Source: Anaerolineae bacterium (GTDB lineage: Bacteria; Chloroflexota; Anaerolineae; Anaerolineales; Anaerolineaceae). From it: DNA of 64,000 nt. This document shows positions 1-64,000 of the stretch, piece after piece. The notes below the pieces were generated by a model that was not told the origin of the DNA, did no database searches, and was given only the letters and a program-made list of their open reading frames with translations. The position numbers and the translations under genes are program-made. Location of the stretch: positions 1 to 64,000 of the forward strand of contig JABUFD010000008.1 of the NCBI GenBank assembly GCA_013314735.1, read 5' to 3'. Positions within the stretch are counted from its first letter, which is position 1, and each line of letters starts with the position of its first letter.

Positions 1-666
1 ACCCCGCGCGACCACAACCTGCGTATTGACGGCCCCGGGCCGCTCTCCAAACTGGTGTCGCCGATCCTGTACGATGTCTACATCCGCACCGGCGCCGATG
101 GCACGGCCCTGGTGGAACTGATCGGCGAGGACGGGCGCCTGATCACCTCGGACAGCATTTACCGCGGCGCGGACCGCTACTTCCGCGCGCAGCAATACCT
201 CGAATTCACCATCCCCGGGGTGAGTGAGCTGGCGCGCCTGCAATTCACCGCGCGCGATGCCAACGGGCGCGTGACGGCAATGTCATCGGTGGATGTGGTG
301 CTGCTGGCAATGGGGGAGGATGTGCTCAACCCGGCCTATTTCCAGCTGGACCCTTACATTGTGTGGGAACCAAAGAAGGATGCCGTGATCAGCGGCGGCG
401 TGGCATGGGTCGATGGCCTGGCGTACCCGGTCAATGACCAGCCGGTGATCCTGGAATTGCTGGACGCCAATGGCGAGGTGATCGCTTCGCGCCTGATCGA
501 GCTGCCGGAGGTGAAGGAGGGGCACACCCACACCCGCTTCGATGTCGGCATTTCCTACACGGTCACCGGGCGCACCCCGGCCCTGCTGGTGATGCGCCAG
601 GAGAGCGCCAACCGCATTGCCGGCACGGTGTATTTATCCAGCGTCCCGGTGGTGCTGGAACCCTGA
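1..666 (+). CDS. hypothetical protein, 5' partial (reading frame open to window edge)
   Basis: Frame 1 has no stop from nt 1; the track ORF from M at 55 continues a frame already open at the window start. Uniform coding-like composition; no recognisable motifs. Confidence 0.45.
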   Translation, partial: TPRDHNLRIDGPGPLSKLVSPILYDVYIRTGADGTALVELIGEDGRLITSDSIYRGADRYFRAQQYLEFTIPGVSELARLQFTARDANGRVTAMSSVDVVLLAMGEDVLNPAYFQLDPYIVWEPKKDAVISGGVAWVDGLAYPVNDQPVILELLDANGEVIASRLIELPEVKEGHTHTRFDVGISYTVTGRTPALLVMRQESANRIAGTVYLSSVPVVLEP

Positions 667-702
667 CCCCGCTGCCATTGTTTTGGAATGGCTCCTGTCT
701 GT

Positions 703-951
703 GAAATCCGTGGTTTGTTTTTTCCCCACAGTTTTTTTATTTAACCGCGGTGCTTCGACCGGTCCCTGAGCCTGTCGAAGGGCAGCAACCGGCACCGATC
801 TCCACGGATTTTTTTCCTCTTTATCCGCGTCGATCCGTGTAATCCGTGGTTCCCTTTTTCCACACATTTTTTTTATTTAACCACGGATAGCGCAGATCTC
901 CACGGATTCTTTTCATTTCTTTATCCGCGCCGATCCGTGTAATCCGCGGTT
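703..951. repeat. intergenic imperfect tandem duplication (~135-bp unit, ~1.8 copies) with palindromic half-sites AATCCGTGG / CCACGGATT and T-rich tracts, upstream of the Crp/Fnr gene
   Basis: 703-749 approx equals 839-886 (aatccgtggtt..ttttttatttaacc[g/a]cgg). 796-838 approx equals 891-940 (gatctccacggatt..tttatccgcg[t/c]cgatccgtgt). A related copy lies at 49795-49860. Confidence 0.6.
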
Positions 952-1034
952 AATAAAATCTGTGCCGATTCGGGGGGCGGCTGGGTGGCGGGAGGCTTGC
1001 ATCGGCGGGGCGCCTCCACTACAATGGAAGGTGA

Positions 1035-1699
1035 TGGATACCGCAGCGGAATTGTTCCGATTGGCGCCGGAGTTCGCCGGCCTTTCTGACGCCACGCTGG
1101 CGCGCCTGGCGCAGGTGCTGCTGCCGTTGCACTGCAGCGCCGGGCAGATCGTGCAGCTGGAAGGCGAAGCCTGCCGCGGCATGTGCTGGGTGGCGCGGGG
1201 CGAGGTGACCGTGTTCCGCACTGCCGCTGACGGCCGCGAGCTGGTGATGGCGCGCCTGCACCGCGGCGGCGCCTTCAACATCGTACCGCCCTTCGAAGAC
1301 CCGCCCATGTGCCGCGCCTCGGTGCGCGCCGCTGCCGAAACCACCCTGTGGCGCCTGCCGCTGGAAGCGATCCCGCCCCTGCTGGCCGCTTGCCCTGATT
1401 TTTCCGCCGCCCTGCTGCGGCGCTTTGCCGCCCAGTTGGGTCACCTCAACCGCCTGGTGGAACAGATCGCCCTGCATTCGGTGCGCGGCCGCCTGGCGCG
1501 CTTCCTGCTCGACCTCGCCGACGGCGTCACACCCGCCCGTGAATACACCCAGGATGAGATCGCCGCCCACATCGGCACCGTGCGTGATATGGTGGGCCGC
1601 ATCCTGCGCAGCTTTGAAGATGCCGGCCTGATCCGCCGCGACCGCAGCCGCATTCTGCTGCGCAACCGCGCCGGGCTGGAGGCCGAAGCCCGTGAATGA
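1035..1699 (+). CDS. Crp/Fnr family transcriptional regulator (cNMP-binding domain + C-terminal HTH)
   Basis: N-terminal cNMP-binding-like region. C-terminal HTH RGRLARFLLDLA...YTQDEIAAHIGTVRDMVGRILRSFEDAGLI typical of the Crp/Fnr family. ATG at 1035 preceded by TACAAT and a GGAAGG RBS; the track ORF from 962 is probably too long. Confidence 0.8.
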
Positions 1700-1909
1700 C
1701 ACAGCAGCCGGGCGTGAATCAATGGAAAAGCACCCCTAAGTTACCCGGTGGGTGTACAATCAGCAGTATGAAGGCGCATCTGCGCTGATCACCTTGAGTG
1801 GTGGATTGGCTGCATCGTGGCAGCTGAATTAATTTGGTTTTCTTGCGACGTCACCAAATCTTCAAATCCAGCACAACTCCCGCAAATTCACAGACAAAGG
1901 AGACCTCAG

Positions 1910-4069
1910 ATGCAGGAATACGTCGGTAAAAGTATTGACCGTTATCGTATCATCGAACGCCAGGGAATGGGAGGGATGGCTGTGGTCTATCATGCCTATG
2001 ATACCCGCCTGGAACGGGATGTGGCTTTGAAGCTCATCCGGACCGAATCCATGGCGCCTGCATTAAAAGAGCAATTGCTCAAGCGGTTTGAACGCGAAGC
2101 CAAAGCCCAGGCGCGGTTTTCGCATCCCAACATCGTGCCGGTGTATGATTACGGCGAGATTGAGGATACGCCGTACCTGGTGATGGAGTATATCCCTGGC
2201 GGAACATTGAAGGAGCGGATTGGAACCCCAATGCCCTGGCGGGAGGCACTGGAGTGGGTCATCCCGGTGGCGGATGCACTTTGTTATGCCCACGAACGCG
2301 GCATCATTCACCGGGATATCAAACCCAGCAATGTGTTAATTGGAGAAAACAACAAACCTGTCCTGACCGATTTCGGGATTGCCAAGCTGCTGGAAACACA
2401 GGAAACAACCCAGTTGACCAGTACCGGGATGGGGGTGGGTACGCCGGAGTATATGGCGCCGGAACAATGGCATGGCAAATCGATGCCCCAAACCGATGTC
2501 TATGCACTGGCTGTGGTCCTGTACGAATTATTGACCGGCGTCAAACCGTATAAAGCGGATACACCGGCGGCTGTGGCGATTTTGCAAGCCACCGAACCAC
2601 TCCCACGCCCATCAAAATATGTTCCCGGCTTGCCGGAAGGCGTGGAGAAATTATTGTATAAAGGGCTGTCTCTCAATCCTGAGGATCGCTATCCCAGCAT
2701 GAAGGCTTTTTGGCAGGCACTGAAGGAACTGTTGTCGGCTGCGCCGACAGTGGCCCATCTGAATGCGTCAGAAGACAGGACAATATTGGCTTCAGCACAA
2801 ACCGGGATGGAATCGCCTACAGCACCGGCCATCTCCCCGGTTCCACTGGTGCCAGCAACCACCACCCAGTCGCTCGCCCCGGCTTCAATGCCGGCAGGGA
2901 AACGCAAAAGCAAGTTTCCTGCCTGGGTTGTCTTTGGCGGAGTGGGCCTGGTGATTGTGCTTGTAATGGTTGGATTGGCTGTCAGTTGGGTGGTTAAAGG
3001 AATGGATGGCAGCGGGCCATTGGCGATGCTGGCAACCAGCACCAGTGCGCCAACCACCAGGCCGACAAAGACAGCTTCACCGGAGGTTGCGGAGGACAAT
3101 GGGGAACCGGTGGTGGAGGAAGAAGAGCCGTCGTCGGCAGCAGAAGAGCCATTCAATATCGGGCTGGTGACGGATGTCGGTGTGGTGAATGATCAATCCT
3201 TCAACCAGAATGCATGGGATGGAGTGCGGATGATTGCGGCAGAACTTGATGCCCATGCTGAGTATCTCGAAACCCAGAATGCCAAAGATTATACCGCCAA
3301 CATCAGGTACTTTGCTGACAATGGGTATGATGTGATTGTTACGGTGGGTTTTAACATGGGGGAGGCCACCCTCGAAGCGGCACTTCAATACCCCGAAATT
3401 ATTTTCATCGGTGTGGACCAGTACCAGACCAACCCGGTGGGCAACCTTGCCGGATTGATGTTCTCGGAATGGGAAGCGGGTTTCCAGGCGGGAGCCCTGG
3501 CAGCGATGCTGACTGAGAGCCAGCTGCTTGCGGGAGTGTACGGCACCGACCTGGTTCCCCCCGTGGTGGCATTTGCCGAAGGCTACGAGGACGGCGCGCA
3601 TTATATTGATCCATCCATCAATGTGATCACCACCTTTCACCCCGGTGGATTTGACACCGGGTTTACCGACCCGGAATGGGGGGCTGCCACCGCCAGGCAG
3701 GCGATCGCACAGGGCGCTGATGTGGTTTTTGCCGCGGGCGGCAAAACCGGCAACGGCGCCTTGATCGAATCAGCCAATTACGAAGGCGTTTTCTGCATCG
3801 GGGTCGACGCGGACCAATGGGGAACCGTGCCCGAGGCGCGTCCGTGCCTGGTGTCTTCCGCATTAAAACGCATTGATCAAGGGGTGTACGACCTGATCAA
3901 AGCGGCCAGGTTTGGCACTTTCCCATCCGGAAACTTCTATGGCACGGTCGGCCTTGCACCGTTTCATAACTTTGAAGTCCGCATCTCGCAGGAAATCCGG
4001 GATACGCTCAGGCAGGTCGAATCCGACCTGCTGAATAATGCCATCCGCTATGAAGACTTCCACGAATGA
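1910..4069 (+). CDS. Ser/Thr protein kinase fused via one TM segment to a BMP/PnrA/Med-family (basic membrane protein, nucleoside-binding type) periplasmic binding domain
   Basis: Kinase motifs: VAVK-like lysine region, HRDIKPSNVL catalytic loop, DFGIAKL, GTPEYMAPE. Hydrophobic segment WVVFGGVGLVIVLVMVGLAVSWVV. C-terminal BMP-like motifs FNIGLVTDVG..NDQSFNQ..VGFNMGEA..IGVDQ..FAAGGKTGNG..IGVDADQ. ATG 1910 with AAAGGAGA RBS; the track ORF begins upstream at 1817. Confidence 0.8.
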   Translation: MQEYVGKSIDRYRIIERQGMGGMAVVYHAYDTRLERDVALKLIRTESMAPALKEQLLKRFEREAKAQARFSHPNIVPVYDYGEIEDTPYLVMEYIPGGTLKERIGTPMPWREALEWVIPVADALCYAHERGIIHRDIKPSNVLIGENNKPVLTDFGIAKLLETQETTQLTSTGMGVGTPEYMAPEQWHGKSMPQTDVYALAVVLYELLTGVKPYKADTPAAVAILQATEPLPRPSKYVPGLPEGVEKLLYKGLSLNPEDRYPSMKAFWQALKELLSAAPTVAHLNASEDRTILASAQTGMESPTAPAISPVPLVPATTTQSLAPASMPAGKRKSKFPAWVVFGGVGLVIVLVMVGLAVSWVVKGMDGSGPLAMLATSTSAPTTRPTKTASPEVAEDNGEPVVEEEEPSSAAEEPFNIGLVTDVGVVNDQSFNQNAWDGVRMIAAELDAHAEYLETQNAKDYTANIRYFADNGYDVIVTVGFNMGEATLEAALQYPEIIFIGVDQYQTNPVGNLAGLMFSEWEAGFQAGALAAMLTESQLLAGVYGTDLVPPVVAFAEGYEDGAHYIDPSINVITTFHPGGFDTGFTDPEWGAATARQAIAQGADVVFAAGGKTGNGALIESANYEGVFCIGVDADQWGTVPEARPCLVSSALKRIDQGVYDLIKAARFGTFPSGNFYGTVGLAPFHNFEVRISQEIRDTLRQVESDLLNNAIRYEDFHE

Positions 4070-4177
4070 TCCCTCCCAGGAGAAATCTTTTCCAGCACTG
4101 AGCGGACACAACTCGTCTGCCTGGTGTACCGCATGGCCCGGCAGCCGGGCGTGAACATGGAGGCCTCCGAACCATGA

Positions 4178-4183
4178 TATAAT
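4178..4183 (+). promoter_or_regulatory. candidate -10 hexamer TATAAT upstream of the NfeD-like gene
   Basis: TATAAT sits about 80 nt upstream of ATG 4266 in the intergenic region after the kinase-BMP gene. Confidence 0.3.
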
Positions 4184-4265
4184 TCCAGTGCAGAAGCCAC
4201 CGGTGAATTGGTTCACGAGGGGACAACGGCGCGGGCTGCTTTGCTATCCTGGAAGGAAGGCTTGT

Positions 4266-4925
4266 ATGACCACATTGGAGTATATCTACCTGGCATGCGC
4301 CATCGCGGGCGCCATTATTTTCATTGTGCGCATGGTGCTGATGTTCGCCGGCGGTTTCGGCGGCGATACTGACCTCGACCTGGATGCCGGCGCAGATGGC
4401 GCCGATCTGGGCGGGATGGAGATGGACCTCGACGGCGCGGATTTTGACGGCGCTGGTATCGAGGAACTGGACCTGGCGGAAGCCAACGGCGCTTCCGGCC
4501 TGGAAGATACCGACCTCAGCTTCCGCTTCCTCTCGGTGCAGGGCATCTCTTCCTTTATTATGATGTTCGGCATTGTCGGGCTGGCGATTGCCAAGGCCCC
4601 CATCCACCCGGTGTTCTCACTCTTTGCCGGAATCGGCGCGGGGCTGTTCACGGTGTGGGTCATCAGCCTGATCTTTGCTGCCGCCACCGGCCTGCAATCG
4701 GACGGGACGATGCACATGAAGTCCGCTGTGGGCGAGATCGGCAAGGTCTACCTGCGCATTCCGGCCGAAGATGCCGGCAAAGTGCAGGTGGTGGTGCAGG
4801 GCGCGCTGCGTGTGCTCGATGCCTTTTCAGCGGACGGCACCCCAATTCCCACCGGTGCCAATGTGAAAGTGGTTGATGTGCGCGACACCGCCCTGGTGGT
4901 GAAAGCGCTCCACCCGGAAGAATAA
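4266..4925 (+). CDS. NfeD-like (YuaF-type) membrane protein with acidic loop and C-terminal OB-fold
   Basis: N-terminal TM, D/E/G-rich low-complexity segment, further TMs, C-terminal beta-rich segment GKVYLRIPAEDAGKVQVVVQGALRVLDAF..ANVKVVDVRDTALVV typical of the short NfeD OB domain. Located upstream of a flotillin gene as in yuaF-floT operons. Start ATG 4266 with GGAAGG RBS. Confidence 0.7.
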   Translation: MTTLEYIYLACAIAGAIIFIVRMVLMFAGGFGGDTDLDLDAGADGADLGGMEMDLDGADFDGAGIEELDLAEANGASGLEDTDLSFRFLSVQGISSFIMMFGIVGLAIAKAPIHPVFSLFAGIGAGLFTVWVISLIFAAATGLQSDGTMHMKSAVGEIGKVYLRIPAEDAGKVQVVVQGALRVLDAFSADGTPIPTGANVKVVDVRDTALVVKALHPEE

Positions 4926-4969
4926 TCCGGCTCTCCGCTGCCGGGAATGAGAAACACATTGAGTTTGAG

Positions 4970-6559
4970 GTGCAAGTGAAACATTCATTACCGCTTCGTT
5001 CTGCCAACCTGTTGTACCTGGTTTCGCTGCTGTTGGTGGTCACCCTCGGTGCGTGGGTGCAGTCTGTCCATTTGTCCTGGGGGCTGATCGCCACCGAGGC
5101 GCTGTTGATCGCCCTGCCGGCGGTGTTGTTCCTGCGCGCGCGCGGCATCCCGCTGCGCGAGGGGCTGGGGCTGCGCCGCATTTCCCTCGCCACCGCCGTG
5201 CTGTGCCTGCTGCTGGGCGCGGCCATGTACCTGGTGGGAATCTTGATCGAAGGGGTGATGGCGCAGCTCAGTGGGCTGCCTTCCGTGCCGCTGGATGACA
5301 GCCTGCTGCCCAAAACTTCAGCGGAAATGGCGCTGTATTTCACCGCCCTGGCCATCAGCGCCCCGCTGGGCGAGGAAATCCTCTTCCGCGGCGCGCTGCA
5401 GGGCGCGTACCAAAGCCGCAAATCGGCGCGCTTTGCCATCACCCTCACCGCGCTGCTGTTCGCTTTCTATCACCTGCGCCTCACCGGCCTGCCGGCGCTG
5501 CTGCCGGTGGCGTTTGTGCTGTCCTTCGTCATGTTCCGCACGCGCTCGCTCTATGCCGGGATGCTGGTGCATTTTGCCAACAACGCCTTTGCCGCGGCGC
5601 AGACGATCACCTTTTTGTCCACTGGCAAGGGATTGCCGTTCCTCTCGCTGTGGTCCGCCCTGGCCGGGCTGGTGGTGGCGGCGGCGGCCCTGGTGCTGCT
5701 GGCGCGTATGCACCCCAAACCGGCGGCGGAACCGCAGGTTGAAGCCGCCTCCCCGGCCGAAACCCGGCCGCGGAAATCCTGGCTGGCCGTCTATTGGCCG
5801 CTGCTCGCGGCGGGGGTGGTGTACCTGGTATTCGCCGGGATGACCCTGGCGCAGGCGCTGATCCCCGGGCTGGTGCCGGTGACCGATGACAGCTACGGCA
5901 GTTCCTTCATCACCGCGCCGGTTGAAAACCGCTATCAGATCCGCAACCGCGGCGGCGAGGTGGTGGGTGAGATGACCTGCACCCTTTCGCCCAACGGGAT
6001 GTACACCCACCTGGCCTGCGACAGCGCCACGCGCGCCTACGAGGTGCGCGTGGACAACAGCACCTATATTGACGGTGGGCACAGCGATACCCTGCAGGTG
6101 AAATGGGAATCCAACGGGATGCAGCTGGTGCAATTTGAATTACAACGGACGCATGCCGATGGCGCCACGATGCGTTCCTACACCGAGGGTGACCGCCTGG
6201 TGACGGAGTTCACCGGCGAAACGCAATCGGTGGAAATTCCGCAATACGCCCTGTTGGAAATGGAATGGTTTTGGCGCGCCACGGTGCTCAAAGCCAACAC
6301 CGGGCAGGCGCTGAAACTGCCGTATGTGTCCTTGCTGGCCTGGGACCCCGAGCAGCAGCAAGCGATCCCCTCGGTGACCGATGAAGTGCTGCGCGTGGCC
6401 GCCGATGAAACCCTCCCCCTGGGCGGCACCGAGATGGTGGTGCGCAAACTGGTGCTGGGCGACCGAACCCTGTGGGTGGCGCGCGATGATGCCACCGCCG
6501 GCATCACCCGCCCGGCGCAGATGGATGACGGCATGATCACCTATACCCTGTTACCGTAA
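4970..6559 (+). CDS. CPBP family intramembrane glutamic endopeptidase (CAAX protease/Abi domain) with ~280-aa C-terminal soluble domain of unknown function
   Basis: Motifs EEILFRGALQ, FAFYHL, HFANN. Multiple TM helices in the first ~250 aa; C-terminal half has no recognisable motifs. GTG start at 4970 is uncertain. Confidence 0.7.
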   Translation: MQVKHSLPLRSANLLYLVSLLLVVTLGAWVQSVHLSWGLIATEALLIALPAVLFLRARGIPLREGLGLRRISLATAVLCLLLGAAMYLVGILIEGVMAQLSGLPSVPLDDSLLPKTSAEMALYFTALAISAPLGEEILFRGALQGAYQSRKSARFAITLTALLFAFYHLRLTGLPALLPVAFVLSFVMFRTRSLYAGMLVHFANNAFAAAQTITFLSTGKGLPFLSLWSALAGLVVAAAALVLLARMHPKPAAEPQVEAASPAETRPRKSWLAVYWPLLAAGVVYLVFAGMTLAQALIPGLVPVTDDSYGSSFITAPVENRYQIRNRGGEVVGEMTCTLSPNGMYTHLACDSATRAYEVRVDNSTYIDGGHSDTLQVKWESNGMQLVQFELQRTHADGATMRSYTEGDRLVTEFTGETQSVEIPQYALLEMEWFWRATVLKANTGQALKLPYVSLLAWDPEQQQAIPSVTDEVLRVAADETLPLGGTEMVVRKLVLGDRTLWVARDDATAGITRPAQMDDGMITYTLLP

Positions 6560-6643
6560 CCAACAGGATGCCGGGCAGCCTGCCCGCACCCTGACAAACC
6601 CGGCGGAACCCCGTTCCGCCCCATGTTGAGAAAGGAAATTTGA

Positions 6644-8050
6644 ATGGAAGGTTTATTGACAATCGCATTGGTCGCATTTATTGTGATCATCTTTTTCACC
6701 CTGCTGTTCCTGGCCAGCCGCTTCCGCCGCTGCCCCTCGGACAAGATCCTGGTGGTGTACGGCAAGGTGGAAAAAGGCCGTTCCAGCCGCTGTATGCACG
6801 GCGGCGGGGCTTTCATCTGGCCGCTGGTGCAGGATTACGCCTATATGAGCCTGACCCCGATGACGATCAGCATCCCGCTGGAAGGCGCGCTCTCGCTGCA
6901 GAACATCCGCATCAACGTGCCCAGCACCTTCACGGTCGGCATCAGCACCCAGCCGGAGATCATGATGAACGCCGCGGAACGGTTGCTGGGCATCAACCAG
7001 CAGGCGATCGAGGACATGGCCAAGGAGATCATCTTCGGCCAGCTGCGCCTCACCGTGGCTTCGCTGACGATCGAGCAGATCAACCAGGACCGCGAAAGCT
7101 TCCTGGATTCGATCCGCCAGAACGTGGAACCCGAACTGAACAAGATCGGCCTGTACCTGATCAACGTGAACATCACCGACATCACCGATTCCTCCAACTA
7201 CATCGACAGCATCGGCAAGAAAGCCGCCTCCGAAGCGGTCAACAAAGCCCGTGTGGATGTGGCTGAGCAGGAAAAACTGGGTGCGGTGGGTGAATCGCTG
7301 GCGGTGCGCGAAAAGGACATCAGCGTTGCCGAAAACGTGGCAGCTTCCGTCAACGGGCAGAAGAAAGCCGAAACCGAGCGGCGCGTGTACGTGCAGAACC
7401 GCGAAGCGGAAGCCGTGCAGGGCGAAAACCTGGCGAAAGCCAACATCGCCAAGGCCGAAGCCGAACTGGCAATCCAGCAGGCCGAAGCGCGCCAGCGCGC
7501 CGAGATCGCGCGGCGCAACGCCGAAGTGGAGATCCAGAAGGCGCAGTACCTGGCCGAACAGCAGCGCCTGCGCGCCGAGCAGATTGTGCAGCAGGAAATT
7601 GAGAAGCAGCAGGTGGAAATTTCCGCCGAAGCTGAAGCCGAACGTATCCGCCGCATCGCCAAGGGTGAAGCCGATGGCGTGCTGCTGAAGTACCAGGCCG
7701 AAGCCGAAGGCCTCAAGCGCCTGCTGGCGAGCAAGGCTGCCGGCTACAAGGAACTGGTGGCCGGCGCGGGCAATGATCCCCAGGCCGCCGCCACCCTGTT
7801 GCTGTTGGAAAAAATGGCCGACCTGGTCAAGTACCAGACCGAAGCGATCGGCAAATTGCAGATCGACAAGATCACGGTATGGGACAACGGCGGCAGCGGC
7901 GAAGGTTCCGCCACCTCGAACTTCATCGCCAACCTGTTCAAGAGCCTGCCGCCCCTGCACGAGATTTCGAAGATGGCCGGTGTGGAATTGCCCGCCTACC
8001 TCGGCAGCGTGGTGAGCGAAGGCGAAACCGAACCCGCCGAAGAAGCGTAG
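6644..8050 (+). CDS. flotillin-like protein (SPFH/Band 7 domain + EA-rich coiled-coil flotillin domain; FloT/YuaG-like)
   Basis: N-terminal TM, SPFH region, long E/A/Q/R-rich coiled coil (AEAELAIQQAEARQRAEIARRNAEVEIQKAQYLAEQQR). RBS GAAAGGAAA before ATG 6644. Confidence 0.85.
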   Translation: MEGLLTIALVAFIVIIFFTLLFLASRFRRCPSDKILVVYGKVEKGRSSRCMHGGGAFIWPLVQDYAYMSLTPMTISIPLEGALSLQNIRINVPSTFTVGISTQPEIMMNAAERLLGINQQAIEDMAKEIIFGQLRLTVASLTIEQINQDRESFLDSIRQNVEPELNKIGLYLINVNITDITDSSNYIDSIGKKAASEAVNKARVDVAEQEKLGAVGESLAVREKDISVAENVAASVNGQKKAETERRVYVQNREAEAVQGENLAKANIAKAEAELAIQQAEARQRAEIARRNAEVEIQKAQYLAEQQRLRAEQIVQQEIEKQQVEISAEAEAERIRRIAKGEADGVLLKYQAEAEGLKRLLASKAAGYKELVAGAGNDPQAAATLLLLEKMADLVKYQTEAIGKLQIDKITVWDNGGSGEGSATSNFIANLFKSLPPLHEISKMAGVELPAYLGSVVSEGETEPAEEA

Positions 8051-8085
8051 TTTTTAACGCTTGGCCCCTGTTACAGGGAACATTT

Positions 8086-8128
8086 CTGCCCGTGTTCGGC
8101 AATATCACGAACACGGGCAGTTTGTTTT
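8086..8128 (+). terminator. rho-independent terminator after the flotillin gene
   Basis: 13-bp stem ctgcccgtgttcg / cgaacacgggcag with a 9-nt loop, followed by TTTGTTTT. Confidence 0.6.
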
Positions 8129-8147
8129 CCCACCCCGGCCCTCCTTC

Positions 8148-8316
8148 CTCCGCCGCGGTGAAGGCACGGGAACCATTTTCACGCTGCCCCGCCTGCCCCA
8201 TCCCGGAGGTGGGTATGAAAGCAACATACACTGTTACTGCACTTCCCACCTCCGGGATGGAATGGATCGGCGAAACGCTGACCCGGTGAAGGGGAACGCC
8301 ACGCGGACAAACCGCC
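8148..8316 (+). repeat. R1 hairpin repeat, copy 1 (REPIN-like; inverted arms ccatcccggaggtggg / cccacctccgggatgg at 8198-8260)
   Basis: Near-identical to 11462-11628. The 5' module ggcacgggaacc[a/g]ttttcacgctgccccgcctgcccc is shared with 10636-10712 and 13275-13340. Confidence 0.75.
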
Positions 8317-8413
8317 ATTCCCCCCGCCCCCACAGCCCCCGGCATGGGCGGGTTCGGGTATAATCAAACCCAGGCGCACCCACCATTGTCCTGAACGGGG
8401 AGGAATACCCACC

Positions 8414-10072
8414 ATGAACCAGTTGTATTACGGCGACAATCTCACCATCCTGCGGGAGTACATCCCGGCGGAATCCGTCGACCTGATCTACCTCGACCCG
8501 CCCTTTAATTCCAACCGCAATTACAATATCCTGTTCAAGGAAGAAAGCGGGGAACAAAGCGCGGCGTAGTTGACCGCGTTTGAAGATACCTGGCACTGGG
8601 ACATCAACACCGAAGGCCTCTACCAGGAGATGGTCACCTCGGCCGACATGCCGCCGCAGGTGAGCAGCATGATCGCCGCGCTGCGCAATTTTATTGGCAC
8701 CAACCCGATGATGGCGTACCTGGTGAACATGAGCGTGCGCCTGGTGGAACTGCACCGCGTGCTCAAACCCAGCGGCTCGCTCTACCTGCACTGCGACCCC
8801 ACCGCCAGCCATTACTTGAAGGTGGTGCTGGATGCCATTTTTGGGTTTGAGAATTACCGGAACGAAATTGTGTGGAAACGCCAATCCGCGCACAGCGATG
8901 CACGATATAAATTCTCTGACGTGGCTGATATTATCTTCTTTTATGTTAAATCGGGCAAAGCGTTATTCACACCACAATATACAGAACATGACCCGGAGTA
9001 TATTAAGAAATTCTACCGTTATGATGACATGGATGGGCGAGGGCCATATCGCCTTGCTGACATGGCATCACCAAACCCACGCCCAAATATGATGTACGAG
9101 TGGAAGGGATACGGTTATCCGAGCAAAGGATGGCGGTACCAAAGGGATACCATGCAGAAGCTGGATGAGGATGGTCGCATATATTACCCCATAAAAACCG
9201 ATGGAAGCCCAGATTATACAAAGCGATTGGCATTGAAAAGGTACCTTTCAGAACAGGAAGGCTCAATAGTAACTAATATATGGGATGATATCCAGCCATT
9301 GCACGGTGCTACAGCCGAACGCCTTGGTTACCCGACGCAAAAACCGCAGGCGCTGCTGGAGCGCATCATCAGCGCCTCCTCCAACCCCGGCGATGTCGTG
9401 CTGGATCCGTTCTGCGGCTGCGGCACCGCCGTGGCCGCGGCGCAGGCCCTCGGGCGGCGCTGGATCGGGATCGACATCACCCACCTTTCGATTGCCCTGA
9501 TCAAATACCGCATCGAAGACGCCTTCCCCGAGGCCAAATTTGAGGTGCTCGGCGAACCGCAATCGGTGCAGGACGCGCGCTACCTGGCCGAAAACAGCCG
9601 CCACCAGTTTGAATGGTGGGCGCTTTCGCTGGTGCGGGCGCGCCCCGCCGGGGGCGACGGCGGCAAGACCGGCAAAAAAGGCGCCGACCGCGGCATTGAC
9701 GGCATCATCAACTTCATCGACGGCGCCAAAGGTGCGCCGAAACAGATCATCGTGCAGGTGAAATCCGGGCACGTCTCCTCTGCCCACATCCGCGACCTGG
9801 TGGGCACGCTCGAACGCACCAAGGCCGCCATCGGCGTGTACCTCACCCTCGAAGAACCGACCGCCCCCATGCGCAAAGAGGCCGCCGAAGCCGGCTTTTA
9901 CCATTCCGACCTGTGGAACCGCGACTACCCGCGCGTGCAAATCTACACCATCGAAGAACTGCTCTCCGGCGCCGCGGTGCAGATGCCGCCCACCAGCGCC
10001 AACGTCACCTTCCAGCGCGCCCAGCGCCAGAAAAGCGAAGACAGCACCCGCCAGCCGGATTTGTTCGGTTAA
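8414..10072 (+). pseudogene. beta-class N6-adenine/N4-cytosine DNA methyltransferase fused to a C-terminal Mrr-type (PD-(D/E)xK) restriction endonuclease-like domain; interrupted by an in-frame TAG at 8567-8569
   Basis: N-terminal DLIYLDPPFNSNRNYN (motif IV) lies in the same frame as downstream ..AFEDTWHW.., ending in DPFCGCGT (motif I). These are separated only by an amber codon at the position where homologues have Q. C-terminal DRGIDGI..IIVQVKSG matches the Mrr catalytic motif. TATAAT at 8358-8363 and a GGGGAGGAA RBS precede ATG 8414. Confidence 0.7.
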
Positions 10073-10110
10073 GGGGAAGGGGGTAATGTTGGATTTTCAC
10101 ACATTGCTTG

Positions 10111-10139
10111 TTGCATTTTCGCACATCAAGGGATATAAT
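10111..10139 (+). promoter_or_regulatory. sigma70-like promoter for the XRE gene (TTGCAT -17 bp- TATAAT)
   Basis: TTGCAT at 10111-10116, 17-bp spacer, TATAAT at 10134-10139. Confidence 0.5.
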
Positions 10140-10182
10140 CATAGCGTGAAGTAATTTGCGCCTATGTGAAAGAGAGAATCCC

Positions 10183-10515
10183 ATGAACAGCGAATTGTCG
10201 ATGCATTTGAAAGAAATGCGGACCAAATTGAATTTCAGCCAGGAATATGTTGCCAGGTTGATGAACGTCAACCGCAGTGTGATCACCGCGATTGAATCCG
10301 GCAAACGCAGCGTCAGCGCGGAAGAATTGGATCAATTCTCGGCCATTTACGGCGTCTCGATGGAAATGCTTCTGCACGGAGAAGATGACCTTAACCATGT
10401 GCGTGTCTTCAACCGCATGTTTGACGCGCTGAGCGAGACCGACCAGCAGGAGATCCACAACCTGATGCAATTCAAGATCAACCTCAAGCGATCACTGGCA
10501 TCGGATGAACCATAA
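10183..10515 (+). CDS. XRE-family helix-turn-helix transcriptional regulator
   Basis: LNFSQEYVARLMNVNRSVITAIESGKRSVSAEEL is a Cro/C1-type HTH. ATG 10183 after a consensus promoter. Confidence 0.8.
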   Translation: MNSELSMHLKEMRTKLNFSQEYVARLMNVNRSVITAIESGKRSVSAEELDQFSAIYGVSMEMLLHGEDDLNHVRVFNRMFDALSETDQQEIHNLMQFKINLKRSLASDEP

Positions 10516-10635
10516 ACCGCACGTTATATACCAGCATCAATCTCCCGAAGAACTTGCCGCAGATGTTCTTCGGGAGTACCATAGTTATGCGTTCAACCCA
10601 TCCAACACCCACAACATCCCACTCACCTTCCCCCT

Positions 10636-10712
10636 GCCGCGGAGAAGGCACGGGAATCATTTTCACGCTGCCCCGCCTGCCCCATCGCCTCCGGCATGGG
10701 CGGGTTCGGGTA
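10636..10712 (+). repeat. R1 repeat, copy 2 (5' module only; hairpin deleted)
   Basis: gaaggcacgggaatcattttcacgctgccccgcctgcccc followed by ccggcatgggcgggttcgggta, which also follows copy 1 at 8330-8352. Confidence 0.65.
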
Positions 10713-10749
10713 GGGGGAAAGAAGGGATGACTGCATATTCATCGACTGC

Positions 10750-10799
10750 TTGACAAATTTGCCGTCATCCTGTACAGTAATACTGTACAGACACGGAGT
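10750..10799 (+). promoter_or_regulatory. yefM-yoeB promoter with tandem palindromic operator (2x CTGTACAG)
   Basis: TTGACA 10750-10755, 17 bp, TACAGT 10773-10778. Self-complementary CTGTACAG at 10770-10777 and 10783-10790 overlaps the -10 box. GGAG RBS before ATG 10805. Confidence 0.55.
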
Positions 10800-10804
10800 G
10801 TAAA

Positions 10805-11083
10805 ATGACGATTCAGACAACCTATACCCAGGCCCGTGACGGCCTGGCAAAATTGATGGACCAGGTGACGCATAATCGTGAAGTGGTGATTATCCAGCGC
10901 CGCGGTGAAGAGGAAGTAGCGATGATTGCCGCAGCGGAATTGGAAAGCCTGATGGAGACCGCCTACCTGCTGCGTTCCCCTGCCAATGCCGAACGCCTGC
11001 TTTCCGCCCTGGGGCGCGCCCTGAAACACGAGGGCACCCCGCAAAGCCTCGATGATCTGCGGCAGGAGACCGGGCTTGTCTAA
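10805..11083 (+). CDS. yefM: Phd/YefM family type II antitoxin
   Basis: MTIQTTYTQARDGLAKLMDQVTHNREVVIIQRRG..ESLMETAYLLRSPANAERLL is a typical YefM sequence. Overlaps the downstream toxin gene. Confidence 0.85.
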   Translation: MTIQTTYTQARDGLAKLMDQVTHNREVVIIQRRGEEEVAMIAAAELESLMETAYLLRSPANAERLLSALGRALKHEGTPQSLDDLRQETGLV

Positions 11084-11345
11084 AAAAGCGCGCGTAGCGG
11101 TCTTTCAGCCCGAGTTCATCGAGGACCTGCGCCATTGGGTGGAAACCGACCGCAAGCTGGCGCTGCGTACCTTCGACCTGATCGAAGCCATCTTGCGGGA
11201 TCCGTTCAACGGCATCGGCAAGCCGGAACCACTTAAATACCTGGCGCCGGGTACATGGTCCCGCCGGCTGACGCAGGAGCATCGTATCGTGTACCTGGTG
11301 CGCGATGAACAGATCGACTTTCTCCAGGCACGCTACCATTACTGA
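11052..11345 (+). CDS. yoeB: YoeB/Txe family type II toxin (ribosome-dependent mRNA interferase)
   Basis: ..FQPEFIEDLRHWVETDRKLALRTFDLIEAILRDPFNGIGKPEPLKY..SRRLTQEHRIVYLV.. matches YoeB. The true start is probably TTG 11076, overlapping the yefM stop by 8 nt. Confidence 0.8.
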   Translation: MICGRRPGLSKKARVAVFQPEFIEDLRHWVETDRKLALRTFDLIEAILRDPFNGIGKPEPLKYLAPGTWSRRLTQEHRIVYLVRDEQIDFLQARYHY

Positions 11346-11461
11346 GCGGATATTTCCCTTGATCTTTGGGATTAACGTTGTACAAATCTGCAATTGGAAT
11401 GCAGATTTGTACAGGTTTGTTAACATTTTCATCCACCCGGCCCATATTGACCCCTGTGCCC

Positions 11462-11628
11462 CCCGCCGCGGTGAAGGCACGGGAACCGTTTTCACGCTGC
11501 CCCGCCTGCCCCATCCCGGAGGTGGGTATGGAAGCAACATACACCGTTACCGCACTTCCCACCTCCGGGATGGAATGGATCGGCGAAACGCTGACCCGGT
11601 GGAGGGGAACGCCACGCGTACAAACCGC
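11462..11628 (+). repeat. R1 hairpin repeat, copy 3 (full length, REPIN-like)
   Basis: Near-identical to copy 1, including hairpin arms ccatcccggaggtgggtatggaagcaacatacaccgttaccgcacttcccacctccgggatgg. Confidence 0.75.
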
Positions 11629-11707
11629 AAAGGATGCCGCAGCTTCCCTGCCGGATGCGCCTGCGTTGTGCGATGTTGCCAAACGACATCGGCTGCGCCG
11701 CGCAGCC

Positions 11708-13183
11708 CTAGGCCTCCGCACTGAACAAATACGCCGTACCGGGCTGATCCCAACCATCCAGAAAAACTTCCGCGGTCCAATACTTGTCCGGGTACGGAAT
11801 ATTGACCCCATCGCCAAGGATGATATTCCTTGTCACATCATACATGGCGTCGCTGTCATAGCCCTCGCGTTTGTGCATGGCCTCCACATCGCCGGAGAAA
11901 GTGGCGCAGGCAAACTGGGAACAGAACGGCGGCCCCGCTTTTCCATCGTTCACCGGTACGAAGTCGAAGAACAGGAATCCTTCCGGGACAGGGGTGGATG
12001 CTTTCATCAGGCGCCCCCAAAAACCGTGCCACGGCCCCACATCCACGCCCAACCCATAATGGTGCATGAACAATATATCATAGCCAAAATCTGATTCGTA
12101 CCCGCTCATCGCGTCCAGGGTGCGGAAGAGTTCTTTCCGCTGTTCCAGGTTGTCCAGGTCAGTCAGCTCCTGCCCAATGAAGCGCATGGCAGGCATTTTT
12201 TTGTATTCAAAGCTCTCCACCCGGAAGCCCTGCTGCTGTTTCTTCACCGTATCGGGCATAAACAACGCCCACTGCACCTGGGCATCGCAATTTTTCAGAT
12301 AATTGACATAGCCAAAGACCTCCACGCTGTCGGTGCCTGTCGGCCCGGTTTTGTTTCCCGCGATTTTCTCCCGAATGCCCCGCTCCCGCATGACTGAGAA
12401 GTCGGCAAACATGTTGGCCACCGTTTCCCGTAACCCCTCCTCGCAGGGCTGCCCGGACAGTTCGTCATCAAATCGATCCAGGGCTTTGAACACAGCCGCA
12501 TTGACCACGCCGGCGGGTTCGAGCTCTTTCAGGCATGCCCGCAGCTGGTCATTTTGTTGCTTGAAGCGCCCAAGCACCCCCTGCATCAAAATCTGCTCAT
12601 TTTCCGCCAGTTGATCCGCACCCCATTGGGAATCATCAAGGATCCATTCGGTCAATTCATCAAAGACCCCCGGATTTTGCCCCCTGGCTTTGCCTGCCCA
12701 GCTGACCAACCGCTTATACTTCTCGATGGCTGACAGTGGTTCGCCCTTGTCATCGTCGATCTCGTTCCAATCGACCAGGTAAAATTCGCCCATTTGTGGG
12801 TATGTCATATCAAAACCTCCTTGAATGTTGATAGTAATCGTCAGGGGGTGGAACATCCTGACCCTGCCCCGCCGGATTTTCGATGGCGGCACCCCGTGAA
12901 ACCGCGTGAACGCCCTGGAAAAGCTCTCCTGTGTATCGTACTGATAGCGGAACGCCACATCCATGATTTTGCTCGCTGGCTGCAGCAAATCCTGCGCGGC
13001 CAGGCTCATGCGCCGATTGCGGATATACTCACCGACGGTGATGCCCATGACCAGGTGAAACAACAGCTGAAAATGGGAGCTTGATGTATACGCCTGTCTT
13101 GCCAACTCGTCGATGTTGAGTTCGCTGGTCAGGTTATTTTCGATGAACGCTATGGTTTTTGACAGGCTCTGAATCCAGTTCAT
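11708..13183 (-). CDS. AraC-family transcriptional regulator with large (~380-aa) C-terminal domain of unknown function
   Basis: N-terminal AraC HTH: IENNLTSELNIDELARQAYTSSSHFQLLFHLVMGITVGEYIRNRRMSLAAQDL...DVAFRYQYDTQESFSRAFTRFHGVPPS. Start either at the MNWIQ.. Met (13183) or at 13234. Confidence 0.7.
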   Translation of the reverse strand: MNWIQSLSKTIAFIENNLTSELNIDELARQAYTSSSHFQLLFHLVMGITVGEYIRNRRMSLAAQDLLQPASKIMDVAFRYQYDTQESFSRAFTRFHGVPPSKIRRGRVRMFHPLTITINIQGGFDMTYPQMGEFYLVDWNEIDDDKGEPLSAIEKYKRLVSWAGKARGQNPGVFDELTEWILDDSQWGADQLAENEQILMQGVLGRFKQQNDQLRACLKELEPAGVVNAAVFKALDRFDDELSGQPCEEGLRETVANMFADFSVMRERGIREKIAGNKTGPTGTDSVEVFGYVNYLKNCDAQVQWALFMPDTVKKQQQGFRVESFEYKKMPAMRFIGQELTDLDNLEQRKELFRTLDAMSGYESDFGYDILFMHHYGLGVDVGPWHGFWGRLMKASTPVPEGFLFFDFVPVNDGKAGPPFCSQFACATFSGDVEAMHKREGYDSDAMYDVTRNIILGDGVNIPYPDKYWTAEVFLDGWDQPGTAYLFSAEA

Positions 13184-13274
13184 CCACTGCCCTCCTTCAT
13201 CCATATCATACAGTCGGATTGCGAAAAAAGCCATGTCAGAAAATACGATGTTTTGTCCGTTCCCTGCCTTCCCA

Positions 13275-13340
13275 CCGCCGCGGGGCAGGCACAGGAACCG
13301 TTTTCACGCTGCCCCGCCTGCCCCGCACACGAACCGTGCA
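13275..13340 (+). repeat. R1 repeat, copy 4 (5' module only)
   Basis: ggcaggcacaggaaccgttttcacgctgccccgcctgcccc, immediately upstream of tRNA-Phe. Confidence 0.65.
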
Positions 13341-13397
13341 AAGGCTTGACGCTTTGGGCAGTGTATTGTAAAATCAAAGCGCGGTGAAAACCCGTCA

Positions 13398-13470
13398 GCC
13401 GAGATAGCTCAGTTGGTAGAGCACACGACTGAAAATTGTGGTGTCGTCAGTTCGATTCTGTCTCTCGGCA
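13398..13470 (+). tRNA. tRNA-Phe (anticodon GAA)
   Basis: 73-nt cloverleaf: acceptor gccgaga/tctcggc, D-arm gctc-AGTTGGTA-gagc, anticodon stem cacga/ttgtg, loop CTGAAAA (U33, GAA, A37), T-loop TTCGATT. One T-T mismatch in the T stem. CCA not encoded. Confidence 0.8.
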
Positions 13471-13471
13471 T

Positions 13472-13508
13472 AGAGCGCCCCCCCTGCGGGGCGCTCTGCA
13501 TTTTCATT
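13472..13508 (+). terminator. rho-independent terminator after tRNA-Phe
   Basis: agagcgcccc / ggggcgctct stem followed by gcattttcattt. Confidence 0.65.
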
Positions 13509-13569
13509 TGCCGCTGCACAAATTCCCAATCGCGGGTACAATCAAACCATTCCATTCGGGACGGATACC

Positions 13570-14820
13570 ATGACCACCACCACTCACCTGTCACAGCGCC
13601 AACCGGCGCAGATCAAAGCCTCGCTCTATTACGGCATCATGTGGGGCATGATGGCGCTTTCCACCACCTTCATCTCGATCGACCTCAACCACCGCGGCGT
13701 GACCGAAACCCAGTGGGGCATCATCTCGGCCCTGCGCGCGCTGATGACCTTCCTCGCCGCGCCGATCATCACCCGCCAGGCCGACCTGCGCCGCACGCGC
13801 GTGCGCTGGCTGCGCTGGATCATGATCCTGCAGGCGGTTGTGATGCTGATGTTCATGATCCCGCGCCACTTCGGTGCCTTCCTGGTGCTGTCGCTGCTGT
13901 CCGCCGTCATCGGCTCGGCCGTGATGCCCCTCGGCGATGGGGTGATCGTGCGCATGGCGCAGAAACACAATTTAGAATTCGGGCGGCTGCGCCTGTGGGG
14001 CTCATTGGGGTTTGCCGTGTTCGGCACCTTCGGCGGCTGGCTGTGGAGCGAGGTCGGCTATTCGTTCATCTACATCGCCGGCTTCCTCGGCTACCTGGTG
14101 GTGGCATTCTTCGCCGGCAACCTCGAAGAACCGGCCGTGCACGAGGCGGAGATCGAAATTCCCGTGCCCGAAGAAGAGGGCCTGCCGCTGCCCAAACCGA
14201 AAACGATCATTCAACTGCTGTTGGGCGATACCGTGCTGCTGCTGTTCCTGGTGGCGGCCTTCCTGCGCTCCTCTTCTGAACTGATGTTCTTTTCCTTCTC
14301 CGGCATCTACATCGACGCCCTCACCGGCAACGCCTTTTATGCCGGGCTGATCAACGGCGGTTCGGCCATCCTGGAAATCCCGGTGATGATCAACGCCCAG
14401 CGCCTGATCCAGCGTTTCGGGCTGGCACCGCTGGTGGTGGTGGGGTTCTTTGTCCAGGCGGCAGGCCTGGCGGTTTTCGCGCTTTCCAGCAGCCCGTGGC
14501 TGATGTATGCCGGCTCAACGCTGCGCAACATGGGCTTCGCGCTGTATTTTGTCGCGGCGGTGCAGTTCATCGACCGGCGCGCCGGCAAGAACGATGCCAC
14601 CAGCTACCAGGGCCTGCTGAGCGGGATCAGCTGGGGGCTGGCGCCGCTGCTGGCCACCCCGCTGGCCGGGATTGTCTACCAGCAGTGGAGCGCGCAATGG
14701 GTCTTCCTCCTCGCCACCCTGATCTGCACCTTCAGCGCGGTGGTGATGATCCCGGTGGCCGTGCTCTTCCGCCGCGAAGAGAAACAGCGTGCCCACCAGG
14801 CGGAAACCTCCCGCTTGTAA
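13570..14820 (+). CDS. MFS-type transporter (12 predicted TM helices)
   Basis: Hydrophobic periodicity throughout, basic residues in short loops between TM helices (e.g. ..TRQADLRRTRVRW..), 416 aa. TACAAT at 13533 upstream of ATG 13570. Confidence 0.75.
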   Translation: MTTTTHLSQRQPAQIKASLYYGIMWGMMALSTTFISIDLNHRGVTETQWGIISALRALMTFLAAPIITRQADLRRTRVRWLRWIMILQAVVMLMFMIPRHFGAFLVLSLLSAVIGSAVMPLGDGVIVRMAQKHNLEFGRLRLWGSLGFAVFGTFGGWLWSEVGYSFIYIAGFLGYLVVAFFAGNLEEPAVHEAEIEIPVPEEEGLPLPKPKTIIQLLLGDTVLLLFLVAAFLRSSSELMFFSFSGIYIDALTGNAFYAGLINGGSAILEIPVMINAQRLIQRFGLAPLVVVGFFVQAAGLAVFALSSSPWLMYAGSTLRNMGFALYFVAAVQFIDRRAGKNDATSYQGLLSGISWGLAPLLATPLAGIVYQQWSAQWVFLLATLICTFSAVVMIPVAVLFRREEKQRAHQAETSRL

Positions 14821-14880
14821 AGCAACAGGAAAGCGGGAATATCCGGGCTGAATACCGGGTGCCGTTGCGTCCGGGTTCGC

Positions 14881-15723
14881 TCAACCTGCCGCCCGGCCGC
14901 GGTTCCCTTCCAGCCATCCCACGGCGAAATCGACCAGGGCACGCTGGCGCAGCAGGCGGGTTTCCGCCATGCCAACCTGCCCGATGATGACCTCCGCGGG
15001 GCAGGCCGCCTCAAACGCGGCGCCCAGGGCGGGGAAGTCATCGCTGCCGTAATCGAGGTCATCGTACCACACCCATTGGCGCGCGCCTTCCACCAGCAGC
15101 GGGGCGCCTTCGCGCACCATTGCCTTGCCGGGAAAATCGGCGCGGTTTTCCGCCAGGTGGAGCGAGGTGTTGTTGCCGTGGCCCACCCCCAGCAACAGCA
15201 CCCACCCATCCAGGTCATACAGCCGTGCCAGGGGGGAGCCTTCGCCCATGGCCGGGGTGAGGGCATGGTTGGCGGTGAGGAATTCCGCCTGCGGGCCGCG
15301 CGCGCAGAATGAAACCTGCGGGTGCAGGCTGCGCCGCGTGCCATCCTGCTTGCGGAAGCACTCCGCGGCGGCGCCCATCCCCCGCGTGGGGGTCAGGTCG
15401 GGGGAAAAGGGCGGCATGCTGGCACGGATCGTATCCCACCACGCCGGCGGGACGGGCGGGTGCTGCCAGTTGGCGGGGTTGGAAAGGTCGCCGCTGTGGG
15501 CGGGCATCATCAGGGTGCCGGCCGGGCCGAGGGCATCTTCCAGCGCCAGCACCAGGGCGGGGGCGCTGCCGCACACCCACCCCAGCCGGCTGAGGGCGCT
15601 GTGCACCAGCAGCACCATGCCGGGGCGCACGCCGAGTGCCGCCAGGTCGGCGGTGATCTGCTGTTGGGTCATCATCCGGCTGGAAAGCACGGCGCGTTCT
15701 TCGCCGCGGATATCATGGGTCAT
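14881..15723 (-). CDS. AAC(3)-family aminoglycoside N3-acetyltransferase-like protein
   Basis: ITADLAALGVRPGMVLLVHSALSRLG..GTLMMP..NWQHPP.. and the C-terminal conserved blocks match the AAC(3) antibiotic N-acetyltransferase family. Start at ATG 15723 or the internal MMTQQQ Met; the track ORF extension to 16272 crosses the repeat element and is rejected. Confidence 0.75.
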   Translation of the reverse strand: MTHDIRGEERAVLSSRMMTQQQITADLAALGVRPGMVLLVHSALSRLGWVCGSAPALVLALEDALGPAGTLMMPAHSGDLSNPANWQHPPVPPAWWDTIRASMPPFSPDLTPTRGMGAAAECFRKQDGTRRSLHPQVSFCARGPQAEFLTANHALTPAMGEGSPLARLYDLDGWVLLLGVGHGNNTSLHLAENRADFPGKAMVREGAPLLVEGARQWVWYDDLDYGSDDFPALGAAFEAACPAEVIIGQVGMAETRLLRQRALVDFAVGWLEGNRGRAAG

Positions 15724-15794
15724 GGCGGGTTCCTCCGGGGGGTCTGGTTTTCTATCCATTGTACCGCTGTTTGCGCGGCGGAACGCCTCGGTGG

Positions 15795-16030
15795 TGAAGT
15801 TTGGGAATGGCAAAACATACACACCCGAACCTCCATCCCGAAGGGAGGTCTCCATCCCGAAGGGAGGTCTCCATCCCGAAGGGAGGTCTCCATCCCGAAG
15901 GGAGGTCTCCATCCCGAAGGGAGGGACATGCGCCGCTTGCACTCGTGACCTGACTGCCTCCCTCCGGGATGGGATGGCGAAGGCATGTTGGAAACGGCAG
16001 CCCGGAACGTCAAAGTCACGCCGCGGTGCC
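15795..16030. repeat. solo copy of the composite hairpin repeat (H family) with 5 tandem 19-bp arm repeats (cctccatcccgaagggaggt) x5
   Basis: Five tandem copies at 15830-15928, then gggacatgcgccgcttgcactcgtgacctgactgcctccctccgggatgggatggcg and a tail ggcccggaacgtcaaagtcacgccgcggtg that match units of the arrays at 51.96 and 56.12 kb. Confidence 0.75.
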
Positions 16031-16105
16031 CACCCCGCCTGCAACCCGCAGGGCGGGTTTGCCGTATCATTAATAGAGCTTTGTCGCAATCGAAAGGAAA
16101 CCTGC

Positions 16106-18022
16106 ATGAACCACACAACCCGAACGCAAACCAGGGGAAGGCTGATGCTGGCGCTCTTGATCGCCGCCCTGTGCCTGGCCGCCCCGCTGCCGGTACGCGC
16201 CCAATCCGCCGCCGACCTCGACGACCCGCTGGCAATGGCCGCTTTCCTCGAAGGCGCGTTTGCCGCCGCCATGCTGGAACACCATGTACCCGGCGCGGTG
16301 GCGGTGGTGGTGAAGGACGGCGCGGTGCTGCACGCCGCCGGTTACGGCTATGCCGACCTGGAAACACCCACCCCGGTCGACCCGGCCACCACCCTCTTCC
16401 GCCCCGGTTCGGTCTCCAAGCTGTTCACCTGGACCGCCGTGATGCAGATGGTGGAAGCCGGCCAGCTTGATCTCGATGCCGACATCAACCGCTATCTCGA
16501 TTTTGAGATCCCCTCCACCTTCCCCCAGCCGATCACCCTGCGCCACCTGCTGACCCACACCCCCGGGTTCGAGGACCAGGGCCAGGGGCTGTTCAAGCTC
16601 GATCCCGCCGAAATGATCTCCCTGGGCGAGTACCTGAAACGTGCCATCCCGGCACGGGTGTACCCGCCGGGTGAGATCGCGGCCTATTCCAACTACGGCT
16701 CAATCCTGGCCGGCTACATCGTGGAGCGCGTGAGCGGGATGCCGTTCACGGCGTATGTGGAAACCCACATCCTTGCCCCGCTGGGGATGGAACACGCCAC
16801 CTTCCAGCAGCCCCTGCCGCCCAACCTCCAGGCCGATATGGCGGGCGGGTACAACTACCTGAACGGTGAATACCTGCGGGGGTCGTTTGAACTGGTGGTC
16901 GGCTCTCCCGCCGGCGGGTTGAGTGCTTCGGGGCTGGATATGGCGCGCTTCATGATCGCCCATCTGCAACACGGTGAATACAACGGCGCGCGTATTTTGC
17001 AGGAAGACACCGCGCAGCAGATGCACAGTCCGCTCTACAGCCCTGACCCGCGCATCGACTGCATGGCGCACGGCTTTTTCTACCAGCACATCAACGGGCA
17101 GTACACGCTCTCGCACGGCGGTGACACCATGCTGTTCCATTCCAGCCTGAGGCTGCTGCCGGAACACAACCTGGGGATTTTCATCTCCACCAATGGCACC
17201 AACGGTTCGATGGTGGTGGAAACCGTAACCAAAGCCTTCATGGACCGCTACTTCCCGGTGGCGGTAGCCGAACTGACCCCCACTGCCGATTTCGCCGAAC
17301 GCGCGGCGCTGTACCGCGGCAATTATATTTCCGCCCGCAGCAATGTGCATGGACTGGAAAAAATACTTAACCTGATGACCCCAACGTCGGTCAGCATTAC
17401 CCCGGACAACCGCGTGGTATTGAACTATGCCGGGCAGGCGACTTCCTTCATCGAGGTGGAACCGGGCCTGCTGGTCGATCCGCTCGATCCGGATAACCGG
17501 ATTGTGATGCATGCGTTGAACGGGCGCGTACGCCTCTCACCGCCCATGCCGTTTGAATTCCTCAAAATCCACTGGTACGAAACCAGCGCCTTCCAGGGCG
17601 TGCTCTTCGTTGGCGGGCTGCTGATGTTTCTCGGGGCCGGTGTGGGATTCATCAGCGCGTTCCTGCGCCGCCGCAAGGCACACGAACCGGTTCCCGCGGG
17701 GTCACGCCTGGCACGCTGGACGGCGGCGCTGTTCGGGATGGCCCTGCTGCTGTTCCTGGCGGGATTCCTGGTGGTGTTCTCCGATATCGACCCCGCGCTG
17801 GGTGTTCCCACCGTGTTCTTTGCCGACCCCGGCACCCTGCCCATGCTGCTGGTCATCCTGCCGCTGGTGCTGGTTGCGCTGGGCGCGCTGATGGTGGTGT
17901 TTGCTGCCGCGGCATGGCGCAAGCGCTGGTGGAGCGCCGGTGGGCGCGCCTGCTACAGCCTGCTGGCGCTGTGGGCGCTGGGGCTGGTGTGGGCACTGGC
18001 GTACTGGAACCTGCTCTTCTGA
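16106..18022 (+). CDS. serine hydrolase of the beta-lactamase/PBP (class C-like) family with signal peptide and C-terminal multi-TM region
   Basis: Signal peptide MLALLIAALCLAAPLPVRAQS. S-x-x-K motif at FRPGSVSKLF; YSNYG (Y-x-N-like) and HGG (KTG-like) elements. Four hydrophobic helices in the last ~130 aa. ATG 16106 with AAAGGAAA RBS. Confidence 0.75.
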   Translation: MNHTTRTQTRGRLMLALLIAALCLAAPLPVRAQSAADLDDPLAMAAFLEGAFAAAMLEHHVPGAVAVVVKDGAVLHAAGYGYADLETPTPVDPATTLFRPGSVSKLFTWTAVMQMVEAGQLDLDADINRYLDFEIPSTFPQPITLRHLLTHTPGFEDQGQGLFKLDPAEMISLGEYLKRAIPARVYPPGEIAAYSNYGSILAGYIVERVSGMPFTAYVETHILAPLGMEHATFQQPLPPNLQADMAGGYNYLNGEYLRGSFELVVGSPAGGLSASGLDMARFMIAHLQHGEYNGARILQEDTAQQMHSPLYSPDPRIDCMAHGFFYQHINGQYTLSHGGDTMLFHSSLRLLPEHNLGIFISTNGTNGSMVVETVTKAFMDRYFPVAVAELTPTADFAERAALYRGNYISARSNVHGLEKILNLMTPTSVSITPDNRVVLNYAGQATSFIEVEPGLLVDPLDPDNRIVMHALNGRVRLSPPMPFEFLKIHWYETSAFQGVLFVGGLLMFLGAGVGFISAFLRRRKAHEPVPAGSRLARWTAALFGMALLLFLAGFLVVFSDIDPALGVPTVFFADPGTLPMLLVILPLVLVALGALMVVFAAAAWRKRWWSAGGRACYSLLALWALGLVWALAYWNLLF

Positions 18023-18145
18023 TCCTCCGGATTGCAGCGCACAAACGCAAACGCCCGGGCTTGGCCTGGGCGTTTGAGCTGTGTGTTGTGTGTGTTGTTA
18101 TAGTCGATCAAGGGTCTAGGAGAACCTCGAAAACGTGCGTCTTGT

Positions 18146-18568
18146 TCAGCGGCTGAGCAGCCAATCAATGATCAGGGTCTTTTCTTCCTCGTTGATCTTG
18201 GCACCGTAGCCGATCATGCGGTCGAGGGTTTCTTCCCATTCTTCACGGGTTTTGTCAGAATTCAGCACGCGGTCGATATCGTGTTTGCCATCCAGTTTTT
18301 CCGTGATCAGGGCGATCATATCATCTTCAGAGGGCAGGGCGCTTTCGGCGGGGGCCTGTTCCTCGGTTTCGGCAGCGGGTTCAGCGGCTTCCGCTTCGGC
18401 AGCTTCCGGTTCTGCTTCTTCAGCTTCGGCCGGGGCTTCTTCCGCGGCGCTGTCTTCAGCGGCTGCCGGTTCTGCGGCGGGGGCGGGTTCTGCGGTTGTG
18501 CAGGCGGAAATCACCAGCAGGGCGGTGATCGCCAATATCAGTACAATCCAGAGCTTTTTGCGTTGCAT
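18146..18568 (-). CDS. small acidic lipoprotein (E/A/P-rich linker, C-terminal globular domain)
   Basis: Signal peptide with lipobox LVISAC, then an AEEAPAEAEEAEPEAAEAEAAEP low-complexity stretch. Confidence 0.55.
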   Translation of the reverse strand: MQRKKLWIVLILAITALLVISACTTAEPAPAAEPAAAEDSAAEEAPAEAEEAEPEAAEAEAAEPAAETEEQAPAESALPSEDDMIALITEKLDGKHDIDRVLNSDKTREEWEETLDRMIGYGAKINEEEKTLIIDWLLSR

Positions 18569-18979
18569 CGGTTCCTCCAGGGAATCGGAATTACTTAATA
18601 CTTATCAAATAAATCTAACAAAATAATACCTGTTCTGGAAATGGAAATCAAGCCCGCGGGGACGTTCTAACAAAACATTAATGCAGTCAGCCCGTCCACC
18701 CTGCCGCTTTTCCCTATTGACTCTCCCCCCGGGGGAGGCTGTATACTCTTCGATGGAAGACAGCGAACGAAAGGAAAGGAGAACGGATGGTCTGTGGATG
18801 GATGACAGCAGGGCGAACCTGCCAGGCGCTTGCCGCACCCTGCGCGGCGCGGCGCCAGCGGCCAACCTCACGCCGCACAGCGCGGCGCATGTGCCTCCAC
18901 CCCGAAGCGGGATCGGGCGGCTTGCTGCCCGGCCCGGCAGGGCGTACAATCAATCAAGATCAAGGAAAGGAATAACACC

Positions 18980-19831
18980 ATGGATGAACACTGGCTTCAA
19001 TACTACCGCCAACCGGGCGTGATGACCGACCTCACGCCCCTGGGCGATGCCCTGGGGGAACTCCCGCGCGACCTGCCGGCGCTGGTGCGCCTGGTGCAGG
19101 GGGTGATGCTGCACGTCTTCTGGGCGGAGCACGAAGGCTTTGCGCTGGACGATGCGCGCCGCGCCGAGGTGGGCCTGCGCCCCGCCGCCGACAGTCTGCG
19201 CCGCGCCCTGGCGCTGGACCCCGCCCCACTGGCGCAGCCGCGACCGTTGGCGCGCAAGGTGGTCGGCAACTGCCGCCACTTCTCCGTTCTGCTGTGTGCC
19301 CTGCTGCAGCGCCAGGGCATCCCGGCCCGGGCGCGCGCGGGCTTCGGAACGTACTTTCTGCCCGACCATTACGAGGACCACTGGGTGGCGGAGTACTGGC
19401 ATGCCGCCCGGCAGCGTTGGGTGATGGTCGATGCCCAGCTCAGCCCGTTCCAGCTGGAGGCGCTGCGGATAGCGTTTGACCCGCTGGATGTGCCCCCGGC
19501 GCAGTTCTGGACGGCCGAACGCGCCTGGCTGGCGGCGCGCGCCGGTGAGATCGACCCTGAGCAGTGCGGCATCTTTGACATGCACGGGATGGACTTCATC
19601 CGCGGCAGCCTCGGGCTGGACTTCGGCGCGCTCAACAAGTTCGAGGTGCTGCCGTGGGACGGCTGGGGCATTTTCCAGCGCGAACCGGACCAGATCGATG
19701 CCGACGGCTGGCGTTTCCTCGACCAGCTGGCAGCGATGATGGCGGATGCCGACCAGCACCTGCCGGAGCTGCAGCGCCTGTTCCAGCAAGATGAGCGCGT
19801 GCGCCCCCCGCAACTGGCGGAACTGCCGTAG
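18980..19831 (+). CDS. transglutaminase-like cysteine protease superfamily protein
   Basis: GNCRHFSVLLCALLQRQGIPARARAGF ... DHWVAEYW ... VMVDAQ matches the Cys-His-Asp core of the transglutaminase-like domain. AAGGAAAGG RBS before ATG 18980. Confidence 0.7.
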   Translation: MDEHWLQYYRQPGVMTDLTPLGDALGELPRDLPALVRLVQGVMLHVFWAEHEGFALDDARRAEVGLRPAADSLRRALALDPAPLAQPRPLARKVVGNCRHFSVLLCALLQRQGIPARARAGFGTYFLPDHYEDHWVAEYWHAARQRWVMVDAQLSPFQLEALRIAFDPLDVPPAQFWTAERAWLAARAGEIDPEQCGIFDMHGMDFIRGSLGLDFGALNKFEVLPWDGWGIFQREPDQIDADGWRFLDQLAAMMADADQHLPELQRLFQQDERVRPPQLAELP

Positions 19832-19833
19832 GC

Positions 19834-20361
19834 TTACTGCGCCTTGCGGCGCTCAAACCACTTCAGCACACCCACCACCACCGCGGCCACCGAGACCGCC
19901 AGCAAGGCCCACTTGGCGCTGGCGGCCAGCGCCGCCAACAGGGTCGGCAGGGGATCGAGCGCCTGCGGCTGCTGCAGCATGAAAATGTGGAAGATGTTCT
20001 CGACCCAATCCAGCACCCCTGCAGCCAGCGGGGCGAGGAACAGGGTATCACCGCCGGGTTCGTAGTGTTCGTGGGAGGTCAGGTTGGCGATCGCCCCGGA
20101 AAGGGCCACGGCATACGCCAGCGGGAAGAGGAAATCGACATACATCATGTTGAGGTAGGCGCGCACACCGTCTTCGCCCCATTCGGCCAGGATCGCCTGC
20201 ATGCTTTCCACGCTGTAGGCGGTCTGCATGGTGAACAACCCGGTTTTGCCGCGCAGGGCGTCGCCCTGGATGATGGCAAAAGCGGCCAGGCACAGCAACA
20301 CCACCAGTAATGCCAGCACGCGCACCGCTTTGCGCCGGATCAAGGAAAACAATCGAGCCAT
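19834..20361 (-). CDS. hypothetical membrane protein
   Basis: 175 aa with 4 predicted TM helices; no diagnostic motifs. Confidence 0.5.
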   Translation of the reverse strand: MARLFSLIRRKAVRVLALLVVLLCLAAFAIIQGDALRGKTGLFTMQTAYSVESMQAILAEWGEDGVRAYLNMMYVDFLFPLAYAVALSGAIANLTSHEHYEPGGDTLFLAPLAAGVLDWVENIFHIFMLQQPQALDPLPTLLAALAASAKWALLAVSVAAVVVGVLKWFERRKAQ

Positions 20362-20485
20362 GGATGGTTTCTCCTTCGAAATTGTTAGATGATGGGGTTA
20401 ATCTTAATCCAATTTCGCATTTCGTGCGGGGGATTTTCCCCGCAATGTGACTTAAGTCGTATCGCCCTGCGGAAAAATGCGCTAT

Positions 20486-20734
20486 CCTGTAAGTATGAAC
20501 CAACAACAACCCACCCCACACCGCGAACCCATATTGCCCCGGCTGGACCGGCAGCGCTGCACCCGCTGCGGCGAATGCGTTACCGCCTGCCCGGCGCATG
20601 TGATTGAAATGGCACAGGGCCAGCCCGTGTTCGCGCGCCCGCAGGATTGCACCTACTGCACCGCCTGTGAAGGCGCCTGCCCGGCCGGTGCCATCCGCTG
20701 CGCGTTCACGGTGGCCTGGGATGACCCACTTTAA
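20486..20734 (+). CDS. 2x[4Fe-4S] ferredoxin-like protein
   Basis: Two C-x2-C-x2-C-x3-CP clusters (CTRCGECVTACP, CTYCTACEGACP). Start 20477 or 20486; immediately precedes the DUF438 gene with overlapping reading frames. Confidence 0.7.
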   Translation, partial: PVSMNQQQPTPHREPILPRLDRQRCTRCGECVTACPAHVIEMAQGQPVFARPQDCTYCTACEGACPAGAIRCAFTVAWDDPL

Positions 20735-20748
20735 TGGAGGAATAACCG

Positions 20749-22011
20749 ATGAGTGAATATATTGATAACGTCAGCCAGCGCAAGAAGATGCTCAAAGAGG
20801 CCCTCGCCGGCCTGCACCAGGGCAAGAGCGTGGAGGAAGTACAGGCGATCTTCGCCGAACTGGTGAAGGTGGCCACCTACGATGATATTTCCGAAGCCGA
20901 ACAAATGCTGATCGCGGAGGGACTGCCCGCCGCGGAGATCCAGAAACTGTGCGACCTGCACGTGGCCGTGGTGCGCGACAGCCTGGATGCCCAGCCCGAC
21001 CCCGATTCCATTCCCGGCCACCCGATCCACACCCTGCGCGCCGAGAACGAGATCGCCGAGACCATGCTGCAGCAATTGGAAGGGCTGCTGGTGGTGCCCG
21101 GTGCCGAGGCGCTGGAACTGGTGCGCGACCGCCTGGCGCAGCTGGTGCAGTTCGAGCGCCACTACCAGCGCAAGGAAAACCTGCTGTTCCCCTACCTGGA
21201 GCGCTACGGCTTCACCGGCCCTTCGCAGGTGATGTGGGGCATCCATGATGAGATCCGCGCCGCCTGGAAACAACTCACCGCCCTGCTGGCAGACCTCGGC
21301 CAGCCGCAGGATTGGACCGCCAGACTCAAGCAGCTGCGCGCCGTGTTCGAGCCGATGCGCACCGCGATGCAGGAGATGTTCTACAAGGAAGAGAAGATCC
21401 TCTTTCCCACCGCGATGGAACGCCTGAGCGAAGCCGACTGGGGAGAAATTCGCCGCCAGGAGGCAGAGCTGGGCTATTTCGTGGTGCGCCCCGGCCTCAC
21501 CTGGCAGCCGCCCGCCCCCGCCGCCCCCAAAGCGGAACCCACGCCGCAGGCCGCGCCAGCCTTCAGCGCCCCCGGGATCGGGGTGATGCTCTCACTCGCC
21601 ACCGGCGTCCTCAGCCCGGAACAGCTCAACCTGATGCTGACCCACCTGCCGTTCGACATCACCTTCGTCGATGAAAATGACGAGGTGCGCTACTTCACCC
21701 AGGGCAAGGAGCGCATCTTCGAGCGCCAGCCCGCCATCATCGGGCGCAAGGTGCAGCTGTGCCACCCGCCGCAAAGCATGGACAAGGTGCAGCGCATCCT
21801 CGATGATTTCCGTGCCGGTACACGTGATGTGGCGGAATTCTGGATCAAACTCAACCTGCCACAGGGTGAGTCGATGATGGAAAAATTCGTCCACATCCGC
21901 TACTTCGCCCTGCGCGATGCCGCCGGCACCTACCGCGGCACGATCGAAGTCACCCAGGACGTGGCCCCCATCCACGCCCTGCAAGGCGAAAAACGCCTGC
22001 TGGATGATTGA
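20749..22011 (+). CDS. DUF438-family protein (hemerythrin-like N-terminal region + C-terminal PAS-like domain)
   Basis: Architecture and C-terminal block DITFVDENDEVRYFTQGKERIFER..HPPQSMDKVQRILDDFRAG..FWIKL resemble DUF438/PAS proteins that usually follow small redox proteins. Confidence 0.6.
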   Translation: MSEYIDNVSQRKKMLKEALAGLHQGKSVEEVQAIFAELVKVATYDDISEAEQMLIAEGLPAAEIQKLCDLHVAVVRDSLDAQPDPDSIPGHPIHTLRAENEIAETMLQQLEGLLVVPGAEALELVRDRLAQLVQFERHYQRKENLLFPYLERYGFTGPSQVMWGIHDEIRAAWKQLTALLADLGQPQDWTARLKQLRAVFEPMRTAMQEMFYKEEKILFPTAMERLSEADWGEIRRQEAELGYFVVRPGLTWQPPAPAAPKAEPTPQAAPAFSAPGIGVMLSLATGVLSPEQLNLMLTHLPFDITFVDENDEVRYFTQGKERIFERQPAIIGRKVQLCHPPQSMDKVQRILDDFRAGTRDVAEFWIKLNLPQGESMMEKFVHIRYFALRDAAGTYRGTIEVTQDVAPIHALQGEKRLLDD

Positions 22012-22026
22012 TAGACAAACAATCAT

Positions 22027-22062
22027 ACAACCCCGCCAGCTTTGGCGGGGTTGTATGTTACT
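22027..22062 (+). terminator. rho-independent terminator after the DUF438 gene
   Basis: acaaccccgcc / ggcggggttgt stem followed by atgttactttg. Confidence 0.55.
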
Positions 22063-22185
22063 TTGCCCTATCACAAAACTACAATTTTTTTTGCATATAT
22101 ACACAAATGGCCACTCGCCATTGCGGGTTAAGGCGTTACCGAACCACCTGGTTCAAATTAACTATGATCGATCTTCATGTTTTCC

Positions 22186-22893
22186 CTAAAAATTCTTAAA
22201 TCTATCCCTGATTTTTTTATAAACTTCTTGATTTTTCTGATGGTCTAAATGGCTACTTTTAGGTTTTCGAATAAGCTTAAATTGATCACAGTTACATCCA
22301 AATTTGTTGCAGAGCTTTGACACATTGCCACCATTAACTCCCCCCAAAACAATCAACACACTCGGCGCTAATGCGTTAATTGTAGGGTGAGTAAACTTTA
22401 TCCAAGAATTTTTGCGCGTTTCCGGTGTCTCCCTTTCATTATCAGTTGTACGATACGGTAGCAAATTGATAAACGCAAATTGAGAGAAGTCTTGATATGT
22501 TAATTCTTGGATTTTTTCAAATGCTTCCCAAATCTCCCAATACTTCACAACCTTTGCATAGACCTTATTGGTTATCTCAAATTGTGCCACAACATTGGTT
22601 CGATGTTCTTTTGAGAAGGTTAATTGTTTAAACTTTCGAAGTTCAGGATACAAAATTTCATTACCATTATCCTTCTTTGAACCACCTCCGCCCCCAGGAT
22701 TTCTTCCAATAATCAGTACTCCACCTGGTTGATAGTTGATGCCAATATATCCTGCATGCATAACCTTAGCATCTTCAACATCTACATCAGGCATCAATTC
22801 ATCGGCAAATCCAAAAATCTCCTCCCTTGGTATTTGGGTCATTCGCCACATATGCTCAGCAATTCGAGTTCGGAATTCATCTAAACTACTCAT
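22186..22893 (-). CDS. hypothetical protein encoded in an AT-rich (~35-40% GC) island; Gly-rich loop IGRNPGGGGGS
   Basis: Clean 235-aa ORF with K/N/I-rich codon usage unlike the rest of the window; no family assigned with confidence. Confidence 0.55.
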   Translation of the reverse strand: MSSLDEFRTRIAEHMWRMTQIPREEIFGFADELMPDVDVEDAKVMHAGYIGINYQPGGVLIIGRNPGGGGGSKKDNGNEILYPELRKFKQLTFSKEHRTNVVAQFEITNKVYAKVVKYWEIWEAFEKIQELTYQDFSQFAFINLLPYRTTDNERETPETRKNSWIKFTHPTINALAPSVLIVLGGVNGGNVSKLCNKFGCNCDQFKLIRKPKSSHLDHQKNQEVYKKIRDRFKNF

Positions 22894-23205
22894 CCTTCCT
22901 CCTCAATTACTCCTAAATAACTCAAATCAGGATTGTAAGATTTATTTCGTAGAAACTTGAATATACTTCTGTTAATTATTTTACACTCAACGCCACAAAC
23001 TTTGATAAAGAAACAATCATATCATCCGTTCATAGAAATACACTGCCATCCATAAAAAGGGGAGCACCCTCTATCTTAATGCTAGTCCTACTGGGGAATG
23101 CATTAAAACCAGTGGTGATGGTATACATGGTTTGGTAGCTCGAGATTACCAACAGTAGATACTTTGCGCAGGATTCTCATGCTATAATCGAAAAGAGGTG
23201 TATTA

Positions 23206-23514
23206 ATGAGTGTGCAAGTACGAATCCCGGATGAACAAATCGCTGATTTCTGTCATCGGTGGAAGATTGTCCGCCTGGAAATTTTCGGCTCCGCCATCCG
23301 TGATGACTTTTCACGCACCAGTGATACCGATCTGCTGGTCGAATACCAGCCGGGATTTCACCGAACCGTAACAGATATGGAACAGATACAGGTCGAAATT
23401 GAAGCCTTATTTTCGCGGCCTGTCGACCTGATTACCCGGAGCAGCATCGAACACAGTCCCAATCCATATAAACGTAAAAACATCCTTGGACAGGCGCAGG
23501 TGATTTATGGATAA
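23206..23514 (+). CDS. MntA-like minimal nucleotidyltransferase (antitoxin-type NTase), orphan (no HepT partner)
   Basis: FGSAIRDDFSRTSDTDLLV matches the GS-x9-DxD nucleotidyltransferase motif. 102 aa; no HEPN gene downstream. Confidence 0.7.
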   Translation: MSVQVRIPDEQIADFCHRWKIVRLEIFGSAIRDDFSRTSDTDLLVEYQPGFHRTVTDMEQIQVEIEALFSRPVDLITRSSIEHSPNPYKRKNILGQAQVIYG

Positions 23515-23546
23515 ATGCGACTCAGTCTTGCCCGGCTCCCATCCCC

Positions 23547-24356
23547 TTACGCAAACAGCAGCAGGCTGAGGGCCATCACCACCATCCCGCCGATCACACC
23601 GCCGATGGCGATGTGGTGCTTGCCGTATTCCTCGGCGGTCGGCAGCAGTTCATCGAGCGAAATATACACCATGATCCCCGCCACCGCGGCGAAGATCACC
23701 CCGAACAGGGTATCGTTGAAGATCGCGCGCAGGATGAAGTACCCCAGGATCGCGCCCACCGGTTCGGAAAAGCCCGACAGCACCGAGAGCCACAGCGCCT
23801 TGCGGCGGCTCTTGGTGGCATAATACACCGGCACCGAAACCGCGATCCCTTCCGGGATGTTGTGGATCGCGATCGCCACGGCGATACTCACCCCCAGCGC
23901 GGGGTCTTTCAGCGCGCCCATGAAGGTCGCCAGGCCTTCGGGGAAGTTGTGGATGGCAATCGCCAGCGCCGAGAACATCCCCATCCGCAGCAGTTTCTTG
24001 CGGTCGGTTTCATCGGTGTAGCCGGCCTCATCGATGTTCTTGATCTCGTGCGGGTTCTCAAAGGAAGGCACCAGGTTATCGATCAGCGCGATCAGCGCCA
24101 TACCGGCGAAGAACGAAACCACCGTCACCCAGTAGCCGCCCTTCTCGCCGAGGGTAACGGTGAGGGCATCTTTGGCCTTAAAGAAAATTTCAACCAGCGA
24201 GACATAGATCATCACCCCGGCCGAGAACCCCAGCGCGCCGGAGAGGAAATTGGGGTTGAATTTCTTCGAGAAGAAGGCCATCATGCTGCCAATCCCCGTG
24301 GAAAGGCCGGCAAACAGGGTGAGTCCCAGGGCAAAGAGAACATCCGGTGTGATCAT
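23547..24356 (-). CDS. zupT: ZIP family zinc/metal transporter
   Basis: Eight TM helices; signature HNFPEG and HNIPEG motifs. Confidence 0.85.
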
Positions 24357-24412
24357 GTGTACCTCTGTGAGCGTTTGAATCGAACACGTTCATTATACTC
24401 CCCTCATGCGGT

Positions 24413-26119
24413 TTGCGGTACAATTTCCCCATGCACCTCGATTCCCTCTCCCTGGCCTGCTGGAAGGAAGAAACCAGCCGCAGCCTGCTCCCCGCACGGG
24501 TGCAGAACATCCTGCATGTGGACCCGCTTTCGTTCGGGTTTGAGCTGTATGCCGGGCAGCGCTACAACCTGCTGCTGTCGGCGGATGCCGCCCGGCCGCG
24601 CGCGGTGGTGGTGCCCTACAAGCTGCGCCGCGGCGTCGATGCCCCCCACCCGCTGCTGCTGCAACTGCGCAAGCACCTCGAAGGCGCGCGCCTGGTGGGC
24701 ATCAGCCAGCCGCCGTGGGAGCGCATCCTCAACTTCCACTTTGAAACCCCCGGAGCGCGCTTCACCCTGGTGGCCGAGATGATGGGACGCTATTCCAACC
24801 TGGTGCTGCTGGATGAAACCGGCACGGTGCTGGAAGCCGCCAAGCGCATCAGCCTGCGCCTCAACCGCCAGCGCAGCATCCTGCCCGGGCACCCCTACCA
24901 GCTGCCGCCGCTCCCCGCCGGCCGCGAAGCCCCCACCGCAGTCGACTGCGCCGCCCTCCTTTCCCGACAAAATCCACGGCAAGACCTGGCCGCGCTCCTC
25001 AGCCAGCATGTGCTGGCGGTCAGCCCCACCCTGGGGCGCGAAATCCAGCACCGCCTGGAACAGCGCGGCGAGATCACCCCCCACGCCCTGCGCGCCTGCC
25101 TCGATGAATTTTTCAGCACATCCGCCGTTTTTGCCCCCGCGCTGGGGTATGACGCGCAGAACCACCTGACAGCGTTTGCCGCCTATCCCCTCACCCACTG
25201 CACCCGCACCGAACCCGCCGCAAGCCTGAATGACGCCCTGCTGGAGTACCTGAGCCACGGCCAGGCGGTGGACGCCTACGCGCGTGCCCGCGGCAGCGTG
25301 GAAGCGCACCTGGCAGCGGCGATCGGGAAAACCGAACACCGCGCGGCGCAGATGCGCGCCCAGCAGGCCGACCCGGCCGTCATCGACCGCCTGCGCGAGG
25401 ACGGCGAACTGCTGCTGGCCTACCAGCACCTGGTGCAGCGCGGGATGGATTCGGTGACCGTACCGGATTACGAGGGCAACCCGCGCGAGATCCGGGTCGA
25501 GCCGCGCGTCAAAGCCAGTGAGAACGCGGCGCACTATTTTCAGCGCTACGAAAAAGCCAAACGCGCCGCCGCCGAAATGCCGCGCCGCGTGGCAAAAGTG
25601 GAAGCCGAACTGGCCTGCCTGCGCCAGCTGGCAGCCGACCTGGCCATCGCCACCACCCGCCCGCAGATCGATGCCGTCTACAATGCGCTGGCAGAGGGCG
25701 GTTACATTCGCACCCGCGCCAAACGCCCGCGCGTGCAGGAGAGCGCCCCGCTGCGTTTCGCGGTGGCGGGCTTCACGGTGTGGGTGGGGCGCAGCGCGCG
25801 CCAGAACGAGCAGGTCAGTTTCAAGCTCGCCAGCCCCGAAGACACCTGGCTGCACGTGCACGATTCCCCCGGGGCGCACGTCATCATTCAAAGTGGCGGG
25901 CAGGCGCTGCCGGCCGAAGTGCTCCAGTTCGCAATGCAGGCGGCGGCCTATTATTCGCCCCTGCGCCTGCAGGGCGGCGGCGCCCAGGTGGACTGCACCC
26001 TGCGCAAATACGTGCGCCGGGTCCCCGGCGGCCACCCGGGTTTGGTGACCTATTCCGAAAGCACCAGCCTGTGGGTGGCGGATGCGGCAAAGGAACCGGT
26101 GATCGCGCCCCAGCCTTAA
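24413..26119 (+). CDS. NFACT-family RNA-binding protein (RqcH / fibronectin-binding protein A-like, DUF814)
   Basis: N-terminal NFACT-N block and C-terminal WVGRSARQNEQVSFKLASPEDTWLHVHDSPGAHVII (NFACT-R/DUF814) match RqcH. Confidence 0.75.
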   Translation: MRYNFPMHLDSLSLACWKEETSRSLLPARVQNILHVDPLSFGFELYAGQRYNLLLSADAARPRAVVVPYKLRRGVDAPHPLLLQLRKHLEGARLVGISQPPWERILNFHFETPGARFTLVAEMMGRYSNLVLLDETGTVLEAAKRISLRLNRQRSILPGHPYQLPPLPAGREAPTAVDCAALLSRQNPRQDLAALLSQHVLAVSPTLGREIQHRLEQRGEITPHALRACLDEFFSTSAVFAPALGYDAQNHLTAFAAYPLTHCTRTEPAASLNDALLEYLSHGQAVDAYARARGSVEAHLAAAIGKTEHRAAQMRAQQADPAVIDRLREDGELLLAYQHLVQRGMDSVTVPDYEGNPREIRVEPRVKASENAAHYFQRYEKAKRAAAEMPRRVAKVEAELACLRQLAADLAIATTRPQIDAVYNALAEGGYIRTRAKRPRVQESAPLRFAVAGFTVWVGRSARQNEQVSFKLASPEDTWLHVHDSPGAHVIIQSGGQALPAEVLQFAMQAAAYYSPLRLQGGGAQVDCTLRKYVRRVPGGHPGLVTYSESTSLWVADAAKEPVIAPQP

Positions 26120-26146
26120 AAAGGTATCCCGTTACCCCTCTTGTAT

Positions 26147-26269
26147 TGTCTATAAAAATGGCTACAATCATGGATAGTATTCTCTGCAGCCATCGGCGAT
26201 TGATCATGAATGTGATCAATTTTCCTGAACAGGCGGGGAATCATCGAAGAGGATCGAGGAGTGTACAGC
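26147..26269 (+). promoter_or_regulatory. promoter (TACAAT at 26163) plus ~100-nt leader, identical to the leader of the downstream paralog
   Basis: 26163-26272 is base-for-base identical to 29483-29592. Contains a uORF (MDSILCSHRRLIMNVINFPEQAGNHRRGS..) overlapping the kinase start out of frame. Confidence 0.5.
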
Positions 26270-29200
26270 ATGCCCTACATGGTAGATCATCGGTACCTGG
26301 TAGGTGAACAATTGGGTGTGGGAGGCATGGGCGCGGTGTACCGCGGCAAAGACACCCGCCTGCAGCGCGATGTCGCCATCAAGCGCCTGCAGATTTTTGG
26401 ATCCCAGGCGGATGTTGATCAGTTCATGAAGCGTTTCGAACGCGAAGCGATTGCCATGGCGCAGCTGCAGCATCCCAATATTGTTGGTGTCCTCGATTTT
26501 GGGCAGGATGATCAAGGCATTTTCCTCATCCTGCAATATATGCCCGGCGGATCGTTGAAGGACCGGATGACTGCCCCGTTCAATCCGCAATCAGCCGCTG
26601 CCCTGCTGGCGCCGATCGCTGACGCGCTGCATTACGTCCATGATCAGGGCATGATCCACCGCGATGTCAAACCCGGCAATATCCTGTTTGACGCGCGCGG
26701 CAACCCCATGTTGGCGGATTTCGGCATCGTCAAGCTGGTGGAGGATACTCCTGGTGCCACCCTGACCGGAACCGGTACGGCGATTGGCACACCCACCTAC
26801 ATGGCGCCTGAACTGATTGGCGGGGAATTTGACCACCGGGTGGACCAATATGCCCTGGGCATTATTTTTTATGAAATGGTCACCGGGAAGGCACCCTTCA
26901 CCGGGCGCACGCCGATGGAAGCGATGGTGGCACACAAGTATGAACCCCTGCCGGATCCGCGCCTTTTGTGCCCCGGCCTGCCGCAGGACGCCTGGGACCT
27001 GATCGTGCGCGTATTGGCGAAGGACCCTGAACAGCGTTACGAGGACAGCGGGCAATTTTCCGCCGCGCTGCGCCGGCTGGGACAGCCCCCCACCCCAACC
27101 CCGCAACCGCAGCCGAAACCCGGCGAAGAACCCACCAGCCTGGTGGAAGACGAACTGCCCTTCAACCTCCCCGCCAAAACGCCGCAACCGCCTGCGCCGG
27201 GGATGCAGGCGGTATCAGAGGAGGATGAAACCCAGGGCGTCATCACACCTGGCAAAGGTACACCCGTGCCCCCGCCGCCATTTGTTGGGAATGAAACCCC
27301 AGGAGGCGCTCCGCTTTCTGCGCCATCCCTGGTGCGTGATGAAGCCTTAAAGCCACCTGCCAAGAAGAAGCGCGCCTGGGTATGGGTTCTGGGGGGCCTG
27401 GGTGTACTTCTCTTTTTGGGTGTGGCCCTGGTGCTGTTGATCACCATGCTGACCAAAGGGATTATGGAACCTGCAGCAACCCAGGTGGCACAAACCCATC
27501 TGGAGACCAAAGTTCCGACCATTACATCCCGACCCCAGCCCACCGTTACGCCCACACTCCCCTCTCAGATCGATAACAACACAGCTTCTGCTTTGCAAGT
27601 AAAAACGAGGATCGGAAAGGGGAACGCCAATATTGCTCTCTATTCACCCGATGGCAGTCTGCTGGTGATTGGCAATTCCAGCGGGTTCTACCTGCTGGGT
27701 GCTGATACCGGCAAAGAACTGTCTTCTGTACAGGATATCTATGTAACTTCGCTGGCAATCGCCCCCAGCGGGAATGCCCTTGCGACTTTGGACCAGGATG
27801 GCTACCTGACCCTGTGGGACATTCAAAACAAATTTGCGCCCGCCATTCTGCAGCAATATCCTGCTGCTGCGCCTGGCGCTTCGTTGAGGGCAGCCACGTT
27901 TTCACCTGACGGTAACAGCCTGGCCTATGCGGATTACGATACCATTTTTTTCTATTCCTTTGAGTCAGGGACAGTTACTGGCCAGGTTGAGTGGACTGAC
28001 AGCAATATATCACAGCTACAATTCAATCCTGATGGACAGTCCATTTACGGCGCAGCAAATCAATTGGGTCTGATTGGCTTGTGGGATATGAACACTTTGA
28101 GTCTAACGACTACCTTCCCGGTAGGTTTTGTTTTCAATTTCGCACTTGCCCCCGATGGATCGCTGTTGGCAGTTTATGATAGCAATGAGGGCACCCTGAA
28201 ATTTTTCAAACCTGCCAATGCATCCCAATTTATGGAACCAATCCAAACAAATGGTTATGTCAGTGACCTTGCCTTTTCAGCTGACGGCGCCAGTTTGTAT
28301 GGAGCCATCAATGGTAACACGATCAGTCGTTGGATCTTAGTGGATGATCGCTCACAACTGACTTATCCATTAAATAATGACCAGGCTTATTTGTTTGATC
28401 TCGCGCCGGATGGCAGCAGCCTTGCCTGGACAGGATTCGGCGCTGTCGGTGTTTTTGATTTTGATACTGAACAAGCCAAATTTGATACCGATCAATTTGA
28501 TTATACCGGGGTTCTGGTGGAAGGATGGGTGAATGGAGAAGTTCTGTATGTCAACGATGATCACAACGGTTCTGTCATTCTGAGGAATACCAGCGGAATT
28601 GCGAAACAACACCTTGATTCTACCGCCATCACAACCTGGTTGGATTCCGTCACTGTCTCTTCCAATGGGCAATACCTGGCAGCCAGGTCCTATGTGAATG
28701 GCGCCATTGTTCTGCTGGTCTGGGATCTGAATACAAAACAGCTGTTAAAGCAAGTTCCGCTTGCTGATTGGGTCGGTGACTTTCGGTTTTCTGATGACAG
28801 TCAATTTTTAACAGTGGTGAATGGCATGACTGCCACTGTGTATCGAACTGATACCTGGGGAATCCATTACGGATATACTGTTACCGATGCTGCATTAACG
28901 ATCGCAAAATACTATCCCGAGTTTGATCTCCTGGTGCTTGCGGGGTATGGGCGACCGTTGTTGATCAATCCACTCAGCGGCTATACCGTTGAATTGCCAT
29001 TGAATGTCCCTGCCGAGGGTGTTTTCGATCTGGAACTATCCAGGGATGGCAGCCTGCTCTTCCTGGTCAGCGGGAAAAGCCTGTTGATCTGGAATATTCC
29101 CGACCAAACGTTTGTCCTCGAAGCCTATGACTTGCTGCCGAATAATGCGGTTGAGCTGGCGCTCAATACCAGTGAGACCCTGCTGGCGATCGGCGATAAC

Positions 29201-29359
29201 ATTGGCAATATCGTGTTTTTGGACCTGACAACCAATATAATACTGGGTGTGTTGCGGCAACATTTCGCCTCGATCCGGTGGTTGACGTTCAGTGTTGATG
29301 ACCACGAGTTGATCTCATTCGGTGATGACGGCATAACCAACATTTGGGGAATCCAATAA
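26270..29359 (+). CDS. Ser/Thr protein kinase - Pro-rich linker - TM - C-terminal beta-propeller (WD40/PQQ-like repeats)
   Basis: GVGGMGAVYRGKD, VAIKRL, HRDVKPGNILF, DFGIVKL, GTPTYMAPE. Hydrophobic helix WVWVLGGLGVLLFLGVALVLLI. Repeated ~40-aa blocks with SPDG/APDGS..L..G..DG.. motifs. GAGGAG RBS 9 nt before ATG 26270. Confidence 0.85.
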   Translation: MPYMVDHRYLVGEQLGVGGMGAVYRGKDTRLQRDVAIKRLQIFGSQADVDQFMKRFEREAIAMAQLQHPNIVGVLDFGQDDQGIFLILQYMPGGSLKDRMTAPFNPQSAAALLAPIADALHYVHDQGMIHRDVKPGNILFDARGNPMLADFGIVKLVEDTPGATLTGTGTAIGTPTYMAPELIGGEFDHRVDQYALGIIFYEMVTGKAPFTGRTPMEAMVAHKYEPLPDPRLLCPGLPQDAWDLIVRVLAKDPEQRYEDSGQFSAALRRLGQPPTPTPQPQPKPGEEPTSLVEDELPFNLPAKTPQPPAPGMQAVSEEDETQGVITPGKGTPVPPPPFVGNETPGGAPLSAPSLVRDEALKPPAKKKRAWVWVLGGLGVLLFLGVALVLLITMLTKGIMEPAATQVAQTHLETKVPTITSRPQPTVTPTLPSQIDNNTASALQVKTRIGKGNANIALYSPDGSLLVIGNSSGFYLLGADTGKELSSVQDIYVTSLAIAPSGNALATLDQDGYLTLWDIQNKFAPAILQQYPAAAPGASLRAATFSPDGNSLAYADYDTIFFYSFESGTVTGQVEWTDSNISQLQFNPDGQSIYGAANQLGLIGLWDMNTLSLTTTFPVGFVFNFALAPDGSLLAVYDSNEGTLKFFKPANASQFMEPIQTNGYVSDLAFSADGASLYGAINGNTISRWILVDDRSQLTYPLNNDQAYLFDLAPDGSSLAWTGFGAVGVFDFDTEQAKFDTDQFDYTGVLVEGWVNGEVLYVNDDHNGSVILRNTSGIAKQHLDSTAITTWLDSVTVSSNGQYLAARSYVNGAIVLLVWDLNTKQLLKQVPLADWVGDFRFSDDSQFLTVVNGMTATVYRTDTWGIHYGYTVTDAALTIAKYYPEFDLLVLAGYGRPLLINPLSGYTVELPLNVPAEGVFDLELSRDGSLLFLVSGKSLLIWNIPDQTFVLEAYDLLPNNAVELALNTSETLLAIGDNIGNIVFLDLTTNIILGVLRQHFASIRWLTFSVDDHELISFGDDGITNIWGIQ

Positions 29360-29367
29360 CTTTTGTA

Positions 29368-29400
29368 AGAAAAGGGCAGCCTTTGAGCTGCCTTTTTCTT
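29368..29400 (+). terminator. candidate rho-independent terminator between the kinase paralogs
   Basis: aaaagggcagc / gctgccttttt hairpin with T-tract. Confidence 0.45.
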
Positions 29401-29466
29401 ACTCAAATTACCTGGCAATCCGTTTTCCCATACGCCACATTCTTCGGTTGCTTTCCCCTCTTGCAT

Positions 29467-29589
29467 TGTCATCTGAAAGGGTTACAATCATGGATAGTAT
29501 TCTCTGCAGCCATCGGCGATTGATCATGAATGTGATCAATTTTCCTGAACAGGCGGGGAATCATCGAAGAGGATCGAGGAGTGTACAGC
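29467..29589 (+). promoter_or_regulatory. duplicate promoter/leader (identical to 26147-26269)
   Basis: Identical 110-bp stretch including TACAATCATGGATAG and the RBS. Confidence 0.5.
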
Positions 29590-32500
29590 ATGGCCTACAT
29601 GGTGGATAATCGTTATCTGGTCGGTGAACAACTCGGCGTTGGCGGCATGGGTGCGGTCTACCGCGGCAAAGACACCCGCCTGCAGCGCGATGTCGCCATC
29701 AAGCGCCTTAACATCCTGGGGGGAAAAGCCGAAGTCGATCAGTTCATGAAACGTTTCGAACGCGAAGCGATTGCCATGGCGCAGCTGCAGCACCCCAACA
29801 TCGTGCGCGTACTCGATTTTGGGCGGGATGATGAAGGCATCTTCCTCATCCTCGAATTCATGTCCGGCAGGTCGCTGAAAGAGCGCATGACAGCCCCCTT
29901 TGATCCGCGCGCGGCAGCAATCCTGCTGGCGCCGATCGCCGATGCGCTGCATTATGTGCACGAACGGGGCATGATCCACCGTGATGTGAAACCCGGCAAC
30001 ATCCTGTTTGACGCGCGCGGCAACCCCATGCTGGCGGATTTCGGCATTGTCAAGCTGGTGGAGGAATCCCCCGGTGCCACCCTGACGGCGACGGGCATGG
30101 CGGTGGGTACGCCCACTTACATGGCGCCGGAGTTGATCGGGGGTGAATTTGACCACCGCGCCGACCAGTACGCGCTGGGGATCATCTTTTATGAAATGGT
30201 GACCGGCAAACCGCCCTTTAAGGGCCGCACGCCGATGGAAGCGATGGTGGCACACAAGTATGAACCCCTGCCGGATCCGCGCCTTTTGTGCCCCGGCCTG
30301 CCGCAGGATGCCTGGGACCTGATCGTGCGCGTATTGGCGAAGGACCCTGAACAGCGTTACGAGGACAGCGGGCAATTTTCCGCCGCGCTGCGCCGGCTGG
30401 GACAGCCCCCCACCCCAACCCCGCAACCGCAGCCGAAACCCGGCGAAGAACCCACCAGCCTGGTGGAAGACGAACTGCCCTTCAACCTCCCCGCCAAAAC
30501 GCCGCAACCGCCTGCGCCGGGGATGCAGGCGGTATCAGAGGAGGATGAAACCCAGGGCGTCCGTACCCCCGCGCGGGGGCTGCCGCTGGCACAGCCGCAA
30601 TATCACTGGGAACCGCAGCCAGCCGCGTCGGTTCAACCTGCCCCGCCCACCCCTGCGGCGGTTGCGGCGAAGAAAACAATCCCTGCCTGGGCCTGGGTGC
30701 TGGGAGGGGTTGGCCTGTTCACGATGGCAACCCTGGTGGTGGTGGCGGTGCTCCTGATCCGCAACGGGCTGTTCTCACCGGCTGCCACAGAAGAACCCTA
30801 CGCGTTCGAAGCGGCCACCGAAGCGCCAATGGCCGCGGCGGAAGAAACCGCCACGCAAGGGCCAACCGAGGCCCCCACCGCAAGCATGGTGCTTTCCGGC
30901 GGGGTGATCACCGCCGCCAACGTTGACCAGCTGCAGCCTGCATCCATCTTCGGCAAAGGCGGCGACCATCTCCCGCTCTTCACCCCCGATGGACGTTTCC
31001 TCCTGCTGGGCAACACCGACGGGCTGTATGTGTTCGATGCCGTCAGCGGGGTGGAGATCAGCCACACGCCGGGCCGCTACATCACCGCCATGGCGCTTTC
31101 GCCGGACGGCAGCGCCCTGGCCACGTTGGATTACAGCGGTTACCTCAGCCTGTGGTCGATCGGCGACGGCAGCGCGCCTTACCTGTTCCAGGCCTACCAG
31201 TACCAAGGCGGCAACAACTGGGACCTGCGCGCGCTGGCCTGGTCGCCCGACGGCAGTGTGATCGCCTTCAGTGACGCCTACACGATCTACTATTATTCCG
31301 TTGAAAAAAATGATGTTTTCAACACGGCTTATTGGGAAAACAGCCTGATCCGCGACCTGGCGTTCAGCCCGGACGGCAACCTTGTGTATGCCGCCGCCAA
31401 CAACCTCGCCTTGGTGGGGGTGTGGATCGCTGAAACTTCCACCCTGTACACCACCATTCCGGTCAATTACCCCTACTATATCGACCTATCGCCGGATGGA
31501 ACGCGCCTGGCGGTGTTTGACGCCGAGGAATACAGCCTGAAGCTGTTCAGCCTCTCCTCCTACCTCCTGGAACGCGCCTACAGTGTTGACGGGTACATGA
31601 ATGAAATGCGCTTTTCCCCTGATGGCACCGCCCTGTATGCCGTCCTCAGCAACGGCCAGGTCAACCGCTGGGAGGTGGGCGGCAGTGACCAGCCCCTCAC
31701 GCGCCAGCTGCCGGAAGGCTATGGCACACGCTTCTCGCTGTCGCCCGGCGGCTGCCTGGCGGCCTGGAGCAACTGGCTCCGGGTTGGAACCTACGACCTG
31801 TGTCAGGGTACCCCGGGTTTCTCCCTGGATGCTTTCACCACCCGCGGTAACCCGGTGAGGGGCTGGGTGAACGATGAATTGCTGTTCTCCGATACAGAGA
31901 GCCAACCGGGGCGGGTGCTCATCCGCGATATCTTCGGCGATGTGCGCCATGGGCTGGACATCTCATCCTACAACACCTGGATGTACCCGGTCAGCATTTC
32001 CCCCGACGGCACCACCCTGGTTGGCGGGGTGTATTACCAGAACACCTACAATATCCTGCTGTTCGACCTGGCTTCGGAATCGCTGCTGGGGATGTTCGCG
32101 GTGGATGAATATCCAATCGACCTGCGCTTTGCGCCAGACAGCCAGTCTTTTGTCTACTGCGGCAGCAGCCTCACCCGCATTTACAATATTCACAACTGGT
32201 GGGAGGGACCGTTCTACAGCCTGGATGGGTTGGAATACATGCAGGTGGGCAAGTATTTCCCGGCCTATGACCTGCTTGTGCTGGGCCAGTTCGCGAAAGT
32301 GCAGCTGGTATCACCGGCCAGCGGGGAAAGGTTCGAGCTGCCTGTGCCGGGGGGATATGTGGAAGGGATCGCGCTTTCCGCTGACGGCAGCCGGGTATAC
32401 GTGGCCAGCGGCCGTTCCCTGTACGTGTACGACCGCCGGACGGGTGCCTTTGTGGCGCAAGCCCCGGACAGCCTCCCGACAGAAGGATATGCGCTTGCCC

Positions 32501-32697
32501 TGAATGGGTCGGAAACCCTGCTGGCAGTCGGCGATACGCAGGGCGCGATTCACCTGTTCGACGCGCAAAACCTGGGCTGGGTGCGCACCCTCTACCGCCA
32601 CACCTACGGCATGGCAGACCTGCAGTTTGCGCCCGATGACCGGGCATTAACCTCCACCGGTTGGGATGCCCTGAGCGTGGTGTGGGCCGTGCCGTAA
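29590..32697 (+). CDS. Ser/Thr protein kinase - linker - TM - beta-propeller, paralog of 26270-29359
   Basis: Kinase domain ~90% identical at protein level to the upstream paralog; the identical PTPTPQPQPKPGEEPTSLVEDELPFNLPAKTPQPPAPGMQAVSEEDETQGV linker is retained. The C-terminal repeat domain has diverged. Confidence 0.85.
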   Translation: MAYMVDNRYLVGEQLGVGGMGAVYRGKDTRLQRDVAIKRLNILGGKAEVDQFMKRFEREAIAMAQLQHPNIVRVLDFGRDDEGIFLILEFMSGRSLKERMTAPFDPRAAAILLAPIADALHYVHERGMIHRDVKPGNILFDARGNPMLADFGIVKLVEESPGATLTATGMAVGTPTYMAPELIGGEFDHRADQYALGIIFYEMVTGKPPFKGRTPMEAMVAHKYEPLPDPRLLCPGLPQDAWDLIVRVLAKDPEQRYEDSGQFSAALRRLGQPPTPTPQPQPKPGEEPTSLVEDELPFNLPAKTPQPPAPGMQAVSEEDETQGVRTPARGLPLAQPQYHWEPQPAASVQPAPPTPAAVAAKKTIPAWAWVLGGVGLFTMATLVVVAVLLIRNGLFSPAATEEPYAFEAATEAPMAAAEETATQGPTEAPTASMVLSGGVITAANVDQLQPASIFGKGGDHLPLFTPDGRFLLLGNTDGLYVFDAVSGVEISHTPGRYITAMALSPDGSALATLDYSGYLSLWSIGDGSAPYLFQAYQYQGGNNWDLRALAWSPDGSVIAFSDAYTIYYYSVEKNDVFNTAYWENSLIRDLAFSPDGNLVYAAANNLALVGVWIAETSTLYTTIPVNYPYYIDLSPDGTRLAVFDAEEYSLKLFSLSSYLLERAYSVDGYMNEMRFSPDGTALYAVLSNGQVNRWEVGGSDQPLTRQLPEGYGTRFSLSPGGCLAAWSNWLRVGTYDLCQGTPGFSLDAFTTRGNPVRGWVNDELLFSDTESQPGRVLIRDIFGDVRHGLDISSYNTWMYPVSISPDGTTLVGGVYYQNTYNILLFDLASESLLGMFAVDEYPIDLRFAPDSQSFVYCGSSLTRIYNIHNWWEGPFYSLDGLEYMQVGKYFPAYDLLVLGQFAKVQLVSPASGERFELPVPGGYVEGIALSADGSRVYVASGRSLYVYDRRTGAFVAQAPDSLPTEGYALALNGSETLLAVGDTQGAIHLFDAQNLGWVRTLYRHTYGMADLQFAPDDRALTSTGWDALSVVWAVP

Positions 32698-32764
32698 CAG
32701 CCGCACGGGCTGCAATGGCCCGGATATTGACTGCATGCGGATCACTGGCACAAAGAACAACAAA

Positions 32765-32808
32765 CCCCCCGGCTGAAAACGATTGGATCGTGAGCCGCCG
32801 GGGGGTTA
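32765..32808. terminator. bidirectional terminator hairpin between the kinase paralog (+) and metG (-)
   Basis: ccccccggc / gccgggggg stem with 22-nt loop, flanked by A/T on both sides. Confidence 0.5.
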
Positions 32809-32829
32809 ATGATGTGGATACGGGGCGGG

Positions 32830-34623
32830 TTATTTGCCCAGCCGCGCCAGTTCCGCCGCCACGATGCTTTCATCGAGCTTGACGAACAGCGGTTCGGGTT
32901 TATTAAAGGCGCGCCCGGCCTGCAATGCACTCGGCTGCCACTGCCCGGCGGCAGCAGCGGGGTCGTAGCGCAGCACGCTGTGGCTGCCGAGGGTGTCGGC
33001 GGCCTCCTGCGTGAAACCGCTGCCGAACAGGGGTTGTTCGTAATGGAGGAAGCCGTGCAGTTTTTCACTGCTGAAGGGCAGGAACGGTGCGAACAGCACC
33101 TTGAGCGAGTCGATCGCGCGCATGGCGGTGAAAATCGCCCGCGCCGCGGCGGTCTCATCGGTTTTGACCACCTTCCACGGCTCGGTCACATCGAGGTACT
33201 TGTTGACCTCACTCGCCAGGCGGATGCATTCTGCCAGCGCCGCGCGCAGCTTCACGCCTTCGATCAACTCGCCGACCGTGCCAAACCCGGCCTCGATCGC
33301 CGCCAGCAGTTCGCTATCGAGCGCAGTCAGCTCGCCCGGTTCGGGGATCACGCCGTTCCAGCGCTTGTGGGCAAAGCCCAGCACGCGGTTGGCCAGGTTG
33401 CCCCAGGTGGCAATCAGTTCGCCGTTGTTGCGGTTGTAAAAGTCCTCCCACGCCCAATCGGTGTCCTTGGTTTCGGGCATGGTCATCGTCAGGTAATAGC
33501 GCAGGGGGTCGGGGTCGTAGCGCTCGAGGTAATCGAGCACCCACACGCCCCAGTTGCGGCTGCCGGAAATTTTCTGCCCCTCCATGTTCATAAACTCATT
33601 GGCGGGTACATCATAAGGCAGCACCAGCGGCTGCGGGTCGGCGGCGCCCATCAGGGCGTCAAAATCGGTGCCGGCGCCCAGCAGTTCCGCCGGCCAGATG
33701 ATGGCATGGAAGGGGATGTTGTCCTTGCCGATGAAGTAATAGGTTTTGGAAGCGGGGTTGGTCCACCATTCGCGCCATGCGTCGGGCTGGCCGGTGAGTT
33801 TGGCGTACTCCACCGCCGCCGAAAGGTAGCCGATCACGGCCTCGAACCACACGTACAGGCGCTTGCCGTCCCAGCCTTCCAGCGGCACGGGGATGCCCCA
33901 CTCCAGGTCGCGCGTGATGGCGCGCCCGCGCAGGGGGTTGTTCTCGATCTGCCCCAGCGATTGGCGGATCACATTCGGGCGCCAATAGCTTTCGCGCTGG
34001 CGCAGGAAATCAGCCACCTCGCCTTCCAGCGCGCCCAGGTCGAGGAAGAAATGCTCGGTATCGCGCAACTCGGGGGTGGAGCCGTCCACCTTGGAGCGCG
34101 GGTCGATCAGTTTGTCGGCTTCCAGCAGGCTGCCGCACTTGTCGCACTGGTCGGAACGGGCGTTGTCGTAGCCGCAGATGTAGCAGGTGCCTTCCACGTA
34201 GCGGTCGGGCAGGAATTTGCCCTGGGCGGGCGAATACCACTGCTTCTGGGTATCGGTATAGAGGTAGCCGTTTTCCTTCAGGACTGTGAACAGCTTTTGC
34301 GCCACATCGAAATGGTTTTCGGTGTGGGTGCTGGTAAAGAGGTCATAGGTGATGCCGGTTTTCTGGAACAGGTCGAGAAAACGGTGGTGGAAGCGCTGGT
34401 AGATGTCCAGCGGGGTGGCGTTCTCGGCATCGGCGCGCACGGTGATGGGTGTGCCGTGGGCGTCGGTGCCGGACACCATCAGCACCTGGCGGCCGCGCAT
34501 GCGGTGGTAGCGCGCGACAATATCCGCCGGCAAATGCGAGCCGGTCATATTTCCCACATGAATATCGGCGTTGCCGTACGGCCACGCCACGCACACCAAT
34601 ACAGGTTCAGCCATAGCGATCAT
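32830..34623 (-). CDS. metG: methionine--tRNA ligase
   Basis: Class I aaRS with HVGN (HIGH-type) motif, zinc knuckle CYICGYD..CDKCG, and GQKISGSRNWGV (KMSKS-type) motif. 597 aa. Confidence 0.85.
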   Translation of the reverse strand: MIAMAEPVLVCVAWPYGNADIHVGNMTGSHLPADIVARYHRMRGRQVLMVSGTDAHGTPITVRADAENATPLDIYQRFHHRFLDLFQKTGITYDLFTSTHTENHFDVAQKLFTVLKENGYLYTDTQKQWYSPAQGKFLPDRYVEGTCYICGYDNARSDQCDKCGSLLEADKLIDPRSKVDGSTPELRDTEHFFLDLGALEGEVADFLRQRESYWRPNVIRQSLGQIENNPLRGRAITRDLEWGIPVPLEGWDGKRLYVWFEAVIGYLSAAVEYAKLTGQPDAWREWWTNPASKTYYFIGKDNIPFHAIIWPAELLGAGTDFDALMGAADPQPLVLPYDVPANEFMNMEGQKISGSRNWGVWVLDYLERYDPDPLRYYLTMTMPETKDTDWAWEDFYNRNNGELIATWGNLANRVLGFAHKRWNGVIPEPGELTALDSELLAAIEAGFGTVGELIEGVKLRAALAECIRLASEVNKYLDVTEPWKVVKTDETAAARAIFTAMRAIDSLKVLFAPFLPFSSEKLHGFLHYEQPLFGSGFTQEAADTLGSHSVLRYDPAAAAGQWQPSALQAGRAFNKPEPLFVKLDESIVAAELARLGK

Positions 34624-34714
34624 CCTCCAAATGGAACAATTTGTAGCGAAATTGTATCATGAAGGGCAATGCGCGGGGAAGTTAAGATCACCCTTCGACA
34701 GCACTTCGGCAGCA

Positions 34715-35075
34715 CTTCGGCAGGCTCAGTGTGAAGCTCAGTGCAGGAGCTCAGGGAGCGTATTATTTCAACGGTCGCCGAGCGGGTTCCTGAGCCTGTC
34801 GAAGGATCGAGGCGACATTCTGCGGGTAACTTACGTTCTCCCCTCGACACACTTCGACAGGCTCAGTGCAGGAGCTCGGGGAGCGTGTTAATGGGGTGCG
34901 TGTTAACGCAACGGTCGCCGAGCGGGTTCCTGAGCCTGTCGAAGGATCGAAGCGACATCCTCCGTCCAAGGCGACATTCTGCGGGTAACTTACGTTCTCC
35001 CCTCGACACACTTCGACAGGCTCAGTGCAGGAGCTCGGGGAGCGTTTTTAAAGGGTGCGTGTTAATGGGCCGGGT
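34715..35075. repeat. left flanking copy (2+ tandem units) of a hairpin repeat (T family: cctgagcctgtcgaagg ... cttcgacaggctcag)
   Basis: Units at 34771-34918 and 34911-35075 share acggtcgccgagcgggttcctgagcctgtcgaagg..gcgacattctgcgggtaacttacgttctcccctcgacacacttcgacaggctcagtgcaggagctcggggagcgtgttaatgg. Same family and orientation at 44170-44400. Confidence 0.75.
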
Positions 35076-35210
35076 ATTAACGGGGAGCGTGTTGTTTCCC
35101 CCCGCAAAAACTGCTTGCGCCCGGTTGCGCAGGGGCGGTTTTTGGCGTATCATTAATATTCGGGCATCAAGCCCGCCGCCAAGTCTATCCACGGGGAGGG
35201 TACCCAACCA

Positions 35211-37259
35211 ATGCACGCCGCCGATTTCACCGAGATTTCCAATTTCATCTGGAATACCGCCGACCTGATCCGCAATTACTTCAAGCGTGGGCAGTACCAG
35301 TCCGTCATCCTGCCCTTCACGGTCCTGCGCCGCATTGACAGTGTGCTGGTGCCCACCAAGCAGGCTGTCCTGGCAGAATACCACAAACGCAAAGGGGAGA
35401 TCGATGACCTTTACCCACGGCTCACCCGCGTTTCGGGCTATGCTTTCTACAACACCTCGCCCTACACCTTCGAGAGCCTGCTGGATGACGCCCCCAACCT
35501 GGCCGCCAACCTGATGGCCTACATCAACGCCTTTTCCCCCAACATGGTCGAGGTGCTGGAGAAGTTCAAGTTCCCCACCATCGTCAAAGAACTGGACGAT
35601 GCCAACCTGCTCTTCCTGGTGATGCAGCATTTTAAGAACATCGACCTGCACCCGGGGCATGTGCCCAACCTGGCGATGGGCTACATCTTCGAAGACCTGA
35701 TCCGCCGCTTCAACGAAGCCCTCAACGAGAACCCCGGCGAGCACTACACCCCGCGCGAGGTCATCCGCCTGATGGTGAACCTGCTCCTGACCGATCCCGA
35801 CCCCGCCTGGCTGCTGCCCAATATCGTCCACAAGGTGTATGACCCGTGCTGCGGCACTGGCGGCATGCTCACCATTGCCCGTGACCGCATCCTGGAACTC
35901 AACCCGCAGGCCGATGTGCGCCTGTTCGGGCAGGAGCTCAACCCCGAAACCTGGGCGGTGTGCAAGTCGGATATGTTCCTCAAAAGCGCTGACGGCCGCG
36001 ACGCCGACAACATCCGCAGTGAATCGTCGCTCTCCAAAGACAAGTTCAAAGAGGAAACCTTCAATCTGCTCCTCACCAATCCCCCGTATGGCATGGATTG
36101 GAAATCGGAAAAGGAATTCATCGACAAGGAAGCCGCCCTGGGTTCGCGTGGGCGCTTCAGTGCCGGTACACCGCGAGTTTCCGATGGCCAACTGCTGTTC
36201 CTGCAGCACCTGATCAGCAAGATGGCTGCCCCGGTGGAAGGTTCCGGCGGGGCGCGCATCGCGATCGTCCTCAACGGTTCGCCGCTCTTCACCGGCGACG
36301 CCGGCTCGGGTGAATCCGAGATTCGCCGCTGGATCCTGGAGCATGACTGGCTCGAAGCGATCATCGCCCTGCCGGAGCAGCTCTTTTACAACACCGGCAT
36401 TGCCACCTATATCTGGCTCCTCACCAACCACAAGCCCGCCGCGCGCCGCGGCAAGGTGCAATTGATCGACGCCACCGGTATGTGGACCCCGATGCGCAAA
36501 TCGCTGGGCGACAAGCGCCGTGAAATTGGCGAGGCGCAGATCACCGAGATCACCCGCATCTTCCACGCCTTCGCGGAAAGCGAGCGCTCGAAAATCTTCG
36601 ACACCACCGCCTTCGGCTTCCGCAAGATCACAGTCGAACGCCCGTTGCGCCTCAACTTCCAGGCCAGTGCGGAGCGCATCGCGCGCCTGCATGAGGAAAC
36701 CGCCTTCAAGAACCTGGCCGCCAGCAAGAAGAAGAACCCCGCCGACCGCCGGGAGGAAGAAGCCGCCGGGCGCGCCCTGCAGCAGGACCTGCTCACTACC
36801 CTGAACACCCTGCCCGGCGAGGTATTCACCGACCGCGCCCGCTTTGAGAAAGCCCTCGACAAAGCCCTGCGCCAGGCCGGGCTGAAGCCCCCCGCCGCGC
36901 TGCGCAAGGCCATCCTCAACGCGCTTTCCGAACGCGACGAAAACGCTGCCCCCTGCCGCGACAGCAAGGGCAATCCCGAACCCGACCCCGACCTGCGCGA
37001 CACGGAGAACGTCCCGCTGGGCGAGGCCATCGAAGACTACTTTGCGCGCGAGGTGCTGCCCTACGTGCCCGATGCCTGGATTGCGCCCGACAAGACCGAT
37101 GCCCTCGACGGCCGGGTGGGCGTGGTGGGTTACGAGATCAACTTCAACCGCTACTTTTACCAATACCAGCCCCCGCGCCCGTTGGCGGAGATCGAAGCCG
37201 AGATCAAGGCGCTGGAGCGGGAGATCATGAGTTTGTTAGGAGAGATGACAGATGAATGA
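35211..37259 (+). CDS. hsdM: type I restriction-modification system, N6-adenine methyltransferase subunit
   Basis: N-terminal HsdM-N block (FIWNTADLIRNYFKRGQY..VILPFTVLRR), SAM motif DPCCGTGGML, catalytic LLTNPPYG. Confidence 0.9.
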   Translation: MHAADFTEISNFIWNTADLIRNYFKRGQYQSVILPFTVLRRIDSVLVPTKQAVLAEYHKRKGEIDDLYPRLTRVSGYAFYNTSPYTFESLLDDAPNLAANLMAYINAFSPNMVEVLEKFKFPTIVKELDDANLLFLVMQHFKNIDLHPGHVPNLAMGYIFEDLIRRFNEALNENPGEHYTPREVIRLMVNLLLTDPDPAWLLPNIVHKVYDPCCGTGGMLTIARDRILELNPQADVRLFGQELNPETWAVCKSDMFLKSADGRDADNIRSESSLSKDKFKEETFNLLLTNPPYGMDWKSEKEFIDKEAALGSRGRFSAGTPRVSDGQLLFLQHLISKMAAPVEGSGGARIAIVLNGSPLFTGDAGSGESEIRRWILEHDWLEAIIALPEQLFYNTGIATYIWLLTNHKPAARRGKVQLIDATGMWTPMRKSLGDKRREIGEAQITEITRIFHAFAESERSKIFDTTAFGFRKITVERPLRLNFQASAERIARLHEETAFKNLAASKKKNPADRREEEAAGRALQQDLLTTLNTLPGEVFTDRARFEKALDKALRQAGLKPPAALRKAILNALSERDENAAPCRDSKGNPEPDPDLRDTENVPLGEAIEDYFAREVLPYVPDAWIAPDKTDALDGRVGVVGYEINFNRYFYQYQPPRPLAEIEAEIKALEREIMSLLGEMTDE

Positions 37260-39150
37260 AAATGAAGGGGTGATTACTCGCATTGATGCAAATGCAAAAA
37301 ATGTCAGCGAATTATTGAAAGATAAAAATTACGAAATTGACTTTTATCAACGAGAATATCGATGGGAAACCCGCCACATCGAAGAATTAATCACTGATCT
37401 TACGGATAGATTTTTTGAAAGTTATCAAGAAACCCACACGAGAAAGGACGATGGGCCTAAATATGTCCACTATTTTTTAGGGCCGATCATTCTCAGCAAG
37501 CGCAACGGCAAAACATTTATCGTAGATGGACAGCAACGGCTGACATCACTCACCCTGTTATTGATCTATTTGAAACACCTTCAAAAAGAACTAAAAATTC
37601 AAAATCCAGTCAAGCTTGACGATCATATATGTTCTGAGGTTAGAGGCACTTATTCCTTCAACCTTTATGTTGAAGATCGGCAGGATGCGATTGCAGCCTT
37701 GTATAATGATGGCACTTACGAACCCACCAATGGTGATGAGTCAACCAGGAATATTGTCAATCGGTACAGTGAGATTGATACCATCATGCCACCGGACATC
37801 AAACATGAGCATGCCATTTTATTATTCACCGATTGGCTGCTTCTGAACGTTGACCTGATTGAAATTGTAGCCTTCTCAGACGAAGAGGCTTACACTATTT
37901 TTGAAACAATGAATGATCGCGGATTGAATCTTACACAAACCGAGATGCTAAAAGGATACCTGATTGCCAATTTGGGGCAGGAGGTCAATAAAAATAAGGC
38001 CAATGACCTTTGGAAGAAACAACTCGCCAGGTTGGTGAAAATCCACAGAAATGAAGAAGGTGACTTCTTCAAACATTGGCTGCGTGCAAAATATGCACTG
38101 ACTGTCCGTTCAGGCGGTCGAGGAGAAACCAACCAGGATTTTGAGAAAATCGGAACGGAGTTCCACAAGTGGGTGAGAGATAAAAAGGATTTAATCGGGT
38201 TGATTACACCCTACGATTACGAGGTTTTTATCAACGAGAAATTCCAAAAGTTTTCCACCCTCTACCAACTGATTCGCAAATATAGCTTTGAATACACACC
38301 CGGTTTTGAAGCCATTTATTACAACGCGTACAACAACTTTACCTGGCAATACCCGATGCTTTTGTCACCCGTTCGCGACAACGATACAAAGGAAGCAGCA
38401 GAACAGAAAATCATGCTGGTTGCCCGGTATATTGACTATTACATCGCCCACCGGGCGGTGAATTATCTGACGTTGAGTTATGCCTCGCAGCGTACCGCTG
38501 TTGCCAACTTCATTTTCGAGGTCAGAGATTTATCCTATGATGATCTGAAGCAGCAAATCAAAGTGAAAGCAAAGGAGATCGAGCATTACTTCGATGGGGC
38601 TGATGAAAAAAATCGCCAGGGTGTGTTGCAATTTGGCCTGAACCAATGGAGCAAGCGATACATCCGCTATATCCTGGCAAGGCTGACAAGCTTTGTGGAA
38701 ACGCAGAGCAACCAATCAGATAAATTCGTTGAATATACATCCACCAAAATCAAACGTCCTTACGAAATTGAGCACATCTGGGCGGCCAAGTTTGACCGGC
38801 ACAAAGATGAATTTTCAAGTGAGTATGCGTTTTTTGAGAAACGGAACCAGATCGGGGGATTGATCCTGGTGCCCAGAGGCTTCAACCAGTCCTACAATGA
38901 CCTGCCATATGAAGAGAAGCTGCCCTTATACCTACAACAGAATCTCCTGGCACAATCACTCAATCAACAGGCCTATCACAACAATCCTGATTTTAAAGCC
39001 TTCCTGCGCAAAAGCGGCCTGCCTTTTCAACCCCATCGGCAATTCCGTAAAGAAGATATCGACAAACGGAACCTGTTATACAAACAATTGTGTGAACAGG
39101 TCTGGAGTTTGAAATCACTGCTGCAGGATGAAGATGATACCAATGCCTGA
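37252..39150 (+). CDS. DUF262 (ParB-like nuclease fold) + DUF1524 (HNH-like) protein, GmrSD-family type IV restriction enzyme-like, embedded in the type I R-M operon
   Basis: N-terminal ..EIDFYQREYRWE..FLGPIIL..DGQQRLTSL (DUF262). C-terminal ..YEIEHIWA..F..N.IGGL.L.PRGFNQS (DUF1524/HNH). Start overlaps the hsdM stop by 8 nt. Confidence 0.75.
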   Translation: MNENEGVITRIDANAKNVSELLKDKNYEIDFYQREYRWETRHIEELITDLTDRFFESYQETHTRKDDGPKYVHYFLGPIILSKRNGKTFIVDGQQRLTSLTLLLIYLKHLQKELKIQNPVKLDDHICSEVRGTYSFNLYVEDRQDAIAALYNDGTYEPTNGDESTRNIVNRYSEIDTIMPPDIKHEHAILLFTDWLLLNVDLIEIVAFSDEEAYTIFETMNDRGLNLTQTEMLKGYLIANLGQEVNKNKANDLWKKQLARLVKIHRNEEGDFFKHWLRAKYALTVRSGGRGETNQDFEKIGTEFHKWVRDKKDLIGLITPYDYEVFINEKFQKFSTLYQLIRKYSFEYTPGFEAIYYNAYNNFTWQYPMLLSPVRDNDTKEAAEQKIMLVARYIDYYIAHRAVNYLTLSYASQRTAVANFIFEVRDLSYDDLKQQIKVKAKEIEHYFDGADEKNRQGVLQFGLNQWSKRYIRYILARLTSFVETQSNQSDKFVEYTSTKIKRPYEIEHIWAAKFDRHKDEFSSEYAFFEKRNQIGGLILVPRGFNQSYNDLPYEEKLPLYLQQNLLAQSLNQQAYHNNPDFKAFLRKSGLPFQPHRQFRKEDIDKRNLLYKQLCEQVWSLKSLLQDEDDTNA

Positions 39151-39300
39151 GCCAATGGCCATGCGCACAACCAGCAACGCTCCTGCCAATTGCTTGCACG
39201 CGGCTGTGCTTTGCGCTATACTATTCACCAGTAAACCCGCCAAGCCTCTGCCCCATTGGGGCATGCGCCACTGTGGTGGGTGTTTCTTTTTGGGGGCAGC

Positions 39301-40629
39301 ATGAATTCCGTCCTCTCCGGCCAATACACCCCCTACCCCGCCTACCAACCCTCCGGCATCGAGTGGCAGGGGGAGATTCCTACGCATTGGGATGTGGTTA
39401 ACTTAAAACATTTGACCGAATGTTTAGATTCAAAACGAATTCCTCTAAATGCAGATCAACGAGGACAAATGCAAGGAGACTATCCTTACTGGGGTGCAAA
39501 TGGAATTGTTGATTTTGTTGGTGACTGGTTATTTGATGAAGAACTTGTGCTGTTAGGTGAAGATGGAGCACCTTTTTTTGATTCCTACAAAGATGTGGCT
39601 TTCTTAGTAAATGGACGAATTTGGGTCAATAATCACATACATATCTTACGGGCAAAAAAAGTGGTTTCAAACTTTCTAGTCTATGTTCTTAACATTGTTG
39701 ATTATAAAAATTTTATCGATGGGAGTACAAGAGATAAACTCACGCAAGGATTAATGGGAATGATACCCATCCCCCTCCCCCCCCTGCCCGAACAACAGAC
39801 CATCGCGGCATTCCTTGACCACCACACGGCGCGGATTGATGCGCTGATCGCGAAGCAGCAGCGCCTGATCGACCTGCTGCACGAGAAGCGCACCGCCCTC
39901 ATCTCGCACGCCGTCACCCAGGGCCTCGACCCCGCCGCCCCCATGCGGGATTCCGGCGTGGCCTGGCTCGGTGAGATTCCGAGTCATTGGGAGGTGCGGA
40001 AAATAAAATTTATCTTGCGGAATAAAAAGAATGCAATAAAGACAGGACCTTTTGGTAGTCAACTAAAAAATTCAGATATGGCATCAGATGAGGTGAAAGT
40101 ATATAACCAAAGGAATGTGATTGATAGTGACTTTTCTACGGGGGATTACTACATTTCGTCCGAAAAATTTTTAGAATTGAGAGAATTTGAAATTTTCCCT
40201 GATGATATTCTGATTACGACAAGAGGTACTATTGGTAGATGTGCAATATTCCCAGAAAACAGAGATAGAGGAATTTTACATCCATGTTTAATAAGGCTTG
40301 AGTTAGATCAGAACAAAGTTTTGAATCAATTTCTTATTTGGTATATTCAAGATGCCAATCAATTTAAAAGCAACATTTTTTTCGAAAGTAATGCAACAAC
40401 CATTGAAGTTATTTATAGCGGGACTCTAAAACAAGTTTCGGTTGCTGTTCCTCCCATTTCGGAGCAATTAGCCATTATGGATTACCTTGACCGCGAAACC
40501 ACGAAGATTGATACCCTGGTGGAGAAGCAACACCAGGTGATTGAAAGATTGCAGGAATACCGCACGGCGCTGATCAGTGCCGCCGTCACCGGCAAGATCG
40601 ATGTGAGGAGGTGGCAGGATGGATTATAA
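39301..40629 (+). CDS. hsdS: type I R-M specificity subunit (two target-recognition domains)
   Basis: Two AT-rich variable TRDs, each followed by a conserved LPPLPEQQTIAAFLD..ID.LI.KQ / VPPISEQLAIMDYLD..IDTLVEKQ coiled-coil spacer. Confidence 0.85.
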   Translation: MNSVLSGQYTPYPAYQPSGIEWQGEIPTHWDVVNLKHLTECLDSKRIPLNADQRGQMQGDYPYWGANGIVDFVGDWLFDEELVLLGEDGAPFFDSYKDVAFLVNGRIWVNNHIHILRAKKVVSNFLVYVLNIVDYKNFIDGSTRDKLTQGLMGMIPIPLPPLPEQQTIAAFLDHHTARIDALIAKQQRLIDLLHEKRTALISHAVTQGLDPAAPMRDSGVAWLGEIPSHWEVRKIKFILRNKKNAIKTGPFGSQLKNSDMASDEVKVYNQRNVIDSDFSTGDYYISSEKFLELREFEIFPDDILITTRGTIGRCAIFPENRDRGILHPCLIRLELDQNKVLNQFLIWYIQDANQFKSNIFFESNATTIEVIYSGTLKQVSVAVPPISEQLAIMDYLDRETTKIDTLVEKQHQVIERLQEYRTALISAAVTGKIDVRRWQDGL

Positions 40630-41128
40630 CAACCTGGTCAAAGACTTTGCCCAACGCACGCGCGAGAACCTGGCCTACATTGACGCCGCCCATGCCCGCG
40701 GCGAAAACGTGTACGAGGTCACCCAGCTGGTCAATTCCTTGCTGGGGCTGTTGATCTTCCCCCAGCAGCGCTGGGTTAACCGTGTTCCGCGCATCGGTCT
40801 CGAAGAACTGGTGCGGCGCGGCTGGCCGGAAATCCATCCCACCCCACGCATCCAGGCAGATGCACACTTTCAACAGGCCGATAACCTGCATGACCTGGTG
40901 CGCGTTCTGCGCAATTCCATTGCCCACTGCAATATCGAAATTTCGGATGTGGATGCCAACAACGAGATATGCGGCCTGCGCATCTGGAACATCAACCGTC
41001 AGGGAGATAAAACCTGGGAGGCGGAGCTATCCATCGCCGACCTGCGCGCATTGGCAGAAAATTTTGCTGTGCTAATGACGCAGGACCCGCGCAATTGGGG
41101 ATCAGCCGCAGGAGGGGAACACCCATGA
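40619..41128 (+). CDS. small HEPN-like protein (R-x4-H motif LRNSIAH) translationally coupled between hsdS and hsdR
   Basis: 169 aa. RBS GAGGAGG before ATG 40619, which overlaps the hsdS stop; its stop overlaps the hsdR ATG (ATGA). RNSIAHCN fits the HEPN R-x4-6-H motif; the family assignment is tentative. Confidence 0.5.
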   Translation: MDYNNLVKDFAQRTRENLAYIDAAHARGENVYEVTQLVNSLLGLLIFPQQRWVNRVPRIGLEELVRRGWPEIHPTPRIQADAHFQQADNLHDLVRVLRNSIAHCNIEISDVDANNEICGLRIWNINRQGDKTWEAELSIADLRALAENFAVLMTQDPRNWGSAAGGEHP

Positions 41129-44100
41129 GCATCTCGGAAAAATCCTTTGAAGAAACCATCGAAGCCGCGCTGTGCGCCGGTGCCCCCGGCCAGCCGCGCA
41201 GCGTGCGCGAAGCCCCGGCCGGGCTGTTTGAACCCGGCGGCTACCGCCAGCGCCCCCCCGCCGACTACGACCCCGCCCTGTGTCTCATCCCCGAGGACGT
41301 GATCGCCTTCCTCCAGGCCACCCAGCCCGAAGAATGGGCCAAACTCAAGCGCCTCAAACGCGAAGGCGCCCGTGACAGCCTGCTGCGCCGCCTCTCGGAG
41401 GAGATCGGCCGGCGCGGCGTGGTCGATGTCCTGCGCAAGGGCATCAAGGATTCCGGCGCGCGCTTCCAGCTCTATTACCACAAGCCCGCCAGCACCCTCA
41501 ACCCCGAAATCCAGCAGCATTACCGCGCCAACGGGTTCACGGTCATGCGCCAGGTGCATTATGCCACCCGCAGCGGTGATGCCGGCAAATCGCTCGATCT
41601 CGTCCTGTTCCTCAACGGCATCCCCCTCTTCACCGCCGAACTCAAGAACGAGCTCACCGGCCAGAACGTGACCCACGCCATCCGCCAGTACCAGCGCGAC
41701 CGCGACCCGCGCGAGCCGCTGTTTGCCGCCGGGCGCTGCCTGGCGCATTTCGCCGTCGACACCCACCTGGTGTATTTCACCACCCACCTGCGCGGGGAGA
41801 AAACCGCCTTTCTGCCCTTCAACCAGGGCTTCGAGCGCGGCGCCGGCAACCCGCCCTCCTTCTTCGGCTACGATACCGCCTACCTGTGGGAACAGGTCTG
41901 GGCGCGCGATTCCGTCCTCAACCTGGTGCAGAACTTCGTCTACCGCCTGGAAAGCGCCGGCAAGGAGCATACCGTCATCTTCCCGCGCTACCACCAGCTG
42001 GATGCCGTGCGGCGCCTGCTGGCAGATGCCCTGGCACACGGCGCCGGGCAGCGCTACCTGATCCAGCACAGCGCTGGCAGCGGTAAGAGCTACTCCATCG
42101 CCTGGCTGGCGCACCAGTTATCCACCCTGCACGATGCCGAAAATAAGCGCGTGTTTGATTCGATCATCGTCGTCACCGACCGGCGCGTACTCGACCAGGC
42201 CCTGCAGCGCCACGTGGAAAACTTTGAGCAAACCCGCGGGCTGGTGGCCAACATCGGCGAGAACCAGCATTCCGCCGATCTTCGTAAAGCACTGGAGGAA
42301 GGCAAGGACATCATCGTCACCACCATCCAGAAATTCCCCTACATCGTTGACACCATCGGCGCCATGAGCCAGGCGCGCTTTGCCGTCATCATCGACGAAG
42401 CGCATTCCTCGCAGGGCGGCGAAACCGCCCACAAAATGCAGCAGGTGCTCAACGTCAGCACCCTGGAAGAAGCCGAAGCGATCGACGCTGACAGCGGCGA
42501 GGACTGGGAAGACCAGGTGGTGGAAGCGGCGCGCTCGCGCGGCATGCTGCCCAACGTGAGCTACTTCGCCTTCACCGCCACCCCCAAAGCCAAAACCCTC
42601 GAACTCTTTGGCACGCGCCGCCCCGATGGGCAGTACGAAGCCTTCAGCCTGTACGCGATGAAACAGGCCATCGATGAAGGCTTCATCCTCGATGTGCTCC
42701 AGAACTACATCACCTACCAGACCTACTGGAACCTGCTCAAGAAGATCGAGGACGACCCGACCTATGACAAAAAGAAAGCCACCTACCTGCTGAAACACTT
42801 TGTCGACCTGCACCACATCACCATCGAGCGCAAGGCCGAGATCATGCTGGCGCATTTTGATGGCCAGGCGCGCCACCAGGTCAACGGCCAGGCCAAAGCC
42901 ATGATCGTCACCCGTTCGCGCCTGCATGCCGTGCGCTATAAACTGATTATCGACCGCCTGATCCGTGAACACGGCTACCCGTTCGAAGCGCTGGTGGCGT
43001 TTTCCGGCAAGGTGGACGACGGCGGCAAAAGTTACACCGAAAGCGGGATGAACAGCGAAAGCAGCGGTGAGCGCATCCCCGAAAGCGGTACCGCCGATGC
43101 CTTCAAAGGCGAGCGCTTCCGCATCATGATCGTGGCGGAGAAATTCCAGACCGGCTTCGATGAACCGCGCCTGCATACCATGTATGTGGACAAGCGCCTG
43201 CAGGGCCTGCACGCCGTGCAAACCCTCTCGCGCCTCAACCGCATCTACCCGCCCCACAAAAAAGAAGTGGTGGTGATCGACTTCGTCAACGAGGTGGAAG
43301 ACATCGAAGCCGCCTTCCTGCCGTATTATGACCGCACCCTGCTCTCACACGAAACCGACCCCAACCTGCTGTATGATTACGAAGGTGAGATTCGCGGCTA
43401 CAACCTGTTCACCGATGATGACCTGAATGCCTTCGCGCGGGAATACTTCAGCCCCAACCCCAACCAGGCGAAACTATACCGCATCTTCAGCCCGGCCCTG
43501 GCGCATTTTGAGCAGTTGGAGAACGCCGACAAAAAAGCCTGCAAGCAATTTTTGAAAAAATACGTGCGCCTGTATGCCTTCCTGGGGCAGGTGGCGCGCT
43601 TCCAGGACCCTGAACTGGAGAAACTGTACTACTACGCCTACTACCTCGACCGCCTGGCAAAGCTGGAAGCCGAAGAACTGCCGCTGGAGATCATCGACGC
43701 CATCGACCTGGAGTCCCTGCGCGTGCAGCACACCGGCACAAGCCGGATCGACCTGAAACAAACCGGCGCCACGCTGGAACCGGAAAGCGGCCTGCCGCAG
43801 GGGATGGAAGATGCGGAGAAGGAAGCCCTATCACGTATCATCGCGGAACTCAACCAGCGCTTCGGCACCGAATGGACCGAGGAAGACCAGCTGCGCGTGA
43901 TCGAGGAAATCGAGCGCGGGTTGGATACCTCACTCGCCCTGCGCAACAGCGTGGCGGTCAACACCCCGGAAAACGCCAAACTGACCTTTGATGACATCCT
44001 CGATGACCTCCTGCAGGAGATGATCGACACCCATTTTAAGTTCTACAAGCAGATCAACGGCAACCCCGACCTCGGCCAGCGCTTCCGCGAGATCATGTAC

Positions 44101-44139
44101 ACCCGCTACCGCGAACGCGTGGCGCCACCAGGCGCATGA
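41125..44139 (+). CDS. hsdR: type I restriction enzyme R subunit (helicase/nuclease)
   Basis: Walker A HSAGSGKS, DEAH box VIIDEAHSS, helicase motif VI QTLSRLNR. Length 1004 aa. Confidence 0.9.
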   Translation: MSISEKSFEETIEAALCAGAPGQPRSVREAPAGLFEPGGYRQRPPADYDPALCLIPEDVIAFLQATQPEEWAKLKRLKREGARDSLLRRLSEEIGRRGVVDVLRKGIKDSGARFQLYYHKPASTLNPEIQQHYRANGFTVMRQVHYATRSGDAGKSLDLVLFLNGIPLFTAELKNELTGQNVTHAIRQYQRDRDPREPLFAAGRCLAHFAVDTHLVYFTTHLRGEKTAFLPFNQGFERGAGNPPSFFGYDTAYLWEQVWARDSVLNLVQNFVYRLESAGKEHTVIFPRYHQLDAVRRLLADALAHGAGQRYLIQHSAGSGKSYSIAWLAHQLSTLHDAENKRVFDSIIVVTDRRVLDQALQRHVENFEQTRGLVANIGENQHSADLRKALEEGKDIIVTTIQKFPYIVDTIGAMSQARFAVIIDEAHSSQGGETAHKMQQVLNVSTLEEAEAIDADSGEDWEDQVVEAARSRGMLPNVSYFAFTATPKAKTLELFGTRRPDGQYEAFSLYAMKQAIDEGFILDVLQNYITYQTYWNLLKKIEDDPTYDKKKATYLLKHFVDLHHITIERKAEIMLAHFDGQARHQVNGQAKAMIVTRSRLHAVRYKLIIDRLIREHGYPFEALVAFSGKVDDGGKSYTESGMNSESSGERIPESGTADAFKGERFRIMIVAEKFQTGFDEPRLHTMYVDKRLQGLHAVQTLSRLNRIYPPHKKEVVVIDFVNEVEDIEAAFLPYYDRTLLSHETDPNLLYDYEGEIRGYNLFTDDDLNAFAREYFSPNPNQAKLYRIFSPALAHFEQLENADKKACKQFLKKYVRLYAFLGQVARFQDPELEKLYYYAYYLDRLAKLEAEELPLEIIDAIDLESLRVQHTGTSRIDLKQTGATLEPESGLPQGMEDAEKEALSRIIAELNQRFGTEWTEEDQLRVIEEIERGLDTSLALRNSVAVNTPENAKLTFDDILDDLLQEMIDTHFKFYKQINGNPDLGQRFREIMYTRYRERVAPPGA

Positions 44140-44169
44140 TCACGGTTGGTGAGCTTGTGGTTCAACGGG

Positions 44170-44400
44170 CTCACCAACCATCGAAGGGACATTCTGCGGG
44201 TAACTTGCGTTCTCCCCTCGACAGGCTCGGGGAGCGTATTATTTCAACGGTCGCCGAGCCTGTCGAGGCGACATCCTCCGTCCGAGGCGACATCTTAGTC
44301 CGAAGCGACGTCCCCCACCCGAAGCGACAATGTGCGGGTAACTTGCGTTCTCCCCTCGACAGGCTCGGGGAGCGTGTTAATGGGGTGCGTTAATCAGCCT
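44170..44400. repeat. right flanking copy of the T-family hairpin repeat (direct orientation relative to 34715-35075)
   Basis: gacattctgcgggtaacttgcgttctcccctcgacaggctcggggagcgt[a/g]tta repeated twice; contains internal 13-nt tandem cgaggcgacatc-like repeats. Confidence 0.75.
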
Positions 44401-44893
44401 CAAACCCATCCAGCAGGCGCAGGTGGTAGGAACGCAGGGTGCGGTTGTCGGGGTGGTAGAGGAATTCGGCGCGGAAGGGCTGGCCGCGCAGCGCCAGCGG
44501 CAGCCAGTAGGGGTTGTCGGCCCACATCTCCGCCAGCGGCAGGGCCTCCGGCCGGCACCAGTGCGGGGTCATCTCGTCGGTTTCCCGCGGTTCGCCCGGC
44601 AGGGGCACGGCGGCCAGGAACACGTGGCAGAAAAAGGTCTCCTCGCCGTTGTAGTCGATGGTGAAGGTGATCTCCCCCACCTTGCGGAAGGCTTCCGGCG
44701 GGAGCAGCAGCCCGGATTCCTCGGCGAACTCGCGCCGCACGCAGGCGGCGGCATCCTCGCCGGGGTCCACCTTGCCGCCGTAGCTGGTGATCCTGCCGGC
44801 GCCGAAGCCTTTGCGCTTGCGCCCCAGTAACACGCGTCCATCGGCGGGGTCGAGCACAACAACGAGCGTGGTTTGCAGCAGGTCGCTATCCAT
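44390..44893 (-). CDS. NUDIX hydrolase
   Basis: Nudix box GKVDPGEDAAACVRREFAEESGL (G-x5-E-x7-REUxEExGU). Confidence 0.8.
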   Translation of the reverse strand: MDSDLLQTTLVVVLDPADGRVLLGRKRKGFGAGRITSYGGKVDPGEDAAACVRREFAEESGLLLPPEAFRKVGEITFTIDYNGEETFFCHVFLAAVPLPGEPRETDEMTPHWCRPEALPLAEMWADNPYWLPLALRGQPFRAEFLYHPDNRTLRSYHLRLLDGFEAD

Positions 44894-44896
44894 CGC

Positions 44897-47800
44897 TCAC
44901 CGCCCGTCTGCTTCGCGCAGCGCCACATCACAGAAGCGGATCACGCGCAGCGCGTCCACGGTCAGTTCTTCGCCGTCCACCGGGTGGCGGTTGAGGAAAT
45001 CGGTCATCACCTGGCGCGCCTGGCGCAGCAGGGGTTGGCTGCGGTGGGCGGCGCAGATCTTCTCCAGCGCCTGGATGCCATCCCGCAGCAGGAGCGGATT
45101 GACGCGCGGCTCACCGATGATCGTGAACAGGGAGGGCGCGGCGGCAGCCGATTTGATCTCGCCCAGCGCCCAGGCGCTTTGCTGGCGCACGCTCAGCAAA
45201 CTGCCCTTGTGGTTCAGCAGGTCGATCAGGGCGGGTTCGGCGGGGCGGCCGATGTACTTGAGCACATGGGAAAGGTGCACGCGCACGTTCTCATCGGTGC
45301 GGGCGGAGGAGAAGTACGAAACCAGCACCGGCACCGCCTCGGCGCCGATCTGGTACAGCGCCACCTTGAGGGCGTTGCGGCGTTCGTTGAGGGCTTCGAG
45401 GTTGCCATGGCCGCGGGTGAGGGCCTCGACGGTTTCCCGCAGGGCTTCCACCAACGGGCTGACGGCCAGTTCGCCGCAGCGGGTGCATTTGTCATATTGC
45501 CCGCGGATGATCCAGTAATTGCAGCCGGTCTGGTCGGGTTTGGGCTGCCAGCCGAGGGCATCGAGCAGTTCGGCGGCCTTGCGGCGCGTGGTTTCGCGGT
45601 CGCTGTCGAGCAGGTTCACCAGTGGGGCGACGGCGTCCTGCCCGTAGGCGGGCACGCGCTCCCACTCCTGGCGCGCGATGGCGTAGGCCGCGGCGCCTTC
45701 CCCGCTCTGCGGCACCCACTGGAAGCGCGTCAGCCATTCGGCCGCCAGGAAACGCCGCGCGCGCAGCGGCGACACCAGTTCGCCGCGCAGGGTGTTGGGG
45801 GCGCCTTCGCCCATCCCCAGCAGCATCTTGGTAAACGACTCGCGCCAGGGCAGCTGTTCGGCAAGGGTGCGATCGAACAGCACCAGCAGGGCGGTGCGCT
45901 CCATCGCCGCCAGGGCGCGGATCACGGTCAGGCGCAGCTGCTCCAGGCGCGCCCATTGCAGCTGCACCACGGGATCGGGTGTGGCGGATTGCAGCTGGGC
46001 ATCGAGGCGCAGCAGCAGGTCCAACAGGAGCGAGGCGCAATCGGCATCGCCGATCACGGCCAGCGCGGCGGCGGCATCCTGCTGCAGCTTGCCTTCCTGG
46101 TCGGTGAGGATGTCGATCAGCAGGCGGATCACGTCGGGCTGGTTGGCCTGGGGACCCATTTCGCTCAGGGCATGAATACCGGCGATCTGCATATCGCGGT
46201 GGTCAGCGCCGATCACGGCGGTGAGGAGCGGGATCAGCTGCGGGTCGCGCGCGCTGCCGAGGGCGAGCACGGCGGCCTTGCGCACTGCCAGGTCCTCCTG
46301 GCGGTTCTCGACCAGGCGCGTGAGCGCCTTGACCGCGCGCTCATCGATCTGCTGGTGGAAAGCGTTCGCCGCCAGCAGGCGGATGCGCGTGGCGGGGTCG
46401 CGCAGTTTGTCGACGTAAAATTCCATCGGGGTCTGGTCGATCTGGTACAGGGCGCGGGCAGCCTCATAGCGCACATCGGCGCTGGCGTGCTCGCGCGCGC
46501 TTTGCATCAGCATCGCCACCGCCGGCTCGCCGATGCGCGCCAGGATGTCGGCGGCGTAAGGGCGCAGGTGCCCCTGGCGGCCTTCCAGCACCACGATCAA
46601 ATCCACCACCGCCGCCTGCCCGATGGACACCAGCGCCTCGCTGATGCCTTTCTGGGCGCGGATGCGCAGGATGTCATTCGGCAGGCGCTTTTCCAGTTCG
46701 AGGGTTTCCTGCAGGTTGCGGATCAGCGGCTTGACGGCCGCGCGCCCCATTTCGGTGCAGGAGGCAAAGGCGGTGTGCGCCACATAGTAGTACACCAGGT
46801 CCTCAGGGTCCTGCGGCGGGCCGCCGAGCTGGTCGAGGGTCTGGGCAGCGGAAAGGCGCAGGGCGTAATCCCAAAAACGCAGCGCGCGCAGCAGCGGCGG
46901 ACGGGCGGGCGGGCCGAGTTCGATGCACACCTGCCACTGGCGCTGGGCGATGGCGGCATAGGCGGCATCTTCGGGGGTTTCCGCTTCCCATCCCAGGCGG
47001 CGCAGCATCTCCATCGCGCGGGCGCGCGGCAGGGTATCCGGCGCGCGCAGCAGGGTGAGCATGGCGGGGTTGACGGCCGAACCGAGGCGCTGCAGGGTGT
47101 TCATGGTGCGTTCCACCAGCACCTCGTTTTCGCTCTCCAGCTGTTCGGCCAGGGCGGGGATCGCCTCGGCGCCGATCGCCCCCAGGGCGCGCTCGATGTA
47201 GCTCAACTGGCGGCGCGCCAGGGTACGGCCTTCACGCTCTGCCGCGGTGACAGCGGTATCCCACGGGGTGGTGTTGATGATGGCACGCTGCGCGGCGGTG
47301 AGGGCGCGCGCGCCGGGTTCACCGCCCATCTCCCCCAGCGCGTCCGAGATCGCTTTTTGCACATTGGCGGATTCGCCCAGCAGCTTGCGCAGCAGGGGCT
47401 GCACGCTGGCGGGGTCCCTGAACTGCCGCAGCAGGTCGATCAGCGGCAGCAGTAGGGCTTCGTCCTGGGTGCGTTCCAGCAGTTCCAGCAGGGCGGGCAC
47501 GGCCGGCGCGCCGATCTCCAGCAGCACCCGGGCGGCGTGGTCGCGCTTTTGGGGATTGCCGCTGGTAAAGAGGTGCATCAATGAGGAAACCGCGGCCTCC
47601 CCGTTGGCAGCGAGCACTTTGGAAATTTCACTGATGGCCTGGGTGTGGCGGGCGTCCCATTCCGCGGCAGGCGGGCCCAGGCGGGCATCGAGCGCGCGCG
47701 CCAGCGGGGGCACGGCGGCCGGCCCGCATTCCAGGCAGTTGAGCCAGTTCTCGCGCGTGCAGTGATAGAGCGCGCCGTGGCGGTCGGGCGTGGGCAGCCA

Positions 47801-48166
47801 TTGCAGCTGATCGAGCGAGCGCACCACCGCGCGCGACAGGTCGGGATCGAGGCTGAGGGTGAGGGCCTCCAGCAGGGCGGGGATCACGCGCGGGTCGTTC
47901 ATTTCGCCCAGGGCGCGCGCCGCGCGGCGCCGCAGCAGGTCATCGCCTTCTTTTAAGAAGCGCGTCATCTCGGCGGCGGGGGGCGGCGAATAATGCACCA
48001 GCGCCTGGTAAGCTGCCAGGTAGGTTTCTTCACTGCCGGTCTGGAAGGCGCGCAGCAGCCCCCGCAGGTTGCGGTCGGTTTTCATTTTTTCAACATCGTC
48101 CGGGGTGAGAACGCGTTTCAGGAACATCGGGCTGCCTCTCCTTGCCAACATCGGCTGTGCCTTCAT
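44897..48166 (-). CDS. large HEAT/PBS-lyase-type repeat protein (1089 aa)
   Basis: Dozens of ~30-aa helical repeats of the form ..R..AA.ALGEIGDP.A.P.L.. and recurring W/Y-x2-C-x-E-x-G-x2-AV-x-PL-x2-AL elements. Confidence 0.75.
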   Translation of the reverse strand: MKAQPMLARRGSPMFLKRVLTPDDVEKMKTDRNLRGLLRAFQTGSEETYLAAYQALVHYSPPPAAEMTRFLKEGDDLLRRRAARALGEMNDPRVIPALLEALTLSLDPDLSRAVVRSLDQLQWLPTPDRHGALYHCTRENWLNCLECGPAAVPPLARALDARLGPPAAEWDARHTQAISEISKVLAANGEAAVSSLMHLFTSGNPQKRDHAARVLLEIGAPAVPALLELLERTQDEALLLPLIDLLRQFRDPASVQPLLRKLLGESANVQKAISDALGEMGGEPGARALTAAQRAIINTTPWDTAVTAAEREGRTLARRQLSYIERALGAIGAEAIPALAEQLESENEVLVERTMNTLQRLGSAVNPAMLTLLRAPDTLPRARAMEMLRRLGWEAETPEDAAYAAIAQRQWQVCIELGPPARPPLLRALRFWDYALRLSAAQTLDQLGGPPQDPEDLVYYYVAHTAFASCTEMGRAAVKPLIRNLQETLELEKRLPNDILRIRAQKGISEALVSIGQAAVVDLIVVLEGRQGHLRPYAADILARIGEPAVAMLMQSAREHASADVRYEAARALYQIDQTPMEFYVDKLRDPATRIRLLAANAFHQQIDERAVKALTRLVENRQEDLAVRKAAVLALGSARDPQLIPLLTAVIGADHRDMQIAGIHALSEMGPQANQPDVIRLLIDILTDQEGKLQQDAAAALAVIGDADCASLLLDLLLRLDAQLQSATPDPVVQLQWARLEQLRLTVIRALAAMERTALLVLFDRTLAEQLPWRESFTKMLLGMGEGAPNTLRGELVSPLRARRFLAAEWLTRFQWVPQSGEGAAAYAIARQEWERVPAYGQDAVAPLVNLLDSDRETTRRKAAELLDALGWQPKPDQTGCNYWIIRGQYDKCTRCGELAVSPLVEALRETVEALTRGHGNLEALNERRNALKVALYQIGAEAVPVLVSYFSSARTDENVRVHLSHVLKYIGRPAEPALIDLLNHKGSLLSVRQQSAWALGEIKSAAAAPSLFTIIGEPRVNPLLLRDGIQALEKICAAHRSQPLLRQARQVMTDFLNRHPVDGEELTVDALRVIRFCDVALREADGR

Positions 48167-48270
48167 TTTACCCGAAAACCGGGCGGATGCTGTAGCCGGA
48201 CACTGTCAACAAATGAACCGCGGATATCCGCGAATCTTCGCGGATCAAAAGGATCGGTATCCTTAATGGA

Positions 48271-49362
48271 TTAAGCGCTGCCCTTTCCCACTTCCCGCAC
48301 CAGCCGGACGATGTGCTGGTAATCACTCAGGCTGACATTATCCGGCACGCTGTGATCGGAGGAGAACACATACCCGCCCGATTCCATCAGGAGCGGCAGT
48401 TTTGTGCGGATGTCTTCTTCCACGGCCTGCGGATTGTCCCATTTTTGCACATCAAACCCGCCCCGCAGGGCAATCTGGTGACCATAGGTCCGTTTCACCG
48501 CAACCGGATCAACCCCTGCTTTGACTTCCAGCGGGTTGAGCATGTCGATGCCAAGTTCCACCAATTCAGGGATTAACGCAGTCAGGTTGCCGCAGCAATG
48601 CAGCTGGACCTTTTTCCCATGGGCATGCGACCAATCGACCACCTTTTTTTGGTACGGCATCAAAATTTGCCGCCATAATTTCTTCGAAAACAACAACCCA
48701 CCCTTATACGCCATATCGTCGAACCACATCCACTCGTCGAAATCATACCCCGCGTCCAGGATCATTTCGAACAGCGCAATCGTCAGGTCACAGCCGGTAT
48801 TACACATATCGATCACCCAATCCGGGTCGTCCATCATCCCCATCAGGATCGTTTCCGTGCTGCACATGCGGGTACTGACGATGTCATAGCCAAACCAGGG
48901 CCCCGCCATGATCCAGGAGCCTTCCTTGCGCCAGCGCTCATAATTGGCTTCCAGGTAGGCCCAATCAATGCGGTCCCGCGCGGGTGCCATGCGCGGTTTC
49001 GCCCGCAGCCACGAGTCTTTGTCCTTGATCTCATGGTCCAGGTGCTGGAAGGTGGCGCTTTCGGGTTTGAAGTTCTTTTTGGTCATGCCAAATTTATCAT
49101 GGTCAATCCGGTAATGGTCGGTCTCTTCGATCACGTATTCCTCGAACCGGGGCGAGGTATCAATCACCTCCGTGCCCAGAAAGACGAAATGGTCCAATCC
49201 GAGGAAATCCCGGAAACCCCGCCAATCTGTAATGGCGGGTAAGCCCTCCGTTTGCCAGCGCCGGAGGGTGGATTCCCAGAAGCCATCGGAAATCGGAACC
49301 TGGTCTGGCACCTGGTGGTTGTAGATGCGCTGCATGCGCTCAAAAGTCGTCATCTCCTTCAT
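48271..49362 (-). CDS. uroporphyrinogen decarboxylase (URO-D) family protein (MtaA/CmuA-like methyltransferase type)
   Basis: N-terminal ..FERMQRIYNHQVPDQVPI.. and C-terminal ..GGYVFSSDHSVPDNVSLSDYQHIVRLVREVG resemble the URO-D fold family. 363 aa. Confidence 0.65.
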   Translation of the reverse strand: MKEMTTFERMQRIYNHQVPDQVPISDGFWESTLRRWQTEGLPAITDWRGFRDFLGLDHFVFLGTEVIDTSPRFEEYVIEETDHYRIDHDKFGMTKKNFKPESATFQHLDHEIKDKDSWLRAKPRMAPARDRIDWAYLEANYERWRKEGSWIMAGPWFGYDIVSTRMCSTETILMGMMDDPDWVIDMCNTGCDLTIALFEMILDAGYDFDEWMWFDDMAYKGGLLFSKKLWRQILMPYQKKVVDWSHAHGKKVQLHCCGNLTALIPELVELGIDMLNPLEVKAGVDPVAVKRTYGHQIALRGGFDVQKWDNPQAVEEDIRTKLPLLMESGGYVFSSDHSVPDNVSLSDYQHIVRLVREVGKGSA

Positions 49363-49794
49363 GGGGCACCTGTCCTTTCGGTAATTGGGGTTCGATCATC
49401 TATCGTGAATGGGTATTGGGGGGTGAAATGATTGTTGTCCGATCTGCTGCCAGTCATTCCGTTCCCTTCACCCCCGCCGGATGGCGCAACGGAGCGGTAT
49501 GAACTGCTATTAGCGGTTAAGCAAAAAGAGCAGAAGGTGTATTCACCCTTCCATGCTCAGTCAGCCTTATTCACCGGGTACTCGATCGTCTGTAATGATT
49601 CTATATCTGAATCAATCCAGAAGTCAATAGGAGGTACTGAGAAAAGAGAGAGTTCCAATCATGATGGAAAGAAATGAAAGCCTCTCCCAGAGGACTGAAA
49701 AGACAGCCAATATGAAACGATGGCGGGGTGACGTGAAAATCGGATGCATGCTGGAGCCGCCCATGGCCACAAAGAACCCACGGCCATTGAAAAA

Positions 49795-49860
49795 AGGATC
49801 AACCGCGGATTGACACGGATTTTTTTCTTCCTGATCCGCGAAAATCTGTGAGATCAGTGG
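49795..49860. repeat. second copy of the Crp-upstream element (aaccgcggatt..cacggatttttttcttcctgatccgcg..aaaatctgtga..ccgattc)
   Basis: Compare with 796-960 (ccacggatttttttcctctttatccgcg .. aaaatctgtgccgattc .. TACAAT). Sits next to a ~400-bp low-GC stretch at 49400-49800. Confidence 0.5.
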
Positions 49861-49934
49861 TTATTCCGATTCACTGCACCGATTTTTCCCCTTGCGTCAG
49901 GCTACAATCACGAGGAGTGAACAGCAACGGATGG

Positions 49935-50474
49935 CTACCCTCCCCACTCCCGCTCCAGCAATCCGTAGACGACCTCATCGGCCCACTGGTTTTGCCAGCG
50001 GCGGGTTTCACGCAGGGTGCCTTCGTGCTGCATCCCCAGGCGCTCCATCACGCGGATCGAGGCGGCGTTGGCGGCGTGGCTGAACGCCACCACGCGGTGC
50101 GCCCGGCACGGCCCAAAGGCCAGATCCAGCATCGCGCGCGCCGCTTCCAGCGCGTAACCCTGCCCCCAATACGCGGGCAGCAGCGCCCAGCCCACCTCCC
50201 ATTCGCCCACCGGGGCGTAATTCAGCACCAGCTTCACCAGCCCAAAGGCGGTTTGCGGGGCTTCCCGCGGGCACACCGCCAGGTGGTAATGGGTGCGCGG
50301 TTCGGCAGCCGCCTCATCGATCACGCGCTGCAGGAATTGCCCCACCTGGGCTTCGGTGAGGGTTTCGGTATCATAATAACGCGTCTGCGGGGCGGTTTGC
50401 AGCGTCAGCATCGCCGGCAGGTCGGCAGGGGTATAGTCCCGCAGGCACAGGCGGGCGGTTTCGATCCGAGTCAT
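49935..50474 (-). CDS. GNAT family N-acetyltransferase (RimJ/RimL-like)
   Basis: N-terminal ..TARLCLRDYTPADLPAMLTL.. and acetyl-CoA motif QGYALEAARAML. Confidence 0.75.
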   Translation of the reverse strand: MTRIETARLCLRDYTPADLPAMLTLQTAPQTRYYDTETLTEAQVGQFLQRVIDEAAAEPRTHYHLAVCPREAPQTAFGLVKLVLNYAPVGEWEVGWALLPAYWGQGYALEAARAMLDLAFGPCRAHRVVAFSHAANAASIRVMERLGMQHEGTLRETRRWQNQWADEVVYGLLEREWGG

Positions 50475-50492
50475 GGGGGGCCTCCGTGGGGT

Positions 50493-51002
50493 TTATTTCT
50501 TCGGGTTGGGGTTGATCTCCTGCAGGGCTTTGGTCAGCCCGGCGACATCCCTGGTGGAGGCCTGCAGGCCGCCCACGTCCGCCGTCAGCAGGCTCTGCTC
50601 CACCCCCGGCAGCACCTTCACCGCCAGCTCATTGGCCTTCATGATCTTGCCCGCCAGTTCGTGGGCGTCTTTGGCAAAATCGATGATCCTGTCGGGGATC
50701 AGCGGGATTTTGTCCATGATCGGGATCAGCACCTCGAGCACATTCTCCACCATGTCGACGTACTTCACCACCACCTCGCGCAGCAGGCTGATGGTACGGG
50801 TCAGCTGCAGGGCCATGTCCTGGATCGAATCGAGCGTCCCCTTGTTGTCCTCGATCACATCGCTGATGTTGTTGAGCGCGCCGACGATCTTGTCGGAAAA
50901 ATGCACGTAGTTCTCACCGCCGCGGGCGGGGGCGGTTTTGGGTTTGCGCGCGGCCGTGCTGGTAACGGTGCGGCGCGGCGGGGTTTTGGGTTGGGTTGCC
51001 AT
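50493..51002 (-). CDS. hypothetical protein (basic N-terminus, helical)
   Basis: 169-aa ORF with consistent codon usage; no motifs recognised. Confidence 0.5.
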   Translation of the reverse strand: MATQPKTPPRRTVTSTAARKPKTAPARGGENYVHFSDKIVGALNNISDVIEDNKGTLDSIQDMALQLTRTISLLREVVVKYVDMVENVLEVLIPIMDKIPLIPDRIIDFAKDAHELAGKIMKANELAVKVLPGVEQSLLTADVGGLQASTRDVAGLTKALQEINPNPKK

Positions 51003-51117
51003 GATTGCCTCCTGGGTGTGAATTAAAATGGTGTTCTCCCGTTGATTGTAGCATCGAACCGGGCTGATTCAAGTGTGAAATCCGGCGGCAATGCATACTT
51101 TCTGGCCCGTGGTGGGT

Positions 51118-51939
51118 TCAGGCGGATTCCGGGGATGTGGATTGCGCTTCCTGCTGGATCAGGTAGAGGTGCCTGCCGCCGGCGTGGTTGCTGTAGGCCC
51201 GTTCCATCCCCCGCGCTTCCGCCAGGTGGCTTTCATAAAGAAACTGGTTCCCCTCGGTGATGTATTGCTGTTCCAGGGTGGGAAGCACCGCCAGCCGGCG
51301 GCGCACATGCGCCAGCACTTCGGCGTTCAATTCCCGGCTCTGCCAGCGCAGGCCCAATTCGTCCAGCAGCAAACCCAGCGGGTTGTACTGCGGCAAATTG
51401 GCACGCCGATCATAGCTTTGCAGGTCGTCATGCGGCATGGCGCTGCAGTCATAGATCACCGCCAGGGTACCGCCGGGCTTCAGCAAGGCCAGGAGACCGG
51501 TGAGGGTGCTGCGCAGGTCTGTAAAATACAGGGTATCGATCGAGACGATGACATCAAAACTGGCAGGCGGGAACGTAAGGCTGCCCATATCCATCACCGC
51601 GAAGTCAAGCCGCCCGTGCCCGGCGCGGGTGCGGGACAAAGCCCGTTCGATGGCACAGGGAATGTTGTCAATGCCGGTGACATGCGCGCCGGTGGTATCG
51701 CTGAAATATTCCGCGATCATGCCGTTGCCACACCCCAGGTCGAGCACCTGTGTGGCAGGGGACATCCCCGTCCGCAGGATGATCTCATCCAGGTGCGCCA
51801 TATCGGCAAAGCCGTGCTGGCACAGGTTCCTGCCGTAGACGGCCTCGCAAAAAGCGGCATTGGCGCTGCTGGTTTCCACTGCCTGGTAAAAGCGCGTATA
51901 AAATTCATCCATCGATCCGCTCCTTTGACTCGCTCGCAA
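51118..51939 (-). CDS. class I SAM-dependent methyltransferase
   Basis: Motif I VLDLGCGNG; post-I acidic residue; motif II-like region. Confidence 0.8.
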   Translation of the reverse strand: MRASQRSGSMDEFYTRFYQAVETSSANAAFCEAVYGRNLCQHGFADMAHLDEIILRTGMSPATQVLDLGCGNGMIAEYFSDTTGAHVTGIDNIPCAIERALSRTRAGHGRLDFAVMDMGSLTFPPASFDVIVSIDTLYFTDLRSTLTGLLALLKPGGTLAVIYDCSAMPHDDLQSYDRRANLPQYNPLGLLLDELGLRWQSRELNAEVLAHVRRRLAVLPTLEQQYITEGNQFLYESHLAEARGMERAYSNHAGGRHLYLIQQEAQSTSPESA

Positions 51940-51961
51940 TACCCTTTGATTATAAATGATT

Positions 51962-52880
51962 TGAACCTCCCTCCGGGATGGGATGGCGAAGGTAAGTTGT
52001 CAATGAAGCGCTCGGAACGTCAAAGCCACGCCACGGTGGTGAAGGTTGGCTATAGTTATCGTTACAAACCCGAACCTCCATCCCGGAGGGAGGGACTTGC
52101 GCCGCTTGCGTTCGTGACCTGACTGCCTCCCTCCGGGATGGGATGGCGGAGGCAAGTTGGAAGTGATTGGCCGGAACGTCAAAGCCACGCCACGGTGGTG
52201 AAGGTTGGGCATGGCAAAAGTTGCACTTCTGAACCTCCATCCCGAAGGGAGGTCTCCATCCCGGAGGGAGGGACTGACGCCGCTTGCGTTCGTAACCTGA
52301 CTGCCTCCCTCCGGGATGGGATGGCGGAGGTAAGTTGGAAATGAATGCCCGGAACGCCAAAGCCACGCCGCGGTGGTGAAGGTTGGGCATGGCAAAAGTT
52401 GCACGCCTGAGCCTCCCTCCGGGATGGAGGGACTTGCACCGCTGGTATTCGTAACCTGACTGCCTCCCTCCGGGATGGGATGGCGAAGGTAAGTTGTCAA
52501 TGAAGCGCTCGGAACGTCAAAGCCACGCCGCGGTGGTGAAGGTTGGCTATAGTTATCGTTACAAACCCGAACCTCCATCCCGAAGGGAGGTCTCCATCCC
52601 GGAGGGAGGGACTGACGCCGCTGGTATTCGTAACCTGACTACCTCCCTCCGGGATGGGATGGCGGAAGCAGGTTTGGAATGAATGCCCGGAACACAAAAG
52701 TCATGCCGCGGTGATGAACGTTGGCTATAGTTATCGTTACAAACCCGAACCTCCATCCCGGAGGGAGGGACTGACGCCACTTGCGTTCGTGACCTGACTG
52801 CCTCCCTCCGGGATGGGATGGCGGAGGCAAGTTGGAAGTGATTGGCCGGAACGTCAAAGCCATGCCACGGTGGTGAACGT
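51962..52880. repeat. tandem array A of the composite H-family hairpin repeat (~5.5 units of 160-180 bp)
   Basis: Units start at 52072, 52231, 52411, 52571 and 52747. Each has inverted arms cctccatcccggagggagggac ... gcctccctccgggatgggatggcg separated by a ~45-nt loop, then a conserved ~95-nt tail (ggccggaacgtcaaagccacgccgcggtggtgaaggttgg..). Confidence 0.85.
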
Positions 52881-52968
52881 ATGTGTGATGTGGCATCAAA
52901 AATTGGCTATAATGGTAACAGGACGCAGCTTCCACACCCGTTCCAACATTCACAGGCAAGAGGGTTTT

Positions 52969-53574
52969 ATGAGTATGGGTACAAACATGGGTACGATCAT
53001 CGGCACAATCATCATCATCAACGGCACCAGTTCTTCCGGCAAAACGTCAATTGTCAAGGCACTGCAGCAGCAATCGGCGGTACCGTATATCGATGCCGGG
53101 CTGGACCGCTTCCTGTGGATGCTCCCCTCCCGCTACCTCGACCGCCCGTTGTGGGATGACGTACTCGGCCTGGCAACCGAAGCCGGGCAAACCGGGCATA
53201 CCCTGGCGCGCGGCATGCACCGCGCCATCGCGGCCCTGGCCCACAGCGGGAACTACGTGGTGGCCGACCATGTACTGGTGGAACCCGGCTGGGTAACGGA
53301 TTGCGCCGAATTATTCTGGCAGCTGCCGGCGTACCTGGTGGGGGTGCGCTGCCCGTTGGCAGTGCTGGAGGAGCGCGAGCGCGCCCGCCGCGACCGCACC
53401 CTGGGGCAGGCAAAGGCGCAGTACCCGCTGGTACACGCCCACGATATTTACGACCTCGAAGTGGACACCTCGGTGCTGTCCCCGCAGGAATGTGCCACGG
53501 CCATCCTCGAACGCGTCAGCAGCGGCGGGCCGCCCACGGCGTTTCATCAACTGAAGCACGGCGGCCTGTTTTGA
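52969..53574 (+). CDS. chloramphenicol phosphotransferase-like (CPT family) P-loop kinase
   Basis: P-loop IIINGTSSSGKTSIVKAL at the N-terminus, typical of CPT-like proteins. TATAAT at 52908-52913; GAGG RBS before ATG 52969. The track ORF N-terminal extension runs into the repeat array. Confidence 0.65.
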   Translation: MSMGTNMGTIIGTIIIINGTSSSGKTSIVKALQQQSAVPYIDAGLDRFLWMLPSRYLDRPLWDDVLGLATEAGQTGHTLARGMHRAIAALAHSGNYVVADHVLVEPGWVTDCAELFWQLPAYLVGVRCPLAVLEERERARRDRTLGQAKAQYPLVHAHDIYDLEVDTSVLSPQECATAILERVSSGGPPTAFHQLKHGGLF

Positions 53575-54038
53575 TGCCCTGCCGCGTTTCCGGCCCCATG
53601 CAGGGTACCGCCGACCGCTGTGCGCCGATCCTGCGTGCCCTGCCAGACTGGTTCGGGATCGAGGAAGCCACCCGCCAGTATATCGCCGAGATTGACGACC
53701 GCCCGACTTTTATCGCGGAAATCGCGGGGACAGTGGTGGGCTTTGTAACCCTCACGCGGCACACCCCCGCCGCCGCCGAGGTGCATGTGATGGGCGTCCT
53801 GCCGCAGCATCACCACCAGGGCATCGGGCGGGCGCTGCTGCAAGCCGCCGAGGCCTGGCTGATCGCCGAGGGGGTGGAATACCTGCAGGTAAAAACCCTC
53901 AGCGCGGCCCACCCGGACCCCGGCTACGCCGCCACGCGCGCCTTTTACGAGGGCATGGGCTTCCGCCCCCTGCAGGAATGGCCGGCACTGTGGGGTACTG
54001 ACAACCCCTGCCTGCAGTTGGTGAAAGCCCTCCGTTAA
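53574..54038 (+). CDS. GNAT family N-acetyltransferase
   Basis: HHHQGIGRALLQAAEAWLIAEGVEYLQVKT matches the acetyl-CoA-binding motif. Start overlaps the preceding stop (TGATG). Confidence 0.7.
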   Translation: MPCRVSGPMQGTADRCAPILRALPDWFGIEEATRQYIAEIDDRPTFIAEIAGTVVGFVTLTRHTPAAAEVHVMGVLPQHHHQGIGRALLQAAEAWLIAEGVEYLQVKTLSAAHPDPGYAATRAFYEGMGFRPLQEWPALWGTDNPCLQLVKALR

Positions 54039-54126
54039 AAAAATATTAGAACCTGCTCAATTCTATTGAAAAACGTGCAAATGGGCGTATAATATCGAGT
54101 AGAAGTGGAAAAGAAGGTGAACAAGT

Positions 54127-54435
54127 ATGCCAATCTATACCTACCATTGCGATAATTGCGGTGTGACATTCGACCAGCGCCAGAGCTTTACGGATGAAGC
54201 CCTCAAAACCTGCCCCGAGTGCGAGGTGGAAGCCCTGCACAAGGTGTATCAGCCGGTTGGTATTGTATTCAAAGGCAAGGGCTTTTACGCCACCGACCAC
54301 AAATCTGCCTCTGGCAGCAAGCGCAGCAGCGACAGCAAAAGCGAATCTTCCGACAGCGGCAGCGAGAGCAAGAGCGAATCCGCCGCTGGCGAAAGCAAGA
54401 AGGAAAGCAAATCCCCGGCGCCCATTGCCGATTAA
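54127..54435 (+). CDS. FmdB-family zinc-ribbon protein with Ser/Glu/Lys-rich tail
   Basis: MPIYTYHCDNCGVTFDQRQSFTDEALKTCPECEVEALHKVYQ matches the FmdB CxxC..CxxC signature. Confidence 0.75.
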   Translation: MPIYTYHCDNCGVTFDQRQSFTDEALKTCPECEVEALHKVYQPVGIVFKGKGFYATDHKSASGSKRSSDSKSESSDSGSESKSESAAGESKKESKSPAPIAD

Positions 54436-54564
54436 CCCAATCCCCAACCCATCTCCAACAGCACCCGCGCGGGTGCTGTTTTTTTGTCATCACTGAGGCT
54501 GCGTTCCCCCGCGTGCAATCCGGTTTGGGCCTAATCTTTGGTACAATCAAGCACGAAGGAGAAA

Positions 54565-55914
54565 ATGACCATGACCCAACCCCAACCCCCCATCGCATTG
54601 CCCGGCGGCCTGGTGCTGCGCTTCGCCCGCCCGGACGATATGGAACGCATCGCCGATTTCAACCGCGCCCTCCATCCTGATCCCGGCGAACCGGAGCGCA
54701 TCGGCGCGATGCTCTATGCCTGGACGATGGACCTCGGCAACGGAAAGCACCCCACCACGGCCGCGGAACATTTCACCCTGGTGGAAGACCCCGCCGCCGG
54801 CGGCAAACTGGTATCCACCATGTGCGTCATCCCGCAAACGTGGGTGTACGAAGGCATCCCCTACGGCATGGGGCGCATCGAACTGGTCGGCACCGACCCG
54901 GACTACCGCAACCGCGGCCTGATCCGCGCCCAGTTTGAACAACTGCACGCCTGGTGCGCCGCGCATGATGCCCCGGTGCAGGGCATCACCGGCATCCCCT
55001 ACTTTTACCGCCAGTTCGGTTACGAAATGACCCTCAACCTGGGCGGGGCACGCTCCGGCAGCGAATTGACCCTGCCCCTCAAGCACGAGGGCGACGAGCC
55101 GTACCGTTTCCGTGCCGCCACCTTGGAAGATATCCCCTTGCTGATGCAGCTGGAGCGCGAGGCCGCGCGCCGCGCCGTCACCACCGTCCAGCGCGATGCC
55201 GCCCAATGGCGCTACGAACTGCTGGAACGCTCACCGGACAACATCTACGCCCGTACCATCGCCATCATCGAGGATACCGCCGGGGAACGGATCGGGTTCC
55301 TGGTACACCCACCGGAATTATGGGGCAGCGCGATGGGTTTAAACCGGATGGAATTGCTGGCGGGCGTCAACTGGGGCGCGGTGCTTCCCACGGTGATCCG
55401 CCACCTGTGGCAGCTGGGCCAGGGGTTTGCGGCCCAGGCCGGCGGCGATGCCGCCTGCAAAAGCGTGCGATTCAGCTTCGGCGGCGCCCATCCCGCCTAC
55501 CCGCTGGTGGAACAATGGCTGCCCACCTTCAACGCGCCCTACTGCTGGTACCTGCGCGTGGCGGATGTGCCGGCCTTCCTGCGGCAGATTGCCCCCGCGC
55601 TGGAAGCACGCCTGGCGGCCTCGGTGCATGCCGGGTACAGCGGGGAGATCAAAGTTAACATGTACACAGGCGGCCTGCGCCTGCGCTTCGAAGGTGGTAC
55701 AATGGTGGAGTCAGCCCCCTGGCGGCCCACACGGGAAGACAACGGGCAGGCGCGCTTCCCCGCGCATACCTTCCTGCATCTCCTGTTCGGGCACCGCACC
55801 AGCGATGAGATCAACCACCTCTACGCCGATGCCGGGGTTGATACCGGTCACAAGGATTTGCTGACGACCCTGTTCCCGAAGAAGATCGGTGAAGACACCT
55901 GGGCGCTGGCATAA
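54565..55914 (+). CDS. GNAT-fold acetyltransferase, Eis-like multi-domain architecture (tentative)
   Basis: N-terminal GNAT (LRFARPDDMERIADF..; GIPYFYRQFGYE), ~450 aa total as in Eis-type enzymes. GAAGGAG RBS before ATG 54565. Confidence 0.55.
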   Translation: MTMTQPQPPIALPGGLVLRFARPDDMERIADFNRALHPDPGEPERIGAMLYAWTMDLGNGKHPTTAAEHFTLVEDPAAGGKLVSTMCVIPQTWVYEGIPYGMGRIELVGTDPDYRNRGLIRAQFEQLHAWCAAHDAPVQGITGIPYFYRQFGYEMTLNLGGARSGSELTLPLKHEGDEPYRFRAATLEDIPLLMQLEREAARRAVTTVQRDAAQWRYELLERSPDNIYARTIAIIEDTAGERIGFLVHPPELWGSAMGLNRMELLAGVNWGAVLPTVIRHLWQLGQGFAAQAGGDAACKSVRFSFGGAHPAYPLVEQWLPTFNAPYCWYLRVADVPAFLRQIAPALEARLAASVHAGYSGEIKVNMYTGGLRLRFEGGTMVESAPWRPTREDNGQARFPAHTFLHLLFGHRTSDEINHLYADAGVDTGHKDLLTTLFPKKIGEDTWALA

Positions 55915-55952
55915 CAGGCAGTTCCATCCCCATCAGAAAAGGTTTGTATTCC

Positions 55953-56120
55953 ATGGCAACCAAAGTAAAAGGCAAAATCAGCAAAACCAGCAAAACCAAT
56001 GCCGCTGCGCAGAACAAGAAAACCGCCGCCGACCACAAGCGGCGCAGCACGCAGATCATCTTTTTGGCGGTATCGGTCGTCATCATCCTGGCGATGGTGC
56101 TGTCGATGATCTCGTTCTAA
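55953..56120 (+). CDS. small (55-aa) basic single-TM protein
   Basis: MATKVKGKISKTSKTNAAAQNKKTAADHKRRSTQIIFLAVSVVIILAMVLSMISF; ends exactly where repeat array B begins. Below the ORF-track size cutoff. Confidence 0.4.
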   Translation: MATKVKGKISKTSKTNAAAQNKKTAADHKRRSTQIIFLAVSVVIILAMVLSMISF

Positions 56121-56880
56121 CCGGACCCGCTTCCCTCCCGCCGGGATGGTGAACGTTGGCAATCGTTGACGTTACACGCCTGAACCTCCATCCCGAAGGG
56201 AGGTCTCCATCCCGGAGGGAGGGACTTGCGCCGCTTGTGTTCGTAACCTCACCACCTCCCTCCGGGAGGGGATGGCGGGGGTATGTGGAAAAGGATGGTT
56301 CGGAACGTCAAAGGCACGCCGCGATGATGAACGTTGGGAATGGTGCATGGTACATTCCCGAACCTCCATCCCGGAGGGAGGGACTTGCGCCGCTTGTGTT
56401 CGTGACCTGACTGCCTCCCTCCGGGATGGGATGGCGGAAGTGAGTTTGATACGATTGGCCGGAACGTCAAAGGCACGTTTCGGTGGTGAACGTTAATCAT
56501 TGCCAAAGTTAACTACCCGAACCTCCATCCCGGAGGGAGGGACTTGCGCCACTTGTGTTCGTAACCTCACCACCTCCCTCCGGGATGGGATGGCGAAAGT
56601 ATGTTTTGAAATGCTTGGCCGGAACGTCAAAGATACGTTTCGGTAATGAACGTTAATCATTGCCAAAGTTAACTACCCGAACCTCCATCCCGGAGGGAGG
56701 TCTCCATCCCGGAGGGAGGGACTTGCGCCGCTTGTGTTCGTGACCTCACCACCTCCCTCCGGGATGGGATGGCGGAAGTGAGTTTGACACGGTTGGCCGG
56801 AACGCCAAAGGCACGCCGCGGTGGTTAACGGTGGCAATAGTTCATGTTACACTTCTGAACTTATGTCCAGCCGGAACGTC
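56121..56880. repeat. tandem array B of the H-family composite hairpin repeat (~4.5 units)
   Basis: Units start at 56183, 56360, 56519 and 56679. Arm variant ..gtaacctcaccacctccctccgggatgggatggcg; tail variant ggccggaacgtcaaaggcacg..gtgaacgttaatcattgccaaagttaactacccgaa. Confidence 0.85.
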
Positions 56881-56899
56881 AAAGGCGGCGGAACCGTCC

Positions 56900-57244
56900 T
56901 TACTCCGCCGAGAGGTGCACATCCGGTTCCCAGCGGAAGCGCGCCAGGTCGATCCGGCCGAAGGCATCAAATTCAACCCCTTCCGCCTCCAGCAGTTCAC
57001 GCTGGATGAACGAACCTTCCCCCCCGCCGTGCAGGCTGATCTCACCGCGCGCGTTGACCACGCGCTGCCACGGCACCGGCGCGGTATGCGGTTCACTGCG
57101 CAGGTGGTTGAGGGCATAGCCCACCTGGCGCGCGCCGCAGCCGCCGTGCATCTCGGCAATCTGCCCGTAATTGGCCACCTTCCCCGGCGGGATCAGGCGT
57201 ACCAGTTCATAAATTTCCTCGTACAACCCGGTTGCTTTTGCCAT
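56900..57244 (-). CDS. alkyltransferase-like (ATL) protein: MGMT-family DNA-binding domain lacking the active-site cysteine
   Basis: VYELVRLIPPGKVANYGQIA..GYAL.. HTH and PWQRVV in place of the PCHRV active site. Start overlaps the stop of the upstream nucleotidase gene. Confidence 0.7.
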   Translation of the reverse strand: MAKATGLYEEIYELVRLIPPGKVANYGQIAEMHGGCGARQVGYALNHLRSEPHTAPVPWQRVVNARGEISLHGGGEGSFIQRELLEAEGVEFDAFGRIDLARFRWEPDVHLSAE

Positions 57245-57789
57245 CAGGCACCTCCCAGCAGCACGTCCTCCCAGTTGGCCCACGTCAGGCGCCGCCATTG
57301 GCGCGCCTCGCGGTTGTAGGGCTGGTCATACAAAATATACTCCCAGGTGGGGGTGAATTTTCCCTTCAGTTCCGGGCGGTCATCCACCAGGAAATCGCCC
57401 CGCACCACGGTCTTGTCGGCGGTGATGATCACACGCCGCTGCCAGCCCTGCCCCAGGTGCTCGTGCACCCAGCGGTATTTGCAGCTGACGCACTGCGGGT
57501 AATTAAAGTAAGAGGAGGTGCACAGGAACACATCATGCCCCAACTCCACCATGCGGTGCAGCGCATCCACCGCGCCCGCGATCGGCGGCAACTGGCAGAA
57601 GAAATCGGGGTGGGCGATGACGGAGGTCACCTTTTTGGCATGCTCGGGGGGATAGTCACGCGTCTGGTAAAAATGGCGGCGCGCTTCACGCGGCACCGCC
57701 GGAATGTGCGGGTAACGTTCCTGCCAGATCTCGAGGAATCGCCCCTCGAAATCGGCAATGGTATTGTCCATGTCGACCAGAATAATCAT
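57244..57789 (-). CDS. HAD-superfamily 5'(3')-deoxyribonucleotidase
   Basis: MIILVDMDNTIADFEGRFLEIWQERYP with DxDxT motif I at the N-terminus; 181 aa. Confidence 0.7.
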   Translation of the reverse strand: MIILVDMDNTIADFEGRFLEIWQERYPHIPAVPREARRHFYQTRDYPPEHAKKVTSVIAHPDFFCQLPPIAGAVDALHRMVELGHDVFLCTSSYFNYPQCVSCKYRWVHEHLGQGWQRRVIITADKTVVRGDFLVDDRPELKGKFTPTWEYILYDQPYNREARQWRRLTWANWEDVLLGGA

Positions 57790-57923
57790 CGCTGCCGGAT
57801 GCCTCCACTTCGATTGCTTGATGAAATGGATTATACCGCATGAAACCGCCCCGGTGCTGCCAGGCGGCCGGGGCGGTATGTTTTGTGTCGAATGAAACGA
57901 TCTTGCCGGGTGACAGTTCGACC

Positions 57924-58026
57924 GTAATCGAAATTACAGCCAGTCTGTAATCGAAATTGCGGCTAGTCTGTAATCGAAATTGCGGCTAGTCCGCAATCGA
58001 AATTACAGCTAGTCTGTAATCGTGAT
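57924..58026. repeat. 4.5 tandem degenerate copies of the 23-bp 3' end (including stop codon) of the downstream lipoprotein gene
   Basis: gtaatcgaaattacagccagtct / gtaatcgaaattgcggctagtct / ..ctagtcc / gcaatcgaaattacagctagtct / gtaatcgtgat(gene end). Confidence 0.7.
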
Positions 58027-58929
58027 AACCGCCGAGGTTTTGCTGACCCCATCCGCCAGGTCGGTGGTCATCACCTTCACCACCCATTTCTGGCCCTTGA
58101 CGGCGCTGGCAGGGATCGTCATCGTCACCGAGGCAGCGCCGTTGCTGTCGGTAAGGCCATCGGCGGCCACACTGTAGGCTTTGCCCTCTTCACCCAGCAG
58201 GAAATCGATGTTGACGTTCTTGGGGAAGCCGGTAACGGTTACGATGAAGCTGTCGCCGGGCTTGAGGCTGGTGGAAGACAGGAGCACATTCACACCGGTG
58301 GGGGTGCTGGTGGCGGTGCGCACCACGATCGTGATCGCGGCGGATCGGGCGCTGACGTTGGGTGACAATTCCGTGGTGGTCACTTCCACTTCCCAGGTTT
58401 CATCCTTCACCGCCCCGGCCGGCATGACCAGCGAGGTGGAATAGGCGCCGTTGCTGTCGGTCTTGCCGTCCTTCACCACACTGGGCGAAGCACCGCTCTT
58501 GCGCAGGTAGACATCAATATCGGCGCTGGCCGGGAAGCCGGCAACCGTCACCGTGAAGCTCTCGCCGGCGGCCAGGCTGGTGGAAGATACACTCACGCCC
58601 ACAGTGGGGGTGGCGGTATAGTACACCAGGATCTGCTGGGTGGCGGTGGCAGTGGGGGTTTTGGTCGGCCCCTCGGTGGGGGTGACCGTCGGCTGGGTGG
58701 TGGCGGTGGGTTCAGGGGTTTCCGTGGCGGTAGGCTCCAGGGTGGCGGTGGGCTGTGCCAGCGCGGTGCTGGTCAGGGCCGCCACCACGGTCTGCGCGGC
58801 GGAAGTGGCAATCTGGTTGGCGTCCAGGGTGGGCACGGCATCGGCTGCCGGGCCGCAGCTGCTGATCAGCAGCGCAAGCAGCGTTACCATGGCAAATACA
58901 CGGAACGCGGTTGAGGGAGTGGTTTTCAT
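58009..58929 (-). CDS. secreted lipoprotein with T/P-rich linker and two ~100-aa repeated beta-domains (..VTVTGFP.NV.ID..LG.EGKAYSV..DG.TDSNG.AS.TM.IPASAVKG.KWVVKV.T.. )
   Basis: Signal peptide with lipobox LLISSCG; TATEPTATETPEPTATTQPTVTPTEGPTKTPT linker; internal duplication; C-terminal VITITD. Confidence 0.65.
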   Translation of the reverse strand: MKTTPSTAFRVFAMVTLLALLISSCGPAADAVPTLDANQIATSAAQTVVAALTSTALAQPTATLEPTATETPEPTATTQPTVTPTEGPTKTPTATATQQILVYYTATPTVGVSVSSTSLAAGESFTVTVAGFPASADIDVYLRKSGASPSVVKDGKTDSNGAYSTSLVMPAGAVKDETWEVEVTTTELSPNVSARSAAITIVVRTATSTPTGVNVLLSSTSLKPGDSFIVTVTGFPKNVNIDFLLGEEGKAYSVAADGLTDSNGAASVTMTIPASAVKGQKWVVKVMTTDLADGVSKTSAVITITD

Positions 58930-59089
58930 GTGCATACAATACCTTCTTTTCGGTTTCAAGATCATATCAGCCAACATAGGATGATACACCCATTTGGCAT
59001 CCTGTGCGAGACTGGCTGGAGAATTGTACCCCGGGTGTAGGCCGCGCGCAGCCGTTGCGGTGCAGGCTGCGCGCGGTTTTCATGCTGGT

Positions 59090-59185
59090 GTGACGATGTT
59101 CGTTCTTCAGTCGCCAATCATCGTCATCAGTCGATGATCGGCATCGTTACTCGATGATCGTCATCAGTCAATGATCGTGATCAAG
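59090..59185. repeat. degenerate tandem copies of the 3' terminal ~20 bp of the adjacent paralog gene
   Basis: tcagtcgccaatcatcg / tcatcagtcgatgatcg / ttactcgatgatcg / tcatcagtcaatgatcgtgatcaa (gene end LITIID*). Confidence 0.6.
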
Positions 59186-60426
59186 GGAGAGGTTTTGACA
59201 ACCCCGCTGATCAACTCCGTGGTGCGCACGGTAACGAGCCATTTCTCGCCTTTCACCGCGCTGACCGGGATCGTCATCGTGATCGCTGCCGCGCCGGTGC
59301 TGTCGGTCTTGCCGTCCATCACCACGCTGTAGGCCTGGCCCTGCTTGCCCAGTTCAAAATCGATCTCGGCATTGGCCGGGAAGCCGCTCACCATCACGGT
59401 GAAGGTCGCACCCGCCCGCAGGCTGGTACCGGAAACCGTCACCAACCCGCCCGAGGCGCTCCCGCTCTCGGTGATCGTGATCACCGGCGAGGTCTTGCTG
59501 ACCTGCTCCACCAGGTCCTGGGTGAGGACCTTGACCACCCATTTTTCACCCTTGACGGCACTGGCGGGAATCACCATGGTGGCGGTGGCAATCCCGTTCT
59601 TGTCGGTCTTGCCGTCCAGCACCACGCTGTAGGCCTGGCCTTCCTTGCCCAGCTGGAAGTCAATTTCCGCTTCCTTCGGGTAACCGGTCACGGTGACGGT
59701 GAAGCTGTCGCCGGCCTTGAGGCTGGTGGAAGATACCACCACTTTCGCGCTGGCGCCGGGGTCCTTGATCGTGATCACGGTTGATACAGCGGAAACTTTG
59801 CTGGAGAGGTTGGTGGTATAGACTTCCACCACCCATTTCTCGCCCTTGGCGGCATTGGCGGGAATCACCAGCGCGGCGGAGGCTTTCCCCTGGCTGTCGG
59901 TTTTGCCGTCGAGGATCACGCTGGCGGAGGCGCCCTGTTTTTTCAGCACGATGTCAATCTCGGCATTGGCCGGGAAGCCGTAGGCAGAGGCGGTGAAGCC
60001 GTCACCGATCCCCAGGCTGGTACCGGACAACAGCACACCGATGGTGGGGGTGGCGGTGGGCAGCGGGGTATTGGTGGCGCTGGGGGTGAAGGTCAGCGTG
60101 GGGGTAAAGGTCAGGGTCGCGGTGGCAGTCGCGGTGGGCAGCAGGGTGGCCGTCGGCAGTTCGGTGGCGGTGGCGGTGGGCGCCAGGGTGGCCGTATCCT
60201 CCGCCGCGGGTGCCTGCGTACCGGTCGGCAGGATCACCACCGGCTGATCGGTCTGCGCCAGGATCGCTTCAATCGTCTGCGCCGCTGCCGTGGCAATCTG
60301 GTTGGGGTCCAGCGTGGCCTGCGCGGTTTCCTGCGGCTGACCGCAGCCGGCGAGCAGGAATACCGCCAGCACCAGCAGGATCAGCCCGGTGAGAATCGTT
60401 TTGCGTTTGAAATTCCTTGGTTCCAT
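59164..60426 (-). CDS. paralogous secreted lipoprotein with four copies of the same ~100-aa repeated domain
   Basis: Lipobox LLAGCG; T/P/A-rich linker; four repeats of ..TV.GFPANAEID..LGK.GQAYSVV.DGKTD..G.A..TM.IP.SAVKGEKW.V.V.T.. Confidence 0.65.
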   Translation of the reverse strand: MEPRNFKRKTILTGLILLVLAVFLLAGCGQPQETAQATLDPNQIATAAAQTIEAILAQTDQPVVILPTGTQAPAAEDTATLAPTATATELPTATLLPTATATATLTFTPTLTFTPSATNTPLPTATPTIGVLLSGTSLGIGDGFTASAYGFPANAEIDIVLKKQGASASVILDGKTDSQGKASAALVIPANAAKGEKWVVEVYTTNLSSKVSAVSTVITIKDPGASAKVVVSSTSLKAGDSFTVTVTGYPKEAEIDFQLGKEGQAYSVVLDGKTDKNGIATATMVIPASAVKGEKWVVKVLTQDLVEQVSKTSPVITITESGSASGGLVTVSGTSLRAGATFTVMVSGFPANAEIDFELGKQGQAYSVVMDGKTDSTGAAAITMTIPVSAVKGEKWLVTVRTTELISGVVKTSPLITIID

Positions 60427-60730
60427 TGTTTTCTTCCTTTTCGTTCCATGCGTTTACTGATTTTTAAAATTTTTCTCTCTCATATCATCATATTGCGAAT
60501 CGGCAGGGTTTACATTAAACGATTTTAACAATATGCGGGGCGGAAACCAGGGCAAGCCGCTGGTGCCTCCCACCATTAATACGTACTTCCCGCTGAAAAG
60601 GTTCCCGGAAACAGCGGGGAATTTCCTGCCAATCCTTTGATGTGCCGGGGACAGCGGCTTGCCCGTCCCGCGCCATGCGCGCATTCGCAACGCGCGGGCA
60701 AAACTGGTATAATTTGCGCTGAGGTACAAC

Positions 60731-61375
60731 ATGGAAATTCTCTGGTACGGACACTCCTGCTTTCGGTTCAGCGAAGACGGCTGCGCCACGGTCATCACCG
60801 ACCCCTACAACCACGCGGTGGTGGGGCATGCGCCGCTCAACGCCAAAGCGAATATTGTCACCATCAGCCACAATTCGCCGGGCCACAATGCGGTGGAGGC
60901 GGTGGGCGGCAAACCGTTTGTGATTGACGGCGCCGGGGAATACGAGCTGGGCGGGGTGTTCATCACCGGGGTGCAAACCAGCCTGAAAGCGCCCGGCGAA
61001 CGCAACACCCTGTTCGTGTTCCAGTATAACGACCTCACGATTGCCCACATGGGCGGGATCGAAAAACTCCCCAGCCAGGGCGACATCGAACAGATCGGGA
61101 GCATCAACGTGGCCCTGATCCCGGTCGGCGGCAGCAGCGGCTGGACCGCCAGCAAAGCCTCGGAACTGGTGACGATGCTGGAACCCGATTACGTGATCCC
61201 GATGCATTATGCCACCGATGACAGCAAGATCAGCCTGGAGCCGCTCCAGAAATTCTTAAAAGAAATGGGCATGGAATCCGCGCCAACCCAGCCATCGCTG
61301 GTACTGCGCAGTGATTCGCCGCCGTTGATGGAAGAAACCACCGTGATTGTGCTGCAATGCCAGCAAAAAGGATAA
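60731..61375 (+). CDS. MBL-fold metallo-hydrolase
   Basis: MEILWYGHSCFRF..DPY.. with HxHxDH-type context (ISHNSPGHN), 214 aa. TATAAT at 60701. Confidence 0.75.
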   Translation: MEILWYGHSCFRFSEDGCATVITDPYNHAVVGHAPLNAKANIVTISHNSPGHNAVEAVGGKPFVIDGAGEYELGGVFITGVQTSLKAPGERNTLFVFQYNDLTIAHMGGIEKLPSQGDIEQIGSINVALIPVGGSSGWTASKASELVTMLEPDYVIPMHYATDDSKISLEPLQKFLKEMGMESAPTQPSLVLRSDSPPLMEETTVIVLQCQQKG

Positions 61376-61378
61376 GCC

Positions 61379-61681
61379 ATGACCGCCAAATTGATCATGA
61401 CCTGGGATATTGTCCCGGAACGCGAACGCGAATATTTTGAATTTGTCATCCGGGAATTCCTGCCCGGTGTGCAGAAACTGGGCCTCGAACTGACCGATGC
61501 CTGGGCTACCGTCTACGGCGAGCAGCCGCAGATCCAGGTCGGCGCGGTATCCGATACCCTGGGTGAGGTCAACAAGGTACTCACCTCTGCGGAGTGGGAC
61601 GAGTTGAAGGACAAGCTGATGGAGTACGTGATCAACTACCACCAGAAGGTTGTCAACCTGCGCAAAGGGTTCCAGTTCTAG
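61379..61681 (+). CDS. hypothetical protein (100 aa)
   Basis: Follows the MBL gene after a 3-nt gap; no motifs recognised. Confidence 0.45.
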   Translation: MTAKLIMTWDIVPEREREYFEFVIREFLPGVQKLGLELTDAWATVYGEQPQIQVGAVSDTLGEVNKVLTSAEWDELKDKLMEYVINYHQKVVNLRKGFQF

Positions 61682-61700
61682 CGCCTGGCGGCAAAACCGG

Positions 61701-63434
61701 TCAGCGCTGCGCGGCGTTTGCGCTGCGGCGCAGGATGCTCTCAATCACCACGATCGCCGCGGCGCAGATCAGCAGCAGCAATACGGACATCGCCATTGAT
61801 GCGCCGTAGTTCAGGCTGCCGGGCTGTGACAAAAAGCGGAAAATGGCGGTGGGCATGGTGGGTGATTCCGGGCGGCTGAGGAAACTGGTGGCGCCGAATT
61901 CCCCCAGCGAGATGGTAAAGGCGAACACCCCCGCCGCCGCGCCCGCCCGCGCCAGGATCGGCAGGTCCACTTCGAGCCAGCGCCGCAGCGGGGAAGCCCC
62001 CAGCACGGCGGCGGAATCGCGCAGGTGGGCGGGGATGGCGCGCAGGGCGGGCTGCAGCGTACGCACCACCATCGGCAGCGCCACCAGGCTGTGGGCAATC
62101 GGCACCAGCAGCGGGAAACTGCGCGCATCCAGCGGCGGGGCGTTAAACAGCAGGATGAACCCCAGCCCGAGTGTGACCGGCGACAGCCCCAGCGGGAGCA
62201 TCACGGCGGTTTCCAGCACCGCCCCCAGCCGGCCGGGGCGCTCCAGCGCGTAGGCGATCAGCGTGCCCAGCCCGAGCGAGAACAGCACCGTCAGCAGCCC
62301 GTACACCAGCGAATTGCGGATGGCGGCCACAGGCGGGATGTGGAACAGCGAATCGCGGCGGTTGATGAACAGCTCGCGGTAGAATTCGAGGGTGAAGGAG
62401 GCCGGGCCGCCGCCGCGCGGCACCAGCAGCACCGATTTCAACACCAATGCCAGCAGCGGCAGCAGGATCAGCAGCACCAGCACGGCCAGCACCCCCCACA
62501 GCAGCAGGCGTTCGGCACGTGTGCGGGGGGCATGCGCCAGTTCATCCGAGAAGCGCGGCAGCAGCGGCACACGCCGCGTGCCCTGCACGCGCTGGTACAG
62601 CACGGTCAGCACCAGGGTGCAGGCCAGCTGCAGGGCCGAAAGCAGCGCCGCCAGCGGCAGGTTGAGCATGTGCAGCGCCTGGGTGTACACCTCCACTTCC
62701 AGCGTGGCAAACTGCGGACCGCCGAGGATCAGCACCACGCCGAAGGAGGCAAAATCGAACAGGAACACCAGCAGGGCGGCGGAGAGGATCGCCGGGCGCA
62801 GCAGCGGCAGGGTTACTTCGCGCAGGGTGCGCGCAGGCGAAGCCCCCAGCGCGCGCGCGGCATGTTCCAGGCGCGGATCGAGCTGCGACCAGGCCGCCCC
62901 CACCACGCGGATGATGATGGCGACATTGTAGAAGACATGCGCCGCCAGGATGGCGCCGAGGGTGTTCATGAACTGGATCGGCGGCTGGCTGAGGCCGAAC
63001 AGCGCCATCAGCAGCTGGTTGGCCCAGCCCCCCGGCCCCAGCAGCGCGCTGAAGGCGGAAGCCGCCACCACCGTGGGCAAAATAAAGGGCAGGGTGATCA
63101 GGATGTGCAGGGCGTGCTTGCCGGGGAAGCGCAGCCGCGCGAAGATCCAGGCCGCCGGCAGCCCCAGCGCCAGGGTGAGCACGGTGGAGAGCAGCGCCTG
63201 CCACAGGGTGAACCCCAGCACGCGCAGCAGGTAGCCCGCCGCGTCTGTCCGCCCCAGCCCGGCAGCGGAAAAGCCCTGCGCCATGCGCCCGAACACCGCC
63301 GCCAGCGGGGCGTAGAAGAACAGCGCCATGAACACCAGCGGCAGCAGCCACAGCACAAGCGCCGGCTGCGGTTTTAACGCCGCCCACCGGAAGGGCCGCC
63401 TTGCGGCCGCGGGGGGATTGTGGGAGGGCGTCAT
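61701..63434 (-). CDS. ABC transporter permease with two fused transmembrane domains (thiamine/Fe3+ ThiP/FbpB type)
   Basis: Twelve TM helices in two homologous halves, each with an EAA-like loop (..ARALGASP.RTLREVTLPLL.. / ..DSAAVLGASPLRRWLEVDLPIL..). The N-terminal 38 aa of the track ORF are rejected. Confidence 0.8.
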   Translation of the reverse strand: MTPSHNPPAAARRPFRWAALKPQPALVLWLLPLVFMALFFYAPLAAVFGRMAQGFSAAGLGRTDAAGYLLRVLGFTLWQALLSTVLTLALGLPAAWIFARLRFPGKHALHILITLPFILPTVVAASAFSALLGPGGWANQLLMALFGLSQPPIQFMNTLGAILAAHVFYNVAIIIRVVGAAWSQLDPRLEHAARALGASPARTLREVTLPLLRPAILSAALLVFLFDFASFGVVLILGGPQFATLEVEVYTQALHMLNLPLAALLSALQLACTLVLTVLYQRVQGTRRVPLLPRFSDELAHAPRTRAERLLLWGVLAVLVLLILLPLLALVLKSVLLVPRGGGPASFTLEFYRELFINRRDSLFHIPPVAAIRNSLVYGLLTVLFSLGLGTLIAYALERPGRLGAVLETAVMLPLGLSPVTLGLGFILLFNAPPLDARSFPLLVPIAHSLVALPMVVRTLQPALRAIPAHLRDSAAVLGASPLRRWLEVDLPILARAGAAAGVFAFTISLGEFGATSFLSRPESPTMPTAIFRFLSQPGSLNYGASMAMSVLLLLICAAAIVVIESILRRSANAAQR

Positions 63435-63445
63435 TGGCGGCTGCC

Positions 63446-64000
63446 TCAGCGCAGCACCGCCTGGTCCCAGGCCTGGATCCAGCGCTCGCGGTTTTCGGCA
63501 ATCAGGGCGGGGTCGAGCAGGGCCGGGGCCGGGGCGCTCTCCGCCCATTGGGCAAAGGCTTCCGGCAAAACAGCCTGCGTATTGACCGGGTAGACGAACA
63601 TCTGCAGCGGCAGGTCCTGTTGGAATGCCACATCGAGCAGGAAATCGACGAATTGTTCTGCCAGCGCGCGCTGCTGTGTGCCGCGCAGGATGCCGACAAA
63701 CTCGACCTGGCGGAAGCAGGTGTTGGGGCCGATGATCGAGCCGGTGGGGGCTTCGTCCAGGGGTTCGGCGGCAAAGATCACTTCGGCGGCCGGGCTGGAG
63801 GCGTAGGATACCACCAGCGGCTGACCGCCGCCGTAGGGGGTGAAGTTGCCGTAGTAGGCGCTCTCCCAGTCGTTGCTCACCACCACGCCGTTGGCGCGCA
63901 GGCTCTCCCAGTAAGCCAGGTAGCCGTCCTCACCGTATTCGGCGATGGTGGCCAACAGGAACGCCAGCCCCGGGGAGGAGGTGGCGGGGTTTTGCACCGC
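63446..64000 (-). CDS. ABC transporter periplasmic substrate-binding protein (thiamine/iron-type), 3' portion; gene continues beyond the window end
   Basis: C-terminal region ..NPATSSPGLAFLLATIAEYGEDGYLAYWESLRANGVVV..W..AY.. typical of ThiB/FbpA-like SBPs. Reading frame open to nt 64000. Confidence 0.65.
   Translation of the reverse strand, partial: AVQNPATSSPGLAFLLATIAEYGEDGYLAYWESLRANGVVVSNDWESAYYGNFTPYGGGQPLVVSYASSPAAEVIFAAEPLDEAPTGSIIGPNTCFRQVEFVGILRGTQQRALAEQFVDFLLDVAFQQDLPLQMFVYPVNTQAVLPEAFAQWAESAPAPALLDPALIAENRERWIQAWDQAVLR

Follow-up and report, generated by a model that had tools for sequence, protein, structure and literature searches.

A tract of five perfect 19-bp direct repeats was found between a gene for an AAC(3)-family aminoglycoside N-acetyltransferase and a gene for a beta-lactamase-family serine hydrolase (bla), in a 64,000-nucleotide stretch of DNA from an Anaerolineae bacterium (Chloroflexota), which is referred to here as the window. 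The tract is very probably a minisatellite, or VNTR, that lies within a member of a lineage-specific, non-coding family of mosaic repeats, which we have designated H, and that gains and loses copies of one hairpin arm by slippage. The H family of mosaic intergenic repeats appears to be undescribed; the changing number of repeats is in itself an ordinary phenomenon.

The 19-bp tract

Analysis of the window with Tandem Repeats Finder revealed a repeat with a period of 19, 4.9 copies, 100% matches and a score of 188, for which the unit was CTCCATCCCGAAGGGAGGT:

15831-15924, + strand: 19-bp minisatellite, five perfect left hairpin arms (CTCCATCCCGAAGGGAGG) joined by T, all of the GAA variant

Five exact 18-mers start at positions 15831, 15850, 15869, 15888 and 15907. 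The first-pass annotation of the window had described five perfect tandem copies of the arm, which the Tandem Repeats Finder result and the five exact 18-mers bear out. The 20-letter string that it had quoted as the repeat does not stand, as the true unit is 19 bp and is made up of the 18-nt arm and a T linker. The arm motif, searched for in degenerate form, matched the window 29 times against 0.01 matches expected from shuffled sequences. Together with the perfect tract, this demonstrated that the repeat is real and beyond chance.

An alternative is that the copy number reflects an assembly artefact, namely a short tandem repeat that was collapsed or expanded in a MAG. The region is indeed hard to assemble. 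The Logan short-read contigs of SRR6186653, which are 100% identical to the window, end at window positions 15852 and 15954, so that this assembly is interrupted on either side of the tract. However, the tract of 94 bp can be spanned by an ordinary short read, and both the MAG window and the independent JGI contig L011, which crosses the orthologous tract, traverse it with unique flanks. Arms in more than one copy also occur at five further sites of the window and in another JGI contig, L014. The tract is no artefact of one assembly, and it is extremely unlikely that its copy number was produced by assembly.

Structure of the H element

The tract is contained in a single unit of the H family. 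An element had previously been annotated at 15795-16030; its presence was confirmed, although the repeat families, the unit alignment and an nhmmer search placed its ends elsewhere, at 15783 and 16029. The unit and the parts of its core hairpin are as follows:

15783-16029, + strand: single H-family unit, delimited by repeat families D3/D5/D6, the unit alignment and nhmmer with the family profile
15909-15924, + strand: 5′ strand of the stem, formed here by part of the innermost arm (columns 3-18 of alignment A2, paired with columns 51-66)
15925-15956, + strand: hairpin loop of 32 nt (GACATGCGCCGCTTGCACTCGTGACCTGACTG), conserved within H and unrelated in the sister family F2
15957-15977, + strand: right arm (CCTCCCTCCGGGATGGGATGG), with the stem part at 15957-15972; always single-copy (family D6)

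The solo unit begins with the head ACGCCTCGGTGGTGAAGTTTGG, which is followed by a variable segment (V1), the heptamer CCCGAAC, the five left arms, the loop, the right arm, a second variable segment (V2) and the tail CCGGAACGTCAAAGTCACGCCGCGGTG. The 11-mer ACGCCnCGGTG is present at both of its ends. The plan of the family as a whole, taken from the unit alignment, consists of the head ACGCCnCGGTGGTGAA(G/C)GTTGG, V1 (~22 nt), CCCGAAC, and then one, two or five copies, in the units of the window, of the left arm CTCCATCCCGRAGGGAGG with a T between copies. These are followed by the 32-nt loop, the right arm, V2 (~19 nt) and the tail CCGGAACGTCAAAGCCACGCCGCGGTG. With the arms collapsed to one, the H unit has a constant length of 159 nt, or 170-171 nt including the 11-nt junction motif that it has in common with the next unit. 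Conservation among H units is blocky, as conserved blocks alternate with the variable V1 and V2.

The 19-mer corresponds to the 5′ arm (18 nt) and the T linker of the core hairpin, which in the family plan has a perfect 16-bp stem and a 32-nt loop, and the single right arm could pair with any of the five left-arm copies. In the solo copy of the window the GAA variant results in one A.C mismatch in the stem, which would be a U.G pair on the − strand. A MITE has terminal inverted repeats, whereas the 16-bp inverted arms of H are located inside the 159-nt unit. An integron attC site or cassette was also considered and rejected, as the units abut without an ORF, there is no GTTCGGG 3′ of the stem to match CCCGAAC, and neither an integrase nor R/L symmetry was found in the window.

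The 19-mer is itself a quasi-palindrome in which 16 of the 19 positions are self-complementary. The mini-hairpin that had been proposed for each 19-mer (tccc-gaa-ggga) does form, but it is weak and no better than that of shuffled sequence: the energy of a single 19-mer is -2.6 kcal/mol as DNA and -5.9 kcal/mol as RNA, with a z of about -0.8 against shuffles. It therefore lends no support to a special hairpin-promoted mechanism of expansion. The only structure common to all units is the long hairpin, as determined by the stem-pairing analysis described below, in which 99% of cells were paired. Apart from the inverted repeat, the only structure that RNAalifold returned for 12 units was a 5-bp stem in the tail, and its covariation term was unfavourable (+0.66 kcal/mol). 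A search for a second hairpin at the junction gave no consistent fold. V1 and V2 were no more complementary to each other, and matched no more of the remaining window, than expected by chance.

A sister family, designated F2, has the same architecture as H and is represented four times in the window:

8147-8315, + strand: full F2 copy, with arms CCCCATCCCGGAGGTGGG and CCCACCTCCGGGATGGAATGG
11460-11628, + strand: second full F2 copy
10630-10712 and 13271-13327, + strand: head-only F2 copies

The arm sequence is conserved between H and F2, and the F2 loop is unrelated to the H loop. Comparison of the arms showed that two stem positions differ between the families, each with a compensating change in the partner (G-C to U-A and A-U to G-C). 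In the stems of the 12 hairpin modules, 99% of cells were paired, compared with 43-63% when the partner strand was slid by 1-3 columns. The compensated changes and the near-complete pairing indicate that the complementarity of the arms has been maintained, whether as DNA or as RNA.

Arrays of H units in the window

The H unit was found ten more times in the window, always on the + strand and with one or two arms each, in two head-to-tail arrays:

51965-52880, + strand: array A, a 5′-truncated unit and five H units, with periods of 159/178 bp and a higher-order period of 338 bp
56138-56886, + strand: array B, four H units with 2, 1, 1 and 2 arms, and a last partial unit without the hairpin module

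A profile search of the window revealed no additional H copies. The description of the element as solo was thus right for the locus at 15783-16029, while elsewhere in the window the H family occurs mostly as tandem arrays. The units of array A carry 1, 2, 1, 2 and 1 arms in order, and the single arm of the third (52412-52429) is inverted. Over the ten full H units of the window, five have one arm and four have two, and the solo unit is the one with five. As most units have one arm, we infer that the element can do its work, whatever that is, with a single arm.

The inversion at 52412-52429 amounts to three substitutions in the 16/19 quasi-palindrome, and the unit that contains it cannot form the long hairpin. 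An inversion of this kind is what template switching in a quasi-palindrome would be expected to leave. This unit and the last unit of array B, which lacks the hairpin module, demonstrate that not every H unit has been kept intact. The ends of the arrays are ragged. The arrays look like products of unequal recombination, of which a higher-order period such as the 338-bp period of array A and ragged ends are typical. A CRISPR-like nature was rejected, as there are no cas genes and no unique spacers between units.

All 11 full or partial H units and all four F2 copies are on the + strand of the window, and GC skew was uninformative on this strand bias.

Variation in arm number between strains

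A second strain was available in JGI metagenome 3300048839, whose contigs are 98.2-98.6% identical to the window in the flanks, so that the comparison of copy number covers two strains and two loci. Contig L011, which contains the ortholog of the AAC(3)-bla intergenic region, has six arms, five of the GAA variant and an innermost one of the GGA variant, compared with five GAA arms in the window. At the start of array B, where the first unit has two arms in the window, the orthologous unit on contig L014 has five (one GAA and four GGA). Both of the comparable arm tracts (2/2) therefore differ between the two strains. A third contig, L012, is orthologous to the start of array A and has one full unit, followed by unrelated sequence with a terminator-like hairpin on the + strand. 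The GAA variant has been amplified at the solo locus and the GGA variant at the array B locus, which indicates that the expansions were recurrent, independent events.

Variation in arm number by replication slippage, as the first-pass annotation had suggested together with a comparison of arm counts as the check, is supported by these counts, both among paralogs (1, 2 or 5 arms) and between orthologs (5 vs 6 and 2 vs 5). Only the left arm, which was already duplicated in four other units, has been expanded further, and the right arm is never duplicated. The perfect copies, the expansion of the left arm only and the recurrent, locus-specific changes fit slippage or unequal exchange. Slipped-strand mispairing is the best explanation, and we infer both the mechanism (slippage as opposed to unequal recombination) and its rate.

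Expansion would begin with a single duplication of the arm, after which the perfect direct repeats would let the nascent and template strands re-pair out of register. Alternatively, sister copies could recombine unequally, and in either case whole 19-bp units would be gained or lost. Formation of the hairpin probably helps, in that the single 3′ arm is a possible partner for each of the arm copies, while the quasi-palindromic copies would stabilise looped-out intermediates. The window allele (five GAA) could be derived from an allele like that of L011 (five GAA and one GGA) by the loss of one unit, which would leave the A.C mismatch in the stem.

Gene and promoter context of the solo element

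The solo unit is located in a divergent intergenic region of 382 bp, and the AAC(3)-like and beta-lactamase-family assignments made at first sight were corroborated by Pfam:

14881-15723, − strand: AAC(3)-family aminoglycoside N-acetyltransferase (PF02522 Antibiotic_NAT, E 1.8e-88; annotated by NCBI as AAC(3) family N-acetyltransferase)
16034-16060, + strand: terminator-like hairpin, CCCGCCTGC-AACCC-GCAGGGCGGG followed by TTT, predicted in the fold and located just 3′ of the element
16106-18022, + strand: beta-lactamase-family serine hydrolase (PF00144, E 6.9e-67; NSW54167.1)

The AAC(3) gene has a GGAGG ribosome-binding site. A putative -10 hexamer for this gene, TACAAT, was read from the sequence as the reverse complement of 15758-15763, and a promoter-like hexamer for bla, TATCAT, is present at 16065-16070; these are the only such hexamers around the solo copy. 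The H element and the terminator-like hairpin fill the space between the two candidates, and the left edge of the element abuts or overlaps the place of the would-be AAC(3) -35. The terminator-like hairpin is kept in L011, where an A-to-G change retains a wobble pair, and the same module closes F2 copies (cf. 10670-10712). Scans for sigma-70 promoters and for terminators gave no site inside the arrays or the solo region. From this geometry alone, it is possible that the H element could influence the expression of AAC(3) or bla.

The 19-bp tract lies outside ORFs and promoter spacers, at a distance of 68-161 bp on the upstream side of the putative AAC(3) -10, and 182 bp separate it from the bla start codon. 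This placement differs from that of a phase-variable contingency locus, in which the tract lies in an ORF or between a -35 and a -10, and a classical switch was not apparent.

The H unit could instead be a small-RNA gene or a cis-RNA leader module, in which the number of arms would tune how active the RNA is or how strongly AAC(3) or bla is expressed. The 19-mers would then be extra stem-loops that present a Shine-Dalgarno-like GGGAGGU (+ strand) or hairpins capped by C(UUCG)G (− strand). The blocky conservation, with V1 and V2 set between conserved blocks, is of the kind that such a gene would have, and all copies have one orientation. By eye, TTGACG was seen on the − strand of the tail in 8/12 units; the same hexamer is the -35 of the window's tRNA promoter, and it is located 16-18 nt upstream of a semi-conserved CAACTT, so that V2 would be the promoter spacer. 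On the + strand, a terminator-like hairpin follows both the solo unit and the L012 array. However, the scan found no sigma-70-like site in the arrays or the solo region, and the candidate -10 does not begin with TA, as the consensus TATAAT does. The sole match in the window to Rfam 15 at the gathering threshold was a tRNA (13398-13470). The best sub-threshold match was to DUF1874 RNA (21.6 bits against a threshold of 42), and the region 15700-16120 gave nothing at E <= 1. Covariation was not found beyond the inverted repeat, V1 and V2 are complementary neither to each other nor to sequences elsewhere in the window, and the hairpin has been lost from one unit, by the arm inversion, and its module is absent from another. 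On balance, an RNA role of this kind is improbable.

It had also been proposed that the 19-mers are a multimerised, iteron-like binding site. The binder would be a putative regulator of the divergent AAC(3) and bla promoters, a nucleoid protein, or a recombinase or transposase whose gene lies elsewhere in the genome, with occupancy set by the copy number. Direct 19-bp quasi-palindromic repeats would suit a dimeric binder, the arms are conserved between H and F2 while the loops are unrelated, and the element occupies the stretch that separates two divergent core-promoter candidates. Pfam analysis of the ORFs of the window revealed no transposase, integrase, replication protein or reverse transcriptase, and no partner gene for a DNA-binding protein adjoins the element. 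The spacing of 19 bp is off the helical repeat, so that neighbouring sites would face different sides of the helix. A single arm is the state of most units, the units in the arrays are far from promoters, and near-identical strains differ in copy number without a compensating change. The iteron-like reading thus found no support, in view of the missing replication or partner gene, the spacing and the one-armed state of most units, and we consider a binding site set by copy number very unlikely.

A minisatellite within H probably accounts for the tract. The uniform orientation of the copies, their adjacency to antibiotic genes and the conservation of the arms across two families go beyond a purely neutral model and hint at some function or targeting.

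Distribution of the H family

An exact search with the 21-mer of the right arm gave no match in GTDB (one genome per species), in JGI metagenome contigs or in viral contigs. BLAST analysis of a two-unit segment against plasmids and phages likewise gave no match, and neither did a six-frame pseudo-protein query, designed for spurious ORFs over the repeats, among 5.8 billion proteins. A gapped hairpin pattern searched for in GTDB and JGI returned Planctomycetota-like nested palindromes, which have only the arm core CCATCCCGGAGGGATG in common with H, and a few chance matches.

The nearest other lineages encode bla homologues with 60-62% protein identity. In the closest of these (60%; contig L019, with 16 kb of context) the gene neighbourhood is different and no H-like sequence was found. 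Relatives of the flotillin neighbourhood contained neither H nor F2, and a search of the nearest lineages for an empty orthologous site did not find one. As far as public data show, the H family appears to be restricted to its species.

Comparison with known repeat systems

VNTR or minisatellite loci, for example those of the MIRU type, consist of perfect head-to-tail short units that vary between close strains, and slipped-strand mispairing is their best explanation. As at such loci, the number of H arms differs between strains that are 98.2-98.6% identical in the flanks. Unlike VNTR and contingency loci, the repeat is part of a dispersed element and not a stand-alone tract, and there is no evident on/off switch.

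Iterons are usually imperfect and are spaced at about 22 bp. The tract resembles plasmid and phage iterons in having several side-by-side direct repeats of about 19 bp. It differs from them in that its copies are identical and contiguous, it is chromosomal and intergenic, and no rep gene, DnaA boxes or AT-rich unwinding region is present nearby. An iteron origin was rejected, as Pfam detected no replication protein among the ORFs of the window and the flanking genes encode AAC(3) and the beta-lactamase-family hydrolase.

In the BOX elements of S. pneumoniae, which have the structure boxA-(boxB)n-boxC, the number of internal modules varies between strains, and elements with more copies are more variable (PMC3049150). 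The stem that the remaining parts of the element form is unaffected by loss or multiplication of boxB (PMC3049150). Like BOX, H is a composite intergenic repeat with a strain-variable tandem internal module (n = 1, 2, 5 or 6). Unlike boxB, which is inserted between two terminal modules, the 19-bp H module constitutes one arm of the main stem, and whole H units form long head-to-tail arrays. The host phylum also differs, and the likeness is one of design. Transcription and mobility have been shown for BOX.

REP and BIME sequences are extragenic, GC-rich palindromic units with a GT(A/G)G head and paired changes, and they form arrays that differ in length between strains (PMC2817692). Like the palindromes of a BIME, successive H arms point in opposite directions, and two linker lengths (32 nt and about 91 nt) recur 4-5 times per array. 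H does not have the GT(A/G)G head, since the stem is preceded on its 5′ side by CCCGAACCT (+ strand) or CCGCCATCCCAT (− strand). It also differs from REP/BIME in that Pfam detected no RAYT in the 64-kb window, the unit is longer (159 nt) and it contains conserved non-palindromic blocks. On sequence features, H would work like a boxB module and is laid out like a BIME, while membership in either family is not supported.

This layout raises the question of whether H and F2 are non-autonomous mobile elements (MITE, REPIN or BIME type) that depend in trans on a transposase encoded outside the window, for example a RAYT or an IS200/IS605-like Y1 enzyme. Arm multiplication would then be a by-product of the action of this enzyme on hairpin DNA and not of slippage. 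RAYTs have been proposed to drive the dynamics of BIMEs (PMC2817692), and both the alternating arms with BIME-like linkers of 32 nt and about 91 nt and the complementarity kept through two double changes are consistent with such a mechanism. One F2 site is ‘filled’ (8147) and another is ‘empty’ (10630), and the hairpin module is also missing from the final unit of array B. The 11-bp direct repeat ACGCCnCGGTG that bounds the solo unit could be taken for a target-site duplication, but the same motif is also the normal junction motif between array units and need not be one. The arrays have ragged ends, the search for an empty orthologous site was negative, neither strand has a conserved GT(A/G)G head beside the stem, and Pfam revealed no transposase in the 64-kb window. 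Mobilisation in trans is therefore unlikely, with a small though appreciable chance of being correct, and slippage within a resident repeat family is the preferred reading of the tract.

Implications

Further roles can be envisaged. The H units could have a function, as small RNAs or as DNA sites to which a protein binds, in the service of antibiotic-modifying genes and with arm number as a tuner, or the arrays could amplify or delete a 3.3-kb block of genes; taken together, these proposals are distinctly improbable. A small chance of a larger role is left by the uniform orientation of the copies, the antibiotic-modifying-type genes next to all three H loci and the position of the two arrays on either side of the 3.3-kb block. 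If they were true, the gene set concerned would comprise AAC(3), the beta-lactamase-family hydrolase, a chloramphenicol phosphotransferase and Eis-like/GNAT acetyltransferases, and the tuning would be heritable and reversible. The co-oriented arrays would be recombination substrates that amplify or delete the CPT-GNAT-Eis block. The family would matter more if its association with antibiotic genes, or the bracketing of gene blocks by its arrays, were functional.

The H family adds an undescribed mosaic intergenic repeat with a built-in 19-bp VNTR from the poorly studied Chloroflexota (Anaerolineae). It also shows that the designs known from BOX, a variable internal module, and from BIME, alternating palindromes, recur outside the Firmicutes and Proteobacteria. 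The tract provides a ready strain marker for an uncultured lineage, and it marks a site at which short-read assemblies break.

With respect to gene neighbourhood, the three H loci of the window all adjoin genes for enzymes of the antibiotic-modifying type. Arrays A and B, which are co-oriented, bracket the 3.3-kb CPT-GNAT-Eis block.

Organisation of arrays A and B

Arrays A and B, tandem runs of the 159-nt intergenic repeat H, were both on the + strand and flanked a 3.3-kb block (51965-56886, arrays included), which encoded the following:

52969-53574, chloramphenicol-phosphotransferase-like protein
53574-54038, GNAT
54046-54447, - strand, ORF with no assigned product
54571-55914, Eis-like GNAT
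small membrane protein, also between arrays A and B

Genes of the antibiotic-modifying type adjoined all three of the H loci in the window. In one unit of array A the left arm was inverted (52412-52429; CCTCCCTCCGGGATGGAG). This inversion amounted to three substitutions in a quasi-palindrome, and the long hairpin cannot form in this unit.

The orthologue of the array A start in a second strain (contig L012, 1-97, reverse strand) ended after one full H unit and was followed by sequence that is not present in the window; therefore the two strains also differ in how many whole units they carry here, or in the adjacent DNA. At the start of this non-window sequence lay a terminator-like hairpin on the + strand, GCACCCATCCCCTATGGGTGC-TGTTGCCTTTT.

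Comparison of H with F2 and with palindromes elsewhere

The sister family F2 shared the head-hairpin-tail layout of H and had a different loop. Two positions of the stem were changed between the families and both changes were compensated. The F2 copies were:

8147-8315, + strand, F2 copy
11460-11628, + strand, F2 copy
10630-10712, + strand, F2 copy
13271-13327, + strand, F2 copy

The copy at 10630, in which the head ran straight into the terminator-like CCTCCGGCATGGGCGGGTTCGGGTA, looks like an 'empty' version of the element. Relative to this copy, the one at 8147 had approximately 143 additional nucleotides, including the hairpin, at the join between the head and CCTCCGGCATGGGCGGGTTCGGGTA.

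Nested palindromic elements were identified on metagenome and Planctomycetota MAG contigs (L003, 3138-3198; L004; L006; L007; L008). The arms of their inner hairpins, CCATCCCGGAGGGATG / CATCCCTCCGGGATGG, matched the H arm at 14 of 16 bases, and these hairpins sat within longer inverted repeats, gccattagccggtggt...accaccggctaatggc. Apart from the arm match, no further likeness to H was found in the palindromes of these five contigs.

The region between flotillin and DUF438

The flotillin gene of more distantly related Chloroflexota (L015-L018) had ferredoxin and DUF438 genes directly after it, and in the window flotillin and DUF438 were separated by ~12.6 kb (~8050-20700). This segment encoded a DNA methylase-Mrr fusion, an HTH/toxin-antitoxin-like pair, an AraC regulator, a tRNA (13398-13470), an MFS transporter, AAC(3) and bla, among others. 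It looks like an inserted island. An F2 copy occupied its left edge.

Other repeats and paralogous genes

Further repeats were present in the window:

34690-35082 and 44182-44397, multi-module family distinct from H and F2, e.g. GACATTCTGCGGGTAACTTRCGTTCTCCCCTCGACAGGCTCGGGGAGCGTGTTAATGG
57924-58022, 23-bp tandem repeat GTAATCGAAATTACAGCTAGTCT, 4.3 copies, 88% identity
803-851, 903-951 and 49814-49862, 49-nt intergenic repeat CACGGATTTTTTTCCTCTTTATCCGCGTCGATCCGTGTAATCCGTGGTT, three copies

The GACATTCTGCGGGTAACTTRCGTTCTCCCCTCGACAGGCTCGGGGAGCGTGTTAATGG-type family contained sub-repeats of 11-19 bp and flanked a block encoding GmrSD (37252-39150), a type I R-M specificity subunit, a HEPN protein and HsdR (41095-44139). 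Every unit of the 23-bp repeat, which lay within or beside the end of an ORF (58009-58989, - strand), contained a small palindrome. The 49-nt repeat was a further, separate repeat family of the genome.

An adjacent pair of paralogous Ser/Thr-kinase / WD40 beta-propeller genes (26261-29359 and 29581-32697) shared 87% identity across one 300-nt stretch. A conserved segment common to the pair was also present in a third kinase (1817-4069).

Follow-up and report, generated by a model that had tools for sequence, protein, structure and literature searches.

Patchy gene conversion as the probable source of a base-identical leader in two old tandem receptor-kinase genes of an Anaerolineae bacterium

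Introduction

How can two neighbouring genes keep the same non-coding leader, base for base, while much of their coding sequence has drifted apart? An earlier note on an Anaerolineae contig (JABUFD010000008.1) raised this question for a pair of tandem kinase genes. It read the identity as a sign either of gene conversion that is still going on or of selection acting on the leader, and it suggested a cis-regulatory RNA or control through an upstream open reading frame (uORF). We analysed the pair within its window, that is, the whole 64-kb stretch of DNA under study, and in comparison with related kinase loci from other genomes.

Results

Two receptor-type kinases in separate transcription units

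The window contains three kinase genes, two of which form the pair studied here:

26270..29359, plus strand: kinase A, 1029 aa, with a Hanks kinase domain (aa 10-257), a Pro-rich linker, a transmembrane (TM) helix and a WD40-type ectodomain of ~630 aa
27371-27469, plus strand: TM helix of kinase A, about aa 370-394, from hydropathy
29590..32697, plus strand: kinase B, 1035 aa, built like kinase A
30688-30774, plus strand: TM helix of kinase B, about aa 372-395, from hydropathy
1910-4069: third kinase paralogue of the window, in which the leader is absent

Kinases A and B are tandem neighbours, 3320 nt apart from start to start, and both encode a PknB-like Ser/Thr kinase followed by one membrane helix and a WD40-type propeller of ~630 aa. 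The kinase A protein is identical to an NCBI entry ('MAG: protein kinase [Anaerolineae bacterium]'). Scoring 176.9 and 177.7 bits for PF00069, where the cut-off is 31.7 (Pfam Pkinase E values 6.9e-52 for kinase A and 3.9e-52 for kinase B), both proteins belong to the Hanks-type (PknB-like) kinases. The best PDB match of the kinase domain is PknB (1mru, E 3.9e-52), and the catalytic motifs GVGGMG (aa 16), VAIK (aa 35), HRDVKPGN (aa 130), DFG (aa 150) and APE (aa 179) are intact in both. The ectodomains are WD40-type propellers according to PF00400 (41.8 and 57.3 bits, cut-off 27); many further propeller families in Pfam match as well, the WD-40 repeat protein 2ymu of the PDB is matched with E 9.8e-35, and a motif count gave 11 'SPDG'-like blade motifs per protein. 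Each protein has one hydrophobic stretch with a basic cluster before it (KKKR in kinase A, KK in kinase B), and the propeller is predicted to be extracytoplasmic, an orientation taken from the positive-inside rule only.

Signals for transcription were found around both genes:

26141..26168, plus strand: putative sigma-70-type promoter of kinase A, with -35 TTGTAT (26141-26146), a 16-nt spacer and -10 TACAAT (26163-26168), predicted from sequence
29461..29488, plus strand: putative promoter of kinase B, with -35 TTGCAT, a 16-nt spacer and -10 TACAAT, predicted from sequence and alignment
29368..29399, plus strand: intrinsic terminator of kinase A; its hairpin is rich in G+C and has the loop CUUUGA, and the A-run before it pairs with the T-run after it (13 bp in total)

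The terminator is strong (dG -19.4 kcal/mol, z -4.8, with 0 of 200 shuffles as good). Since it lies between the genes and the promoter boxes are duplicated, kinases A and B would form two transcription units. The terminator scan had put the kinase A terminator on the minus strand. The kinase A promoter went unlisted in the consensus scan because its -35 matches TTGACA at only 3 of 6 positions.

A mosaic of identity and divergence

Alignment of the two copies revealed two tracts of near-complete identity around an older, diverged segment:

26163..26272, plus strand: identity tract 1, copy A, comprising the -10 box, a 5' leader of ~95 nt, the RBS and the ATG; 110/110 identical to 29483-29592
29483..29592, plus strand: identity tract 1, copy B; 110/110 identical to copy A
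26273..26905, plus strand: old-diverged kinase-domain segment, codons 1-212 without the ATG itself; 82% nucleotide identity
26906..27241, plus strand: identity tract 2, copy A, kinase C-lobe and cytoplasmic Pro-rich linker, codons 213-324; 335/336 identical to 30226-30561
30226..30561, plus strand: identity tract 2, copy B; 335/336 identical to copy A

The first base of tract 1 is the T of TACAAT and its last is the G of the kinase ATG (26270-26272 and 29590-29592); the RBS GAGGAG (26256-26261) lies inside it. Its ends thus sit on functional landmarks, the start of the -10 and the start codon. Because selection would keep the -10, RBS and ATG identical regardless, the true ends of the tract are uncertain by ~10-15 nt. 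A 99-nt probe found no sites in the window other than these two, where none would be expected by chance, and the leader has a G+C content of 47% in a window of mostly 55-69%. The earlier description of promoter, leader and RBS as 100% identical holds for the -10, the leader and the RBS; it fails for the -35, which differs by one base (TTGTAT versus TTGCAT), and for the spacer. In total, 9 of the 31 positions in 26132-26162 are mismatched between the copies. These are distributed unevenly: the -35 block is conserved (2/19 mismatches), whereas the last positions of the -35/-10 spacer are scrambled (7/12), a pattern in keeping with the predicted promoter.

Downstream of tract 1, identity falls to 82% over 636 nt, returns to 335/336 and then collapses to ~50% with indels. 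In codons 1-212, the 636 nt between the tracts, pS is 0.515, dS 0.87 and pN 0.071, and 37 of the 71 fourfold sites are identical. In codons 213-324 all 48 fourfold sites are identical, the lone mismatch is synonymous and dS is 0.012. When 114 mismatches were placed uniformly over 1079 nt, an identical run of at least 110 arose in 26 of 100,000 trials. No simulated run was longer than 136; the observed runs are 252 and 110, and a run of 252 was never reached.

At the protein level, kinase and linker (codons 1-324) are 91% identical (86% in codons 1-212 and 100% in codons 213-324), in agreement with the ~90% first reported for the kinase. The strong divergence of the propellers is likewise confirmed: the ectodomains are collinear homologues over 614 aa with 35% identity, and across TM helix plus ectodomain amino acid identity is 31-36% with synonymous sites saturated. 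That the coding sequences have diverged applies to codons 1-212 and the ectodomain; the 336-nt tract with its one mismatch had been missed.

Gene conversion as the probable cause of the mosaic

Homogenised tracts that are flanked by diverged homologous sequence are the mark of gene conversion, and this is what we found, both in the coding region (pS 0.012 versus 0.515) and at the leader (0/110 mismatches versus 9/31 upstream). The synonymous contrast between codons 1-212 and 213-324 means that protein-level selection cannot account for the mosaic. Of the two processes proposed for the pair, gene conversion is therefore strongly supported, as a 336-nt coding tract with dS 0.012 directly adjoins 636 nt with dS 0.87. 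Concerted evolution by gene conversion between prokaryotic paralogues is documented, including in a prokaryote-wide survey (PMC6053082). We give a probability of about 0.75 to the reading that patchy conversion of the 5' module in an old duplicate explains the base-identical leader.

Once conversion is granted, the absence of differences in the leader is unremarkable, since simple arithmetic with the tract 2 rate predicts ~1.3 per 110 nt. If the leader changed at the same rate as replacement sites of the kinase domain (pN 0.071), a stretch of 110 nt would be free of differences with a probability of about 3e-4, so that the leader would need more constraint than the catalytic domain. Two points speak against conversion. 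That tract 1 ends on functional landmarks is somewhat unexpected for a random tract, a point softened by the uncertainty of its ends, and two recent tracts around an old segment need two events or patchy heteroduplex repair. An origin of the 110 nt from a mobile element was rejected, as the stretch is not bounded by terminal inverted repeats and homology extends beyond it on both sides.

Could the identity instead stem from a very recent duplication of the whole gene, or from an assembly or polishing artefact that collapsed the copies? The tandem arrangement at 3320 nt would suit either, and the source is metagenome-assembled, where a few SNPs within near-identical repeats can be lost through bubble-popping or polishing. 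However, the flanks are old: codons 1-212 have a dS of 0.87, the ectodomains share 35% of their residues, synonymous sites are saturated and the spacer is scrambled, its randomisation (7/12) by itself implying an old duplicate. Polishing, moreover, acts only on sequences that are already near-identical and cannot make sharp 100%/82% boundaries. We consider this explanation very improbable. A very recent duplication as such was rejected, given a dS of 0.87 and ectodomains with 35% identity; only the patches are recent, in copies that separated long ago. The earlier note had allowed for a very recent duplication if other kinase paralogues lacked the leader and the leader showed no structure or expression signal. 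In part this applies: the third kinase does lack the leader, sharing only a TACAATCA -10-like motif and the RBS in an alignment of the upstream regions, but the supposed recency was wrong.

The upstream open reading frame

The leader was also said to encode a 45-codon uORF that overlaps the kinase start in another frame. The frames are:

26170..26307, plus strand: 'uORF' of copy A, 45 codons; not considered a gene
29490..29609, plus strand: 'uORF' of copy B, 39 codons, with a tail that differs from copy A

An ATG-initiated open frame that overlaps the kinase start out of frame is indeed present in both copies, and such a frame might be translated and control kinase translation; 45 codons are found only in copy A. 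Its ATG (26170) lies one nucleotide after the -10 hexamer. Located in the promoter discriminator, it is upstream of any start of the TACAAT promoter, so that the proposed promoter and the uORF are mutually exclusive. A Shine-Dalgarno (SD) sequence was sought upstream of the uORF ATG (AAAAATGGCTACAATCATG) and none was found. The GC3 of the frame is 0.42-0.44 versus 0.62-0.86 in the genes of the window, that is, it lacks the codon bias of the genome. The copies end differently, and with zero substitutions between them in the leader coding constraint cannot be read. Judged by these features and a transcription start position deduced from the promoter, the frame does not rank as a regulatory uORF. 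We find control of the kinases by a translated 45-codon uORF hardly credible at all.

A palindrome in the leader

Within the leader lies a further element:

26199..26220, plus strand: perfect palindrome ATTGATCA-N6-TGATCAAT followed by TTTT; a 10-bp hairpin as RNA, a potential dimer-binding operator as DNA

This palindrome is the single feature that the conversion account leaves unexplained. A rival reading is that the leader works as a cis-regulatory element common to both genes (an operator bound by a dimeric DNA-binding protein, an RNA hairpin or attenuator, or an RBS-sequestering fold) and that selection keeps it identical, with conversion as the vehicle or without conversion. The perfect 8+8 palindrome lies ~25-45 nt downstream of the predicted transcription start (about 26174-26177) and its only sites in the 64-kb window are 26199-26220 and 29519-29540. 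The local hairpin (dG -9.6 to -11.2 kcal/mol, z -2.4, 6 of 200 shuffles equally good) precedes UUUU, and in the minimum free energy (MFE) fold the SD region is base-paired to CUCU (26182-26185). In addition, the coincidence of the tract ends with the -10 and the ATG and the 47% G+C would fit such an element.

Against it stand the comparative searches. The earlier note had suggested structure prediction and a covariance search for the leader. The whole-leader folds are no better than shuffles (z -0.46 and -1.28). An Rfam scan of the window at gathering thresholds found tRNA only and no known cis-regulatory RNA, and a permissive scan (E<=10) of 26120-26330 gave only noise, with E values of 2.5 and 8.3, far below gathering. 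To collect related loci, genome contigs were scanned with aa 1-330 of the kinase (best match 49% identical), and a covariance model built from the leader and its MFE structure was searched over 576 kb of these loci. It recovered the two input copies and two weak matches, with E 0.039 (locus L069) and E 0.62 (L068), the former on the opposite strand and downstream of its kinase. Leader-like sequence was absent by covariance model and nhmmer near more than 80 related kinase genes, and likewise upstream of the third kinase of the window. The exact leader 43-mer had no match in metagenome contigs. Covariation gives no information here, as the only two copies are identical.

Selection alone is implausible, because 110/110 exceeds any constrained part of the kinase while synonymous sites reached 0.5 differences per site, and because the coding tract shows that conversion has been active at the locus. 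A cis-regulatory RNA thus finds no support, and we regard a functional shared element of any of these kinds as unlikely. A more specific proposal, namely that the palindrome is an undescribed control element (operator of a dimeric regulator or weak attenuator) which co-regulates two kinases with different sensors, and that conversion tracts spanning just the -10-to-ATG segment were retained for that co-regulation, is speculative and appears rather improbable to us.

Two further candidates were rejected. A degenerate palindrome plus TTTT had 94 matches in metagenome contigs, none with the TGAATG loop or the leader flank (best nhmmer E 0.56), and these were read as chance. TTGATCA/GATC as a regulon or methylation motif was enriched versus dinucleotide shuffles but stayed at Markov expectation, as GATC is simply common here.

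Discussion

The reading that we favour, patchy conversion, would start from two old tandem paralogues, each its own transcription unit, that encode single-pass receptor Ser/Thr kinases. Gene conversion within the chromosome would have homogenised their 5' module, which begins with the promoter-proximal leader and extends as far as the cytoplasmic linker, patch by patch and with gaps. The 110-nt tract of -10, leader, RBS and ATG and the 336-nt tract of C-lobe and linker would be the recent ones; the 636 nt between them may have been homogenised much earlier (dS 0.87), yet after the ectodomains had split, while TM helix and ectodomain presumably diverged freely. As a by-product of recent conversion, the base-perfect leader does not imply constraint on every one of its bases.

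Sharing the -10, 5' UTR and RBS, both genes are probably under the same expression control. That different ligands feed one kinase output is a reasonable suggestion, in keeping with a homogenised cytoplasmic module and with the 31-36% identity beyond it. The pair may serve as an example of modular evolution, with concerted change in the cytoplasmic signalling module and in the signals for its expression, and with divergence in the membrane and ligand-binding parts, which would let one output pathway hear two inputs. It also calls for caution: a base-perfect non-coding tract between paralogues should not, taken alone, be read as evidence for a regulatory RNA, and here gene conversion is indicated as the cause because a nearby coding tract is identical at every fourfold site. 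Overall the locus is ordinary, since both the architecture of the kinases and the evolutionary process are known, and it opens no long-standing question.

Among known systems, the proteins resemble receptor kinases of the PknB/PknD type (Hanks type): the kinase matches PknB structures (E 4e-52), all catalytic motifs (GxGxxG, VAIK, HRD, DFG, APE) are present, and a single TM helix connects to a propeller as predicted extracytoplasmic sensor. In PknD of M. tuberculosis, the kinase is joined through a TM helix to a beta-propeller outside the cell. The sensors differ, however, since PknB carries PASTA repeats and PknD a six-bladed NHL propeller, whereas the sensor here is of WD40 type, with ~630 aa and roughly 11-14 blade motifs; being WD40 and not NHL, it does not belong to the PknD sensor family. 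Kinase-WD40 fusions of the PkwA type are known from Actinobacteria, Cyanobacteria and Planctomycetes (PMC6113231, PMC5587647, PMC2176072), and N-terminal Ser/Thr kinases with C-terminal WD40 repeats are reported to be frequent in prokaryotes (PMC5587647). Kinases A and B share with them this order of domains in one polypeptide, but here a TM helix sets the WD40 part, as predicted, outside the cell.

Orthologues of the pair were not found in the searched collections, in which the nearest other kinase domains are at most 57% identical (at most 49% in genome contigs). Relatives do have tandem arrays, with five consecutive genes in one locus (L081) and an adjacent pair in another case (P0029/P0034). 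The genes of these arrays follow closely on one another, apparently as operons, and have diverged evenly (66-74% at the nucleotide level), with a longest identical run of 32 nt, whereas in the pair studied here each gene has its own promoter, a terminator stands between the genes and conversion tracts occur. Conversion as a general trait of such arrays was rejected, as the five-gene array lacks long identical runs.

Concerted evolution between bacterial paralogues is exemplified by tufA/tufB and the rRNA operons. As in those cases, synonymous sites are identical and borders are sharp within otherwise diverged duplicates. Unlike them, conversion here is partial, patchy and confined to the 5' (cytoplasmic and regulatory) module, one of the tracts is almost entirely non-coding, and the genes encode signalling receptors, not high-dosage housekeeping functions.

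Two tandem putative receptor kinases

Read from the ATG, the tandem paralogs encode proteins of 1029 aa (kinase A, 26270-29359, plus strand) and 1035 aa (kinase B, 29590-32697, plus strand). Using Pfam, a protein kinase domain was found at aa 10-257 in both (E 7e-52 and 4e-52), followed by WD40-type propeller families over aa ~460-1030. Among solved structures, the kinase part is closest to M. tuberculosis PknB kinase domains (3.9e-52) and the C-terminal part to 2ymu, a WD40 repeat protein of cyanobacterial origin. The motifs GxGxxG, VAIK, HRD, DFG and APE are all intact in A and B. Each protein has one hydrophobic helix (~aa 370-394 in A, 372-395 in B) with a basic cluster ahead of it (KKKR and KK, respectively); by the positive-inside rule, we infer a cytoplasmic kinase and a ~630-aa propeller region outside the cell. 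An NCBI entry annotated 'MAG: protein kinase [Anaerolineae bacterium]' has the same sequence as kinase A, whose remaining database relatives reach at most 57% identity, in the kinase domain only.

Downstream of gene A lie a strong terminator-like hairpin with T-run (29368-29399; dG -19.4, z -4.8 versus shuffles) and, beyond it, a second promoter-like region, so each gene forms a transcription unit of its own, independently promoted and terminated. No functional link to the neighbours, an NFACT/RqcH-like gene upstream and a convergent metG downstream, is obvious.

Identity mosaic and probable gene conversion

Sliding comparison of both genes, together with codon-based counts, resolved five segments (copy A coordinates):

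within 26132-26162: promoter spacer, near-random between copies
26163-26272: -10, leader and ATG, 0 differences in 110 nt
26270-26905: codons 1-212, 82% nt identity, pS 0.515 (dS 0.87), pN 0.071
26906-27241: codons 213-324 (tract 2), a single difference (synonymous) over 336 nt, dS 0.012, fourfold sites 48/48 identical
from 27242: rest of linker, TM and ectodomain, 31-36% aa identity, pS about 0.7-0.75, saturated

Past 27242 identity drops away inside three bases, and the ectodomains remain collinear across 614 aa despite their divergence. Tract 2 takes in a Pro-rich low-complexity linker, and such linkers normally evolve fast. Since protein-level selection cannot equalise synonymous sites and this fast-evolving linker is included, tract 2 is best read as a recent gene-conversion tract, or an equivalent recombinational replacement. 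An earlier note had raised gene conversion for the shared leader; tract 2, which it did not notice, supports that proposal much more strongly. The duplication is old, and the recently homogenised tracts are confined to the regulatory and cytoplasmic module.

The leader fits the same explanation. At the divergence level of tract 2, ~1.3 differences are expected per 110 nt, so that conversion of similar age fully accounts for a leader with none. A leader of the same age as codons 1-212 would have needed tighter constraint than the catalytic domain's replacement sites to stay identical at 110/110 positions (at their rate, the probability is 0.929^110, about 3e-4). When 114 mismatches were placed at random over 1079 nt, a run of at least 110 occurred in 26 of 100,000 trials, and the longest run was 136. 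The shared identity is real and non-random. That it stems from an artefact or a recent duplication is very unlikely beside ectodomains with saturated synonymous sites.

Codons 1-212 have diverged less than the ectodomain (52% versus 30-34% of fourfold sites identical) and include uninterrupted identical runs of 50, 41 and 30 nt (26339-26388, 26432-26472 and 26681-26710), which suggests that the same 5' module was homogenised in earlier rounds too. These runs sit over the VAIK and alpha-C regions and could be what remains of older micro-conversion tracts, or else recombination anchors.

Base composition varies along gene A: GC3 is mostly 0.45-0.55 in its ectodomain (27500-29359; 0.64 in the final 300 nt), compared with 0.73-0.80 in gene B (compared part 30800-32697) and 0.82-0.86 in neighbouring genes. 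Gene A is thus compositionally chimeric with a 'native'-looking 5' module, and its 3' part could be of foreign origin or under relaxed codon bias. The pattern is compatible with conversion in which A was the recipient and B, or a gene resembling B, the donor.

Mechanistically, the tracts could have been produced by RecA-type gene conversion within the chromosome, acting on direct repeats that lie 3.3 kb apart, either in two events or through a single, patchily repaired heteroduplex. Both receptors would in this way retain the same C-lobe/juxtamembrane linker of the kinase and the same expression signals even as their sensors diverge, so that a single output would answer to two inputs.

The putative promoter region and shared leader

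Pairwise alignment and run analysis showed 26163-26272 and 29483-29592 to be identical at 110/110 positions, from the T of TACAAT to the G of the kinase ATG (26270 / 29590), and a 99-nt probe from this tract matched exactly two sites in the window (0 in 100 shuffles). Homology between the copies begins ~31 nt further upstream (26132 / 29452), where 9/31 positions differ. The earlier description of a base-identical promoter, leader and RBS consequently holds for the -10, leader and RBS, but not for the whole promoter. Features of the region are:

26256-26261, plus: RBS GAGGAG, 8 nt before the ATG
26199-26220: perfect palindrome ATTGATCA-N6-TGATCAAT, then TTTT
26170-26307, plus: ATG-initiated frame, copy A, 45 codons
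29490-29609, plus: ATG-initiated frame, copy B, 39 codons

In the upstream 31 nt, the block CCCCTCTTGyATTGTC, containing a -35-like TTGTAT/TTGCAT, has one mismatch between copies, and the other 12 promoter-spacer positions have 7. This footprint, with both boxes retained and the spacer scrambled, supports a plausible promoter TTGyAT-16 nt-TACAAT in front of both kinases. It was not called in a consensus promoter scan, because its -35 agrees with TTGACA at only 3/6 positions.

The same promoter speaks against the uORF that had been proposed to control both paralogs. The open frame exists, but its ATG lies one base past the TACAAT hexamer, within the discriminator, and a transcript from this promoter would therefore lack the uORF start; promoter and uORF are mutually exclusive. 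No Shine-Dalgarno sequence precedes it, its GC3 is 0.42-0.44 versus 0.62-0.86 in genes here (the third kinase being lowest), and its C-terminal tails differ because the diverged kinase 5' end is read out of frame. We rejected it as a gene, regard it as an open frame that arose by chance in a leader richer in A/T, and consider uORF control barely credible.

Nor did a cis-regulatory RNA find support. At gathering thresholds, Rfam returned nothing but one tRNA in the entire window, a permissive scan of the leader gave noise only, and the leader folds no better than shuffles (z -0.46 for 26170-26290; z -1.28 for 26175-26272). Using nhmmer and a covariance model, no leader-like sequence was detected in the vicinity of 80 related genomic kinase genes or in two related tandem arrays; none lies upstream of the window's third kinase, and an exact leader 43-mer was absent from the metagenome collection. 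The sole notable feature is the palindrome, present in perfect form at just two places in the window, one per leader copy. At the RNA level it makes a 10-bp, A/U-rich hairpin (z -2.4, dG about -10 kcal/mol); at the DNA level, a dimeric protein could bind there. Its degenerate form had 94 metagenome matches, all without any leader flank. Selection on the leader as operator or hairpin, in addition to conversion, is doubtful, and the palindrome is the only loose end deserving experiment.

Other features and related arrays

The third Hanks kinase gene (1753-4069, plus strand, ATG at 1910) carries a fused Bmp/PnrA-like substrate-binding domain, and its kinase domain is 44% identical to that of kinase A. 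~150 nt upstream of its start, TGTACAATCA recurs as a -10-like motif resembling that ahead of kinases A and B. A 617-aa plus-strand ORF lying downstream of kinase B (32809-34662) has no Pfam match and was rejected as a shadow of methionyl-tRNA synthetase. Between metG and hsdM, 34690-35070 holds dense nested direct repeats (units of 30-71 nt, 83-100% identity, period 125-160 nt) with a GGTCGCC...GGCGAC hairpin and no Rfam match. A defence island spans 35211-44139. At a low-GC island (22001-24000, 0.454; the window is mostly 0.55-0.69 G+C), the ORFs 22186-22893 (minus) and 23613-24782 (plus) have no Pfam match.

32830-34623, minus: methionyl-tRNA synthetase (tRNA-synt_1g, 1e-139)
35211-37259: type I restriction-modification hsdM, defence island
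37252-39150: GmrSD-family endonuclease, defence island, low-GC stretch (0.475)
41095-44139: hsdR, defence island

Kinase-WD40 tandem arrays recur in relatives, as five consecutive genes in L081 (1725-14534 of an ENA wood metagenome scaffold; 0-100 nt spacing, VWA/FHA protein alongside) and as an adjacent pair around the related protein P0034. These arrays are tightly packed, with paralogs uniformly 66-74% identical at the nt level and no identical run >32 nt, and no conversion tracts were found among the L081 paralogs. Given this uniform divergence, the conversion mosaic is peculiar to the pair A/B rather than to the family. Both proteins belong to a known architecture, kinase-WD40 fusions being common in prokaryotes (PMC5587647, PMC6113231, PMC2176072), and gene conversion between paralogs is a well-known process in bacteria (PMC6053082).

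Follow-up and report, generated by a model that had tools for sequence, protein, structure and literature searches.

The window analysed here is a stretch of 64,000 nt from an uncultured Chloroflexota, Anaerolineae bacterium GCA_013314735.1 (contig JABUFD010000008.1, positions 1-64,000, forward strand). It contains a type I restriction-modification (R-M) operon, which sits between metG and a NUDIX gene and has on each side an array of hairpin repeats, called the T family below. The locus is laid out as follows.

32830-34623, minus strand: metG
34689-35095, plus strand: left T array, made of a degenerate unit L0, units L1 and L2, and a tail
35104-35145, no strand assigned: G+C-rich hairpin resembling a terminator, with T runs on either strand; it separates the left T array from the hsdM start
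35211-37259, plus strand: hsdM, type I methyltransferase (GC 0.615)
37252-39150, plus strand: GmrSD-family (DUF262/DUF1524) nuclease gene, inside the operon (GC 0.428)
39256-40629, plus strand: hsdS
40619-41128, plus strand: HEPN gene (pEK499_p136 family)
41095-44139, plus strand: hsdR, type I restriction subunit (GC 0.613)
44144-44392, plus strand: right T array, made of a palindrome at the 5'-arm position of unit R1, units R1 and R2, and a tail
44390-44893, minus strand: NUDIX gene

As an earlier note on this DNA had claimed, the segment between the arrays holds the R-M operon and nothing else. The database copy of hsdR is 1004 aa long and starts 10 codons downstream of the ORF start in the window. 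The left array begins about 66 nt upstream of the metG start codon. The right array starts 5 nt past the hsdR stop, ends on the stop codon of the NUDIX gene and fills the entire 250-nt gap of these two convergent genes. A search of the left spacer for sigma-70-like promoters and of the right array for canonical terminators gave none; terminator prediction gave two sites, which are the opposite strands of the one hairpin at 35104-35145.

Does the operon look foreign in its surroundings? The GC3 of hsdM (0.829) and hsdR (0.818) was compared with that of the housekeeping neighbours metG (0.825) and NUDIX (0.875), and both genes are compositionally native. The foreign-looking, low-GC DNA is the interior of the operon, and its limits are not set by the repeats. 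It has a sharp boundary at the start of the GmrSD gene (GC3 0.494). In hsdS (GC3 0.456) there are two low-GC recognition-domain blocks, at about 39400-39700 and 40000-40400 (30-38% GC), and the conserved regions around them are high in GC. There are no integrase, transposase or RAYT genes among the ORFs of the window, and no recombinase gene in the bracketed segment or its neighbours.

The T family is defined by a core that is present in four copies, two on the hsdM side of the operon and two on the hsdR side. The 28-nt core TGCGGGTAACTTRCGTTCTCCCCTCGAC has exactly four matches in the 64 kb (34821, 34980, 44195 and 44333), all on the plus strand, while 100 dinucleotide-preserving shuffles gave none. 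A repeat listing of the window returned the same four core copies (D13) and the two left units (D18). The parts of the arrays are the following.

34814-34849, 34973-35008, 44188-44223 and 44326-44361, plus strand: T core GACATTCTGCGGGTAACTTACGTTCTCCCCTCGACA, about 36 nt, four exact matches with none expected
34689-34761, plus strand: degenerate unit L0, 11-12-nt tandem remnants of the 3' arm
about 34754-34886, plus strand: unit L1
34774-34816, plus strand: nested mini-hairpin in L1, outer stem GTCGCC/GGCGAC, loop split GAGC...TCGA, inner hairpin GGTTCCT-GAGCCTGTCGA-AGGA
34844-34882, minus strand: second nested mini-hairpin in L1, outer stem CTCCCC/GGGGAG, inner hairpin CACT-GAGCCTGTCGA-AGTG
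about 34877-35045, plus strand: unit L2, a tandem copy of L1 with a 159-nt period
35037-35095, plus strand: tail of the left array, GGGNNGCGTGTTAA 15-mers
44144-44179, no strand assigned: perfect 11-bp palindrome GGTTGGTGAGC...GCTCACCAACC, 5 nt after the hsdR stop, replacing the 5' arm of R1
44180-44237, plus strand: unit R1, core and 3' arm
44229-44375, plus strand: unit R2, with three extra 19-nt CGARGCGACATCNNNNGTC sub-repeats at 44264-44338
up to 44392, plus strand: tail of the right array, GGGGAGCGTGTTAATGGGGTGCGTTAA; its final TAA serves, on the minus strand, as stop codon of the NUDIX gene

A complete T unit is 115-137 nt long and consists of an inverted doublet of mini-hairpins around the private core of about 36 nt, together with 15-nt and 19-nt sub-repeats. 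On either strand, a complete unit can fold into a long hairpin (DNA z = -5.0, -4.2 and -2.8). The same-orientation copies and inverted arms reported by the earlier note are present. The arrays are larger than the 34715-35075 and 44170-44400 given there.

How are the two arrays related? The earlier note had put them in one repeat family, and the relation is closer still. In the alignment of 34745-34905 with 44222-44392, 127 columns match, 7 mismatch and 64 are gaps, which makes 94.8% identity over 134 aligned positions. By this alignment the two arrays are colinear paralogues over about 160 nt, linkers between units included. The longest exact tracts that they have in common are 30 nt and 28 nt. 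What sets them apart is two nested hairpin insertions, three additional 19-nt sub-repeats and one local tandem duplication, so the duplication of the block is not recent. L2 repeats the two nested structures of L1 at 34914-34956 and 35003-35041, while the right-array homologues of the first (44250-44272) and of the second (44212-44234 and 44350-44372) are simple and un-nested. Since left and right units differ by such hairpin-in-loop insertions, mini-hairpins were gained or lost by one array after the arrays separated; insertions of the same type are present in four unrelated metagenome contigs. Note that R1, the T sequence at the inner right junction, has no good counterpart in L0, which makes the block boundaries unlike those of a clean duplication.

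The arms of the T units are formed by a mini-hairpin of 21-25 nt, in which a constant loop GAGCCTGTCGA is closed by a short variable stem; its 25-nt consensus is cGGTCCCTGAGCCTGTCGAAGGGCCG. In the window all eight exact loop copies, and one copy with a single mismatch, have perfect 4-6-bp stems, with five different stem sequences. The loop is invariant and the 3-4 adjoining stem pairs covary freely: the covariation score is 0.509 against 0.193 in shuffles, and none of 500 shuffles scored as high. Each complete T unit has one mini-hairpin on the plus and one on the minus strand, 62-100 nt apart. Among 176 copies at metagenome loci, 46 are paired with one on the opposite strand at most 150 nt away. 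The arms of the palindrome at 44144-44179 open like the mini-hairpin (GGT-NNN-TGAGC), and this palindrome matches another locus (L086) at 92% over 38 nt. A solitary copy, GGTCCCT-GAGCCTGTCGA-AGG (GGTCCCTGAGCCTGTCGAAGG, 21 nt), lies at 761-781 on the plus strand. The earlier note had read positions 750-795 as a T fragment, but only these 21 nt are shared, and they are an independent copy of the cosmopolitan mini-hairpin. Because GGTCCCTGAGCCTGTCGAAGG has more than 120 exact matches in unrelated metagenome contigs, this copy gives no support to a third T site.

Then what are the T blocks? We take them, with moderate confidence, to be two paralogous copies of one mosaic intergenic repeat that is private to the lineage and of the BIME, NIME or REPIN kind; it would act as a passive spacer and belong to a known class of repeats flanking R-M systems. 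The comparison with BIMEs of E. coli and NIMEs of Neisseria draws in part on PMC2884548 and PMC3733652. Like them, T forms intergenic tandem mosaics of palindromic units that alternate in orientation and are combined with other short motifs, the unit composition varies between copies, and the arrays lie between convergent genes and beside accessory genes. The sequences are unrelated, and the palindromic unit of T has a conserved loop and a variable stem instead of a conserved stem; the likeness is drawn, from sequence alone, from the two sites at which T is known in one 64-kb window. Within that window the core is found at the two R-M flanks only, none of the DNA collections searched contains it, and it is the lineage-private part of the unit, so that a dispersed multi-copy T family is an assumption. 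A 22-mer of the core had no matches in metagenome_contigs, where the source genome is not among the contigs searched. A 23-mer that the window contains in 10 exact copies had no matches in genome_contigs, so the source genome is absent there as well. A translated protein-database search with the T arrays also gave no matches, the window's own arrays included.

Why is the same block found on both sides of the operon? The best reading is that repeat families spread locally in the genome, and not that the blocks are a dedicated excision device. The window itself offers a parallel. A second hairpin family, P, unrelated to T, is present in five spacers, and two pairs of its copies, like-oriented within each pair, stand around accessory genes: an MTase-Mrr gene, an HTH gene and YefM/YoeB lie within one pair, CPT and GNAT genes within the other. 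Thus bracketing by one family is not special to the R-M locus. The T blocks fill the spacers on both sides of a compositionally native operon, the left one lying between the metG promoter region and the terminator-like hairpin upstream of hsdM. They are most likely passive, structure-forming spacer DNA, and by analogy with REP/BIME elements they could serve as 3'-end hairpins of convergent transcripts. The arrays probably grew by insertion of mini-hairpins into hairpin loops, by slippage of sub-repeats, and by local or segmental duplication. Recombination between the blocks, deleting or amplifying the operon, is possible and should be rare, because the longest perfect identities (30 and 28 nt) barely exceed the minimal efficient processing segment; 28-30 nt is just above that limit for RecA-dependent recombination in E. 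coli.

Three observations speak against the mosaic-repeat reading. In the window the core is confined to the two R-M flanks. The colinearity over about 160 nt, linkers included, would be the expected remnant of one duplication tied to insertion of the operon. Furthermore, all three repeat-bracketed segments of the window carry accessory or defence-type genes, and the repeats could mark cassette junctions. The main alternative, which we consider possible though doubtful, is that the operon or its ancestor entered a pre-existing T block in the NUDIX-metG spacer and left one block on each side, either by long target duplication or by a single crossover with a T block on a circular donor from a related strain. 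Direct repeats are known to border R-M systems at a higher frequency than they border other genes (Furuta, Abe & Kobayashi 2010, NAR 38:2428; PMC2853133). The three classes distinguished there, namely site-specific recombination, long target duplication and chance insertion between repeats, cover the alternatives considered here. The present locus resembles those R-M units in being a type I system that has no mobility gene beside it, a feature of the long-target-duplication class, and in having direct repeats longer than 150 nt, one of which reaches a neighbour's stop codon; repeats of that class often span the start or stop of a neighbouring gene (PMC2853133). On the other hand, the T repeats are hairpin-rich mosaics diverged by indels and not clean duplications of ordinary sequence. 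In PMC2853133 the long-target-duplication cases were proven by an empty site in a related genome and high-copy repeats were excluded, while here the arms are a high-copy cosmopolitan hairpin and the core is seen only at this locus.

The direct, colinear and paralogous blocks and the confinement of the core to these two sites in 64 kb suit such an insertion. So do the protein comparisons. The nearest HsdR homologues are only 60-64% identical, against 79-83% for the MetG relatives, and the closest one (64%) is cargo of a 19.4-kb integrase island (L131) with perfect 25-nt att repeats, which has the look of a mobilised R-M version. This R-M type therefore travels horizontally. However, the native composition of hsdM and hsdR requires a donor of equal GC or an old event, the arrays have since diverged by several indels, R1 lacks its counterpart in L0, and the P family brackets non-R-M genes in the same way. 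No empty site was found among the relatives with MetG 79-83% identical, which have unrelated genes on both sides of metG, no synteny and no T sequence. An integrase-mediated genomic island was rejected for the locus itself: there is no recombinase near, and the repeats are 95% identical with many indels, unlike the perfect att repeats of L131.

It is improbable that the arrays are a dedicated cis-regulatory or RNA element of the operon, such as a promoter/operator array before hsdM, a terminator array after hsdR, or a structured ncRNA. The predicted structure is strong, the 15-nt and 19-nt direct sub-repeats could be protein-binding sites, and the hairpin just downstream of the left array would suit a short plus-strand transcript with its end there. 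But that same hairpin parts the array from hsdM, the searches for a promoter and a terminator gave none, as described above, and the conserved modules are hairpins of a generic sort that also turn up in unrelated contexts, genes included. A known RNA family was also rejected, as no Rfam 15 family matches the T arrays near its gathering score (best permissive matches at most 17 bits, thresholds 50-137); in the window tRNA-Phe alone passes the gathering threshold. Least probable of all, and in our view very unlikely, is a switch through which the defence cassette would be recurrently excised, lost, amplified or exchanged in the population by way of RecA: the geometry suits it, but perfect identity is at most 30 nt and interrupted by indels, the divergence of the blocks speaks against frequent exchange or gene conversion between them, and the one other, independent assembly that exists of this sample (Logan SRR6186653) has contigs 100% identical to the occupied arrangement, which break inside the arrays, with no alternative junction on record. 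Of the recombination and insertion proposed by the earlier note, then, the geometry holds for deletion, amplification or Campbell-type integration, and such flanking repeats have precedents; the short identity, the diverged arrays, the native GC3, the lack of mobility genes and the P family weigh against it. Nothing in the analysis shows the repeats moving the operon, and they look like ordinary intergenic mosaic repeats.

There is a further question, what the mini-hairpin itself might be. It is found in Chloroflexota (the window), Alpha- and Betaproteobacteria, Actinomycetota, Bacteroidota-like contigs and phage contigs. Copies occur inside genes with the reading frame kept, and nested in other copies. 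In two tilS orthologues with flanks about 77% identical, an identical 25-mer occupies one site in opposite orientations. A clean presence/absence pair at orthologous sites was looked for and none was found. Tentatively, the T arms may be copies of an undescribed cosmopolitan, ultra-small mobile hairpin (22-25 nt) with a constant TGAGCCTGTCGAA loop region and at least three freely covarying pairs. Such an element would be self-targeting, as it would go into the loops of its own kind, would also insert in frame into housekeeping genes, and could be inverted at the same site of orthologues; T-type mosaics would be lineage-specific scaffolds that it built and remodelled.

The mini-hairpin resembles the REP/REPIN-RAYT system in its short palindromic unit of about 22-25 nt and in forming inverted doublets with a spacer, as in each T unit. 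However, its 25-nt consensus carries no GTAG or CGTC tag, its constant loop and variable stem are the reverse of REPs, and the window has no RAYT gene. It is also identical across phyla, while REPINs are reported to be lineage-specific and vertically inherited. Taken alone, it may be set by description beside the small dispersed repeats (SDR) of Nostocaceae, reportedly the subject of Elhai et al. in 2008, and the Rickettsia palindromic elements, with which it has in common a length of about 21-27 nt, a hairpin, nesting and in-frame intragenic copies. The Rickettsia elements are 100-150 nt long, unlike the mini-hairpin. SDRs have been reported as confined to Nostocaceae (PMC5861425), while the mini-hairpin spans several phyla and phages. 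Occasional intragenic copies are reported for REPs too (PMC3733652).

What does the finding mean? Its stakes are modest. R-M systems are already known for a tendency to lie between direct repeats, and this locus is one more case, now from an uncultured Chloroflexota. Several accessory modules of this genome have arrays of one hairpin family on both sides. If an empty-site comparison were positive, the arrays could be landing pads or recombination joints for defence genes. The mini-hairpin is a by-product more interesting than the repeats flanking the R-M operon, and it may matter more. We know of no mechanism for copying a hairpin so widely common at the DNA level, and one that is common to distant bacteria and phages, nested in itself and in frame in essential genes calls for such a mechanism.

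The type I R-M operon is flanked by same-orientation copies of the T family, a hairpin-rich repeat, just as the earlier note had claimed. The T core TGCGGGTAACTTRCGTTCTCCCCTCGAC, the 28-nt private centre of the unit, has four exact copies in the window (at 34821, 34980, 44195 and 44333), all of them on the + strand, and none was matched in 100 dinucleotide-preserving shuffles of the window. A repeat search independently recovered the four copies as one family (D13). Since four cores lie on the same strand, the shuffles gave no match, and the gene map puts five genes between the two sites, the bracketing is real and far beyond chance. There are two arrays as had been described, and their coordinates are here corrected to 34689-35095 and 44144-44392. 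The locus is arranged as follows.

metG, minus strand, left neighbour of the bracketed segment
34689-35095, left T array: units L0, L1 and L2, then a tail of GGGNNGCGTGTTAA 15-mers
35211-37259, hsdM
37252-39150, GmrSD-family nuclease gene
39256-40629, hsdS
40619-41128, HEPN pEK499_p136 gene
41095-44139, hsdR
44144-44392, right T array, the whole spacer from the hsdR stop to the NUDIX stop
NUDIX gene, minus strand, right neighbour of the bracketed segment

Between the left array and hsdM there is also a G+C-rich hairpin (35104-35145) that carries T runs on either strand and resembles a terminator in both directions. A possible promoter, TTGCGC-17-TATCAT, overlaps this hairpin; it was picked by eye and falls below the scan threshold.

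What are the two arrays made of? On the left, L0 is degenerate and keeps only 3'-arm remnants with 11-12-nt tandem copies; L1 and L2 are 96% identical over 97 nt at a period of 159 nt in the repeat search (D18). On the right, a perfect 11-bp palindrome (44144-44179) stands in place of the 5' arm and is followed by the units R1 and R2 and a tail, the final TAA of which is the NUDIX stop codon when read on the minus strand. R2 carries three extra 19-nt sub-repeats. The alignment shows that the two arrays are colinear including the linkers, in the order unit, GTATTATTTCAACGG linker, unit, GTTAATGGGGTGCGT tail, and 34745-34905 and 44222-44392 align with 127 matches, 7 mismatches (94.8%) and 64 gap columns. 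The longest exact tracts between left and right are 30 and 28 nt, while those within each array reach 77 and 43 nt. Complete units fold as long hairpins, the inverted arms forming stems of 15-16 bp (folding z as DNA: -5.0 for L1, -4.2 for L2 and -2.8 for R2), and R1 alone, without a canonical 5' arm, gives no fold (z = +0.6).

An 11-mer, GAGCCTGTCGA, or its complement is present in the T arms. In the window it has eight exact copies and one copy at one mismatch, and every one of these has perfectly complementary stems of 4-6 bp on both sides, with five distinct stems in use (CCCT, TCCT, GTCGCC, CTCCCC and CACT). Because copies of the same 11-mer carry different perfect stems, the elementary module is a mini-hairpin whose loop is constant and whose stem varies. 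It is 22-25 nt in size, with the extended consensus cGGT-NNN-TGAGCCTGTCGAA-N'N'N'-(CCG) and an invariant loop. The copies in the window are listed below.

761-781, single copy away from the arrays
34785-34806, left T array
34850-34868, left T array
34925-34946, left T array
35009-35027, left T array
44212-44234, right T array
44250-44272, right T array
44350-44372, right T array

The first of these accounts for the fragment at 750-795 that had been assigned to the T family. It is one mini-hairpin and not a T copy, and the site has nothing in common with the T arrays beyond 21 nt. Does the stem covary? To guard against ascertainment bias, the calculation used 46 copies outside the search-pattern selection, namely bystander copies in the fetched loci and other copies in the window. 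Covariation is strong at the four loop-proximal stem pairs; the counts at one of them, for example, are GC 21, CG 12, AU 3, GU 3 and UA 1. A covariation score of 0.509 results. None of 500 shuffles reached it (their score being 0.193 ± 0.022), and sliding the partner gave no more than 0.214.

The mini-hairpin is widespread. An exact scan with GGTYCCTGAGCCTGTCGAAGG matched at least 120 metagenome contigs, where only a handful is expected by chance according to our estimate, and the same pattern gave 14 matches in IMG/VR viral contigs. The fetched loci range from 33% to 73% GC. By BLAST the mini-hairpin was also found in finished plasmids and chromids of Sphingobium, Sphingomonas, Variovorax, Microbacterium and others. 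When the whole T arrays were compared with the fetched loci by BLAST, similarity was limited to the hairpin, about 22 nt. The T core GCGGGTAACTTRCGTTCTCCCC had no exact match in genome_contigs, metagenome_contigs or viral_contigs, and the T tail 23-mer had none in viral_contigs. Since similarity ends at the hairpin and the core is unmatched in the collections scanned, T is a private scaffold carrying cosmopolitan hairpins.

Mini-hairpins are also nested: a copy can sit within another one's loop, close to the GAGCCTG|TCGA position. Such nesting is seen in four unrelated contigs among the fetched loci and in three or four cases in the left T array, and it suggests self-targeted insertion.

L023, at 341
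L037, at 658
L088, at 10371
L127, at 988
34774-34816, left T array
34844-34882, left T array
34914-34956, left T array
35003-35041, left T array

The nesting in L127 is apparently three deep, as judged by eye.

In contigs below 50% GC, 37 of 81 mini-hairpin copies lie deep in stretches of 120 or more codons without a stop. From translations judged by eye, the host ORFs look like real housekeeping proteins with in-frame inserts of 7-10 residues, such as VPEPVEG, GPSTGSGT and ALRQAQG. The host genes, read in the same way at L054, L058, L121, L064, L033, L055 and L091, look like AroC, AroA, TilS, PurL-like, Dus, ABC-F ATPase and RluA-like genes. In the putative tilS orthologues L058 and L121, an identical 25-mer occupies the same site and is inverted in one relative to the other, with flanks only about 77% identical. 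Among the homologous metagenome loci compared there was no clean presence/absence pair. No description of the mini-hairpin was found in the searchable literature, where the DNA string and the translated peptides (VPEPVEG, LSLSKG, FDRLRDR and others) gave nothing relevant. The nearest concept is that of the small dispersed repeats of Nostocaceae. Such repeats are reportedly confined to that family (PMC5861425). The mini-hairpin is a structured and probably mobile element.

Is bracketing by one repeat family special to the R-M operon? A second hairpin family, P (CCATCCCGRAGG / CCTCCCTCCGGGATGG), unrelated to T, occupies five spacers of the window and forms two same-orientation pairs.

8146-8315 and 11459-11628, P-related copies, 96% identical over 169 nt (8147-8315 / 11460-11628), enclosing an N6_N4 methylase-Mrr fusion gene, an HTH gene and a YefM/YoeB-like pair
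10630-10710, partial P-related copy, between modules
13271-13327, partial P-related copy, beside tRNA-Phe (13398-13470)
15783-16028, P site upstream of a beta-lactamase-family gene
51966-52930 and 56138-56935, P tandem arrays of 5-6 units of 159 or 178 nt, the length gap being a 19-nt sub-repeat, bracketing a chloramphenicol-phosphotransferase-like gene and GNAT acetyltransferase genes

The names HTH and YefM/YoeB are putative and come from our own reading of the sequence. By that reading, four P-related copies appear to split successive modules, which are the methylase-Mrr gene with the HTH gene, the YefM/YoeB-like pair, and an AraC regulator. The arrangement of 8146-13327 resembles that of cassettes; no recombinase was seen. 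From the ORF map, the chance that two T sites lie no more than five genes apart among about 45 spacers was estimated as about 1 in 5. This chance, together with the P pairs, indicates that same-family bracketing is a general habit of the repeats in this genome, and thus a special link of T to the R-M operon is removed. All three bracketed segments in the window carry accessory or defence-type genes, so the arrays may still act as cassette junctions.

Some further features of the window should be noticed. In the methylase-Mrr fusion gene (8414-10072, with the ATG at 8414 taken as start), 51 codons are followed by an in-frame TAG where a conserved glutamine would be expected (...SAA*LTAFEDTWHW); a nonsense mutation of CAG to TAG has probably inactivated the gene.

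8567-8569, in-frame TAG of the methylase-Mrr gene
22001-23000, 1-kb block of 37.5% GC, with an ORF (22186-22893, minus strand) without Pfam match
26261-29359 and 29581-32697, tandem paralogous Ser/Thr-kinase-WD40 genes, upstream and N-terminal segment 87% identical (26132-26431 vs 29452-29751), the 3' end of the first falling to about 46% GC
57901-58038, 23-nt tandem repeat GTAATCGAAATTRCRGCYAGTCY, about 6 copies

There is a further question, whether the R-M operon came in recently between the two arrays. GC3 is 0.829 in hsdM and 0.818 in hsdR, against 0.825 in metG and 0.875 in the NUDIX gene. It is low in the GmrSD gene (0.494, with a GC of 0.43) and in hsdS (0.456), where the low-GC DNA consists of two recognition-domain blocks only (30-38% GC) with conserved high-GC segments around them. 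hsdM and hsdR are compositionally native; the foreign-looking DNA is internal to the operon (37200-40500), and the T blocks are not its limits. Low GC confined to the operon interior agrees with an allelic replacement of GmrSD and of the HsdS specificity domains, and the islands look like such a replacement of specificity domains together with an embedded type IV nuclease. No integrase, transposase or RAYT was found anywhere in the window. The nearest HsdR homologue, 64% identical, lies in the fetched locus L131 (GCA_015657915.1, NPIE01000611.1) with the order hsdM-GmrSD-hsdS-hsdR conserved. It belongs to a 19.4-kb island which has a tyrosine integrase, an HTH_17 gene and an ArdC-like gene, and which ends in perfect 25-nt direct (att) repeats (3612-3636 and 23007-23031). 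L131 is what a mobilised version looks like, and the locus in the window is quite unlike it. As for age, two hairpin-in-loop insertions are common to L1 and L2 and missing from the right units, the right array has its own 19-nt sub-repeats, and L2 is a later tandem copy; therefore the two T blocks have evolved separately for some time. By composition, mobility genes, the contrast with L131 and age, the R-M operon does not look like a recently inserted repeat-bounded cassette.

The main rival to the reading we favour is that the T blocks are an insertion footprint, made by a long target duplication, which is among the classes of Furuta et al. (PMC2853133), or by one crossover between homologous T sequences. 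What speaks best for it is that the blocks are colinear, but the operon has native composition and the boundaries are untidy, and we hold this explanation only as a tentative one.

Are there other T copies, or an empty site, in other collections? As a control, a P-family 23-mer with 10 exact copies in the window was scanned and had no match in genome_contigs. The source genome is thus absent from that collection, and the zero T matches there are silent on copy number. Six-frame translation of both arrays, aimed at spurious ORFs that cover further T copies, found nothing at E <= 1 in a database of 5.8 billion proteins, a search that is insensitive because the window's own arrays were not returned either. 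The closest MetG relatives (P0003, P0006 and P0007; best 79-83% identical) share no synteny on either side of metG and have no NUDIX gene there, and the T arrays had no BLAST match in their loci. In Logan, an independent assembly of the same sample (SRR6186653), the contigs that encode the identical NUDIX and HsdR proteins match the window at 100% identity; they end inside the arrays, have no alternative junction on record and so are uninformative on such junctions. Other identities of the T arrays were tried and rejected: a tRNA-like element (ARAGORN finds tRNA-Phe only), an Rfam family (no match), an attC site of an integron or an integrase island (judged by the absence of a recombinase) and a promoter array (no promoter found).

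A dedicated regulatory or RNA role of the arrays is doubtful, given that neither a promoter nor an Rfam match was found and that a terminator-like hairpin stands between the left array and hsdM. Active, recurrent RecA-mediated excision via the T blocks is quite improbable because perfect tracts do not exceed 30 nt and the blocks have diverged. Of the excision or insertion interpretation in the earlier note, the geometry holds; the mechanism is unproven and weaker than was implied, in view of the short tracts, the diverged blocks and the native composition.

The reading that we favour, with about even confidence, is that T is a lineage-private mosaic intergenic repeat of the BIME/NIME/REPIN type, next to an R-M operon that has long been resident. 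The T units would be inverted doublets of a cosmopolitan mini-hairpin around a private core, and the arrays would fill the spacers next to the operon. Their presence on both sides of it would come from local spread or duplication of the repeats, and their function may be at most structural or that of 3'-end hairpins.
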